Source of the DNA: Pocillopora damicornis
Taxonomy: Eukaryota
Length of the DNA: 64,000 nucleotides
Direction of reading: 5' to 3'
Assembly (NCBI RefSeq): GCF_003704095.1
Contig: NW_020844174.1
Coordinates: 186,001 to 250,000, forward strand
In this document: positions 1-64,000 of the stretch, one piece after another
Layout of the letters: each line of letters opens with the position of its first letter
Position numbering within the stretch: position 1 is the stretch's first letter
The notes under the pieces: model-generated
Database searches by the model: none
Told to the model about the DNA's origin: nothing
Seen by the model: the letters and a program-made list of their open reading frames with translations, nothing else
Translations under genes and position numbers: made by a program

Positions 1-29
1 GTCGCGCGCGCTTTTAACCCTGTTAACTC

Positions 30-241
30 TTAACCCGTAAACTCCCAAATTCTCATTAGTAATTCTCCTTACTGTCTGCCACATAGTTTTTGTGATGTTA
101 TTTTGGAGAATTTGGTGTTGGATCAAGTAATAATGCCCTAATAAATATTTTTCTTTATTCTCATCACCTGTCTACTTGATATTGTATTGATATTGTAAGG
201 AGAAGTTTTGTCTTGGTCACTCATGGTAGTTAAAGGGTTAA
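30..241. mobile_element. piggyBac-like MITE family A copy
   Basis: Shared internal sequence (aattctccttactgtctgcc...gatattgtaaggagaa...ttggtcactcatgg), ending in AAAGGGTTAA. Confidence 0.8.
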
Positions 242-2863
242 GAATGCCCATCCTCTAACTTCTTACAATGTCATCACTCAATCAAACATAAAGGTCATGA
301 GAAGAAAGGAAATGATCCCCCGCCTAAGTTGTTGATTGTTTACTATTTTCTCCTCACCATTATCATAGGAAACGCATAGAGAACAACGAGGAGAATATGC
401 ACACTGGTGCTATGGTGTAAAGGTAACTTAGACGTCACGCAAGGTAAGTTTTATATGATAGTATTGAACCTTACTTATGGCGAGTTCCTTGGTTTTTGCA
501 TTTAAAAAAAGAAACCTCTGGTACAGTTTCGGACCCCACAGAAGCTTTTAAAAAGGATTCCAAGCATAGGATTAAGGCGACCGTCCGGACCTGAGAGGGG
601 GGTAGTGTGAAGAGTGTACTATCCTTCAGAAGGACGCAAGAAGAAAAAACGAAAAAAAAAAAATTACAAACGTGCCGTTAAACATCACTGTCAAACCTTT
701 CTTAAGCGCTTGAAGGTTACTCTCTTTCTCAATCGTAGACAATTTACCCCCCTTTTAGGCCCAAGGCCGACATCGTCTCCTTTTCGTACCTTTGTAGTTT
801 TAAATGGAGGGGAAGAAGGGCGAAGAAAGAAGAAAGAAAGGAAGTATTTAGCCGCGAACATCTCGATGCCTTTCTTCTACTCTCTTACTTCATTCACATC
901 AAGGTTTTAATTTTCGCCTTTCTGTGCGATGGATTGACTTAACACCTGTAAAGGCTTCTGTTCACTTTGCATCATCACTTTGCGACTTATTCGATCATCT
1001 TTAAACCACACAAGAAGCCATGTTTCATTCTGTCCCAAAATGGACAAATACGGCCTGTTTATTCACAGCAGTTAATCTCATTTACAGACCCCACTAAAGC
1101 TACACAGTAGCAACTACTACATCTCTGCCTCCTTTCTTCCTAACGTATACCGAGGTGCAGTATATTAATGCATAAATACTCAAGGTTTAGATAGGAAACG
1201 TTAATTTTCTTAAAAGCACGGGATCTTCAAGGGTTAGCACCGTTTCACACCAAAGTCTTACATTAAAACAGAACTCCATATTAAAAAACATCGACAGACT
1301 AAAACAAACAGCACCACACAAACATCTACTTTAGTTGCTCCAAAAGGTTTTCTGGAGTTTCTAAGTTTTGAACTTAGTCACACAGAGCACATATAAGGAA
1401 CGAACCATTTCAATTACTCTGTCCTCTATGATAAACGGTACTTAATTAAGGCACTGCTCAAGAACGTTGAAATTGTCATGCACAGAACGATACTCCATCA
1501 CATTATGAAGCAGTGTTTGGGAGTTTTCCTTTTATATCAAATTCCGGCGGAATTATGATCAGACATCACAGATTAAACTTGTACTTTGTGAATTTTAAGC
1601 CATGTTTTCATATATAGCTTTCCCACAAAAGTTTAAAACAGAAAACACAGTTGTGCTGTCTACCGTACAAGAGAGTTCTTGGCGTAGCCTAAATTTGCAT
1701 GATCTTACTAAACAACACTTTTGAAGTAAAACTCAGTATCTTTCGTCCTAAAATAAGAGGGGTGTAAAGGTCGACGTCATTCGTGTTACATGTAAATCCC
1801 AGCAACTGTTTCTCACTTCTGGGTTTGTACCGAATACTTCGTTTTTTGGTTTGGATTTGTTCCAAACCATTGTCATAGTAATATTGCGACGAGAATGAAC
1901 GACATTTCTAAACGACCCAATGTGATCAGAAAAAGATATACACTGAGCACTGCCAAGTACGTTAGAGAAAATAACACCACGCCAAGGGTCGTCCGTGACG
2001 AACGCACCTTGCACAAAGATCATTATAATAATTATGATTTTGAATGAAATTTTTCAGTCGTTTGAACAATCGTTTAGGGGAAGTTCTTTTCTTTTCCCTT
2101 TAAAGCACCTTAAATACACTTAACACTGACACACGAGGCGTAAACATATCTTGAAAATGACCAAATCGAAGGGGAAAGATGAGGGCCATTTAGTCAAACT
2201 CAAGTGCGAGCAGTCGAGAAACTGAGAGTTTTTTTTTTACCCGCATTACAGCTGTATGAAGTTATAAAAGTTACAACGCGTTGCTTTGCAACGCCTCTAA
2301 GACAACATTTAATCAAATTGTAACACTGTCTTTCAGCCATGCTAAAGAGCCGTTACTTTGATTAACTAGACTAAAACCAAACATTCATTTTTTTTTTCGG
2401 TCCAAGTAGCTTGGAGCCAATGTAATACCCTATTTTCGAAAAGATAACAACACCCCTCTGCCATTTGTAGCTGTTCCCCTCCCTCGCAGGTGACATTTAA
2501 GGAACCTGCCAGACGGCTACAAATGAGCAAGCACTAAAATGCATGAAGTTGGCGGATGCCAATGATTTGAAACAACGCGCGTGTTTGTGTTTCAACCCGC
2601 CACCGACTTCTCACGCTTGGCTATCAAAGCTCAGGCTAAGCGGGCTAAGAGGGAACCTAAAATAAAACTTCACGTACAAAACAGAAAACCCTAATACCTA
2701 GCTAAGGAAATATTTAAATTACAACCTCTCGATCTGCATTGCAGATCTGTTCACTAACCACACTCCCCCCTAGAAGCCATACATGGTATGAAAGATCTGG
2801 TCACTGAACGACACAACAGTGAGATTGGCCATGACCTTATCAAATAATTGTCACGTGTCGTGC

Positions 2864-5800
2864 TTAACAGCTGACACGTGCGCAGCATTTGATGTTGGTC
2901 TTTTTGGCCTCCAATTTATTTCCATCATCTCCAGCTGCTGCTTTCCTTTTGGATGAAGAGACTTTTCCACAAGGACCCACAGGCTCTGGTAACTTCACGA
3001 CCTCCGCCTTCACCGCCGCCGAGGCATCCACATCCTCAATGTTGTCGTCTGTGATTTCTCCTTCCACGTCTACGTCTTCATCCTCGTCGTCCTCAGAGGC
3101 TTCCTTCTCGTGCTTCTCTACGTTGGAGTGTTCCAACTTCCCGTTGGTGACACCTTCCATATTCACTTTGGTGCCATCTACATCAGATTCTTCACCAGAA
3201 GTGAACGAGGTCTGAGTTGCAACGGAAACTGGCGAAGCCAGCTTTTCTTCGCTTTTCACTTTTACCTCGGTCTGGACAGACGTTGTCTCATTGAGAGGCT
3301 GACAAGCCTTGGAATTATTGCCTCCTTGCGAGGAAGCCTTAAAAAGTTCCTGTTGAAGGATCAACTCGTTCTTCAGTGCCAACAATCGCTGCTTGCTGGT
3401 GCTGTTGCTGACTTTAAGGAGGTCTCTCTCTGCTTCAAAATCACGTTCGCGCTTCTTCAAGGTCTAAGGACAAATTAACGAGTAAAGTAACATGCTATAT
3501 TCTAACTAAAATTTCAAAAACGGAAAAAGGGCCCATTTGTCTCATTATTTTGACCCTTTAATCCCTAAGGGTTACTAGCATCTAATTTCTCACTAGGTTA
3601 TCACTACTGAATCTAACATAAAGGCTCATGAGAATCAAGGAAATGATTGCAAACTTGAACAGCTCTTGATTTTTAACTAAATTCTCCTTGTCATCGCCAT
3701 GAGAAATATATAAAGTACACTATGGAGAATATGCATGCTGATGTTAGGATGTACAGGGTTAAGCTCCTCTCTGACTGAGGTCACTCCATCAATTAGTCAG
3801 TCATTCCTCAATCAATTGGTCTGTCATTCAGTAATCTTCACCAAACCCAGTTCACCATTTCACACCTTAAAGTGGCTGCTATCTTATTTCTCCTTACAGT
3901 ATCACCTCTGAATCAAACATTAAGGGCATGAGAATATACGAAGTGATCTCTGACTAAAGAAGCTCTTGATTTTTTGACAAATTCTCCTTGTTAACATCAT
4001 GGGAAATGACCAAAGAACAGTGTTAAGAATATGCCTACTAATCTTAGAGTGTCAAGGGTTAAGCATTTCACAGAAAATGCACAGTTTAAGTATGCATGTT
4101 TAAATGTTAACATAACACAAAGCAGTCTAAAATGTACTTTATTCTGGTGTAGCTTTAAATCAGTTCCCAAAAACCTTACTTTCAAGGAAAAATAGTTTCT
4201 GCTATCCCCTATCCAAGAATGTCCATTAGAAACCCTTTAACTCCCAAGAACTGATTGTTCATTCTCCCCTCTGGCTGCTATACATTTCCTTGTAAATTAC
4301 TTATGAGAATTTGGTGTTAGATCAAGATAACAACTTCCACCTGATACATTTGAGTATTCTCATTACCTGTTTGCTGTATAGTGCATGGATATTGTAGGGA
4401 GAAGTTACTTATAAATCACTTTTGGGAGTTAAAGGGGTACATAATGGCCATCTACTCCACTTGAAAATTACTATTACAACATCATGACCACTCAAAAACC
4501 TTTATTAAAATCTATGAATGCTTAACATTTAACAGAGATTAGAAGAGCCACAATAAGGACTCAGAATGGATTCAGGAAGACTGGTTGGCTTCAGAAATAA
4601 TCATTTGCAGTTTGTAAAATTCCTTTTTGTTAGTGAGGGTGTATAATAATATATTCAACACAGCATTGTCATAAAAACTATTCAACAAACTGCTCTCAAA
4701 TACTCTTGTATTTATTTCATGGCCAAATGTAGTAGTTCCTGTTGTATCATCATATTTCAAGAAAGATAAATGCAACATTTTTTAAAACAGTTAACATACA
4801 TTAAGCAGATAAAGTCAGTGTTTCTGAAGCTGAATGCTCCCTATTACTCACTGAATAAATGCTATCTTTTTTCAAGTTAAAGATATGATGTTAAGAACCT
4901 GCTGTGATATGCCCACATCCAGACATTACAGAAGATGTTCCAAAATTTCCAAAGACCAAATTCTAAATATCTCCAAAGGTAACTTGAAGGATTAACACTC
5001 AAACTTACTACAAGTGTTCTCCCTTAAACAACCAAAGATCTGGGCTAATATACAATGATTCACATAAACCTTCTATTTTTGTGTATGATTGAGTTAATGT
5101 TATGTTATATTTTTTTTCAAGTGCACCAGTCCAGGCTATCACAGCAAAAAATTCTTGTTCCACAGACAATCAACCAAGGATGTTTGGAATTCAGAAAGTT
5201 TTTTTTTTTTTCTTTTTCTTAAATTCAAGATGTATTGATCAGTATCCTACAAAACCCTTAACACCATGTCTTGTTCTTCCATTAAATTTTTCCTAACAAG
5301 GAGTTGGATGAGATGGAAGTTAATATTCCCAAATTAGTGTGTGTCATTTTGAAGTCATTCTTGAGCTTCATCTACCTAACTGGTCTCATATTTGGAGTTG
5401 TAAAAGAAGAAAACAATTTATCCTCCATCAGAACTCAAGCCTAACTGATGCCTACATTGCAATTATTGACTCATTCTCCCCCCTCCCTGTTAAAATGAAT
5501 AATAGTGAAAATTGGGTTGCATGAAAAGGAGTCAATGTTGAAAGGCAAGGGAAGGGCTCTCAATTAACACATCAAACATACAGATTTAACCTTAGGTGCT
5601 TATGCATCACACAAAAGGATTAAATCTTACAATCTCACACTGAAGCTTTCATTTCTCACAGGTTTAAAAATGTGATTTAAGCTGTTTCTGAATAGCAGAG
5701 GAAATTTTCACTCAGGATAAAGGAAAGTACATACTAACTTATTCACTATTTATAAGAAGAGTATACCCTCATAATCCACCAGGTAGGTGAAACCTACTGA

Positions 5801-8800
5801 ACCTCTCTGGAGGATTTTTTTTTCAAAAATACTTCATTACATTGAAGAGGAAGAAACACCACTGCTGGAAGTGGTCAGCTTGGACAGTTTACATACAGGA
5901 ATCCACAGTTAAAGACAACTTAGGTATACAGGGAGATCTCTGAAAGCATACTTAATATGATCTTTTCATTCCATTAATCCCTTTGCTCCAAAGATCTCAA
6001 TGGTAAATCTCCTTACTGTCTGCTATACAATTTTCATGATGATATTTTGGAGGATTGGATATTAGATCAATTTATGATCCCCTTATAAATATTTTTCTTT
6101 CCCTAAATACTCATCTGCTGGATATTGTTTAGATATTGTAAGGAGAAATTGTCTTGGTCACTCGTGGGAGTTTAAGGGTTTAACCTGTTAACTTTTTGAA
6201 ATTTATGTTTCACAGAAAATGGCATCAAATTCTCTACTCCTTTTGAAGGAAAGAAAGTTTTGATATACTAAGCCAATTGTACTGCACTTTTCTCTATAAT
6301 TTCACTCAAAATAATCAGTCAAAACCGAGAAAAGGAAATCTGTCACACAAAGAAATATTCTGTATTATTTACTTTTTGACACTTATTTCAAGCATAGCAT
6401 TTCATAAATAGAGTTGCTGTGATAATTTTTCTCCTCTAAAATACCTCCCTCCATTGATGAAAGCATAATCACTCCTGTTCTTGTTTTCATTCAAGCTTTA
6501 TACTTCACATAAATTTTGAAAACATGTTCACTGAGGCCAAAACCTGATTTTTCTCTTCCATCATCCCATAAAATTAAATTTCAACTGCTTACATCTTGTT
6601 ACCCCTAATAATACACCTGCTAAGCTGCTGTGAGCTTGCACTGATCCAATTGGCAAAACAATACTGCAAAGAGATAGTTTTTTGTTTTTATCTTGGGAAC
6701 TTAAATAATTTAGTTGTAAACAAAAAGGTCTCTTGAACATAAGAACCTTGAAATCAGATTAAAATAAACAAACACCAATATCAAATGCTTAAGGTTTCCA
6801 AAAGCAAAGAGGATCAACGCTTAGATTCTTAAGACATGTTCTTAGAGACCACAATAGTTCTTAATAATCTATTGTGACGAATTGTTAAATGTTCATAAGT
6901 ATAATTGTTCTATGTAGAAGTTATATGCCAATAATATAATGACATTTTCTATTGAATTCCTGTTAAATTACATTGTTCACATTTTTTTCTCATTTCAGAC
7001 ACAGAACCTTTGTTCAAAGGTTTGTAGCTGACACAAAGGGTCCAAAATGAAAACAAAAACATTTTGAGTTTCTCCTGAGCTGTTTAAGTCTAGGTGTTGC
7101 TAACAGAGTTTTAATTCACATGATCATTAATTAAAAACTGACCTCAAACAGTTTTTCGTTAATTTGCCTGTCTTGTCAACGAGAGTTTCACTGGTTTCAT
7201 TTCAAATGAAGTTATGAAGACTTAAGTTCAGTATAATTGCAAGCATGACATTCAAAGGAAAACAAATTCATGGCAGAGGTTACCTATTGAGGCTTGCAAC
7301 TTATAACTGGAAAGATAAATTTTAAAATAAAGCCATGTAATGGAATTCTGCTGAGTAATTACATTAGTTGGACAATAGTATAACCATTCTAGCTTCCAAA
7401 AATTAACTGGCTTCCTCCGATCGTCTGATTGGGTTTACTTGCAACTCAGCTGGGTTCGAGGGATTTAAGCTAGCCTTGAAACATCAAACGCACGGAAATT
7501 TTCAGTCATCAGATCGCCGAATTGACAAAAGGAGACAAAAATTACTCGACCGTGAAAATGAAAACACAAAGACGCCGGAACTCGTGACTCTCGTGGGACA
7601 AAATTCCATGCCGACCACAACAAAGTTAAGTATTTACTTTCAAAAAATCTGACTAGCTATTGGCAAACAAATCTGCGGTAACGTAATACTTTTGATATTC
7701 TACTGAGTGGGTGTAGAGTAAACGTAAAATTTAATGCAGCGGTTAGGAGAAAGAGCAGTTACTAATAACGATGCACAAGCACTAATCACACATTTTTTGG
7801 GCCACTAACCAGCGATTGACACAGTATTTCATCTCTAACACGGACTTTGTACATTAAATGTATATTTAGACACATATGTTTTACTTTATCATGTTCGATG
7901 TGAACTCGTCTGAGACACAGAGCTTGCTCTGCCTGAACTTGTTCGCATCTTGCACAATAGGTTCAATAAAGTCAATAGCTATTCAAATTCAAATTATACA
8001 GACAGAACAGTTGCCAACCATATCTCAAGAAACTATACTACCTATCGACGTTCGATTGAGGAAAATTAATAATAGTCCCCTCACCTGTATGTGCTTGAGC
8101 GCACTTCGCAAGATGTTTAGGTTTGATGTTTTCTTATCTTCCAGTGAAGGGACTTCTTTTTTCAAGATATCGAAGCATTCTTTCAAGTGCGCACGTCTGG
8201 ATGTGCAAATAAAATAAGCAATTATAAATTCAACTTTCAGCTTAATTTTTCTCATCTCTAAGCTTATATCGGTACTTTATGTGTATAACCTCATCAGATC
8301 ACGCAGTAAAGAATTGTACTTGTAGTAATCTGACAAATAGGAAGAATATCCTGCTTTCAGAAAGTAGGGAAGAATAAGAGATACAAAGTTCAACAGTCAA
8401 AGCTTCATAGCTCCGCGTACAAGGCGCAGACAAGTTAACACGACCGCCATGATATGAAGAATATGCTTCGCGTGCAGATAAACTAAAATCTGGTTCCCTC
8501 ACAATGTTATGAATTCAACTTGAGAAATCACTTACCTGTTTTTCTCTAGTTTGTTGTGCGTTTCTCTAGTCCCGGCCCTAGAAGGGAAAACAGATTTCTT
8601 GAAAATCTTGCCCAGCATAACAAACTGACACCGTGACCGCTTTCTCAGAGCGGCAAGCATCTACATGAACTTACCCTCCAGGTCTTCGTCGTCTTTCAAG
8701 GGGCTCGCATTCCGAAATAGCTCTTCTCCTTTCGGTGTGAACAGAGGGAGAGTGAACTAGAATGCATAAAGAGAGACCAAATACATTGTCATCGGAAAAT

Positions 8801-8964
8801 TGTCGTGATCGTAGAAAGAATTTTAACACAGGCCTTCACACCAACAGAATATTTGCACATGGCTACTCGACCGTACCACGTGCGATTGCCGAATCGTCCT
8901 TAGATGATCCTCGAGAAGAAGATTCTACGAACTTGGCGGCTTCTAGTAACGTGTCCAAACTCAT
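2864..8964 (-). CDS. MNT: MAX network transcriptional repressor (Mnt-like, SID + bHLH-Zip), 5 coding exons, ~307 aa
   Basis: Exons 8964-8877, 8756-8675, 8577-8536, 8196-8085, 3463-2864, with GT-AG boundaries and compatible phases. N-terminal SID MSLDTLLEAAKFVE resembles MNT MSIETLLEAARFLE. bHLH GTRETHNKLEKNR/RAHLKECFDILKKEVPSLEDKKTSNLNILRSALKHIQ is followed by zipper TLKKRERDFEAERDLL. Confidence 0.9.
3551..3762. mobile_element. TTAA-ended MITE family B (~210 bp)
   Basis: Shared motifs gaatc(a/t)aacataaagg..catgagaat..aggaaatgat...agctcttgatt..aaattctcctt..ggagaatatgc..AGGGTTAA. Other copies at ~250-425, ~3855-4062 and ~49867-50435 (interrupted). Confidence 0.75.
5974..6183. mobile_element. 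piggyBac-like MITE family A copy in MNT intron 4
   Basis: Same internal sequence; ends GGGAGTTTAAGGGTTTAA. Confidence 0.75.
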
Positions 8965-9150
8965 AACGCGAATAAAAGAAACTAGAAAATTCCTTGCAAG
9001 GATCTGTAGCAGCGCAATGCGTATCCCTTCCCACTCGCCGTCGCTCAATCCATGTGCACTCTTCACTAATAACAACACTGACGGAACAAAAGCTCTCAAA
9101 GTGCTGGAACGTAGAATTTACTTAGATGATTGACAGCTCGGACAGTTTGA

Positions 9151-9225
9151 TCCAATCAGAAACCAGGGATTGAAAACCACGTGGCCCCAACTGAGATCCA
9201 TGTGGCTAAGCCTCGATCTCACATG
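9151..9225. promoter_or_regulatory. Putative MNT proximal promoter: CCAAT box plus E-boxes
   Basis: CCAATCAG at ~9152, CACGTG 9178-9183, CATGTG ~9199-9204 and CACATG ~9220-9225, about 200-260 bp upstream of the MNT ATG. Confidence 0.4.
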
Positions 9226-10270
9226 TACACAAACACACCCTTAAGATAGTCTATTCTCCTCTCACCGACTCCCTGCGTCTTTTAAATATAATTTTCAAAA
9301 CATAAACTTTTTGAAAGATGATACATGCAATACTAGCATGAAAAAGAAAAAGCCTTTTCCGGAACTAAGAGCCTTTTTTTTAAGTAATACTTTTTTCCTG
9401 CTTCTGACAAGTTTGACAAACATCATAGCACTACATTTTTAACTTTTAGTTGGTGTGCATCAAAGAGAAGAATAAGTCGCTACGTGAGTAAACAAGTTGT
9501 TTAATGAGAAAATTTTAGAACTAGATCTACGCCGATCATTACCATTTGGAATTAAGTAACAATCGAAGGCATAATTCGTTGTTTTTTCTCCCTCTCTCTT
9601 TGTGTTTTCGCCTCAGGTTATCAAAAATATACTTTACTATCACATGCTTCAGGTTAACGGTGCTCTCCAAACCAACAACAAACGATCGACTACCAGCGTT
9701 CTCCGCAAGATGAGTCCTTTGAAATGACCATGACCCTAGTACTGTCAAAATACATGCATTGTGCAGGGTGTAGCTTTAAGAATTTTTCAAAAATTTTTTT
9801 CTAAATTAGTTTTGCGTTTGTTTGATTCGGATGGAAATGAAAAATTCTTAGTGAGAAAGATTGTTTGGCGTGACACGTCAACATGATTGATGCCGAACTC
9901 GATACTTGATGGGCTTGCATATGTCAATCGGCGCGGATACTAAGCTCATAAGTAAGTCAACATGGCGGCATGTAGTTGGCAAGCGAAACAGCAATTTTCT
10001 CCCTGAAATCGCAGATGTAGAAACTCAGAAAAATCACATTTCACTGTCCATTACAGTGGCGGTGGATTTTTTACCCATTTTCGACTGAATAGTTCTCTAT
10101 TTAGGTAAATTCAACGACTTTCGATGGCTTTTGCACCTGAAACTTGATTGCGTCTCAGTCCGCTAATGACTACGTGTACGCTTTGAACTGTAATAACACC
10201 TGCAATTTTTTCTTTGTTCTCTCCAAGTCTGTAGCTTGAGGAAGACAGAGGGAGTCAAAAGCCTAGAAAT

Positions 10271-13200
10271 ATGGTCGATTGTAAGGGTGGAAAGAATTTA
10301 TTTGGATTCGCCATTGCTCGACCGCCATGTGTTGTTTTTATAGTTTGTATAGCGGCCTTCGCCATTGGTTTATTTTCTCTTGGCTTTTTCATTAAGACAT
10401 ATGGTTGGTTTGACACCGCTGATGCCCGCGAAGAGGTTTGCAGTTTGTTTTTTTTTCCATATCCCCTCATATAAATTTTTGTTAGATTTCAACGTAAGTC
10501 TGGTCTTCCTCATAACTGTTTTCTGACACGGATGTCACGCCAGGAATTGAACGGGGAGGGGAGGGTCATTGTAAACACAATTTTTCAGTACTTGTCGTGA
10601 ATTATTTTAATTGTGATTTATAAGTTGTGATAACGAATGAGGAAATTATGTGAGTGACCTTCATGTTATCAAAGAACAAAATCCCTTAGACTTCCTCAAA
10701 GCATGTATCAGTTTCACACTAGCATACCATCAAAAGTTTTCAGAGTTTTTATTCCCACCGTTCCCTTGTTGAAACGAATTGCGGTGATTTCACCAACGAG
10801 TGATTTTGCCAACGTCACGTTCGCCAATGTCTTTGGTTGCTTCGCCAACACGATGAGTCGCTTCGCCAACATCCTACTGGTCACTTTGCCAACGCCAAAT
10901 ATCTAGTAATAACTTAGTGTTTCTTGACTGTGTTTCTTGTAATACTTATATACTCTTGATCAAAGTTATAATATGGGCTGGAGTTATAGAATTAGTAGTA
11001 GTAGTAGTCTACAATGTATTTATATAAATCTCTGTTCTAGAAGTCTCAAAGGTAATTATATAAATCTCTGTTATCGACAAATAAACCTTATAGAAGAACT
11101 TAAGGAAAAGGTTGCACACATGCGACTTTATTGCTCTAAGTTAAATTCAGCAACATACAGCGCCGGTGACGCGTGGCGTGCCGTGCATTTATATGGGCCC
11201 ACTGTGTTTTAAGTTGCGCGTACAAGAGAAGGAAACTAAGTCCGAACAAAATAATGGAAGGAAACTAAGTTCGAACGGGGAAATCAAGTCAGCTCAGTCA
11301 AATAAATAACACACAGAAGCAAGAAGAAGTAATGGTAAATTTTTATATTTAGAGTAAACTAATACATCGGCGAAGGGATCAGTAGGACGTGACCAGTAGG
11401 ACTTTTCGCTTTGGCGAAGCGACCTAAGACGTTGGCGAATGTGACGTTGGTAAAATCACTCGTTGGCGAAATCACCAGATAGCATTGAAACCTGTGAAAT
11501 GTTCGCCATTGATTGTGGTCCTTGGTAAACTTTTTCATTAATTTTTGAGACATCCTTCTGATGCTGTGCAGATTTTAACAACTCATTTTTGGCAGTATTG
11601 AATAGCCACTGAAGTATTGTGAAAAATGTAGAACTGGGTGACCTGAAGGATGGCGGGTGTACAGATCAAGCCTTTCATCCATTGCTATTGTTCCATGCTA
11701 GAGAACTTAATGATATCCCCTTCCTGTTCTCTCTCTCATCATCCTGACAGACCAAAGGGCCTTTTATTTGTTTTTTTTTCATGGAACATTATGTGATGAT
11801 GAGGAAATCAGAACAAATAAGTCATTTGTGTGACATGGTTAAACAATGAAATTGCCAAGAAATCCATTTTGGTTTTTAAGGTGAATGTAGAGTAGACTTG
11901 GTAAGCCTACCTTTTCATTTCCAGGTTTTAGAGGTGGGCTATTGCTACCAAATTGCAAATTCACCCAGAACACACCTGTTATCTCAAAGATAAATGTGAA
12001 TCTTACTTCTGCTGTATCAAACAAGTTGCGCTCAGGGAGCCTCTGATTGTATCAGGTCCTTTGTCAAAGTCAACCTCAACATATTTTTCCAATAAAAACC
12101 ATACTGATAAGCACTTGTGTAACAGAAGAGCCCAAAATATGGAAAGCTTTGTGATTGTAATTAAGTGGTTGATCATTTATAAATTTTTTTTTAATCGTAG
12201 GAATGGGGATCAGTGCTAGGTTATTTGAGTTCCTCTGAATTTTGTATGTTTGGTGACCAGAGCTTCTCTGGAAATATCACTGGTGACAATTCAACGAATA
12301 TAACTGGTGCTATACCTGATGGGTTTACCACAGTATCTGTACCAGTGCTTCATCTGGCTGTGAACCCCTCGGTTAATTTCAGTGCTGTAGTGAAGAATGT
12401 CACACATGTTACAGCACAAATACCAACATCAGAATTGGGTTTAAAAGGTTAGTACTCTGGAAATAAATTCTTCATTTTGATATAATTGATGATGATAAAG
12501 CTTTGTAAGTGATCATCCTTGTTACAGACAGCTTTATGGAGATACAAACTGTTGGAATAAGGTAGAAAATGGTTAATTTTAACCAAACACATTTAATTAT
12601 TGAGCATTAGTCCTCTGTCATTCACTCTGTTAAAGGGTTACTGCTTGAAACAGCAGCTTTGAAACTCTTTCTGGTGGCCAATTTACATTATCAACTCAGT
12701 TGATGAAACCAAATTATCTTGTTACACTTCCCTACTAACGCAGCACCACAGTTTCTTTAGAAGCTTACCCCTTTATCAACCCAGATTACTTTTGACACTC
12801 GAAGTTGTGTAGTTTGCAGGGCTTTAGAGTATCAAACATTTATTGTTGCTTTCTTGTCATTAGGTTTTTGGGGGAATTCAGTGATCAATGTCACATTGTT
12901 TTTTCATCAACCATGGTTCATGGGTATGTTAAATGTTCATTGTAGCATGGTCATCACCCAATAGTATTCTTCTGATTGGATTATCTATTTACACTGAGCA
13001 CATGTTAAGATGAAAAGAGCTTCAGCATGTAAGGCACTCACATGAAAGCCTCCGTTCTTATACTTGAGAAGCTATGACTTGAGGTGACCTTGGGTGATGA
13101 GAGAGGACCAGTAAAAATTAATGAGCTGGGGTTCTGCTGATAGGTTAGGTGGAGTAACTGTATTATAATCATTTGTTTTTGTCTCTAGACTCAATATATA

Positions 13201-14580
13201 TAATTATATAGGAAGTCTGTGTATTGATTTTTCTGTTTTACTGTGCTCGATATGTAGAAGTAGAGCATGATGTATGTTGCAATAGGGGAAAAAAACAGAG
13301 ACACTATAATTTCATCCCTACAAGCCTGTTTCATAATTGCACACTCATCAGAGGGGATTTTATTTTTAAGAATATATATATATATATACTGTGAATACAG
13401 TTTTTAAAAGTTTTATAGAATAAAGGTTAGACTTTTTTAACAAAGGTTTAAGGTGCTTGTTCTTAAATCACATCATTTACTCTGGAGGGGTAAAGTTCAT
13501 ATTTTACTTTTCAGATTGCCAAGACAAATGTAAAACAATGTATTTGGAAGCTTGTGGATCAGTTATTGTTCCAACTGAGATTGTCCCAAAACATTTGCAG
13601 TAAGTAACTTTGATTCATTATGTAGATACAGTATTTGCACATACCACAATGCCTCAAATGTTTCCATATTCGTTCAGAAAATTCATTTAGAAAAGCTTCA
13701 AATCCTGTAAATTCTCCTCAGTCAATCACTCAAACAAGTTTGAACTTTGAAATTGAAGGTAATCAGTGGAATTTCAGAAAACTAGAATCCTTGCAAGATG
13801 AGCTGCTACTTTTAAACATTGTGTAGGATAGTCCAGTATAACCAGTGTAAACTCTTCTGGCTCTGCTGAGAAACAAGCTAAATAATTTACCATTCATACT
13901 AATTCAGGTATGGGAGGACTTGCAACCTTTCATCAGAGTACAATGTTGTAGAAATGGTCAGCATTACCACGCATGATGAAAAATTTTGTTCCGGTGGCAT
14001 CAAGGCTGAGACATCTCTTCCACTGAATCAGCAGCACACCACTATTTCAACAATGGCAATGGTAAGCAGTTGTCAAAGTATTGGTTTTAGAGCTCGGGTA
14101 TCCTGTGAAGTTCATTTGTCACCATGTACAGTGAGAAACAATGACCAGATCCACCCAAATTTCTGAAGGATCACTGCCCATTGCAGTTGTCCTTAGGACC
14201 ACTATCACATGGACAACTGCACAATTATATCTTTAATTTTAGCTGCAAAATCCAAACAGAAGTCTATTTTAGTTGAGGTAGATGTTAGGTTTAATCTGTT
14301 AAGCATAACTTTTTGGTGCTGAGAATTTTTGAAGGATTTCATGAAAACAGAGGAAGATGATATATTTGTCAACAAATCATTTTCTTTTCTTCAGGTTGAT
14401 GTATCAACTGTTAATCTAAGACTGCAGTACTCAAGTTACTTCTTGTTTGTGATGGTGATCACCTGTGTGCTCTATGGAATGATCAAAGGAAGACCAGTCA
14501 AACAAAGTAAAAAGGTACAGATAGGAACACACAGTAAAAAAACCAGCTCAAAAGGCAAAAGCCTACAGGAGGTTGAATGA
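10271..14580 (+). CDS. TMEM248: TMEM248/TMEM219-family membrane protein, 6 coding exons
   Basis: Exons 10271-10435, 12201-12447, 12864-12923, 13515-13599, 13908-14061, 14395-14580 splice in frame. N-terminal RPPCVVFIVCIAAFAIGLFSLGFFIK matches the TMEM248 RPPLVVF..motif; C-terminal TM LRLQYSSYFLFVMVITCVLYGMIKGRP. The last exon end is uncertain (possible extra donor at ~14514). Confidence 0.8.
10783..11476. mobile_element. Non-autonomous DNA transposon (MITE, ~700 bp) in TMEM248 intron 1
   Basis: Long imperfect terminal inverted repeats GGTGATTTCACCAACGAGTGATTTTGCCAACGTCACG... / ...CGTTGGTAAAATCACTCGTTGGCGAAATCACC, with subterminal TTCGCCAAC repeats. Confidence 0.8.
12598..12776 (+). repeat. 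Penelope-type/retrozyme-like terminal repeat, degenerate
   Basis: Shares ggtggccaatttac...tcaactcagttg...acgcagcaccacagtttctttagaa.cttacccc with 24092-24195, where it is preceded by an inverted partial copy (24043-24075). Confidence 0.5.
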
Positions 14581-17500
14581 TGATTTTGCATAAGTTGCAA
14601 AGGACTGGGGTTTGATTTTGCATGGAAATTCAGAGTTTTTCTTTGTCCAGGGTTCTTGATAACACAAACATTATTTTTCTCTGTCCCACCACCATGCTCA
14701 AAATTTGCCTTCTTTCTTATTCTATAAGTTCCTTTTTACTGCTCTTATGACTAGACAGTCAATAAGAACTTGACATTGTAAGTCAGACAACTGATAACAA
14801 CTCTTGTCTATTTAATATTTTGATTGTTTATGTTAAAGTGCCAAAGACAAAATACCACAGCATATCCAAGTGTTTCTCTCTAAACACTTTATTGTAACAA
14901 TTTGAAATTTTTCTTTGACCAAGTAGTAACTGTCATAATACTCTTGTTTGGTTGATCAAGTTGCTCTAAAGATTATCAAGAACTATGTGGAGTGATTATA
15001 AAAAGAAACGAGATAACATCGAATGAAAGAGTGACTGAATTGGTGTTGGGCAAGTTGATGAATGTAACTGTAAATGAGAAAGCAACCAACACCAATGCAT
15101 TTGTCAATATATAGTCTTTTAATTTGCATTGTTTTCTAGATTCTTGCAATACATCAGTAGCGATATCATGCTAGTAGATATTTCTTCTGTATTTTATACT
15201 TAGTACGAGTCCTTACACTCACTGACAGTTCAAAAAAGAAGAGATAGCTAAGGTTATAACTAATGTAACAAATGAGGGAGGGTGATGGTCATTAAAGTGC
15301 ATTAGTCACTGTGCAAAAGATAACTTTTGTTGTACTTTTTTTGCAGTCAAACCTTCCAATATGACAATATTTGCAAAGAAGTATTGTATTGAATGTCTAA
15401 TTCATTCACCATGCCCACAGTTGAATTTATGGTGACATACTTAAAAATAAGTATATCACTAGAAAAATATCATGCACAGCTGCACTTGTAAATAGCTTGA
15501 ATATGGCCAGTAAACAATGCATATTAGTTAAGTTTACTTTGCTTGCAAGAAGTAGGTAGTGGTCTAGTGTTTTTTCACTGAGCAGGTTAATTAGGGGCTT
15601 AGATGTGATTCTCACCAGTTGGTATCAACTAGTCACTAACATTGTAGATGTGATAGAAATCTCATTATCTGGAAATAATTCCTAAAGAAAAATTTGGCAT
15701 CTCATTGTACTAATCATTAAATTAAACCCAGAATTTATTTATTTTCCTGTATGATTCTGTCAACTTTGGTCACAAGTTTAATACAAACCATAATTGATTT
15801 TTGTAAATTGTAGATAACTGTTCAGCTTCCCTTAGCTTTTTGTTGATATAAGAACAATTCAATATTTATGGGTTTTGCTGTTGACAATTTAGTATGAATC
15901 TGTCAAGCCCTTATCTTAAGAAAATCGGGAACCCAGCTTGAGAATTACTTCTCAACAAACTGTTCACTTTCCAGCTAAAATGTAGCATGGATAACATTGT
16001 AAGTGATAGCTTAAAATTTTCCAAAAATTGAAATCTCTTACTTCAAGTGGTGTAATTCCTAGCTTGCGCAGGGTTTCTTAAGTTTACCCAATATACCAGG
16101 TGTTATACAAGAAGAAATTGTATACTTTCAGAAATTCACAGTCCATGGTATTTTCTAGTTATAAAATAAGTAGCCTTGCATACCCTAACTTGATATGAAT
16201 TACCTTTAACTACAGAAGAAAAGTATTGTTGTGAAGTTCAGACATTTAAATGTAGAACACCTGTTGTTTCTTATTTCACATTTACCCTTTTCCATTTAAT
16301 GCACAATTTTTTTTGAGGGGCCATTTTCTGCCTTCTCAACCTTTTTTCCTGAGCTACATGTTGCTCATGTCATTGTAAAGAATGACTTTTTAGTTTAGTC
16401 TCAGGAGTGTGTGCAATTCCTACTGTCTTGGAACCTTTTTCATTTTCAATGTTACCTTAACTTCATCCTAGTATCAATATTTTGTATTATATAACTTAAA
16501 GATGGGAAAAGAGTGAAATAAAGGAAAACTGACTAAGTGTGTTGGGATTACTTTGATTCATTTATGGATAAAGTTCAGCAAGGTTGAACTGTCGGAAATC
16601 AGATACTAGTGTTTAAAATCAGACAGAAACATCCCAAAAGATAAGGAAGTGTCTGAAATTAGGGGAAAGTATTGGAAACAGATGACAATGTCCTTAACTG
16701 GACATAAGTGTCTAAACTCACTCAAAAGGAAAAGCAGAGTGCAAGACACCTTGCAGATTTCTCTCAGTTATTTCTGGTTCTGTACAGGGAGCAATTCACT
16801 ATAAGTTGCACTCCTCTGGCTGGGTAGTTCTAACTGATATTTCATTGCGAAGGCAATATTTTACTGCTGGTGTTGTTTTGTTCTAACAGTGTTCTTTTTC
16901 AAATAATTTGAGGGTTTTTTAAAATAAATACTGGTTTAGAACCTCAATTTTCCTATAATTTTTAAAGTTGGATATATTTGAGTGTTAAACAGTCCTTATC
17001 ATTAAGCTTGGTTTCCCTCAAGTTTCATGGTAGTATGATGCTGAGCATAGGGAAAGCTTTTGAGTCTCTACATCAAGGAAATATATTTTTTCTAAGATAA
17101 ACAAAGTATTATTTTTCCTTGAAAAGTGAAATAAAATTGTAAGACCAATTTAAGAAAAATGCATAATACAAGATGGAGTTGGGTTTTATCATTACTATTT
17201 TCATTTTCATACCAAGAAAGGGTGCTTGTCTTGTTCACTCTTTCTGGTTAAGTTAGAGGTGTAATGCATTATGAAGAATGTTTGTGTTAGCTTCTTGAGT
17301 CATCACACTATTTGTTGAGGCATCAACTTAATGATTTAGTGGGAAAAATAATGCAAGAAATTACCAGCTCACTGGATCAACTCCAAAACTGAGGCATATC
17401 TGAATCTGAGTCAAATTTACTGGCTCACAGATCAGCAGTTTCTAAATGAAAAAAATACCTCTTTGCTTTTGGGAGTGAGCTGTAAGATTAACTTCTTCCT

Positions 17501-18061
17501 AATGTTTAATTAGGCTTTTAGACCAGATAATATTGAACAGGGTCCACTTATTAACACCAAATTACACTTGCAGTTATGTTGTTACCTATAAAAATAGACA
17601 GCTCTTTTCAATAGCTGTTTTTCCAAGCATTTTTAGTGCTGAATGCTAGTGACTAGCATTTTGTCAATTGATGCCTCTTTCCAATCAACCTCCAGAGTAA
17701 TTGATTAATTGCCTAACCACCATTAGTAGAGGAGACCACATTTAAAATACAACAGATTTCTATGTCATCTGTTTTCAATGGAGGTTTTAGACCTGGTCAA
17801 TTATATGCCACCAATCCTGAATCATCTTACCAACAGAAACTTCCCACCAGTGAATTGTCACAACATGCTTAGGGTTACAGAAACAAAAACCAAAGATTGG
17901 ACCCCACCATAGGGCTCCCAAAATAAACTGTAGTACCATTGTTTACATATGTGTTTACACATATGTGTTTACATATTTAATTTTGTTTTCCTTTCCCTAA
18001 CCTGTCACCAGCCCCCCATAACTATGGTCTAGTCTGTCAAGGCACTACACGAAAATAGAAG

Positions 18062-18919
18062 TCACAAGTCATCATTCATGAATCTGGTAAATTTTGAGAC
18101 ACCATTGGGAAGAGGAGCAGACACATCACAGATCTTAATTCCTGATCTTGGTATCTCTTCCACAGAAAGTGACACAGGGACCCACTTGATTTCACCTTTT
18201 GTCACTTTGTGAAATTCCATCGTCACCAGACCAGATACTTTAGAACCAACAATGAAAACACACACTTTCCATCTGTCTTCATTTTTGTGAACATTTTCTT
18301 TTCCTGTTCTGTCACGTGCTTCAATTAAAGAGACTTCTTGGCGGTTATACCCTATCACAAGCACCTCGTCTCCAAACTTTGTTCGGAAACCTTCTTCATT
18401 TGACAGCTTTTTCCAGGTTGAGTTGTAAGCCGCTCTCTTCAAAGCGTATTCATCTTTTTTGTCTTCCATAAGAGTCGTCACATCTAATAAATCTTCGGGA
18501 TCGTCATATAACTGAAACATGGACGCTATGTGTTTTGCCATATGGGGGTTTGTGTGCTTTAGTTGTACTGTCTCCTCCTCGATCCCAAATGTTAACAATC
18601 CGGTCGCACTTAACGTCAAGGAAACAGCAACGCACGACCAAAATACTACACCACCAGCCAAGCAAAAATATCGAAACCCTTGTAAAATTCTTGATTTCAT
18701 ACTTGAGGATTTTGAGGAAAACCCTTTCACGTCTGAAAGTAATTTCGGATTCCATGGAGGGCGCCATCCAATTAGAAGTGTGTTTGAATTGCCTTTCGTT
18801 TTCGTCACTACTGTTCTAACAAGTCCATATTTTGACATCAAATCAGGAAAAACTCTAGCTCTTTTGCCAGTAAATCCTGTCAATCTTGCTAGCCTTGTGT
18901 GAAAAAGGAAGAAAGCCAT
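18062..18919 (-). CDS. Intronless Tim21/Coa1-like mitochondrial inner-membrane protein, 285 aa
   Basis: Arg-rich, acid-poor N-terminus (presequence-like) and one TM (FCLAGGVVFWSCVAVSLTLSATGLLTF). The C-terminal pattern AYNSTWKKLSNEEGFRTKFGDEVLVIGY...VCVFIVGSKVSGLVTMEFHK...WVPVSLSVE resembles the Tim21 IMS domain. Confidence 0.55.
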   Translation of the reverse strand: MAFFLFHTRLARLTGFTGKRARVFPDLMSKYGLVRTVVTKTKGNSNTLLIGWRPPWNPKLLSDVKGFSSKSSSMKSRILQGFRYFCLAGGVVFWSCVAVSLTLSATGLLTFGIEEETVQLKHTNPHMAKHIASMFQLYDDPEDLLDVTTLMEDKKDEYALKRAAYNSTWKKLSNEEGFRTKFGDEVLVIGYNRQEVSLIEARDRTGKENVHKNEDRWKVCVFIVGSKVSGLVTMEFHKVTKGEIKWVPVSLSVEEIPRSGIKICDVSAPLPNGVSKFTRFMNDDL

Positions 18920-19053
18920 TCATAAACAGTCGAAATATTCCTAACCCTTTTATCGCTTTTTACCTCATCGGCGCTTAATATCCAGCGGTAGTACAAGTAA
19001 AAGGAAGTTCACTCATCTCTCTCGTCACATAGTGTACACTATATGTATTCAAG

Positions 19054-22000
19054 ATGGCGGCCACCGGAGGAAGCCACCTATCGAATGGTCGAGTTAATGT
19101 GGGCTTGCTGCGCGAATGCGCGAGAAGGGAACTTCTTCAGTGCTTGAATAAACAGCCTGGATCTAAGGTAGCGAAAAACCATCTGGTAGATTTGATTGAA
19201 TATCGATCCTTCTTGGAAATGATGGTCAAGGCTTTTCCAACCGGTAGTTGCTGAATGATTCCTTACTAAACAATTTTACTACCAGGAGTGAACTGCAATT
19301 AAACTCTCCCCACAATATTATAAATACATTTTGATAAACAAGGAATAATATTGCTTGATTTAACAATTAATTCTCAACACTTTCATCAAATGTATGTCAG
19401 AAAGTATCTAAGGAGACTATTGATCTTTAAGTCATCGGAATGAAAGTTTTAGAATTGACCTTTAATTTTGGACGAAACTTTTTAAAATTATATACTCTTT
19501 TTTTGCTTTTTGCAACAGGCTCTGGTTTGGGACGACAAGCTTACTGGGCCGTTTGGTTTGATTGCTGAATACAAGCTATTAAAGGTATGACTTAATGATA
19601 TTCCAACTCATTTATTTTTCTAACTAAAATTGTGGTAGAAGAGATAGCATTTGGCAAAACATCTCAGTCTATCTTGCAGTAGTAACTGGTCAAGTCACCC
19701 AGAAGTCATCTCTCCAAAGACATGTCACCTGAAACCTGAGTCATGTCACCTGAAATAAAAAGTCAAGTTGCCAGATTTCCTTATCACTTGTAAAACATCA
19801 AAATGGCTTATTTTTAGAAACCACTGAAGGTACCCTCCAATCAAACAACATTTTGGTGTATTTTCTTACCTTACCCATCCTTAACCCCTTAACTCCCAAG
19901 ATCTCAGTAGTAATTCTCCTTACTGTCTGCCATATAGTTCTTCTTTTGAGAATTCAGTATTGGATCAAGCAATAATCCCCTAATTAATATTTTCCTTTAT
20001 TCTCATCACTTGTCTGCTTGATATTGTATTGATATTGTAAGGAGAAATTCTGCCTTGGTCACTAATGGGAGTTAAAGGGTTAACAGTAAGATGTCACCTG
20101 ATGCTACTTGATTTAAAAGTTCAGCGAGACATACATAACTAACATAAACCAACCTGTGATTTGAAAGAGTGTATTTTTATGCTTAATTTGTTTCATTGAC
20201 TAAAGGAATTGATACAAAACATGTAGCAAAGCAATCAAAATGAATGGATCATGTTGTCCTAAACGAAGAAATTAAACCTGAACTAAAATTCAGCAGATAC
20301 AAGCTAATCCTATATTAACTTGACTGTAAACCTTTGCAGTCATTGTAATTATTGGAACATCATGATTACATTTTCTCATGTTTCTCCATCAACAAAAAAG
20401 TTACAAAGAAAGTTGCTCTGACATGGAAACCAATGTATTAAACAAAAAAATGGAAAAAAATGAAGACTTTTAGAGTCTTATCTCCTCACTTAAAGATGTG
20501 AAAACAGTTAAAATTGAGCACTTGTTTTCATGTTTGCCTTGAGTGTTTTGTTCATAATATGTTATTATAAATTGTAAATATGAATACTTGGTGGATTTTG
20601 AGGTTGTTCCATAATGTGTGCTTTTCTTCTAATTAACACAGGAACATGAAGTTGAAGTCATGTTCCCTCTTCGTCCTGGGCGCTTACCTCCATCACAAGT
20701 GCATAACATTATATTTATCACAAGACCTAAACCCTCATTGATGGACATAATTGCTGATAATGTCCTAAGGTAAGCTGAAGTTCTAACTTACTCTCAAAGA
20801 GAAAATGTTCAGTTGAGTTGAAAATTAAAACATGTGAACAATTTTGATATGTACTTCATTCTTAGACAGCAGATTATCACTTTGTCAAAAAATTCATATG
20901 TACTGTACTTAAATAATATATATTCAAAACTCTCACTATCCACACTCAGACGATCAAGGGTATTTAAAATAATCTACTCTGTCTCCTGTAGATATAACGA
21001 TATAACTATCTTCTCTGTAAGCAGTAAGTAAAGCTTTCTACAGTGTCTAACATACATGTATACAGTCTTGTACAGCTTTCTACAAAGTATACCCTTAACA
21101 TCAAATAGTCAATCATAACCTCATCTTTAAAGTCTGCCTGCAAAGTCTTGATTAGATTCAGCTATCAACACTGTCCACATAAGATTAAGCTATTTCCACT
21201 GTACACAGTAGATGAAAGTATTCACACTGTCTTTTGTCCAGAGAAAATGTCATTAGTTGAAAATCATCTTAATTCTCATTACCTATCAGCTCTAGAGTGT
21301 ATAAAATTTGAAAGGAGTATTCACAAACACTTTTCTCACAGAGGATCAAAATGTCAACATGAGGGCCTCATGTCTACATTTAAGTGCAGTAAATTAAATA
21401 CTAGTACTATGGTTGATAGCATCAACCTTTCCATGAATGTGACAAAAACATGTTCTGTTGCTCTACCAAACTTCAAAACTTCAACATTTTTGGTAGAAAA
21501 ACTTTAAAATTGTGGCACTATTCATTCTTAATTTTTGATACTGTCTTTGCATTTATGAACAACATTCTTTCAACCTCTGTCAGTAAGTGAATGGAGCTGT
21601 ACGAGAGCTTTCACTTGAATGTGTTAGTTGGTGGATAGTGGTATGCCACAGTTGAAATTTCTGCTCTATTTGTTGACTTCAAATGCTATTGCTGATCATC
21701 ATCCACAATTGCAAAAACCCTCTCAAGTGGGCAGGAAATGCAAAACCTTCATCCAAATGGGTGGGAAAACTTTGCAGTTATGTCATCAAAACATTGAAGT
21801 TTGATAGGCCAATAGGAAGGTTAATTATCAAATGTTGCCAATTGTTTCACTTTGTTATTCAGTGAGGAAGGCAAGACTGAAAGCAAGAAAAAAGAGTTCA
21901 CCATCCTTTTTGTTCCAAGAAAGACTTTGTTATGTCAAAGGAAACTTGAGGTAAGTTTACTAGTTGTATAATTTTTTTAAAATAAATATGTCACATCTTA

Positions 22001-24146
22001 ACACATGCAAGAGTGTGATGTTATTATAATTGTTGTTGTTCATATTTTCTTAATCCAAAGCTGTGAGTGACAATAGGAACAACTTTTACTGTATGCCCAA
22101 TTTAATCAAGGGGGTTGGTGTTTAGGAGAGGGTATGGATACTTATTCAAGGAGATACCTGCACTGTAATTTTCCAGCACATCCAGTTGGTTGAAAACTTT
22201 TAGTTTATTCAAAAGGTATGTGGATGTGTGCTGGAAACATTAGGGTACGTTCTGATATTTTATAGCGCTGTTTTGTTTTCAGGAATGGAAGGTATCTTTT
22301 ATCAACATCGATGAATATCCTCTAGAGCTTATACCATTGGACAGTGATGTCTTGTCACTTGAGATGGAGTCCAGCTTCAAGGTAAACTGCAGAAATTTAA
22401 TCATTCTATTACTAAATAAATAACTGAAAGTTGGTAAGTTACTCCCCTTAATTTGAGTTTTTTAATTTTTTAAAAATTGGCTTAGATCCATTTTTTTTGT
22501 AGTATTTTCAAACATCCCACAAGTGTTTGTGAAAGCAAGCACCAAAATAATCTTCTTGCTTTGCCAATCTATAGCTATTTGCAAAGATTGCAAGTAATGA
22601 AGTTTGTTAGTTTGGAGAAGGTGCAATCAAATTTCTCTCTATTTGTAAATTTTTTCAATTTGTTTTGCAGGAGTGTTACCTGGAAAATGACTCCACATCA
22701 TTATTTTATGTTGCCAACTCCTTGATGACACTTCAAACATTGTATGGCACAATCCCTAAGATTTATGCAAAGGGAGATATGTCAAAGGTGAGAGCCATAC
22801 TGATTTATTGATCATGGTAAATATAAATAGATAAAGATAAGTGTTTTGAAAAATCTGTCAAAAGAAAATTAGAGGTGCATTTCTTACATTGATCAAATAA
22901 TGTACTGGTAAAATTGTAAGACAGTAAATACTTATTCCTCAAGGTATCTTTGTATCACATATAGAGCTATTTTTGATGTAAAGCCTCAATAATGGTTCAT
23001 TTTCCAAAGATTAAATTTTTTCAGTGCTGTTTTGGTTCAGCTTGTATTTTTAAAAAGACTTCAAATTTAGTGAAATTGTACGTAGAAGTTCAGTGTTACT
23101 GGCCAAACTTCATTTTAAAATTTCAGGAAACAAAGTAGGGTAACTACAAAATTTAGTGCTACAGTTATTAAAATAAATAGTCATAGTTTTTAGTCATAAA
23201 AAATGTTTCTGTTCCTCAGAGTGAAATTTTGTTGTAGGGTTATTTTACAATCCATTTTATTTTAAAATGCAATTATTTTTGTTAGTTAAGTGAAATGAGT
23301 ATAGTTTTGTTTCATTTAATGTCATCGAAGGTAAAATATGGGTTTAAGCTTGTTAGTCAATGGTAGTATGCATTATTTTTCTCACTGACTTTTTCTTATT
23401 AAATTGTTACAATTAATTATTGTAAACAGCTAGTCTTAGACATGATGATGCGCAAGAAACGAGAGGCAGCTGATGCAGAAAACCAAGTCTCACCCCAAAT
23501 CGACACACTTCTGTTAATTGATCGTAACATTGACTTACTCACTCCATTATTTACTCAACTTACCTATGAAGGACTGATAGATGAACTATATGGAATACAC
23601 CACAGTAGGTACCATTGAGTTAAAGGTTACGACTGCTCAATGATTACTTAAAGAAATAAAGTTAAGGCTCATTTTCTTTGGAGACAAAGTTGAAGTATGA
23701 GTTATAGCTGGAGTTGCAACTAAAAATGTACTTGTAGCTTATTAAATCCAAAGTCTAAGTTGAAAATTGAGTCTAGGGCTGGATGGAATTGGAGTCTGAA
23801 TAATCGGATTGCTTGATTCCACTTTTGTCTCCATCACTTCTGATAAAGTGGAAAATCTGCTGTTAGATTTGCAAGCAGATGTTAAGGAACCAAACAATCA
23901 CCCTGATGAACTGAAGTAACTGCTGATGAAGTATTACAGATGCAAGGGCAATTATATCTGTATATTGAGTACTAGAATAATTATAGAATTTATTTTATGA
24001 TTCTGTTATTACAGTACTATGATACCTAGCAATTGTTTAGTGTTAACAACTGAGTTGAAAACGTAAATTGGTCATGGTTTTTTCACTCTTTATGGTGACC
24101 AATTTACGTTTTCAACTCAGTTGTTAACAATAAATTACCTGCTATA

Positions 24147-24195
<49 letters not shown>

Positions 24196-26651
24196 AATCG
24201 CTAGAGTTAGTCACAGACAAATTGTATTTTCTCTTTGAAGCCACAGCAAAGTTTCCACCCGAGAGATTCCCTCAAACTGAAGAGAAAGGACCTGGAGGAC
24301 TTCAACAACAACAACCCACTGGACCTAAGAAAGTTGTTTTAAACTCCAGTGATGAGTTGTTCTATGATATTCGAGATCTAAATTTCTCTGCTGTGGGAAT
24401 TCACTTGAGCAGGAAAGCCAAGCAGATTAGTGCTGCCTTTGAGGTCAGTTCATGGCCAAAAACATATCTTTGATGATTTCTCAAAGTTTCTTTTACCTTC
24501 CTCTGATCTGGTCGATAAATGCCAAGGTATTGGTTAAAAAAAAAAGAAGGGAACTAGTTATTGTTAGTGTTCTGACCTGACAGATTTTAGAGACAGTTTG
24601 TTTATTTATAAATTTGGAAGAAGCTGTAGGGTAATGGTAAGTGCACTGGAGTCTGGGTCATGAGGATTGTGCCTCTTTCCACTCAGAAGTAAAAATGGGA
24701 ACCAGCAAATTATCAGGGGAGCGTTATGAAGTGATATGGGGTAACCTTGCGATGGACTGGTATCCCATCCATAGGAAGTAGAAATTCTCCTAATCACTTC
24801 ATGCAATGGAAACTGAGATAAACTCTGGCTGCATGAGTCATTTTGCTTGAGTACAGACTTTACCTAGTACCTAAGTTCTTTTGTTTATTATGATGGGTTT
24901 GCTGATATGAGGGGTAATTCACATCATTTCCATCCTACTGTGACTGTAAAATCAAAACTCATCTCTGGAGGTAGATTTATATCATTGATAGTTATGGAAG
25001 TCAAGGGGAATGACTGAAAATTTCTTAGCTGAAAATGACAATGCAAAGAATGCCTCCTTTGAGTGATAGTAATCTCCTCACATAAAAATTCAAACAAGTG
25101 TTGGACTCAAGAGATCATGGAAAGTCATGGAATTTTATGAGGTTGAAAGTAAAAGAGTACTCTGCTAAAGAATATGTTATTATTCATTGTGTTAAATAAC
25201 TTAGTAGATGATTTATTGTTTTTCTGATTGCCTGATCAATTTATATCAATAGCCTGACACTATATCAAGAGACAAACAATAAAACTCCTCCTAAAAGAGA
25301 ACTAACCCTGAAAAAGTAGTAAGCTCTTTTGATGTCTTGTGTGACTCCTGTTCTGAGTTTTGCTGAAGATTCTTTTTTATCTTGCATTTTGCATCACCAG
25401 GAGCACAAAAGTGCCAAAACAGTGGGTGAAATGAAACAGTATGTTCAGAGGATTCCATTTATGCAAAGAGCAAAAGCTTCTCTTGCAACTCGTGAGTGAA
25501 GAAGTGTATTGTACTGAACCCAGTGGTTTGAGGGCAGATAATGTTATATCCACTGAATAACACTTGATATGGTGGAAAGTGCAGTATGTTTTGTTAACAC
25601 ACATTTATTTCATAGAGATTTGTCCATTAGATAGCATTATCTGCTCTCTGAACAACTAGGTCCTGGAGTTTAAAATGTTCATTCTTTTCTGTAACTGTGT
25701 AACTTGTAAGACATGAGTCTGATCTGATTTAAAGTTAATCATTAGAATTTATACTGTAGCACTTTTCCGAGGACTTTACATACTTTTGAGTGCTTTGGAA
25801 TCATCACTTTAATATTATTCAAATAATTAACTAATCAATGTACTAACCCTTTCCTCAGCAGTATGGCTTGATATCATCTTTGATTTTTTTTAACCAAATT
25901 AATATAGATAAAAAAAGGAACTCAAACCGTCTTTTTGAAACAAGCAAGGTCAATTTGAAAATGTAATATATGGCCACAGAGGAATTTTGCTTTTGTAAGA
26001 ACAAAGTGGGTATTCCTAAGTAGGAAGAAAAGCCAGATCCAGCTTACTTAGGTAGACAATCTCAATACACTTAAAAGATGTTTCTGCACATCATACAGAA
26101 TCCCCAGAAATGATGACAATGTACAAACCTGGAATAGTCTCCCAAATAACCTCAAACTGAATGAAATAATTACTCTAACCTGACCATTCTGAAGTTTCTC
26201 ACATTATTGTCATCTTTGACTGTAATTGATTTCACGTCATGCTGTTGCCCTCCACTGAAATTTACATTGTTGCAAAACGATAACTAGGGTGACCACGGGA
26301 GTGAACAGTGAGCTTTTTTATCTTCCTCCCTTTTGGGTCACATCAAATAGTTTGACTGCAACTGTTGGTTTTCATGTGAATATGCATTTCAAAGCTTTCA
26401 AGATCCAATTTTAGGCTTTTTCGCTGGTTTTCATGTGTTGTAAATGAATTCATAAAGCTCCAATTTTAGGATCGTTGGCCCTCCAGACTAGACAAGCTGG
26501 TAGTATGCAAATGCAAAAACTTCAGATTCAAGGTAAATCAAAAGAGATTAAGGGAGATATGCATCCTTGCTTTTAGATACGACCATAGCAGAGATGGTCA
26601 AGGAACAAACTGATTCTGAAGAGTTCAGAGAACGTATTCAAGTTGAACAAG
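19054..26651 (+). CDS. VPS33A: Vacuolar protein sorting 33A (Sec1/Munc18 family), exons 1-10
   Basis: Exons 19054-19167, 19519-19584, 20642-20769, 21863-21950, 22283-22381, 22671-22787, 23430-23604, 24241-24443, 25401-25491, 26577-26651. Motifs [64 protein letters not shown] and [16 protein letters not shown] closely match VPS33A. Confidence 0.95.
19881..20083. mobile_element. TTAA-flanked piggyBac-like MITE family A (~200 bp), intact copy
   Basis: TTAA CCCCTTAACTCCCA...TGGGAGTTAAAGGG TTAA. Other copies at ~30-241, ~4231-4437, ~5974-6183, 44854-45065 and ~45795-45990. Confidence 0.85.
24625..24865 (+). mobile_element. tRNA-derived SINE-like element
   Basis: ggtaagtgcactggagtc..., cctctttccactcag..aaatggg.accagcaaatt, ggggtaaccttgcgatggact.gtatcccatcc, cttcatgc..ggaaac.gagataa. 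A related copy lies in reverse orientation at ~52195-52490. Confidence 0.6.
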
Positions 26652-27809
26652 GTTTGTGTTTATCAAAAGTGATTTATGATAACTGGTGCCTTTCTCATGA
26701 TCATTGCTGCTTACCACAACATTAAAGTAGTTCCATCTTTACATTATTGAGACTGTCTTTACATTATTAAGACACAGTCTATAGTGATGTGTCTTTTGCT
26801 GTGCCTGCGATCCAGTAGAGGGAAGCGTGGATGCACTGAGCCAGTGTCTAAATGAGATTTCGATCCTCCGAACCGTAACAGTATACCTAACATCAGGTGA
26901 AAACGAGGGTTGAAGCCAAAAATAATATTTGCGATGTATTATTAAGAAGAAAAGTTTTGCCCTCGGATTTTTAAGTACACACGAAAAAAGTTATTTCATG
27001 TCCCAAAACCCCACCCCTTTCATCAGTTTTCTAGTGGTCCATCCAATTATGTGAGTTATCTCAACAGTCATTTTTGATAACTCTAATTAAAGAAAACCCT
27101 TATAACTCGGGACATGTCCCGAAGAGCCTCGACACAACTTATTCGCTAATTCCGTTCCCTCTAAAGTCGGAGGTTTTTTAGTGCGCATTCTGCAAGCCTA
27201 TCTTACATGCAGTATATGATTTTAAGAAAATTTGGAAGTCAAGGCTGTGATAATGCGATTTTTTTTAACACTCTTAACAGTGTGCGTGTATTTCAATGAC
27301 GAAAGCGGTGACTTCATTTTTTTCAATATGATTCATCTTTGCACTAGATCTTAAAGAAAACCTTGGAGTATGTTCAATGCCAGTTCGACTGATCGATAAT
27401 TTATGGTGACTTAGAACCTTCCTAGGTTTTTTAAACCTTGGAGGGTTTTATTCTAGTATCTTAAGTTGCCCATCGAATATTGTTGCTATAGCGTCAACAT
27501 TGAATTTGGTTGTTGCAACGCGTTTTTCAACCACCGACTTATTCCATCTGAATTTACGTCCTTAGCGAACTGACTGAAAACAAATTGTGAGTAAAAACAA
27601 GAGTCTATTCTCGGGGTACACTGGGTCATTTTGTCTAAATTTATTCATGTGAAAGCGTGTCCGTTTGGTGAGCGAGTCTTCTTTACAGTCCAGAACTACA
27701 TGGTCATACACGAGCTCTGCTCTTCAATGTAAAGAATTGTGCGACACCCAACACGCAACTGTTCCATAACTGGGCGAACGAGAAGAATTGCGTATTCTGC
27801 CAGTCGCAT

Positions 27810-29867
27810 TTAATTTCCCAGCAGTTTGTCCAACTCCTTTCTAAACTTGAGTACATGAAACATGTTCTTAAGCTGAAGTGTGTGTTCAAGACATTTGTAA
27901 AAATAATCTGGGCATTCTCCTCGGAGCTCTTGAAGTTCAATCAATGTTTGTCCTGTGAATTCAGCCATGTCTTTGTCACACACCTGTGCCAATCCAATTT
28001 TCTTCAGCCATTTTTTCACGTCCTTATTTGTCCATCCGGCTACATCTGGACCAGAGGGCTGTTTTGTTAGAGTCGTGGCCTCGGTTGTTCGAATCATCGC
28101 CTCTGGGGGCCCGTCTGTGTGATCCACATCTTTTCCTCTTCCCGCTAATTCTCTGACCAGTTTTGCCACACCAGAATCAATGGTATGCTTACTCTGAAAG
28201 CCAATCCACAGTTTCGTTCCCAACAGCATTCCTAGCCAGCCATCCGCTTTGTAATTTTTCTGCATCATCAAAGGAATGATGTCTTTTCTTAACTGGTAGG
28301 CGTACTCGGCCTCTGAACGACAGTTGGGACTCTCTTTGTATCGTTGTGACACGCAGATCAATACAACAGCAGCGTTCTCGACAGCTTTGGCCATTGCGTC
28401 CAGTGTGGACCCACCCATCTGCTCCAGGTCCATCCAAACTCTGTATCCATTAGCCTGAAGTTGATTTTTGACTTGAACCAAGACATCCTGAGCATCCCAT
28501 TGGTAGCTAATCATCACGTGGTTTCCAGACCCCTCTTTTGTCTTGTCGGCTTTGTCTCTTGCTGTCTTTCCTTCAATCTCCCACAATGCTCCAGCGGCTA
28601 CCTTTTGCACTTCAGCGTTTTGACTGTGGTGTAATGTGCGTAAGATGTCCACGGTTCCGTCTCCCTCTCGAATGATATCCTTGTTAGAGTCGTCGAAAGC
28701 CAGCATCCACAATGCTTTAACCGCACTCGCTCGTTCCTCGTCGTCGCTTGAGGTCTGGAGTGTTGACGTTAAAACTCTTATTGCCCCTTCGCATCCAAGA
28801 ATTTGCTTGTTGTTGTCGTTAATTGCCAAATGACTGAGTCCTTCTGCAAGTTCCTTAGCGGAGAATCCGTTGCTTCGGCGGTCTTCTGCATTCCAAGCTT
28901 CGTCTAACATTGTTATAATGAAGCGAAGCAAGTCTTTTTCGGCGGAGATTAGATGATTAGTTTCTTCATTAACAAGGTACGCCAGGCACAACAAGGCCGA
29001 GGTAGCAATACTTGCCACTTTAACCTTTGCAAAATAAAGTAAAGTCTCGTCACTGTTAGCAAACCATTGGCGATCTCTCAGTCGGCGAGAAATGTTGTGC
29101 AAAATGCCGGTGCACGCGTCAAGTATGAGAAATGTTTCAGATCCTTCATCTTCGCTTTGCCAGTCATCATTCTCTTGATCGATCCTCTTGATATTCTCCA
29201 TGCAAGTTAGTACAACTCCATCTTGAGCGCTCGCCAAGCAAAAACCATCGTGGAAATCAGCAAAGTTTTGTATTATTGACAGTGCGAATAAAAGGCTGTC
29301 AAAGCAAGTGAAAGTCTCCTCTTGGTCACTTGTTCTCAATTCGTCGTCTGTTCCATCAGTATAGTAATCTTTGAAACAGTTTTTCACGAAGCTATGCAAC
29401 ACTGTTGCTCCTTCGACTTCAATTATAAACTCCATAAGTGTGCTGAATTTTTCTGAGTCGTTCGTCCCTGCTGATGTATATGTGCTGTAGCTTTTTTCAG
29501 CCAACTCTACAATTGTTCCTCCCAGCCTAGAATATTGAATTATATGTCCCTTGGATTTGTCGTCTACGGCTTTTCTCAAACCTTGTAGAGGGGTTAACAT
29601 CGTTTGAAGGTCATCTTGTAGCTCTGGGAAGCTGTGCGTGTATTTAAGTAAGACTTCCCACTCATCCAGTGAAATCATCTCACTTCGTTCTTCGTTCTTG
29701 TGCTCCTTGTTTACACTTGACGTATGGCCATGATCTTGTGCTGGCCGGTGTTGAACAACTTTGGGCTTCAAATCAGATATTGGCGGTCTGTTCACAGCCG
29801 TGTCCATTTGAGGCTGTCGAGGTACTACATTAAGATTTCTAGATTTCTTTGATCCACCAGAACCCAT
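27810..29867 (-). CDS. Intronless ARM-repeat/TIR/SAM protein, copy 1 (685 aa from MGSGGSKK)
   Basis: ARM-like repeats (ELAEGLSHLAINDNNK, AVKALWMLAFDDSNK, AAGALWEI), a TIR_2-type domain (HVMISYQWD...VWMD...SQRYKESPNCRSEAEYA...IIPL, ~28523-28141) and a C-terminal SAM-like domain (WTNKDVKKWL...FTGQTLIEL). First ATG at 29867. Confidence 0.88.
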   Translation of the reverse strand: MGSGGSKKSRNLNVVPRQPQMDTAVNRPPISDLKPKVVQHRPAQDHGHTSSVNKEHKNEERSEMISLDEWEVLLKYTHSFPELQDDLQTMLTPLQGLRKAVDDKSKGHIIQYSRLGGTIVELAEKSYSTYTSAGTNDSEKFSTLMEFIIEVEGATVLHSFVKNCFKDYYTDGTDDELRTSDQEETFTCFDSLLFALSIIQNFADFHDGFCLASAQDGVVLTCMENIKRIDQENDDWQSEDEGSETFLILDACTGILHNISRRLRDRQWFANSDETLLYFAKVKVASIATSALLCLAYLVNEETNHLISAEKDLLRFIITMLDEAWNAEDRRSNGFSAKELAEGLSHLAINDNNKQILGCEGAIRVLTSTLQTSSDDEERASAVKALWMLAFDDSNKDIIREGDGTVDILRTLHHSQNAEVQKVAAGALWEIEGKTARDKADKTKEGSGNHVMISYQWDAQDVLVQVKNQLQANGYRVWMDLEQMGGSTLDAMAKAVENAAVVLICVSQRYKESPNCRSEAEYAYQLRKDIIPLMMQKNYKADGWLGMLLGTKLWIGFQSKHTIDSGVAKLVRELAGRGKDVDHTDGPPEAMIRTTEATTLTKQPSGPDVAGWTNKDVKKWLKKIGLAQVCDKDMAEFTGQTLIELQELRGECPDYFYKCLEHTLQLKNMFHVLKFRKELDKLLGN

Positions 29868-29953
29868 AATAACTGAATTGTTAGACAACCTAATCGCCAA
29901 GAGCACGATGCAGCACGTAAAGTTAGACTTTCTCTGTTACTATGCTGTGAATC

Positions 29954-30053
29954 NNNNNNNNNNNNNNNNNNNNNNNNNNNNNNNNNNNNNNNNNNNNNNN
30001 NNNNNNNNNNNNNNNNNNNNNNNNNNNNNNNNNNNNNNNNNNNNNNNNNNNNN
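29954..30053. other. Assembly gap (100 N)
   Basis: Run of N. Confidence 1.
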
Positions 30054-30233
30054 GAACTAAAATTTCAAATGCCTTACGCTCTAGGCGTCGTTTACTGCGC
30101 ACGTCATAGATTGTTTTCCACGGGCTTTTCTTTGCTCTCATCTGGCATCCCGCGTAAGGGATTAGTCTCTGGCAATGGTCCACATATTGCATTCTAAAAA
30201 CAAAGAAATTTGTACAATCACGCGTCTGTTTAC

Positions 30234-31220
30234 CTCTTCAAGTCCTCTCCAGCCCTGCGGCCGCGCCAGAAACTGCGCCAGCCGGACAGTGAGCGGCGCG
30301 TATCCTGAAAAGACGTATGCGATGTCGTTTGGGTTCTGAAAAGTGAAAACGAAAATTAATATCCTGATATCCACACCATACTGGCCAATTCTTGACATGT
30401 CCTCCAGCCCATAAGTCGCTGCGATACCTTCGACCGACACACTCTAGTAACCCTCACTTCATGCCTTGTTATATGAAGAATACCAATTTAAAATACCCAT
30501 CTCTATTTACCTGCTCTTGGACATCTTCCACGACAAGCTTCATTGACTTGCGCAATTGATTGTAAGATCGAGACGGCTGCGTCTGCGCTCTTAGCAAGCC
30601 AGCAGTTTCCAATGTAGAAAGCGTCCTGTACGTATGCTCAAAGCCATATGTCTACGAAAAAGAGAAATGGCGCTTCAGGCTTTGGCAGACTACAGAGGAA
30701 ACTTCAGAAAGGTAATGATTGAAAGCATTCCATTTTTCGTTCTTTTTTTTTCTTTTTTTTTATTGTGCATTTTTATTTTTTTTCTTTACCCAAGTGGAAA
30801 AGCAAACTAAGAAACTCACCTGTAGGATTTCCCGATAGTAGAACTCCAACATCTTCGGTTTAAAACCGTTATTTGTAAACACTGAGCACACAACAAACGA
30901 AGCACCTTGCAAAATTTGAAAAAAAGAAAGTGAAAGATAGATTGTTGCAATGAGAAGCAGAGAGGGGAAGAGTTAGGGGATGGGTGGGGGAAATCGTGAA
31001 CGCATGTAAAATGTACGTTATCAACTGCAAGCACTTTTGCGTCAGCCAATAAGATTCTAGAAGTCATACTGTGCAAGAGGGTTTAAAACTTTAAAGATCT
31101 TAGACAGGTCATTAGGTGATGGTATCGTCTGTTTACTTACGGTAATCAGCGGTTTCTTCAATCCAAAGCATTTCTCTATGTAAGGGTTGATTTTATCCGT
31201 GTCCAAGCCTTGAGCCAGCT
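30234..31220 (-). CDS. VPS33A: VPS33A exons 11-14, on the opposite strand to exons 1-10; exon 12 has a 1-nt frameshift
   Basis: Exons 31220-31141 ([18 protein letters not shown]...), 30905-30820 ([27 protein letters not shown], 86 nt), 30651-30511 (TYGFEH...EDVQEQ), 30335-30234 ([34 protein letters not shown]). Exon 11 is phase-compatible with exon 10. Confidence 0.88.
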
Positions 31221-31616
31221 CTGAACAAAAATTCGAAAAAACGATGGAAATATATTTTTACTATATTGTATTGTTGAATGCAACAAAGTCAAACGTTTTG
31301 AGAATTAATCAAATCATCATCAGTTAGATATTCTGGTAGCTGTCATACTCAGCCAACTCAAACATACAAGTTACAAGCGTAAGTAACTTTGGAGTTATGT
31401 AAAAACACATCGATTAATTTAGAGGTACGCCTTCTTCTTTCATCTACAGACGCAAGGCTGTCGTGGAGGTTAGAGCGAAGAGAAAAACATTTTTGAGCTT
31501 GAAGCTAAAGGAGGAAAAATGGGCGACAAGTTTTGAAATTAAATGAGTCACTAGCTGTAAGACTTTTTTAACAATTTTTTTACTGAAGTTGGTTCATTTT
31601 CATCCATGTAAATCGG

Positions 31617-32335
31617 GAGTTATCTTTGCCATTTATTAAAAAAAAATTTATTTTCCCTTTGAACTGACAGAAGTCGTTAATTGAAATTCAGTGTGACTCC
31701 TAAAATTTGCATTTCCGTTTGCAAGAGGGTAGCGAAGCATTTCAAAACAGAAAGCAGTAGGGTGGGTTTTGTTCAAAACGAGACAAACAACTACGATTAC
31801 CATGATGCAGTACTAAACGAGTCACGAAATCTTTGGAGTATGGGCACGGCTTAAGAGCAATATTCCCTTGGAAAAGTTCTTCAGACTAACGGAAGAGGAT
31901 TTCAAACCTTCAATTTGCTTGAATGAACTTCAAGGACAACTTATGTTGTCAAACGATGTCATTATGTTGTTGTAAATTGTGAGTTATCTTTACCATTTGT
32001 CACAACAAATAAATTTTCCCTTTAAACTGACAAAAGTCGTTGATTGAAATTCCGTGTGACTCCTAAAATTTGCATTTTCGTTCGTAAGAGGGTAGCGAAG
32101 CATTTCAAAACAGAAAACAGTATGTGGGTTTTGTTCAAAACGAGACTGATAACTACGATTACCATAATGCAGTATTAAACGAGTCACGAAATCTTTGGAG
32201 CATGGGGACGGCTCAAGAACAATATTTCCCTTAAAAAGCTCTTCAGACTAACGAAATGGGATTTGAAACCCTTAATTTGGTTGAAAGAACTTCAAGGACA
32301 ATTGATGTTCTTAAACGATGTCATAATATTGTAAA
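31617..32335. repeat. Tandem duplication (~364-bp period) upstream of TIR copy 2
   Basis: GAGTTATCTTT at 31617 and 31981 begin two similar blocks (gtgactcctaaaatttgcattt, gagggtagcgaagcatttcaaaacag, cgagtcacgaaatctttggag). One homologous block lies upstream of copy 3 (~39200-39550). Confidence 0.85.
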
Positions 32336-32354
32336 AGAGAAAGACAGGTTGTCA

Positions 32355-32384
32355 ATGACGTCATAGGGAGTTGTAGTCACGTGA
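32355..32384. promoter_or_regulatory. CRE/ATF site, ACTACAACTCCC motif and E-box upstream of TIR copy 2
   Basis: TGACGTCA 32356-32363 (also conserved upstream of copy 3 at 39174-39181), GGGAGTTGTAGT (reverse ZNF143/THAP11-type motif) and CACGTG 32378-32383. Confidence 0.4.
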
Positions 32385-32714
32385 TTGCTTTCAGGAAAAA
32401 ATGAATATCCAAATCGAGGGAGTAGCGGTAACTATGTCTAACTCTGACTGACGGAAATACTCGTTGTCTGTAACTTTTAAGCAAAATTTCGTCTACTTTT
32501 CGCAAGTAACTGGCCTCTACGCAAGGAGATTCAACCCGAAAATTTCTCCCCAATGACATACGCAGTAAGATTCACAGCATAGCAACAGAGAAAGTCTAAC
32601 TTTACGTGCTGCATCGTGCTCTTGGCGACTAGGTTGTCAAACAATCCAATCATTGTGAGTTATGGTGGATCAAAGAAATCAAGAAATCTTAATGTAGCAC
32701 CTCGACAACCTGAA

Positions 32715-34727
32715 ATGGAAATGGCTGTCAACAGACCACCGACATCTGATTTGAAGCCCGAACTTGTTCAACACCTGCCTCTACAAGATCACGGCCATAC
32801 GTCAAGAGTAAACATGGAGCACAAGAACGAAGAACGAAGTGAGAGGATTTCATCGGCTGAGTGGGAAGCCTTACTTAGAAGAACGTATAAGAAATACGCA
32901 GAAAGCTTCCCAGAGCTAGGAGATGCCCCTCCAATAATGTTTAATTCCCTAAGAGAGTTGAGGAAAGCCGTAGACGACAAATCCAAGGGACATATAATTC
33001 AATATTCTAAGCTGAGAGGAATACTCGTAGAGTTGTTTGAAAAAAGTTACAGCACATGTGAGTCAGCGCGGACGAACGACTCAGAAAAATTCAATGCACT
33101 TATGGAGTTTATAATTGAAGGCGAAGGAGCAACAGTGCTGCATAGCTTCGTGAAAAACTGTTTCAAAGATTTCTATACTAATGGAAAAGACGAAAAGTTG
33201 GGCACAAGTTACCAAAAGGAGACTTATACTTGCGTTAAGAGCCTATCATACGCATTGTCAACAATACAAAACTTTACTGATTTCCACGATGGTTTTTGCT
33301 TGGCGAGCGCTCAAGATGGAGTTGTACTAACTTGCATGGATAATATCAAGAGGATCGATCAAGAGAATGATGACTGGCAAAGCGAAGATGAAGAATCTGA
33401 AATATTTGAAGTACTAGACGCGTGCATCTCAATTTTGCACAACATTTCTCGCCGACTGCGAGATCGCCAATGGTTTGCTAACAGTGACGACACTTTGCTC
33501 TATTTTGCAAAAGTTAAAGTGGCAAGTATCGCTGCCACGGCGTTGTTGTGCCTGACTTACCTTGTTGATGAAGAAACTAATCATTTGATATCCGCCAACA
33601 AAGACTTGCTCCGCTTCATTATAGCAATGTTAGACGAAGCTTGCGAGGCCGAAGACCACAAAAGCAACGGATTCTCCGCTAAGGAACTTGTAGAAGGACT
33701 CGGTCGTTTGGCAATTAACGACAACAATAAGAAAATTCTTGGAAACGAAGGGGCAATAAGAGTCTTAACGTCAAGAATCAAGACCTCGAGCGACGACGAG
33801 GAACGAGCGAGTGCGGTCGAGGCATTGTGGATGCTGGCTTTCGCCAACTCAAACAAGGATATTATTCGAGAGGGAGACGGGACCATGGAGATCTTACGCA
33901 CATTACACCACAGTCAAAACGCTGAAGTGCAAAAGGCAGCCGCTGGAGCATTGTGGGAGATTGAAGGAAAGACAGCAAGAGACAAAGCCGATAAGACAAA
34001 AGAGGGGTCTGGAAACCACGTGATGATTAGCTACCAACGGGATGCTCAGGAAATCATGATCCAAGTCAAAAATCAACTTCAGGCTAATGGATGCAGAGTA
34101 TGGATGGATCTGGAGCAAATGAGTGGGTCCACACTAGAGACAAGGGCCAAAGCTGTTGAGAACGCTGCTGTTGTACTGATCTGCGTGTCACAACGATACA
34201 AAGAGAGTCCAAACTGTCGTTCAGAGGCCGAGTACGCCTACCAGTTAGGAAAAGACATCATTCCTTTGATGATGGAGGAAAATTACAAAGCGGATGGCTG
34301 GCTAGGAATGCTATTAGGAACGAAACTGTGTATTGGCTTTCAGAGTAAGGATAACATTGATTCCGGTGTGACAAAACCGGTCAAAGAATTGGCGGGAAGA
34401 GGAAAAGATGTGGATCACACAGACGGCCCCCCAAAGAAGAGGATTCGAAAAACTACGGCCACCACTCCAACAAAACAGCCCTCTAGTCCAGATGTAGCCG
34501 AATGGACAAATGAGGACGTGAAGAGATGGCTGGAGAAAATTGGATTAACACAGGTGTGTGACGAAGACATGGTTGAATTCACTGGACAAACACTGATTGA
34601 ACTTCAAGAGCTCCGAGGAGAATGCCCAGATTATTTTTACAAGTGTCTTGAGCGCACATTTCAGCTTAAAAACATGTTTCATGTACTCAAGTTTAGAAAG
34701 GAGTTGGACAAACTGCTAGGAAATTAA
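32715..34727 (+). CDS. ARM/TIR/SAM protein, copy 2 (ancestral ATG mutated to GTG at 32655; first in-frame ATG 32715); possibly decaying
   Basis: Uninterrupted ORF paralogous to copies 1 and 3 along its whole length. The start region reads GTG AGT TAT instead of ATG GGT TCT, and several otherwise shared TIR residues are substituted. Confidence 0.75.
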   Translation: MEMAVNRPPTSDLKPELVQHLPLQDHGHTSRVNMEHKNEERSERISSAEWEALLRRTYKKYAESFPELGDAPPIMFNSLRELRKAVDDKSKGHIIQYSKLRGILVELFEKSYSTCESARTNDSEKFNALMEFIIEGEGATVLHSFVKNCFKDFYTNGKDEKLGTSYQKETYTCVKSLSYALSTIQNFTDFHDGFCLASAQDGVVLTCMDNIKRIDQENDDWQSEDEESEIFEVLDACISILHNISRRLRDRQWFANSDDTLLYFAKVKVASIAATALLCLTYLVDEETNHLISANKDLLRFIIAMLDEACEAEDHKSNGFSAKELVEGLGRLAINDNNKKILGNEGAIRVLTSRIKTSSDDEERASAVEALWMLAFANSNKDIIREGDGTMEILRTLHHSQNAEVQKAAAGALWEIEGKTARDKADKTKEGSGNHVMISYQRDAQEIMIQVKNQLQANGCRVWMDLEQMSGSTLETRAKAVENAAVVLICVSQRYKESPNCRSEAEYAYQLGKDIIPLMMEENYKADGWLGMLLGTKLCIGFQSKDNIDSGVTKPVKELAGRGKDVDHTDGPPKKRIRKTTATTPTKQPSSPDVAEWTNEDVKRWLEKIGLTQVCDEDMVEFTGQTLIELQELRGECPDYFYKCLERTFQLKNMFHVLKFRKELDKLLGN

Positions 34728-35660
34728 TTGCGATTGGCGAAATATGCAATTCCTCTCATTCGCCTAGTTAAGGAACAGTTGTGTGATGTGTGTCACACAA
34801 TTCTTTACATTTAGGGGCAAAGCTCGTGTATGATCATGAACTTTTGGACTGTAAAGATGAATCGTTCATCAAACGGACACGCTTTCACATGAGCAAACTA
34901 AGACAAAATGACCCAACGTACCCCGAGAATAGATTCTTGTTTTTATTTACAATTTGTTTTCAATCAGTTCGCCAAGGACGTAAATCCGAATGGAATAAGT
35001 TCGGTGGTTGAAAAACGGGTCGCAGCAACCAAATCCAATGTTGACGCTATAGCAATAATATTCGAATAGCAACTGAAATATGTACTAAATTCTAGAGATA
35101 AAAGCGTTATACTCAAATTTCTAATTGAACAATTTGCTAGTTTCTGCACAGCCATGTACAGTTTTGTTAGCCATGTTTTTTTTAAATTAGGTTGGTTATA
35201 AATCATACATTTCCAGTTCTTTTGTACCATTGTTGAGCTCACTTGTTGACTGCCATTAGCACTGAAGGATTTTCTGAGGTTTAAAAATTACCTCTAAGGT
35301 TTTAAAAGCCAAAGAAGGTTCTAAATCACCATAAATTATCGATCAGTCGAGATGGCATTGAACATACTCCAAGATTTTTTTTTTAAGATCCAGTGCAAAG
35401 ATGAATATTGATATGCTAAATACAATTCCATATTGAGAAAAAGGGAAGTTGACGCTTTCGTTTTTGAAATACAGGCACATTGTTAATAGTGTTTAAAAGA
35501 GGGTGTTATTTTCTAACCAGTCCCTTCAAAAGGGTTTTATAATATCTATCAAGTTATTTTTTATGATATTTACAGTCGTAGTTGTAGGCTCCTTGGAAGA
35601 GTACTTTGTAGTGATGATAAATACCGTGGATAAGTAAAGTTTTCATTCATTCATTCATTC

Positions 35661-35760
35661 NNNNNNNNNNNNNNNNNNNNNNNNNNNNNNNNNNNNNNNN
35701 NNNNNNNNNNNNNNNNNNNNNNNNNNNNNNNNNNNNNNNNNNNNNNNNNNNNNNNNNNNN
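35661..35760. other. Assembly gap (100 N)
   Basis: Run of N, preceded by a (TTCA)n microsatellite. Confidence 1.
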
Positions 35761-36504
35761 AAAAATAGTTTGGAGAATTGCCATAGTAATGGAGGGCCTA
35801 AAAGGTTTAAACTTTATACTAAACGCTTTAAAACAACCAATTTCATATAAGCACTTGGCTGTTTTTCTACTTAATCCTCTCTAGAAGTTACTCACAGCGC
35901 TGGCATCGTAAAAAATAACTTGATAGATATTATAAAACCCTTTTGAAGGGACTGGTTAGAAAATAACACCCTCTTTTAAACACTATTAACAGTGTGCCTG
36001 TATTTCAAAAATGACAGCGGTAACTTCCCTTTTTTCAATATGGAATTGCATTCAGCCTACCAATATTCATCTTTACACTAGATCTTAAGCAAAACCTTGG
36101 AGTATGTTCAATGCTTTCTCGACTGATTGATAATTTATGGTGACTTAGAACCTTCGTAGGCTTTTTAAACCTTGGAGGTACTTTTTAAACCTCAGAAAAC
36201 CCTTCAGTGCTAATGGCAGTCAACAAATGAGCTCAACAATGATAGTAAAGAACTGGAACTGTAGGATTTATAACCAACTTGATTTAAAAAAAAAAACATG
36301 GCTGGTAAAACTATACATGACTGTACAGAAACTAGCAAATTGTTCAATTAGAAATGTAATTATGACGCATTTATCCCTAGTATTTAGTATATATTTAAGT
36401 TCTTCCTCGAATACTGCTGCTATAGCGTCAATGAGCTTATTACATTTGGATTTACGTCCTTAGCGAACTGACTGACAGCGAATTGTAAAATATATACAAG
36501 AATC

Positions 36505-36639
36505 GGATCAATATCAGTATCTGGGCAACTGCTCACCTACCCTCCCCTAACTCAAAACAGTCAATTGATAACAAGTTAGGGTTAATGTTGGGTTAGGGGA
36601 GGGGTAGGTAGGCAATTGCCCAGATACTGATATTGATCC
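36505..36639. mobile_element. 135-bp palindromic MITE with ~8-bp target-site duplication in the 3' flank of TIR copy 3
   Basis: TIRs GGATCAATATCAGTATCTGGGCAA...TTGCCCAGATACTGATATTGATCC, flanked by CAAGAATC/TAAGAATC. The site is empty in the paralogous flank of copy 1 (~27598 caagagtctattctc). Confidence 0.88.
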
Positions 36640-36850
36640 TAAGAATCTATTCTCGGGCACATTGTGTCAGGTTGTCTCAGTTTTCTCATGTGAAAACGTG
36701 ACCGTTTGCGGAACGAGTCTTCTTTGCAGTCCAAAACTACATGGTCACACACGAGTTCCGTTCTTCAATTTACAGAATTGTGTGACACACATCACGCAAC
36801 TGATCCTTAACTAGGCGAACGAGAAGAATTGCATATTTCGCTAATCGCAA

Positions 36851-38896
36851 TTAATTTCCCAGCAGTTTGTCTAACTCCTTTCTGAACTTGAGAACATGAA
36901 ACATGTTTTTAAGCTGAAGTGTGTGCTCGAGACACTTGTAAAAATAATCTGGGCATTCTCCTCGGAGCTCTTGAAGTTCAATCAATGTTTGTCCTGTGAA
37001 TTCAGCCATGTCTTTGTCACACACCTGTGCCAATCCAATTTTCTTCAGCCATCTCTTCACGTCCTCATTTGTCCATCCGGCTACATCTGGACCAGAGGGC
37101 TGTTTTGTTAGAGTCGTAGCCTCAGTTGTTCGAATCACCGCCTCTGGGGGGCCGTCTGTGTGATCCACATCTTTTCCTCTTCCCGCTAATTCTTTGACCA
37201 GTTTTGTCACCCCAGAATCGATGGTATGCTTACTCTGAAAGTCAATCCACATTTTCGTTCCCAACAGCATTCCTAGCCAGCCATCTGCTTTGTAATTTTT
37301 CTGCATCATCAAAGGAATGATGTCTTTTCTTAGCTGATAGGCATACTCGGCCTCTGAACGACAGTTGGGACTTTCTTTGTATCTTTGTGATACGCAGATC
37401 AGTACAACAGCTGCATTCTCCACAGCTTTGGCCATTGTCTCTAATGTGGACCCACCCATTTGCTCCAGATCCATCCACACTCTGTATCCATTTGCCTGAA
37501 GTTGATTTTTGACTTGAACCAAGACTTCCTGAGCATCCCATTGGTAGCTAATCATCACGTGGTTTCCAGACCCCTCTTTCATCTTTTCGGCTTTATCTCT
37601 TGCTGTCTTTCCTTCAATCTCCCACAATGCTCCAGCGGCTACCTTTTGCACTTCAGCGTTTTGACTGTGGTGTAATTTGTGTAAGATGTCCACGGTTCCA
37701 TTTCCCTCTCGAATGATATCCTTGTTAGAGTCGTCGAAAGCCAGCATCCATAATGCCTTTGCGGCACTCGCTTGTTCCTCGTCGTCGCTCGAGGTCTCGA
37801 GTGTTGACGTTAAGACTCTTATTGCCCCTTCGCTTCCAAGAATTTTCTTATTGTTGTCGTTAATTGCCAAATGACTGAGTCCTTCTGCAAGTTCCTTAGC
37901 GGAGAATCCGTTGCTTCGACGGTCTTCTCCTTCCCAAGCTTCGTCTAACATTGTTGTAATGAAGCGAAGCAAGTCTTTGTCGGCGGAGATTAAATGATTA
38001 GTTTCTTCATTAACAAGGTACGCCAGGCACAACAAGGCCGAGACAGCGATACTAGTCACTTGAACCTTTGCAAAATAGAGTAAAGTCTCGTCACTGTTAG
38101 CAAACCATTGGCGATCTCTTAGCCGTCGAGAAATGTTGTACAAAATCCCGGTGAACCCTTCTAGTATTTGTATTATTTCATATTCTTCATCTTCGCTTTG
38201 CCAGTCGTCATTTTCTTGATCGATCCTCTCTATATTCTCCATGCAAGTGAGTACAACTCCATCTTGAGCGCTCGCCAAGCAAAAACCATCATGGAAATCA
38301 GCAAAGTTGTGTATTGTTGACATTGCGAGATAAAGGCAAGTAAAAGTCTCCTCTTGGTCACTTGTCTCCGATTCGTCGTCTGTTCCATCAGTATAGTAAT
38401 CTTTGAAACAGTTTTTCATGAAGTTATGCAGCACTGTTGCTCCTTCGACTTCAATTATAAACTCCATAAATGTATTGTATTTTTCGACGTCGTTCGTCCC
38501 TGCCGACGGTGTGCTGCAACTTTTTTTAAACAACTCTTTGAGTACTTTTATCAGCTTAGAATATTGAATTATATGTCCCTTGGATTTGTCGTCTACGGCT
38601 TTTCTTAAACCTTGTAGAGGAGTTAACATCATTTGAAGGTCATCTTGTAGCTCTGGGAAGCTGTGCGTGTATTTAAGTAAGACTTCCCACTCATCCAGTG
38701 AAATCCTCTCACTTCGTTCTTCGTTCTTGTGCTCCTTGTTTACACTTGACGTATGGCCGTGATCCTGTCCGGGCCGGTCTTGAACAACTTTGGGCTTCAA
38801 ATCAGATGTCGGCGGTCTGTCCACAGCCATGTCTATTTGAGGTTGTCGAGGTACTACATTAAGATTTCTTGAATTCTTTGATACACCAGAACCCAT
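36851..38896 (-). CDS. Intronless ARM/TIR/SAM protein, copy 3 (681 aa from MGSGVSKN)
   Basis: Same architecture as copy 1 with a near-identical TIR and SAM. First ATG at 38896. Confidence 0.88.
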   Translation of the reverse strand: MGSGVSKNSRNLNVVPRQPQIDMAVDRPPTSDLKPKVVQDRPGQDHGHTSSVNKEHKNEERSERISLDEWEVLLKYTHSFPELQDDLQMMLTPLQGLRKAVDDKSKGHIIQYSKLIKVLKELFKKSCSTPSAGTNDVEKYNTFMEFIIEVEGATVLHNFMKNCFKDYYTDGTDDESETSDQEETFTCLYLAMSTIHNFADFHDGFCLASAQDGVVLTCMENIERIDQENDDWQSEDEEYEIIQILEGFTGILYNISRRLRDRQWFANSDETLLYFAKVQVTSIAVSALLCLAYLVNEETNHLISADKDLLRFITTMLDEAWEGEDRRSNGFSAKELAEGLSHLAINDNNKKILGSEGAIRVLTSTLETSSDDEEQASAAKALWMLAFDDSNKDIIREGNGTVDILHKLHHSQNAEVQKVAAGALWEIEGKTARDKAEKMKEGSGNHVMISYQWDAQEVLVQVKNQLQANGYRVWMDLEQMGGSTLETMAKAVENAAVVLICVSQRYKESPNCRSEAEYAYQLRKDIIPLMMQKNYKADGWLGMLLGTKMWIDFQSKHTIDSGVTKLVKELAGRGKDVDHTDGPPEAVIRTTEATTLTKQPSGPDVAGWTNEDVKRWLKKIGLAQVCDKDMAEFTGQTLIELQELRGECPDYFYKCLEHTLQLKNMFHVLKFRKELDKLLGN

Positions 38897-39557
38897 AATA
38901 ATGGGATTGTTAGACAACCTAGTCGCCAAGAGCACGATGCAGCACGTAAATTTACAGTTTCTCAGTTGCTATGCTGTGAATCATACTGCGTTTGTCATCG
39001 GGGAGAAATTTTCGTGTTGAATGTCCTTGCTTAGTGGCCAGTTACTTATGAAATGTAGACGAAATTGTACTTAAATGATGTCGACAATGAGTTTTTCCGT
39101 CGGTCAGAGTTAGACATAGTTACCGCCGCTCCCTCGAGTTGGATATATGTTTTTCCTGAAAGCAATCACGCTATGACGTCATCGATCATCTGTCTTTCTC
39201 TTTTATAATACAATAACATCGTTTCGTTGCAAACATCAGTTGTCCTTGAAGCTCATTCAAGCAAATCAAAGGTTTGAAATCCTATTTCGTTAGTCTGAAG
39301 AGCTTTTCTAAGGGAATATTGCTCTTGAGCTGTGCCCATGCTCCAAAGATTTCGTGACTCGTACATTACTGCATTATGGTAATCGTAGTTAACTGTATTG
39401 TTTTGAACAAAACCCACCTTGCTGTTTTCTGTTTAGAAATGCTTGGCTACCCTCTTGCGAACGAAAATGCTAACTTTTTGGATTTGCATTGAATTTCAGT
39501 TACCGACCTCTGTCTGTTCAAAGGGAAAAAAAATTTGTTAAATAAATGACAACATGG

Positions 39558-40420
39558 TGTGACACGAGTCATGCTAATTATTTTCGGACTTGTCAAGTTA
39601 ATTAGTAGTAGCCTATCCATGTAATACAGGGTTTACGCCTCCTTTAGCTATCAAATAACACATTTGTCGGAGTCTAAGGTAGGAGTTAGGTGTTAGGAGT
39701 CATTTCTGTAAACACAATTTCGAATCATTCTTGGAGCTGGAGTTGGACAGTGTAAGTTCATATTTCTTTCGATCTTCTGTTGATTTTCAGCTATCCTGAT
39801 TATATTCCTGTTATTGTAATCAGAGTTTTCCACCGTGTGTTAGGAAAGCAAGTTTATCAATATATCAAATGTGATAATCATGGCACTCACTCCTGAGATG
39901 TGACCGAGGCAGTAACTTCGTCGGTGCAAAGTTTGAGATCGATGAAGCCCTCGCAGAGATGGATAGCGAGTCGGTTGCGAACTACTTATCGGAACAGAAT
40001 TGTGAGTGGATCTTCAACCCGCCCCACGCGTCTCACTACGGCGGCGTATGGGAACGTTAGATTGGTACCATCCGACGCATCCTAGACGCCATGCTCTTGG
40101 AGTTAGGGGCGCGACAGCTGACCCACGAGTTGTTGGTTACCCTGATGTCAGAAGTCGCGGCGATAATCAACGCCCGCCCGATCACGGCGATACCATCCGA
40201 TATTGACGAACCTTTACCGTTGACACCAGCGATGCTGCTTACGCAAAAGACACGTCCCGGGACCTCCACGACACAGGATGTCTATGCTTGACAGAGATGG
40301 AGAAAGTTGCAATTCTTAGCCGGTCAGGTGCGGACGAAGTGGAATAAAGAACAGCGAAATCTAGCAGTTGGAGACATCGTCCTGATGAAAGACGAGGAAG
40401 CCCACAGAAACAAAGCGACA
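39558..40420 (+). mobile_element. Internally deleted BEL/Pao LTR retrotransposon remnant
   Basis: TGT...ACA termini with a 5-bp TSD CATGG (39553-39557 / 40421-40425). Frameshifted integrase segments WIFNPPHASHYGGVWER, LVTLMSEVAAIINARPI...PLTPAMLL and RNLAVGDIVLMKDE are typical of BEL/Pao integrase and its C-terminal region. Confidence 0.85.
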
Positions 40421-40841
40421 CATGGAACATTCTTTTGAAAGAATTGCGAGGCTAGAGTTGCAGAAAACTTTCAAGTTTTATCATATTTTTGAAAGAATAC
40501 TAAAAAAAACGAATATATGAAAAGAAGGCATTTGGATTTTACTTCACAGCTTAAGAAAAAAAAAATTGCAAGCAAAATAATGCGTGGACTATTGTTGTGA
40601 TAACATCGTGCGTGAATTTTTTCTTTGGAGCACGTGCATTTGTTGTAATGCAAAAAAAATACCACAACCTCGTAGGAATAGTAAAAATAACTCTAATGGG
40701 GCGTACCGGAATTTGTATGTACAGGTCATGTTTGTTTTTTAAAAAAACTGTCGATATCCTAATAAGGGTAAGGAGAGAAAACCAGTAAGACTACTTTGAA
40801 GAACTGAGTGAAATTCATTGCTAGTGTAATTGCTGTTGTTA

Positions 40842-40882
<41 letters not shown>
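40842..40882. repeat. (GCGAGAT)n microsatellite, ~6 units
   Basis: Direct reading. Confidence 0.95.
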
Positions 40883-42924
40883 GAATATGAATAATGATAA
40901 GGTTCGCTTGTACTAGTTTATCAGTACGTTAAATTGAAGCTAACATCAAGATTGTTTACGTATCCCTCTAGTGGTTTGCTAACTCGTATCTCCTTTTCAT
41001 TGGCAGATTACTGAATGGCTGGTACTGGAAGTAAAAATCAAGTACTGACACAAGAGCAATGTGTCTTTCATACGTAGCATACAAACTTTTTAATCCAGTG
41101 CGAAATTTGAGTAAATCGAAGAGAGTCAAGGCTGAATTCGTTTCGTTTCGTTTTATTTCATTTCCAAAAGCCTTTATCTTAAACTGTACCATTTGCCAAA
41201 CAAGTCGAATTTATCATTTGAAGATTATGCTTTACAACTTGGAGCACGTTATGTTTTCATGTTTACCGTTATATCTTCGATTTTTTTTATCGCTGCTTTT
41301 TCTTTAGTAACTGTTTAATTTTTTTTTTTTGCCGCCAAAAACTTAAAATAAAAATAAGAGCGCTTAAAATACGCATGCGGCCCTTTTTTTCGCTTATGGA
41401 AACTCTTTAAGTGACAGCTGTTCAAAATAGCGTAATTTTCCCGCCAAAAAACTTAGAAAAAATACAGGCGCCCAAAATACGCATTCCAATATTACATTCA
41501 TTGAAAACCTTTTCGATAAGTTATACAGACAAAAATCACAGGAAAAATGTTATTCTAAATTTTTTTCTGGAAGAAAAAGGAAGTTTATAAGGCATCAAAC
41601 ATCTTCTAGCTAATAGCCCCCAAGATATTTCTCAAGGAAATATATATTTTTTTCTAGCAATATAAAATTTTTCAATTAACGCATCTATTTGTGGGCTCTG
41701 TAAACAATTTACATTTTCAAGACAAGCTGAATTTCTCAAAAGTTTAAATTACTTCCAAACTGAATTCATGAATAACTTCTCATTTGCTTGAAATGTTTAC
41801 AAGACAAACCAAACTGAACAAAGCTCCCACTTCTTTCTTTCACTTGGGTTGGACGGACAATTGTTTTCTTAACTGCTGTAATTACTGAGTGAACTATGAT
41901 TTGAATAAATTCATTCTGATAGATTTCGAAGCTACCACCGTAATTGAGCTAGGTGTTAAATTGGCAGTAAGCGATAGGCCTTTTATCTACAAAATACCTT
42001 TGACTTTTTCGATGCATACATGACAGATTTTGTGGTCTGTATAACTTGCTTTAAGATCAAAATCATTTCAGGAAAACCATCATAGAATCATCTGAACCAG
42101 ACAATCAAATAATTATGAGAAGGAATACCATCGATTAAAACAAAAAATCTGACTAAATTTTTAGTATTGTTTAAAAAAAATTATTTCTTTCTGCGGATTT
42201 GTTTCACGTCAAAATAATCTTTGTATCTTGTTAAAAATCAAAATTATTCAATAAAGAAACTCTGTGGAGATTGAGCGAGGGTAAAAGGCATTTATTATGA
42301 ATGAAAGACAAAAATTCAGTAAGAAAAACTGAGAGACAAACTTAAAAAAATAACCAAATCAAAGAGAAATATATTGAAAGTTCATTGCGCTGGGATTTGA
42401 GCGCACCCCTGTCGTGGCACCATACTCCATCCACTGAGATATTAGAAACCTTGAATTTAATAAAACTTTGTTCACTGTACAACAACCGATCTATCCATTG
42501 CCAGGATACACCTCCACAAAAGTTTATAGGTAAAAGTTTGTCAACCTAAATATGACATCATTATAAAAATCAACCCGTTTGAACACAATGTTAAGTTAAA
42601 CTGTGGGTGATTAATTTCCTCATTTCAGGGTTTGAGAAAAAAGGAAAATTTCCATGAACTGGATAACGCATCCAATGATTTACAAAAAGGGAAACTTAGT
42701 AGTTTACAAGTACACCAGAGAATATTCATGAGCGAGGTATAGAATCAAAAAAACAAATATATATCTCCCCCCAAAAATAGAACCATTAAAATCACAAGAA
42801 AGAAAAGGAATTAATGACAAGTTCAGTCAGGATTTGAACCTTGACTGGGCCTACTTTGGGGTACAATTTTTTACCCACTCAGCTGTGGGAGCTTATTTTA
42901 TGTATAACAAGAGACCAACTTTAA

Positions 42925-43820
42925 ACACTAGAGTCTAAAATCAGACATTACTGTCCAAAATCAACTGTACAAACAATAGTCTCTAAAATCAGACACTAGT
43001 GTCTAAAATAGACTATTCACTATTCACACTAGTGTCCAAAATCCCAAATCAGCCAGTAACATTAAAAATCCAAAATCTGCTATTAGAGCCCAAAGCGCAA
43101 ATTGGCTACTAGTGTCCAAAATTTAAAATCAGTAACCAGTGTCCAAAATCCAAAATCGGCCACTAGTGTGCAAAATCAACCACTAGAGTCCAAAATTCAA
43201 AATTGGCCACTAGAGACTAAAATCCCCAAATCAAACACAAGGGTCCATTATCCAAAATTGACCACTAATGTCCAAATTCCCAAATTGGACACTAGTATTC
43301 AAAATTCCAGATCGGCCACCAGTGTCCAAATTCCCATTGGACACTGATGTCCAAAATCCAAAAATGGACTCTGTTGTCCCAAAATAAAAATCAGACTCCA
43401 AAATCCAAAGTATGGCATTGGTGTCCAAATTCCAACACCAGTGTCTAACATTATACAGTAGTGACTGAGATAGAATGTTCAGGCAATAGTGTTGAAGACT
43501 GAACTCTATGGTCCAAAATCAAACCCTAGTTTCTAAAATCAGAAACTAGTGTCCAAGATTGACTGTTTAGACAATAGTCTCTAAGATCTGCCACTAGAGT
43601 TTAAAATTGGGCATAATTTCTTGACTCAACTGTTCAAACACTAGTGTCTACATCAGACATTAGTGTCTAAATTTGGGGGTTAAGTGTCTAAAATCTGACT
43701 CTGGTGTTTTAAAGCAACTGTTCAGATACTAGCAGAATAAAATCAAACACTAACATCTATAATCAGACACTACCGGTAGTGTCTAAAATTAGACACCAGT
43801 GTATAAAATTAGAAACTAAG
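42925..43820. repeat. Degenerate minisatellite (units like CACTAGTGTCYAAAATC[CAAAATC]RG, ~20-27 bp)
   Basis: Dozens of imperfect copies of cactagtgtc(c/t)aaaat. Confidence 0.85.
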
Positions 43821-44465
43821 AAGTTGTGCCAAGCAACAACTTGCATATTTACTTGCTCTCTTGTTTTTATTAGCATTTAGGTTCAAATTGCTGCAAAGAA
43901 GATTGTTGCACTTGGAGATTATATTTCTGAACGGGGACAGACACATAAATTTTTCAGAATTGTCAAGCTGTTTTTTTTCCCCCAGGTATAGGAATGTAGG
44001 CTAAAAAACATTGCAGGATATTATGCTAAGCACTCCCTAACACACCCTATTCACAAACTGTGAATAAACAAAGAACAGGGAAATCTACGCTGTTTAGTTA
44101 GACCAAAATGTTTGGAATGCTACAGCAAGTTTACATGGTTAGGTCCAAACAACCTACCAAAACATTTCACAGCAGAATCTATTGGGTTTGTTGACCACTC
44201 ATCCTTACTAATTACCATTACTGAACATCTTACTCAACTTACATTCCACACTAAAAATGTGTCAACAGCCAAAATGTGTCAAATTTTATTGAGTTTTTCA
44301 CCAACTGATAACAATGCTCACTCTCAATCTCTAAAACCTCACTGGCTGCAGGATATTTTAAAACATTAGAGGGGATTTGTCATACACTAAGCCAAGAGTA
44401 TATCCTCACCTAAAGTTGCATTCAGCAAAGTTGTGCTTTTTTGTCAACTCAAGATATCATAGGTG

Positions 44466-46823
44466 TTATGAATTCTGTATATTTGTCTGTGGTTCTTCAT
44501 CAAACTTTTTCTTGACCTCCTCTGGAATCTGTACCTGTTTTAGATCCTGCATGGATGGTTCTGGTTCATCTGCTATTAAAACTTGAATCACATTTCCACA
44601 TGACTTCTTTACTTCTTCATTTACTTCCCAATTGAATAACTCCTTGAGAATAACATAAATGTTAAACTTCCTCATCATCTCTCTGCCATATTTTGTAGAA
44701 CATAACTGAAAAAAAAAAATTTTTTTAAAAAATACATGAAAAGGTGATTTCTAGTGATTTTGAAGTAAATAAAGCAAACAAACCTCATAAAAACACACTG
44801 AGCACTGCAACATACCTTTAGATATAGGAAAGGGTGTAAATAAGAGACCAACTTTAACCTTTTAACTCCCAGATCAAATTTCTAATTTCTCCTTACAGTC
44901 AACCATAAAATTCTTATAATTTCAGTTCAGAGAATTTAGTATTGGATCAACTGATTATTCCCAAATTGATATTTTTCTTTATTCTCATCACTTATCTGGT
45001 TGCTATTGTATTGATATCGTAAGGAGAAATTCTGTCTTGGTCACTCATGGGAGTTAAAGGGTTAAGAAGTAAAATTTATTGTTTTGTGATACTGAAATCA
45101 AAATAATTATTTAGTATTTTAACCTTTAAAAAGCTCTAAGCTCATGGTTTTTTAAATTCACCATTTGGAAAAAAATCAGAAACTAGTTGCCAGAAATAAC
45201 ACTTTGGTTTACTCTAGCCAGCAATTGCACTTGAAGGCATGCATGAGGAACATGGCAAGACTAAACACATGCAAAAACAAAGGCACAAGCAAAGACAAAG
45301 CACAAATATGACTGATTAAATGTTTAGCTCACTTTAACTTCATATCAAATTTGAGAATGCAAATGTTAAGCTTGCCTCTTTGTGACTATCACTGAAAATT
45401 TAGGTGCCAACATTTTTTCAAACCACCATGACCACCAAAATTGGTTTCAGCTTTGAGTGCCACATTACCTTTATTATCAACCATAAAAAATAGTACATAC
45501 ACTGACAGACCTGAAGTAAGGCTTCCAATAACATGTTCCTGATGTCTGGATCACTTTCTCTCTCTTTGTTATCATCCATGTACTGGAGATCAGGGGGGAG
45601 TTTCTCCATCTCATCTTCAGGAAACTCTTCTGGTCCTGTCAGTGGCAGCAGCAGGTGTGGTAGGATGTCCACAGCATCACTTAATAACCACTGATGGCTT
45701 CCTGGGAACAATATACAATCAACACAGGACCAATCAATATCATTAACAACTCTCTACCATCAATCGTTGGAGATTCCAAGGAAACAAAGAACTTTTACCT
45801 TTCTGCTCCCAAGATCTCATTAGCAAGTCTCCTTACAGTCTGATGTTATTTTTGAGAATTTGGTACTTGATCAAATACTGATTCCCCTAATCTATATTTT
45901 TCTTTATTTTCATAACCTGTCTGTTTGATATTGTATCGACACTGTAAGGAGAAATTCTATCTTGGTCACTCATGATAATGAATGGGTCAAGCACTGATCT
46001 TCAAACATTTAAGTTTGGTAAGGAGAGGGAAAGATAAATCAGAATCAATTATGATACATGTAGGTGTATGATAGACTTCCTGGCTTTGAATGGTTGTCCT
46101 TTTCTCTCTTAAAAATGCTTCATTTATTTAGGGCAGAATAACAAGGAAACGTTATTGAAGTTAAAACTCACTTGACTCAAAGCAGCAATTCTTTAGTACA
46201 GCCACAATTCCTCTTCTTTTTACAAGTGAGGCACTGTAGGTTGTGAATGGAAGAAGGCGTTGAATAACACAGCAATCCCTGTCCAAAATATAGTCTCGTG
46301 ATTCTTGTAATTGCGTTAAATTCGAAAGAAAAGTGGCGAGATAGTTCAGTTCAGCGCGGGGATTATACTTCTCTACGCACAACACTTCTACAATTTTGTA
46401 TAAACTACATTCCTCAGACGTGTTCGTAACCTTAAGAACTTCACGACATCCAGTTTCTGTTCTTGTTACATTGGACAAAATCATGGCCACTTTTTCGGCG
46501 TGCTCACTAGTTTGTTTAAGAGCATAGCTCAAAAAGGGCTCAATGATGTTGAATTTGAGGAGTTTGTCCGAGATGGCGAGTTCTGCAGACAAATTCACGA
46601 TCGTAGAGTATGCATCTCTGGAAATGTTGGAGTTCAAGTCTCTCGTCAGTTCCAAAATGCATCTCAAGTATTCTTCGTTTTGGTTCAGGAAGTGCTTTCC
46701 ACTATCAGAACCAGAGAGTCCCAAAATATAATCAAGAGCCAACGATTTCACGTCTCCTCGAGCATTAAGCGAGAGAAAAGGCAATAGTTCTTTTACAGCT
46801 TTTTGGTCAATCTGATCCACCAT
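44466..46823 (-). CDS. HGH1: HGH1 homolog (FAM203; eEF2 chaperone), 3 exons, ~360 aa
   Basis: Exons 46823-46172, 45701-45511, 44705-44466, in frame. Motifs ELLPFLS, YLATFLSNLTQ, IQRLLPFTTY...VKRRGIVAVLKNCCF and ILPHLLLPLTGPEEFPEDEMEKLPPDLQYMDDNKERESDPDIRNMLLEALLQL match HGH1. Confidence 0.92.
44854..45065. mobile_element. piggyBac-like MITE family A copy in HGH1 intron 2
   Basis: TTAA CCTTTTAACTCCCA...TGGGAGTTAAAGGG TTAA, with the shared internal sequence. Confidence 0.85.
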
Positions 46824-47325
46824 GTTGGACTACCGTGGGGATCTGGGAAAACGATAAGTATTCTAGTTCCAGGTCTTCTCAGTACTTCGCGCGAGTTTTT
46901 GCTTGGTTTGCTTGGCGAGTTTTTTTGGGATAGATTCTTCTCGATCGTGTGAACAGCATTGATCGATTCCTTTATTGTCCTTATAGTATTGATGCACGGT
47001 TTATTTTTTCTTTTATTTAGAATAGCGTGTTAGAAATAATTTTCACGTGAGGAATTAGCGTAGATGAAATTAGGAGTGGGAACAGACCGAGAGATTTCGT
47101 GACTTTCTGGCAAATAAGGTCGGTGGATTTTAGGGTAAACATTACTTTATTTGCATATTTTATGATTGAATAATTGCTGCCTTATTCTAGTTGACGCCTT
47201 TGATTTCCCAATAAAAAACAGCCATCGTGAAATCATCAGCACCTCTGGCTGTTCTGCAGGTGCAAGGTTTTGTAATCTCTGGAACTTAAACAGGTTTGGA
47301 TCGAAGCGTGTAATTCCAAGGTAAC

Positions 47326-50300
47326 ATGTTTAAATCCAAGAAGCTCAAGCGCCAAGCAACTATTGTGATCGAGCATAAACTGGCCGAAACCAAAAGACTG
47401 GAAGAGGATTCTGATAGGGAGAAAAACTGGAAGCGATGGGGCCCCTATCTGTCAGAGAGGCAATGGGGAACAGTGAGGGAAGATTATTCATTCGATGGAG
47501 CTTGGTAAGAGTTCATTCGATCGATGTTAAGATGATATACAAGTAATCATGAGGTTAAGTAAGCGAAGTCTTTATACCTGACAAGAATGTAAGACTGTGA
47601 AAATATTTGTTGTTTGTGCTTTGTGTAATTGCGTTACGTAATAAATCCATTTCAACCTGGTTTTTGATATGGAAAGCTTTGCATTCTCATAATCGTGGTG
47701 GTAATAAGTTTTATTGAATGGAGAGCTTTGTACCCGCGTAATTGTGATGGTAATATTTTTTGTAAACAACCGTAAATTTGCATTGTTTAATTTTAAACAA
47801 AATTCTTGGCCGCCGTTCAACAACGATTTAGGGAGAAAGGAAAAATTATTCGTTTGCTTTGTTTCACATTTGTGACGATTGTGACAACCGGTATATTAAA
47901 AATACTTTTACTTACGTGTCACTTTCGTTTTTACCTAAATGCTAGCTGACCATCTTTCATGTGCTGGTTGAATGCACCAGCACTGAACCAAAAAACACAG
48001 ACAATTCAAAGAACCCATTTTTGTCTGGGAGTCAGTTCAATTTTTGAGCTTTGTGGATGTTTTCCAGTTAGAACTTATGAAAAATTTATTTTCCTTAAGG
48101 GCAAATTTTTCCTTAAAAATATCTGTTGTGTTCCAACCAACACCACTTTATTTCCTGTCATCTTTGTTTATTGCTTTGTAATAAAAAATTTTAAGGTATG
48201 AAGGAAGTTTGAAACTAATTGGCAAAGTTAAGTTAGTTCATAAAAGGGAAAACAGGTAACAAGCATATTTTTGAGTATTTGTTTTTGAGCAAAAAAATGT
48301 TGTTTTTACAGCTGGGACTACTTTTCCCATGACCATGCACGATCTCGAGTCTATCGCTGGGGTGAAGATGGCCTCCTGGGAATAACTGACAGACAATGTA
48401 GACTGTGTTTTGGTTTGGCTCTCTGGAATGAAAGGGATCCTATTCTCAAAGAGAGGCTTTTTGGCTTGACAGGAACTGAAGGTTAGTTGAACACTGGACC
48501 TATAATTCATGAATTCAAGGTGTTGCAAAAATTTATTTTGATAATAACTTAAGGCACCCTTAGAGGGATCAGACAGCATCAGTCAATGGCATACAGCTTG
48601 GTGTGTCTGCACTTGTACATGTAGCTCAATAATTCAGTGTTAGTATAGGTAATCACATGATTTCAAGTGCAATTTGGAATAAATAAGCATGAGTAAATTT
48701 TTTCAAAGACCAAGAAAATTGCACAAGCCAGTAGGGTGAGTGCAATTTGTGGTATTTGAAAAAATTTACAAGTGCTTATCAATTCCAAATTGCTTGAGAA
48801 AAATCATGTGATTACACATTAATAATATACATTAAAAAATATGAGATAGCTTATCATAATTATGCAGAAGCAAAGTGTGCACATCAAGTGCAAAAATAAT
48901 TTATTCAAACCCTGCAAGTGACATTGTGTGTTTGGTCAAAACAACCATGTACAATCAAAACAATAATATGCAATGATATTTTCACATCTTTAAGGCAGTC
49001 AAAAAACTTCAAAGTCCAGCTAAAAAGTTCAAAGTCCAGCCAAAAAGTTCCCTCTTCTGCTTTGAATTACCTGAAAACTGCATTTATCTTAACCAATCAG
49101 AACTAAGAATTTTTTTCTTGTATCCTATTAAAATGATAATGTACATGAAGAAATTATGTGCTTCTGATTGGCTGAAAATGAATGCATTCTCATGTAACAC
49201 AAGTGCAAAATTGTCACACAAGTGCAAATTACAAGTAGCATGGGTACACTTTCAAAATTTCATCTGTCATGACTCTCTGTGCTGTTTTTACATGAACAAT
49301 ATTAACAAGTAATAACACAATTTCTCTTGCAATTTGGTGTACAAAAACACTTTTAAATTTCTCAAAGACTATAAATTGCACTAGCTCTACAGGCTCAAGA
49401 AATTTTGTTGTCCTTAAAAAATTTACCCATGCTTACAGACACCAAATTACACTCAAAATCACATTATTACCTTTAATAATGTGAATAGGAACAGCACCAT
49501 TTAAGAATGGTGCTTACTGAAAAGTTTTCTTTTTTGCAAAAAGTGATAACAAGGAAATGTTAAAGGTAGAACACAGAACATATTTAAAACTGCAATCCTT
49601 TGGGTTGACTTGCAATCTGCACTGGCTGGCTCTTTGTTTCAAGAAATCTCACAATGACTGTCCCCTTCATGATCCAAGATCACAAATCAGATGTAAAAGA
49701 AGAAAGCTATCAAAAATGGTGCTTTGGACTGAAAACCTTGTTTCTGGAAGAAATTAAGTTTCCAACACTGTTCAAAACAGAGTTGTACCTTATACATGAG
49801 TTAGTCATTTTCCTTAATCAAGCATCTGTTTCCTAAATGTGGCATTTATTTTGGGGTGGCACTCATTAACCCATTGTCTCCCTGAGAGTGACAAGCATTT
49901 AATTTCCTCTCACAATATTATGCCTGAATCATATATTAAGGTCATTAGAATAAGTATAGGTAATCACATGAGGCCAAGTACTATTAAGGATTAATTGCAC
50001 GAGAGTTTTCAAAATTTTCCAAAATTGCCCAAGTCGCGAAGTGACGAGGGCAATTTGGAAAATTTTTAAAACTCAAGTGCAATAATTCCTTAATAGTACG
50101 AGGTCTCATGGGATTACTTGTTTATCAATAAAGGGCAAAATTTATACGAAGGAAAATCGCGTGCGCAGTCTATTTCAAGATAACGAAGGGTTGCTATGCA
50201 ACGGATTAGCCAATCATTAACAGGTAATCATGCCCTCTCTTGATTACTAAAAATGCCCTCGATTAAGAAAAAATGCCCTCCCTCTCAACCAATCAGCGCT

Positions 50301-53300
50301 CAGTAATTTTGCCCTTTATTGATAAAGGAAGTAATCACCAACTAAAAAAGCTCTTGATTGTTAAACAAATTCTCCTCGTCAGCACCTTAGGAAATGTATA
50401 GAGCATAGTATGGAGAGTTAGGATGTAAATTGTTAATATCTTTGCTCTCACTTGCTGTGCTTATTTTGGGGCAGGGCATAATAAAGTAAATAAGGTCGTA
50501 TACCGATGAACTGATCTTATGTTATGCATATTTGCCAGGTAACCATGGGGAAGATGTGAAGGAGTGCTATTACTATGTTGACTCCACGCCAACTCATTCC
50601 TACATGAAGGCTTTGTATAAATACCCTCAGAATGAATATCCCTATGGCTGGATCGTTCATGAAAATCAAAACAGATCACGGCAAGAACCTGAGTTTGAAC
50701 TCACTGATACTGGTAAGGGAACGACAATCTGAAACAATGAAGTAATAATTTGAGGAGACTTGTTTCAAATTCCAATGTTTTCAATTTGCATTGTTGTGCT
50801 CCATGGAATTGCCTCTGAATGTTTTATGTCCGCTTATTATTTCAACGATTTGGCTTGTTTTTTTTTCATCTTTCACTCAGGCCATATTTGATCAGTACTA
50901 ATATGCTCAGATAGACTCTACATGCATTGAAAAGGCTAGAAGCCAAAATACCAGAAAATGAAATAACAGTGGAGACATAAATCCTTCATTCATGGGTTTA
51001 ACATATATTACAATTTCACATTTTACTCATTGCTTGTATTTTTTCCTCACCCCTAAGGGGCTTGGTAAAATACTATGTAACTCACAAAATATCTGTTCAT
51101 CTTATGTGAAACCATCAAATAAAATGAATGAATCTAATCAAATGAAAATGATACCTCAGTATTGGTAGATGTCACTGGGTGGATCAAAAGGTACCTGCTA
51201 TATGCTGAAGTATCAGTTGAACCTTACAGGTGCTTTGCTTTCTAATTAAATCACAATCTTGGTTTATTTGCAGTGCTGAACAACATTATTTGGGCTGTCG
51301 AAATATTAATCTAAATGTCTTGTCTTCTTATAAGACAGTAGCTCGATCTGATTTGAATATGTGTCTAAATTTCTTCAAGGTGTATTTAATGAAAGTCGCT
51401 ACTGGGACATTACTGCAGAATATGCAAAGAACACACCAAATGACATCCTCATCAAAATAACTGTAGCAAACCGAGGTCCAGACACAGCACGAATTCACAT
51501 TTTACCAACATTGTGGTTCAGGAACACATGGATCTGGGGTTGCAAACATGAAGGATGCACTCGCAAGGCAAATATGAAACAAACTGCTCCCAACACAGTG
51601 ACATGCTCTCATGAAACCTTGGGAAAGTACACATTTGTTTTTGATGTGAACTCTGAAAGTGAGATTCCAGAATTGCTCTTCACTGAGAATGAAACAAACA
51701 CAGCGGTATGTTAACCAATTTATTTCAGACTGGGCTGATTGTTACTTAGGTATAAGCTCAATGTTAGAGCAAGGTAGAGGGATTTTCATAAAAATTTTAA
51801 CCCTAAATGAGTTTCAAATAAGCAAGAACAGAAGACGATATATTCAGAGGGCACCCCTATGACCTTAAGAAGTGTTCCCTGAATACAGGTTTCCCAACAG
51901 GTTGAAACTTAAAAAGGTACAAAAGTTACTAGAGCATTTTAGCACTCTGGAGCAAATTTGGGTCCTTTGAATTGAGGTGTCTCCTGGATTGAAAATCTTG
52001 ATCAATTAGAAACTCGTATTGGACTTCAAAGGTTTCATGTCAAGAGTAGGGCTATCCTTAAAGTCTACCGAATCCATTTACGTACAATTTCCATGATCTG
52101 CAACTCCCAGCTTAATTGTGCCCCCTTATTAATTGGATGGATCATTTAAGGAAGTAGGCAGCACTAGCTCTTCTTGGTCAAGTCTTTGGTGTTACTTGGC
52201 CCATAACTGTGGGAGCTCATTTCCAGTTTCTTGGGCATGAAGAGACAAGGAGTATGTTACTCTTCTGCAATGGAATGCTACTCGATCTCAAGTAACCCCA
52301 ACCCCCTCCTTCCCAAACATTTTGTCAGGCTTCTTGGACATCTTGCAAGTACCCATTTACAAATTTAGGTGGGGAAGGATACTGTGAGAATAAAGTGTCT
52401 TGCTCAAGAAAATAATACGATGACCTGGCCAAGGTTCACAACCAGACGGCTTGATCCATAGAGCAGTGCGCAATTCACTAAGCCACTGAATTTCACGTGC
52501 TTACTGCTAACTATATACAGTTAAAGAAATCTGTTCTACAAAAACAATTAGCATATCAAAAGTTTATTAAACAACCAGTGGTGAATAATAAAAATAAGTG
52601 TTCGAAATGGATTAACGTGAACCCTTTGATTTTCCATCGTGAATTTTTCAAGTAAATGCGTAAGCACCTCAGGTCTGTTCAGTGCTGTTTGATTTATCAG
52701 ACAGAATGACTGACTTACTATTTTCATCCTGTTTGTAGCGTCTGTTTAATTTAGAAAACTATACAACCTTTACAAAGGATGCCTTTCACCGTTACATCAT
52801 TAATGGCGAAAAAGATGCAGTAAACGTAAAGAAAAAAGGCACAAAAGTAGCTCCTTATTACGTTCTTGTTGTTCCTGCCGACGAGGAACGTGTCTTAAGG
52901 TGCCGCCTGATGGCTGACGACGAGATTGTATCAGATCCATTCGCTGAGAGGAATTTTGGAGCCGTGATGCAGAAACGAATCAAAGAAGCAGACGAGTTCT
53001 ATAATATCGCAATACCTGGTGAGTTTATTTCTAGGCGAAGGAAAAATAAATTTTGGCTGTGTGTGAAGATAAGCAACTTGCCTGGCCGGTNNNNNNNNNN
53101 GGTGTTTGTGAGAGAATATCTAAAGTAGGTACAAGTCATGATGCTGAAATTCTGATCGGAACCTTGAGCAACTCTGATATTCTAGGTGGTTCTTTTTTTG
53201 GACCATTTTTTCGGAAATCCTCGATTGACAATTATGAAATAATTTGCTATAATTAGTTAGTTGGTTGTAATCTTATTGCACAGTAAGCTTAGGAAAGTCC

Positions 53301-56300
53301 TACTCAGTTTAGCATACAAAACCCACCTCCATCGTGGTACACACATGCAGGCTTTTCATCCTTACCCTCTGACAAATTGTCATTCATTAGATGGCTTAAC
53401 TGACGAGGAAACCCAAGTTTCTCGACAGTCGTACGCTGGTCTGCTGTGGAGCAAACAGTTTTACCATTACATAATTCAAGACTGGTTAAAAGGAGACCCG
53501 GAGGCGCCGGCTCCACCGAGGGACAGACTCAAAGGAAGGAACTCAGAGGCAGAATGGGCCCAGCTATTCAACAGAGATGTTGTTTCCATGCCAGACAAGT
53601 GGGAGTATCCATGGGTGAGTCGAACAATTATCAACGTTTTTTTTTCCAATTTAAGGTGGCACTATGAGATCATGACACCATCGTTGGAGACCAGAAGATA
53701 ACTGATCGGGCCAGGTTGATTCAAGACAGGAAGGGAAGGGACAAAGTTACATTAGAATTGGGTGAAAATCGGTGCGACAATTTCGGCTTCACCGTTTCCC
53801 GACTCAATTTTTTCCCTACGTTTGAAACACTGCTCTGATCTCAGGAAGTGTCGATGAATGAGGGTGTGCTCCTTCCAAAAATCTGGATGTGGTTGTTAAG
53901 AAATCGGTTTCCATGCTTTTATTGTCCTCTTAACATGGTTTTATATTGCGTACGTTGCGTTTTGATTCGCTTACAGGACATAGGTTATGGGCCCTGAGTC
54001 AGTCTCTTACAGTGACTCGTAAAAAAAAAAAACCGACTTCATCAAACTAAGACTATGCGAAACACGTTCCCTTAATCAAACCAAGCCACTAGTTTTCAGA
54101 TCTTTAAATGTGACTGTTATTAGTGACTAAACGTTTCTTCGAACAACTCTTTTTTTTAAGTATGCCACATGGGACCTAGCATTCCACATGCTGGCGTTCA
54201 GCAAAATCGATCCACAGTTTGCCAAAGACCAGTTACTTTTGTTCCTCCGGGAGTGGTACATGGCCCCCAACGGTCAGCTCCCAGCCTATGAGTTTGCCCT
54301 GGGGGATGTGAACCCCCCGGTTCATGCACTTGCATGTCTCATGGTCTACAAGATGACGGGCCGTAAAGGAGCAAGGGACGACGAATTTTTAGCTCGATGT
54401 TTCCAGAAACTGCTCATAAACTTCACGTGGTAAGAGAACGTTACATTTAACTAGTTGCACTCTTAAAAATCATCGCATGTAGAGAGAAAATTCATTCCGT
54501 GCGAAGAGAGCTGCTGCACTTGTCAACTTTGTTTAATAAGTTAAAGTTTACACGGTTGTAAGACGAAGAGTGCAGCACTTCTCCTGATCAGAGAATTTTT
54601 CTATTCCTTACTTGTTAACAGGTGGGTGAACAGAAAGGATCCCTCAGGAAAGAACATATTTGGTGGTGGTTTTCTTGGACTTGATAACATTGGTGAGCAA
54701 TCTTGAGTAATGCGAACTCTTGAATGCGTTCCAAGCACGGCTAACTGTCAATCCACTTAGTTAATACTTTCCATTCCTGTAAATGGTAGTATTGAAAATG
54801 TATGTCACATCTGCTATTATCACATCATTGGAAGTTAGGAAAATCTTCGCTCTTTCCACCTTGTTATTAATGGATATTAACGTCTTGCAACTTCTTTTTA
54901 AGGAATATTTGATCGGTCAAAGGATTTGCCTATTCACGCAAATCTCTTGCAGGTACGGTTGTTTTTCTTTTTGTCATTTCTTTCATTCAGGTCTCCTCCT
55001 GTCTTAGTAAGCGAGAATGTCGATGTAAAATGACGCTCTGAAGTCTCTCATATTTGCTTCGCCTAGGAAAAACAATGTTGACGTAAACAGTGGCAATTTA
55101 ATTTACAGTTGCGTCCTTTTAAACTTTCATGGACGATTCTGGTGACTTTCTGTTTCTTATTCTCACCTTAGGCTGACGGCACCGCGTGGATGGCTTTCTA
55201 CTGTGTTATAATGTTGAACATCGCTCTGGATCTCTCAATGAAAGACGACACCTATGAAGACATGGCATCTAAGTTTTTCGAGCATTTCACGCAAATTTCA
55301 GACGCCATAAATGAAATGTCTGACGGTGTTGGTTTATGGGATCCAGTCGATGGATTTTATTACGATCATCTCACTACCGAGACGTGTTCTTTACCATTGC
55401 GCGTGCGCAGCATGGTCGGCCTCGTTCCTTTGATGGCATGCCTTGTGCTTGATGACGAATACATGGAAAAACTTCCTGGATTTAGAAAACGACTCGAGTG
55501 GTTCATGAAGAACCGACCAGACCTTGCTTCTCAGGTTAGTGACCTGCTAGACACTGAGTAGTGAATCAGTGCTCCAGGAAAGAAGAAGAAAACATCGGTG
55601 TCCACACACTTGTTCTGTTTTTACTATATGAAAAGAAAGGTAAAATCGAGTAACCTATCGTGATGCCCCTTTTTGAGCGAGACTCATTTTTTCATCCGCG
55701 GTCGGAAGAGGACAAAGAAAACCAAAGTGGTGCGAAATTTCGCGTTGTATGTTTTGCAGTGCTCGGCAACTTCAGGGTCTTGAAAACCTTGTCGCACTTT
55801 TCTTTTTGTAGGTGTCGTACATGGATGGGGATGGCGAGAGCCAATATCACCATTTGCTTGCTATACCCACCAAGGATCAGCTGCACCGTGTACTCAGCTA
55901 CATGTTAGACGAAGATGAGTTCCTGTCCCCTTTTGGTATCCGTTCCTTGTCCAAGTTTCACGAGAAGAACCCATTTAAATTAGAACTAAACGGTGAAGTT
56001 TACAGCGTGCAGTATGTGCCAGGAGAATCGGACACATTCATGTTTGGTGGGAACAGCAACTGGCGAGGACCCATCTGGGTTTGTAGTAAGTACTGAGTAA
56101 ACTTATGCCCAACACCACTCTAGTGAGATTGGTCAAATAGGCTTGTCAACGGGAGAGTTACTAATAGGTAGTTTAAGGTGATCCTCAGCAATGCACTTTG
56201 CATCCCGCTCGGCGCATTTTCGCGCCTTGCTGCCCAAAATTAGTCACAGCTTTTCTTTCTAGGAAATTGCCTTAAATCTCCGAGTGCCAATCGTCAAGCG

Positions 56301-57331
56301 CGCATGGTGGATCTCGTAGATCGCTCACTTTCAGTAAACGTTTGCATAATTTTCCATGACTTCTAGTCCCTGAAAAGACGGAGCAAATTAACTCTCCAAG
56401 TTAGCGCGATTTATGGGAATCAATGTTTTATTGAACGCAAAAATTCAAACTCAAATAGCACTCAGTCAGGTGGTAGACCACTTCCATTCTACGCACAACT
56501 TCTAACGACGTTATTGTGCCGAAGAAGAGAGTGCACTTCTGATTTTCTTCCCTGGTACAAATTTCCTTGTTTTTCAGTGAACTATCTTCTAATTGAGGCT
56601 CTGGAACGTTACGACTATTTCTATGGTGACAAATTCATGATTGAATGCCCCACCCGGTCGGGAAACCTGATGCGCTTACGCGACGTAGCCCTTGAGCTCT
56701 GTCGACGTGTTGTGTCTCTGTTTTTGCCAAATGAACAAGGACGGCGGCCGTGTCATGGTGACGATGACAGGTACACCTATGATGTGTTTTGGAATAATTT
56801 GGTGCTGTTTTACGAGTACTTTCATCCTGAGACGGGACGAGGATGCGGAGCTAGGTAAGTCGTGAAATTAAGGGTACTGTGTTAAGATGCCTAGACTGAG
56901 AAGGCTAGTTCTACCCTGGCTCATAAATTTCACGTTCGTTCGTGGAGCTGCCAAACTAGATCATTCTTCCAAGAAAGCTTAGAAGACTGAAGTGGTACAG
57001 GTTTGTGCCCTCGTTTGATTTTTTCCTCGCTAAGTAGGACAGAACTCGACAATTATGGCACAAAGGTCGGGAGTATTTACGCCAACTCTGTATCAGTCGA
57101 CTCTCGTCAAACGTCATGTTAACTTTATTTATGAGTTATCTCTTTGTTGGAAGACAGATTGACTCAAGAAACTGGTTTCCTCCTTATATTTCCCAACTTA
57201 AGACTTTTTTATATACCACTCCTGTCCATGTTCTGTTGATTGAAACGTTACATTGCGTTCTTCACAGCCATCAAACAGGATGGACGGCTCTGGTTAGTCG
57301 ATTGTTGGAGAAGCTGGCCAAAAACCGTTAA
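47326..57331 (+). CDS. YMR196W-like GH63-related (alpha/alpha)6 glycoside hydrolase, 13 coding exons
   Basis: Exons 47326-47504, 48312-48481, 50539-50712, 51380-51705, 52739-53018, 53391-53614, 54161-54429, 54622-54692, 54903-54952, 55172-55534, 55812-56085, 56578-56854, 57268-57331. Family motifs [91 protein letters not shown] and [11 protein letters not shown]. Confidence 0.92.
48647..49473. mobile_element. Palindromic non-autonomous element with AGGTAATCACATG-type ends
   Basis: 5' end AGGTAATCACATGATTTCAAGTGCAATTTGG; 3' end CCAAATTACACTCAAAATCACATTATTACCT; 5' ~170 bp forms an internal hairpin. Confidence 0.65.
49954..50325. mobile_element. Double-hairpin element nested inside a family B MITE
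   Basis: Starts TATAGGTAATCACATG; inverted arms span ~49958-50120 and ~50121-50325. The family B sequence resumes after it (aggaagtaatcaccaact...agctcttgattgttaaacaaattctcc). Confidence 0.7.
52195..52490 (-). mobile_element. SINE-like element (reverse copy)
   Basis: Reverse complement shares the core with 24625-24865 and has a tRNA-like head (cagtggcttagtg...tcttgagcaagacacttta). Confidence 0.55.
53091..53100. other. Assembly gap (10 N) in a glycosidase intron
   Basis: Run of N. Confidence 1.
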
Positions 57332-58316
57332 AGCATGTAACTCACATTTTGCTACGTCGAAAAGAAGCAGAGAATATCTTTTATGTATCTGTTCGTCCGT
57401 TTGCCATGAGTTTAAGTAAAGCCCCTTTAGTGGACACTGCACGGATTTAGACTAAATAGTTTTGATAGGATTTAAACATAACCATACTTTTATCCTACTT
57501 AATTTTAACTTCAACTTTAACACGCACTTGTCTGACAAGTTGTATCTTTTTACACATCGTAATTTTAAAGCACGTTGTCCAAAAAATTGATTTTTTGCCG
57601 GTGAAAGGAGAATTTTCTTCGTAGGTGTATTGTTTGTATAAATTCCGGTATTTTCTAATAAAAATGTAACAGACCAGAATATCTGGCTTGAGAATTTAGA
57701 AGACGTTTTAAAATGAAAAATAGAACAAGAAAATGATGATGACGCGGAGAAAATAATTTCTTTGTTACGGTTTGCTAGGTTGTCAATTGAAATTCAAGGA
57801 TAAGAACTAGGCAGAATTTTTTTAATGGTTTTATTCATGTTATAAGGCGTAAAGTATTTAAGTTTTGTTATATAGGTATGGTGCAGTTGAGGCATATTTC
57901 TCGAGTCTCTCTTTTTTTTGTAATATTAAAAAACCCTAGCCACAAGAGATGTCATATTTTAAACGGGCATATGTTTCTATTAAAGAAAAATACATCTTTA
58001 TTTCAGTTGCCGTGTAGAAATAAAGGGATTAATGCAGTGTAACCCGGATTTCTCAACATTTCCTTCATGTTGAAAGTTTCCTTTCTTTTCCTTTCCTTTA
58101 CCTTGTAAAAAAATTGTATTCCCTAGAATTCTTACGAGGGACAATTTGGCCTTGTTTTAGCCAAGAAACCTCATTTGGTAATGGCGCTGTTTTCTTTATA
58201 CTTTTTAGGTTATAAGTTTCATTACTAGCAATGTGGACGTACTTATCATAACACGATGATATCTTTTTGCACAACACAGTGTACACTTTTATGTGATCGA
58301 TACATCTGTGCGGTCG

Positions 58317-61300
58317 CTAAGTGCTTGATGGAACATCACTAACTTCGGTGATATCAGCACCTCCCGGATTAACGGGTGCTGCAGGTGTGCCAGCTTGCGC
58401 GGGCAAACTAGTAATCCGGGGGTCGTCTGATGCGTCGTTCATCTCCCGTAGTGAAATACTATCCGCAGTGGCAGAGTTTGAATTTTCCTCAATTGTATCT
58501 CTATTTTTTTCATTTTCACTCTCAAGAGTTACGCTATCAGAGTCTCGTTGCACGCCCTCCGTGATCGGAGCTTCAGACGATGGTATCAGGTCGGCTATCA
58601 TCGGAACATCTTCGGAACGAGTCAGTGTATTATCTGTCGTTTTCCTCTCGATAGCAACATCTGCTTGCAAGTCTGGCACGACAGTTTCGGAGGCTTGAAT
58701 AGGATCTCCTACTGGGGAAGTTACTGAAGTATTATTTTCTTTTTGATGTGGTATCGGAGGTGAAAAGGTCTGCTCTAAAGCAGTTGATACAACATCGGTG
58801 TCGGAGCCCGAAGTTTGATCGTTACCTGTGTCGGTTCCCGAAGATCCTTTTGTTTGATGTGAAACTGACGTATTGGCCGAGGAAGTCTGGTAAAAAAGAT
58901 ATTCCAAATTAAGAGGGTGCTATGTTAAGTGAGCAGTTTGTTTTTTAGGCCTGTTGCTGGAACTTGTTTGGTTCCCATGGCAACTTGCCGTTACCTGTTT
59001 ACAGTATGCTCAATAGTGGAGAGTGGCACTGTGAGAGTGGGGGGGGGGGGAGGAAAACTGGAGAATCGTGGTAATGTCAGTGAAACTTGGACATTACAAC
59101 TTATCAGTTTCACGCCGTTTAAGGGAAGACATGACGTGCAAGATTACCTGTGGCTTGACGAGCTGTTGACAGTACTTCAAAGCCTGATCCAACAGAGACG
59201 TTGGGGAGTCTGTTGGTGTGTCCTGACCAAGTTTAAGCGACTCTCCTGAAGCCGACTGTGGTCAAGAAAATTCGTGCATCAATTTTAAAATAGTAACCTG
59301 CGTGAGAGGTACTCAAATTAAATAGGGGCGTGTGATTTAGATCGGCACGCGCAAGCAAGGAGTCACACGCGCGCGACTTCTTCGTCCCACGCGTGTGTGC
59401 GCTCTTTTACGTGTGTTACTTGCGTTCTTGCCCGCACCTGCCACGCGGGCTAAAAATTGTAGCAAAGGTGCAACACACTTCGGACTATCTAACGAGATAG
59501 TTGAATTTCTCAAGTCAAGAGAAGCGCATGCTCTTATTTGTCTAGGATTATGTCATATTTCGTTACACTCAATCCATGGAAGGAGAAGCACTAATTCTCA
59601 AAATGGCTACCGAATTTCTTAAGTCAAGAGATGCGCATGCTCTTATTAGTCTAGGATTACGTCATATTTCGTTACACTCAACCCGCAGAAGGAGAAGCAC
59701 TAATTCTCAAAATGGCTACCGAATTTCTTAAGTCAAGAGATGCGCATGCTCTTATTAGTCTAGGATTATGTCATATTTTGTTACACTCAACCCGCGGAAG
59801 GAGAAGCGCCAATTCTCAAAATGGCTACCGCGCGAAGTTTTGATGTTTCTGAAGACGAAACTACAAGAAAATGCAGTAACCCTGATAATAACTTAAGTAT
59901 TATAATAGGGAAAATGTTCTCCTTAGATTAATCGCAACTAGATTATCTTCTAAGCTCGAATAGCAATCCCTGATTTTGTAAAAACACAGACTACGAACAG
60001 TCTGCAAGGACAAGAGCAAACATCTGAGACTTATGAGACACATAGGCAGTGGAAGAGAGGAGAGGTCGATATAATCTACAAAGGATGGATGTGACTTGTT
60101 GACGTTTTCACTTTATGAACTGTAAGCTGATTCTCTTTCCTGACGACCGGCCATAAAGTACTCTGTTGGCGGATCCCGAAAATTGCGCATGTGCCCAAAA
60201 GTTTCACACTATTGATAATTTTCTTAATTCTCATTAATCATCATATCAATGACATGTTGAAATTGTAAAAGGAATATGGATACTGATCACTCTTTGAAAC
60301 ATAGACGTTGACAGAGTAACGCGGAGTCAGAAGAAACTCACCTGGGAAGCCGTGAACATCTCAAAGGCCTGTGTCAGTAAACCCTCTGTCGCCTGGGTAA
60401 AGCAAACAATACAAATCAACTGAGACAATTTGATGCAAACGTACGTAAGAATAGTGAAGAAAAGAGCTGCAAGAATGGTTAACCTAGGTCAAAAATACTG
60501 ACTGCATTGGCATTTGTTCCAACGAAGGGCTAGCACTACAGACTTCAGCTTATGAAAATATGCTACAGCGTTTCACCTATCTTTATCAAATTATAGCTAA
60601 AAACCAACTAGGTGTTCAACTTGCCCACTGACTTATCACAACAGTCTGTTAAGAAACTGGTAACTTCGTACCTTGACATGGGCCTCGTATCTTTGTCCAG
60701 TTTTCCAGCACTCGTATGCATCCATAACCAGTTGGGAAAGTAACGAGACCTCAACCTTCGTAGCCAGAAATAACAAAGAAATAAATTAGCTGAAACCAGC
60801 ATTTCCTTACAAAAAGAGCCGGGTTTTAACACAATGAACTTCTTCCAATTTTAAGTAGTCTAAGCTGGGATTATACTGAATCCAGTTTCTCTGTTTCTTT
60901 ACACAACAAACTCAAAATAGAGGGACATGATGTGATGATGTGGATGCAAATTTCTGAGATAGAACTGAATAAAAATTTCCAAAAGTATCGAGCGAGGCAC
61001 ATCGTCTTCGTACTCCTCCGGAAAAAAGGGCAAAAGCACAAATGACATAAGTGCCGGGAAGTTCTTTTCTGACGTTTTGACCGGTGAAAAGTAACAAAGA
61101 AACTCACTTATTGAAAGCGAATTAGGGATGGAGATTCCTTAAAAATTTGTCTCCTCTGCCTCCTTGAGGAAGCTTTTACAACAATAGCGACCCTCTAAAA
61201 GCTCTCTGTCAGCAATATGAAATATAGTGCACAGGAGAGAATGAGGTAAGAGACCTGTATCGGCCTCACTCTTAAGGTAATTCGTTTTGAGTTATTTTTA

Positions 61301-64000
61301 GAAACCCTAATTACGGTACGTGTTCTCATTTCCCACGTCATACCTTAGGGTCCTGCTTGGAAACTCTCACTTTCATTATTTCCAGAGAATACTCAAATGC
61401 CTGCAAAGCAAACTTAAGATATGAATATTCTACCCAAAGATACGAAACGAATGCATAGGACATCTTAAATCCATTGGAATGAACTGGAATATTTATCACC
61501 TTCCTGGCCAAATAGTTCCTTTCATTGTCCCTCAAGTATTTCCTGACCAAAATTAAAAGAGAAACGATGCTGAGGTTAGTCAGGCTGAAAAACACCATCC
61601 ACAGGAAACCTTCAGGTAGCTTCTAATACGAAATTTCCAACCAAAAATTTTAGATGCGAGCATTTATCAACAGTTTCCGCGACTTACTTGCCCGCCTCCG
61701 GTGTTCGATAAAGAAGAGCCTGAATGAGTAACAACGTGTCCCACTCGTTTAACTCGCGGAGAACTTCCAGCATCAAAGCTACTGACTTATAGGTGTGTGT
61801 GCAAAAACATCCCGGCCTGCAGTGAAATATCATTGGTTAGAATGAAAAGAAATAACATCCAGGAGACCAAAAGATTCAAACAGGGGTCAAACAGATGAGT
61901 CTCCGAACCGACACCACTGAGACAAAGAATGTGTAGAAAAATAAATAAATGACTAAATAATTGAACGTTAAAAAGCGTCATTCGAATCAAACATCTTAGA
62001 CGTTATCACATTATTATCATATTTTAAACGGTGACCTATTTCAATACCTGTCTATATCTTCTTCTGGAATTCTCCAAAAGGCCTGTTAGAAAAAAAACAA
62101 ACAAAAAACCAGTCTTTAATATATTTTACCTGCCGTGTGAGCTCACTTTGGAAAAGAGTGAAAGTCTGGGAACGAGAGTCACCGCGCAAGCGTTTATGGG
62201 ATTATTTTGTAGAGGGGATGCTCAAAACTTTTAAGACAGGGATGACATGTATACGACTATGACTTCGTTTCTGCAGTTTTCAAAAGTAAATGAAATAATT
62301 AAAAATCAAACAAAAATAGTTTACGATCCTTTTGAAAGCAGAAATTAGTGTCTTTTACAGGAAAACCCTCCACTGAAAATTGTCAGCAGTCTCGCTTGAT
62401 TTAATGTTTTCGTTAAATTACCGGACAGAAAGTGACAAAAGAATAAATCAGTACCATAAAGATTACTGTAAGCAACTCAAACTCCTTACCGAGAACAGGT
62501 TTGTTTTGCTTTTCTCGTTGAAAAGTCCTTGAGGCGGGAAGGGAAACGTCTTGCACTGTCTTGTATTGCTGCCTAACAGTAAATCACGACAGACACTGGT
62601 TTCCTACCAGGAACACAATGACTACTTTAATGCAATGTAATGATTAAAAAACCAGAAATTATTGCGTCTTTTTTATGTTCAAGGAAGACTCGTAAAACCC
62701 ACGCCAGCCAACAGTGCGAATTTCGAAGAGACAACAAGACAAAAGATTGCGTTACCTTATGCTCAGAAGAGTAGTAGTAGACATAAGCCAGGCGATAGCG
62801 CGACTTGTGATGCTGAGAAAACCGCCGAAGACAATACTCAAGAGCACGAATACAGAGATCCATGAGTTCTCTCTTCTTTGCCTGCTGTTCCTCTGTCAAT
62901 GGCAGCTTCGTGTTCTCCATCGGTGTCACGCTAGAAGCGGAAACTCCAGCGGGGTCAGTAGTCGGTGTCACAGAGACAGCAGGAGGCGTCTCTGTCACTG
63001 GTTCATCAGGCGATGTTGATAAAATTGCACTGGTATTTTCCGTCATTTCAACATTTTCTGTACCATGAGTAGGAATATCCTCAGTCTCCATCTTTTCTGG
63101 TTTACTGTTGACCTCAGTGTCTTCATTCGACGTAATCTCTTTATCCGTTTTGATTTCTGTATCTTCGAAATTTAGAGTGGACTCAACTGCTTCTTGAGTT
63201 TCCTGGTCAGCAGAGCTTTCCTCCAGTTTATCGAGACTCTTAACATTTTCTTCTTCATCCTTGAGTTTGTTTTCCAAGCACGTGACCGATTCCTGTTCCC
63301 CGGCATGCTCAACTTCCATACCCGTTTCCCCTACACCTTCTTCCGCATTTAACTCTTCAACAGTTTTCCCATCACCAATTACATCTGAGCCAGCTAAAGA
63401 TAGCTCGGTATCTTTGGAACTTTCCATTTCTTCCTCACCCTTGGCACATTGATCAGCATACTTAGAATCATTTTTTTCCGAGGCTTGAAAAGCTTGTTTT
63501 GTTTCCAAGCTCTCGCGCTGCTCATTAGAACTAACTTCTAAAGGGGTCTGGGAACTATCCGTGGTCTCCTCTGCAGGTGTAAACCTGCTCGGTTCATTAC
63601 TCAAGTCAACTTCCATCGGCGTCGGGTCCAAGGATTGTTCACTTTGCGAACCTGCCTCAACTTTGTTTGTTGAGACTGTAGGGGCTTCCGCAGCGGAAAC
63701 CTCCCGGGTGGCGATTTTATGTTCTTCTGCAATGTTACCCTCTGCTTGAGGCGGATTGAAGTCTTCACCTTGTCGGGGCTCAGGAGAAATTACAGAATTG
63801 GCTACACCACTAGCCTCAGAAGACTTTGGCTCGCTTTGCTTAGTGTCTTCGAAAACGCTACTTGACAAAGATTCTACGACACGACAACAAAAGAGTTCAG
63901 AGACAAGTAGGTTATTGCCCCATGTTTCCTGAGCCCTTAGGCATTTTTGGAAGTTATCCTTTAGCTCCACGCTGAGCCTCGTTTCATCAAAGAAACGACT
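58317..64000 (-). CDS. CABIN1: Calcineurin-binding protein cabin-1, 3' portion (continues past the window end)
   Basis: Exons >64000-62756, 62603-62490, 62082-62048, 61816-61688, 61542-61500, 61400-61344, ~60755-60672, ~60392-60342, ~59245-59148, 58886-58317. Motifs CLRRFSQHHKSRYRLAY, QGLFNEKSKTNLF, WRIPEEDIDRPGCF and LYRTPEAGKKYLRDNERNYLA match the CABIN1 C-terminus. One small exon between 60342 and 59245 was not resolved. Confidence 0.88.
59503..59830. repeat. Three head-to-tail copies of a 109-bp unit in a CABIN1 intron
   Basis: Units start at ~59503, 59612 and 59721 (GAATTTCTTAAGTCAAGAGATGCGCATGCTC...CAAAATGGCTACC), with few substitutions. Confidence 0.95.

Follow-up and report, generated by a model that had tools for sequence, protein, structure and literature searches.

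In the window, a 64,000-nucleotide stretch of the Pocillopora damicornis genome, three adjacent paralogs (here A, B and C) encode ARM-TIR-SAM proteins at the places given in the initial annotation, as confirmed by the ORF list, Pfam and structure models (Table 1). The best explanation, which we hold with about even confidence, is that these are expressed or expressible, membrane-tethered proteins that would sense through their ARM repeats, cluster through their SAM domains and cleave NAD+ in a Glu-dependent manner. The trio belongs to a large, already catalogued and mostly invertebrate ARM-TIR family, rather than being a new kind of protein, and its members are not SARM1 orthologs. Each paralog has an intact single ORF, the three are 82–90% identical overall (against A, B is 82% and C 90% identical at the protein level), and the local family expansion described earlier is confirmed. 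Three open frames of ~690 codons with dN/dS below 1, in DNA of 38–44% GC, are far beyond chance.

Table 1. Features of the ARM-TIR-SAM cluster and its surroundings, in window positions.
Feature	Position	Strand	Basis or remark
Gene A, single-exon CDS incl. stop codon, 685 aa	27810..29867	-	ORF + Pfam
Gene A protein: disordered N-terminus 1-62, ARM solenoid, TIR, linker, SAM			AlphaFold model, pLDDT 83
A, MGSGGSK, N-myristoylation-type motif, then basic residues	29847..29867	-	
A, ARM-repeat solenoid, aa 64-443	28539..29678	-	structural + profile matches
A, TIR domain, aa 446-575	28143..28532	-	Pfam TIR_2 E 2.4e-23; beta-alpha pattern in model
A, Glu519 codon, motif SPNCRSE	28311..28313	-	aligned to catalytic Glu of RPS4, Cat1, C. 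elegans TIR-1
A, SAM domain, five-helix bundle, aa 606-685	27813..28052	-	model + PDB comparison
Gene B ORF, homology starting at GTG 32655	32655..34727	+	first ATG 32715, giving 670 aa
B, codon equivalent to Glu519	34224..34226	+	alignment + coordinate arithmetic
Gene C, single-exon CDS incl. stop codon, 681 aa	36851..38896	-	ORF + Pfam
C, MGSGVSK, N-myristoylation-type motif	38876..38896	-	
C, codon equivalent to Glu519	37352..37354	-	alignment + coordinate arithmetic
Collinear polyA-RNA contigs over gene C	36585..39153	-	5' UTR >=257 nt, 3' UTR ~240-265 nt, no splice joint
Assembly gap 1	29954..30053		87 nt upstream of A's ATG; homology of A to B/C reaches gap edge
Assembly gap 2	35661..35760		centre of B/C tail-to-tail inverted repeat, between B and C 3' ends
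Inverted-repeat arms, B/C 3' flanks (35041-35567 + 35905-36431)	35041..36431		88.5% identical
Two tandem copies of 364-bp unit	31607..32332		87% identical; upstream of B
Ten exons, N-terminal 384 aa of VPS33A/Sec1-family gene	19054..26650	+	tblastn; just upstream of cluster
Sec1-family gene exons	30231..31251	-	head-to-head with gene B; strand opposite to N-terminal exons

The proposed module order of ARM, then TIR, then SAM is borne out by Pfam matches to TIR_2 and Arm, by the modeled ARM solenoid and by the SAM fold. The Pfam Arm repeat exceeds its cut-off, the ARM region matches profiles of ARM proteins at an E-value of 5e-37, and residues ~64–443 of the A model align with designed ARM proteins, APC-ARM, beta-catenin and Vac8 (VIA-align Z 18–20). 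TIR_2 is found at E-values of 1e-24 to 2e-20 across the trio (83, 74 and 88 bits for A, B and C, respectively; cut-off 28) and in 55/55 aligned relatives. In A, B and C, Pfam SAM_1 falls below its cut-off (18–20 bits vs 23), so the SAM assignment is drawn from aligned homologs, which match Pfam SAM_1/SAM_2 at E-values of 2e-8 and 5e-9, and from the AlphaFold model of the C-terminal 86 residues, whose top PDB matches are all SAM domains (TMq 0.6–0.68). The best of these are SARM1 SAM1-2 (TMq 0.68, prob 1.00, E 0.03), C. elegans TIR-1 and Shank SAM, and the modeled domain resembles the SAM domains of SARM1 most closely. The domain is also predicted to self-associate: three SAM copies modeled together scored 0.43 against 0.01 for the best control, a result to be read with the differing calibration for three copies and a possible memory of solved SAM oligomers in mind, and three runs shared at least 95% of contacts with a partner pLDDT of at least 80. 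Of 30 proteins solved as same-chain pairs, 21 reach the mark used for self-association, compared with none of 23 solved as single chains.

Pfam and AlphaFold/Foldseek searches recovered both the TIR and SAM folds and, for the full-length model, human SARM1 chains as the best matches (E 7e-7). The label of a "domain-permuted SARM1" fits the module content of these proteins rather than a demonstrated descent. SARM1, TIR-1 and dSarm share the same three module types, with SARM1 the best Foldseek match for the full-length protein and also the best match for the SAM alone, but they are built as ARM-SAM-SAM-TIR, whereas here ARM (64–443) is followed by TIR (446–575) and a single SAM (606–685). The separation from SARM1 proposed earlier is upheld by this difference in domain order, by the presence of one SAM rather than two, and by a TIR that falls in another survey cluster (A0A0B7AZE4_1, as opposed to the SARM1 representative T1J6E6_2). 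Similarity of the TIR to C. elegans TIR-1 is weak (E 0.26–0.6). The N-terminus of SARM1 is a mitochondrial targeting region, where the trio's family has a lipid-anchor motif. SARM1 occurs at ~1 per genome (PMC7075850), as against many ARM-TIR-SAM copies.

At E<1e-30 the family comprises at least 682 clusters (50% identity) and is found in corals, molluscs, hemichordates and lancelets; proteins from Pocillopora, Branchiostoma, Haliotis, Ptychodera, Mytilus and clams align over the ARM, TIR and C-terminal domains at 35–46% identity. ARM-TIR is a category of immunome surveys such as that of Aplysia (PMC9334734), and these proteins are related to the ecTIR-DC families described by Gerdol et al. 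2017. In a 2026 survey, the family is TIR cluster A0A0B7AZE4_1, in which ARM(TPR-clan)-TIR proteins of Pocillopora damicornis are listed with a predicted catalytic Glu (bioRxiv 10.64898/2026.04.20.719644). One of the Pocillopora members, with Glu632 and a TIR at 562–687, fits gene A at an offset of 113 residues and is presumably the same protein; another listed member, P0125/A0A3M6T9G3, is 46% identical overall. As members of the cluster we counted proteins in which an ARM/TPR-clan solenoid precedes a TIR that shares at least 40% identity with TIRs already in it. The TIR of A shares 68% identity with that of lancelet B. belcheri P0129, a near-identical counterpart of an assayed B. lanceolatum member, which places A in the cluster. 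Among ARM-TIR proteins the window copies form part of a scleractinian single-exon subfamily, whereas other relatives in the Pocillopora genome are multi-exon. We found no description of the C-terminal SAM or the N-terminal lipid-anchor motif in the accessible ARM-TIR literature.

The three Glu codons had been correctly placed, as coordinate arithmetic confirms, and the proposed correspondence with the SARM1-family catalytic Glu was recovered by HMMER alignment. Glu519 is at least 90% conserved among 55 aligned family members, an S..C..E..Y-like motif is found in 136/149 distant cluster representatives, and between coral and lancelet the Glu and the motif around it hardly vary. At the position four residues ahead of the Glu, these proteins have an Asn where SARM1 and plant TIRs have a Trp; the active coelacanth TIR likewise has Asn at this position. 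Between A and C, dN/dS is 0.08 for the TIR and 0.06 for the SAM, and 0.47–0.58 for the N-terminal ARM region, so that the TIR and SAM of both copies are under strong purifying selection. NADase activity of the trio is plausible.

The statement that proteins of this order had no functional characterization is outdated, since four TIRs of the same cluster (40% identity), from Chlamydomonas, Branchiostoma lanceolatum, Lepisosteus and Phallusia, have been expressed in E. coli in isolated form and were not marked active (Table S4 of bioRxiv 10.64898/2026.04.20.719644). That assay used TIRs without SAM, sampled after 1 h, and it also left blank some plant controls of known activity (RUN1, RPS4) (bioRxiv 10.64898/2026.04.20.719644). 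TIRs of sister clusters made cADPR (oyster and herring) or depleted NAD+ (coelacanth) in E. coli in a Glu-dependent manner (bioRxiv 10.64898/2026.04.20.719644). These active animal TIRs share motifs of the ISYQWD and NC..E type with the family. The proteins concerned, Magallana gigas A0A8W8J0Z4, Clupea A0A6P8EVF3 and Latimeria H2ZXV5, have similar TIR motifs (ISY..., WMD, C..E, IP) but belong to other 40% clusters, and the fish proteins are short.

The initial annotation also described the trio as cytosolic, which is not borne out: A, C and most relatives begin with MGxxx[S/T], a start of the N-myristoylation type; among full-length relatives it is present in 90 of 120 close ones and in 49 of 105 more distant ones. 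We took as such a motif a Met-Gly start with a small residue or Ser/Thr at position 6 that is kept in orthologs; A and C have it and B does not. This points to attachment at a membrane and not to a protein free in the cytosol, and A- and C-type proteins probably carry a lipid anchor. Vac8, a structural and profile match, is a lipid-anchored ARM protein that has no TIR domain.

A comparable logic, with an N-terminal Met-Gly lipid anchor ahead of a TIR, is found in TRAM/TICAM2, a myristoylated TIR adaptor that has neither ARM nor SAM and is not known to carry the catalytic Glu. This parallel, together with the four same-cluster TIRs not scored active, raises a rival that we regard as rather unlikely, in which the trio would be non-catalytic, membrane-anchored adaptors that bridge coral TLR/IL-1R-like receptors to downstream partners recruited by ARM and clustered by SAM, with the Glu kept for structure or interface. 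Protein interaction is the classic role of both ARM and SAM modules, and adaptor or regulator roles have been hypothesized for ecTIR-DC proteins (PMC6321704). However, the Glu is absent from most classical adaptor and receptor TIRs (bioRxiv 10.64898/2026.04.20.719644) but near-invariant here, and the TIRs of sister clusters, whose motifs are similar, work as Glu-dependent enzymes.

If the proteins are instead enzymes, as we favor, a probable N-myristoylated tether (Met-Gly-x-x-x-Ser, basic residues and ~60 disordered residues) would hold them at a membrane, while the ARM solenoid, with ~380 residues the most variable part, would bind a ligand or partner and restrain the TIR. The SAM, beyond a flexible linker, could provide head-to-tail self-association, such that upon activation the clustered TIRs would build composite active sites in which Glu519 cleaves NAD+, yielding a cADPR-type signal or NAD+ depletion. 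Oligomerization-dependent catalysis is a general rule among bacterial and plant catalytic TIRs. The alpha-C helix Glu of RPS4 and Cat1 aligns with that of the trio, but the partner domains of Cat1, Thoeris ThsB and RPS4/RPP1-type TIRs differ, and oligomerization would here use SAM in place of an NB-ARC resistosome, filament or CARF domain. The predicted NADase activity may serve in cell death; a putative link to immunity is suggested by two things, domain content and family expansion.

The three paralogs have a mosaic make-up, and B is a divergent copy. Its GTG (32655) lies at the position homologous to the start codons of A and C, it has Ser at the Gly2 position, and it departs from the family at 3 of 48 conserved positions, each of them within the TIR (W457R, M492R and L570P), compared with none in A or C. 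Given the lost lipid-anchor start and these TIR substitutions, B is likely to be diverged, regulatory or decaying. Pairs that include B have an overall dN/dS of ~0.5 and the stem branch leading to B in the tree is long, which, with the altered start and TIR, would also fit a broader view of the cluster, or at least of B, as decaying or redundant duplicates without current function. We consider this improbable, as the ORFs of A, B and C are all intact, the TIR and SAM of A and C are under the selection described above, and many independent Pocillopora-like assemblies contain intact B-type ORFs of 687–691 aa that start in the same way, several of these ORFs having a canonical TIR. Decay is also opposed by transcripts: gene C is tiled by collinear polyA RNA contigs from three studies, without joints, which answers the earlier call for an expression check for copy C only and at the contig level, and so gives presence rather than strand, level or induction.

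Both assembly gaps lie outside the three ORFs and none is interrupted, so the reading frames of the proteins do not depend on the sequence missing there. Both gaps fall between the copies, one of them exactly in the middle of the B/C inverted repeat, and the two halves of the VPS33A-like gene, to which a Pfam Sec1 match at 23427–23627 also belongs, have opposite orientations on the two sides of gap 1, making at least the orientation of contig 30054–35660 doubtful; this orientation and the 5' flank of A are provisional owing to the gaps. That the three copies are themselves an artefact of haplotypes or collapsed or expanded repeats joined over both gaps is very hard to credit, with protein divergence of 10–18% and dS of 0.18–0.21 far above allelic levels, and with A-like, B-like and C-like proteins separate in independent assemblies. 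Clusters are moreover seen in other corals: a contiguous Desmophyllum record holds four clustered single-exon copies, including a tail-to-tail pair, beside VPS33A exons, and Porites has a single-exon tandem cluster of two copies. In Desmophyllum, the part of the Sec1-family gene matched by 30231..31251 also sits head-to-head with an ARM-TIR gene. One copy of the 364-bp unit found upstream of B is also present upstream of C, at 39212–39552.

The initial annotation had described three ARM-TIR-SAM genes in the window (here genes A, B and C), and all three were found as open reading frames at the places assigned to them. Two assembly gaps lie near these genes, and we rejected the possibility that they interrupt the genes, as the coding sequence of none crosses either gap. 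Protein identity to A is 90% for C and 82% for B. At the position homologous to the A and C start codon, gene B has a GTG (32655), with Ser-Tyr replacing Gly-Ser.

Features in the window and along the AlphaFold model of gene A (window nucleotides unless given as residues)
Feature	Position	Strand	Remarks
Ten VPS33A-like N-terminal exons	19054-26650	(+)	
Gene A ORF	27810-29906	(-)	Open frame; from ATG 27810-29867, 685 aa
Assembly gap (gap 1)	29954-30053		87 nt upstream of gene A ATG
Exons matching the Desmophyllum downstream Sec1/VPS33A part	30231-31251	(-)	Head-to-head with gene B
Gene B ORF	32616-34727	(+)	Open frame; first ATG 32715, 670 aa
Inverted-repeat arms	35041-35567 and 35905-36431		Flanking gap 35661-35760
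Assembly gap	35661-35760		Between B and C 3' ends, centre of inverted repeat
Gene C ORF	36851-38935	(-)	Open frame; from ATG 36851-38896, 681 aa
Gene A model: disordered N-terminus	residues 1-62		
Gene A model: all-helical solenoid	residues 67-440		
Gene A model: beta-alpha TIR	residues 450-575		
Gene A model: disordered linker	residues 583-605		
Gene A model: five-helix bundle	residues 614-683		

Pfam searches of the three proteins returned TIR_2 (E-value = 1e-24 to 2e-20) and an Arm repeat above its cut-off, with SAM_1 falling below its own at 18-20 bits versus 23. An AlphaFold model of gene A (mean pLDDT 83) and an alignment of 55 family members were also made. The solenoid matched designed ARM proteins, APC, beta-catenin and Vac8 (Z 18-20 over ~280-310 aligned residues), and the family profile matched canonical armadillo proteins down to an E-value of 5e-37. 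When the last 86 residues of A were modelled alone (pLDDT 80), the best PDB match was SARM1 SAM1-2 (TMq 0.68, prob 1.00, E-value = 0.03, 26% identity), followed by further top matches such as C. elegans TIR-1 and Shank. Foldseek E-values for this short model were weak (0.03 and above), and the SAM assignment is made despite them because every top match is a SAM domain. Pfam SAM models also match 11-15 of the 55 aligned homologs in the same C-terminal region (best E-value = 5e-9). Given the Pfam hits, the solenoid match, the SAM fold search and the SAM matches of homologs, the ARM-TIR-SAM order is genuine, as initially proposed.

The trio belongs to a known and large ARM-TIR(-SAM) family that public annotation and surveys already include. 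Scanning all 1.84 billion representatives gave 682 clusters at E<1e-30, most of which align from approximately residue 190 to the C-terminus and so have the ARM, TIR and SAM-like end in common. Named members come from Pocillopora, Branchiostoma, Haliotis, Ptychodera, Mytilus, Mactra and Mercenaria, all labelled 'uncharacterized', and a Branchiostoma belcheri homolog is 41% identical to A over 510 residues and 68% in the TIR. 'ARM-TIR' is a named category of invertebrate immunome surveys (PMC9334734), and ARM-containing ecTIR-DC families appear in the literature as functionally uncharacterised, hypothetical adaptors or regulators (PMC6321704). A survey that groups eukaryotic TIRs at 40% identity places P. 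damicornis ARM(TPR-clan)-TIR proteins in cluster A0A0B7AZE4_1 and predicts a catalytic Glu for every one of them (bioRxiv 10.64898/2026.04.20.719644). One P. damicornis entry of that survey, A0A3M6UDF3, carries the annotation 'TPR; Sec1' with a TIR at 562-687 and Glu632. Its offsets fit gene A plus 113 N-terminal residues, which points to a gene model joining the Sec1-like exons 30231-31251 (-) to gene A across gap 1. The proteins have module types in common with SARM1, and to this extent the SARM1-like reading of the initial annotation stands; however, they are not SARM1 orthologs, a candidate rejected on the ARM-TIR-SAM order, the single SAM and a TIR that falls in a different survey cluster.

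The initial annotation had located the catalytic-type Glu codons of A, B and C correctly. HMMER aligned Glu519 of A with the catalytic Glu of three proteins: C. elegans TIR-1, where it belongs to a WVHKE motif, plant RPS4 and the CRISPR-associated NADase Cat1; matches of the A TIR alone to PDB sequences were weak (E-value = 0.06-1.3) and serve for residue alignment, not as proof of kinship. The position is at least 90% conserved across the 55-sequence alignment, and 136 of 149 distant cluster representatives carry a matching Glu motif. The evidence on activity is mixed, and the nearest experiments, which used TIR domains alone, gave negative results. The survey tested four TIR domains of cluster A0A0B7AZE4_1 by expression in E. 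coli (from Chlamydomonas, Branchiostoma lanceolatum, Lepisosteus and Phallusia), and its Table S4 marks none of them active; the constructs were isolated domains sampled at 1 h, and some known catalytic plant controls were blank too (bioRxiv 10.64898/2026.04.20.719644). Because same-cluster domains have been screened in this way, the earlier statement that the architecture had no functional characterisation is outdated. In adjacent clusters with similar motifs, the same survey reported Glu-dependent activity, with oyster and herring TIRs producing cADPR and a coelacanth TIR depleting NAD+. NAD+ cleavage by A, B or C is plausible but unproven, and overall the interpretation in the initial annotation is partly right.

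The N-termini of A (MGSGGSK) and C (MGSGVSK) begin with an N-myristoylation-type motif. Among full-length relatives, 90 of 120 close ones and 49 of 105 distant ones have a start of the form MGxxx[S/T-type], in some cases MGC; the B-type genes were without it in every sample seen. Because this start fits the N-myristoylation pattern, the A- and C-type proteins are probably tethered to a membrane rather than free in the cytosol. Self-association of the SAM was also predicted, at a score of 0.43 versus 0.01 for the best control, with at least 95% contact agreement between runs and a partner pLDDT of at least 80. The predicted interface sets residues 50-58 and 70-78 of the SAM fragment against its residues 37-64. 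Of the calibration proteins, 21 of 30 solved as one-chain pairs pass the mark used here, and none of the 23 single-chain structures does; the SAM prediction, unlike this calibration, used three copies, and its pass may reflect memory of solved SAM oligomers.

In the 234.35-Mb genome (4393 contigs), A, B and C are the only single-exon copies, and five further relatives on two other contigs were matched exon by exon. These five multi-exon ARM-TIR relatives form two more tandem clusters (C3401, ~21.6-75.4 kb; C2447, ~119-126 kb), with TIRs 51-69% identical to that of A. Single-exon tandem clusters also occur elsewhere, so recent retrocopies private to this genome were rejected: Porites lutea has two tandem single-ORF copies, and Desmophyllum pertusum has four clustered copies including a tail-to-tail pair. 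In at least two of the latter (619 and 685 aa) the gene span equals an open frame without interruption; the 681-aa gene extends over 38 nt more than its CDS, and the gene model of the first copy also takes in Sec1 exons. An old retroposition is possible, because the other relatives here and a P. verrucosa paralog spread over 8.6 kb are multi-exon. In a maximum-likelihood tree the copies cluster by lineage with 100% support, which fits either independent expansions or concerted evolution.

All pairs of A, B and C have a dS of ~0.18-0.21. For A and C, the TIR has a dN/dS of 0.08 and the SAM one of 0.06; the N-terminal ARM region has a raised ratio (0.47-0.58) that is still below 1, and we found no overall positive selection on this region. 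Values above 1 were confined to brief disordered and linker segments in the comparison of B with C, where they rest on very few changes. The closest pair among the three genes changes along their length, the pattern left by gene conversion. B departs from the family at 3 of 48 conserved positions, all in the TIR (W457R, M492R and L570P), and A and C at none. The B-type proteins of other samples (P0002, P0004-P0006 and P0008 versus P0007 and P0009-P0018) have a common Met-Ser-Tyr (GTG) start and are mosaics, with a TIR that is either canonical (Trp, Met) or B-like (Arg or Gln, then Arg). Between samples or species, the B-type TIR segment is thus mosaic or polymorphic.

Death signalling in bacteria, plants and neurons depends centrally on NAD+-cleaving TIR enzymes, and whether the same mechanism operates in most non-TLR animal TIR proteins is only beginning to be tested. 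Few animal TIR groups are as large or as well conserved as the ARM-TIR-SAM family (68% coral-lancelet TIR identity). It has expanded in reef corals, in which bleaching and disease are governed by immunity and symbiosis. As a discovery the present result is modest, because the genes and the family are already publicly annotated and surveyed. The SAM and the lipid-anchor motif suggest that TIR-only screens may omit what the enzyme needs and that the protein acts at a membrane, and the gain is thus a sharper experiment on the family's TIR activity. A broader reading, which we regard as rather unlikely, is that these are widespread, ancient, lipid-anchored and SAM-assembled TIR enzymes that make an NAD+ messenger or deplete NAD+ at membranes upon capture of a microbial or symbiont ligand by the ARM region, an animal counterpart of TNLs and bacterial TIRs that works without TLR/MyD88 or SARM1. 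The SAM would then be needed for activity, leaving isolated TIR domains silent in the published screen, and the sensor surface would have diversified in corals through tandem duplication and gene conversion.

Gene A and gap 1 separate the two halves of a VPS33A/Sec1-family gene, one half on the plus strand and the other on the minus strand. The Desmophyllum record (L001) has both halves on a single strand and the ARM-TIR cluster flanked by them, which suggests that the cluster in the window may sit within a VPS33A intron. For the window, either the 5.6-kb contig 30054-35660 is mis-oriented in the scaffold or the sequence is truly inverted. The B/C tail-to-tail palindrome (35041-36431) is centred exactly on the second gap, and Desmophyllum has a similar pair; true inverted duplications often break contigs at their centre. 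A 364-bp unit is present as a tandem duplicate upstream of B (31607-32332) and singly upstream of C (39212-39552), and may belong to a promoter region that is shared and possibly works in both directions.

Of the words sampled from gene C and the sequence around it, 70-86% were present in polyA or oligo-dT RNA libraries of several studies. RNA contigs of three studies cover 36585-39153 collinearly and joint-free, which supports an unspliced gene C transcript with a 5' UTR of at least 257 nt; these contigs concern gene C alone and give presence, not strand, level or induction. In the 3' flank of gene C, 36361-36682 reaches an RNA-contig word depth of up to ~5000 with many loose ends and probably represents a transcribed mobile element present in very many copies. 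Elsewhere in the window, a dispersed repeat of ~200 bp that looks like a SINE or MITE occurs in at least five places (25-244, 5970-6184, 19878-20084, 44850-45068 and 45806-45991; 77-85% identical), and a tandem repeat at 59503-59830 has a period of ~109 bp (94% identical). ORFs at 62627-63970 (-), 447 aa, and 18062-18919 (-), 285 aa, had no Pfam match. A 220-aa ORF at 46161-46823 (-) matches Pfam DUF383 (E-value = 2.6e-30) and probably belongs, as an exon, to a gene for an HGH1-like ARM-type protein.
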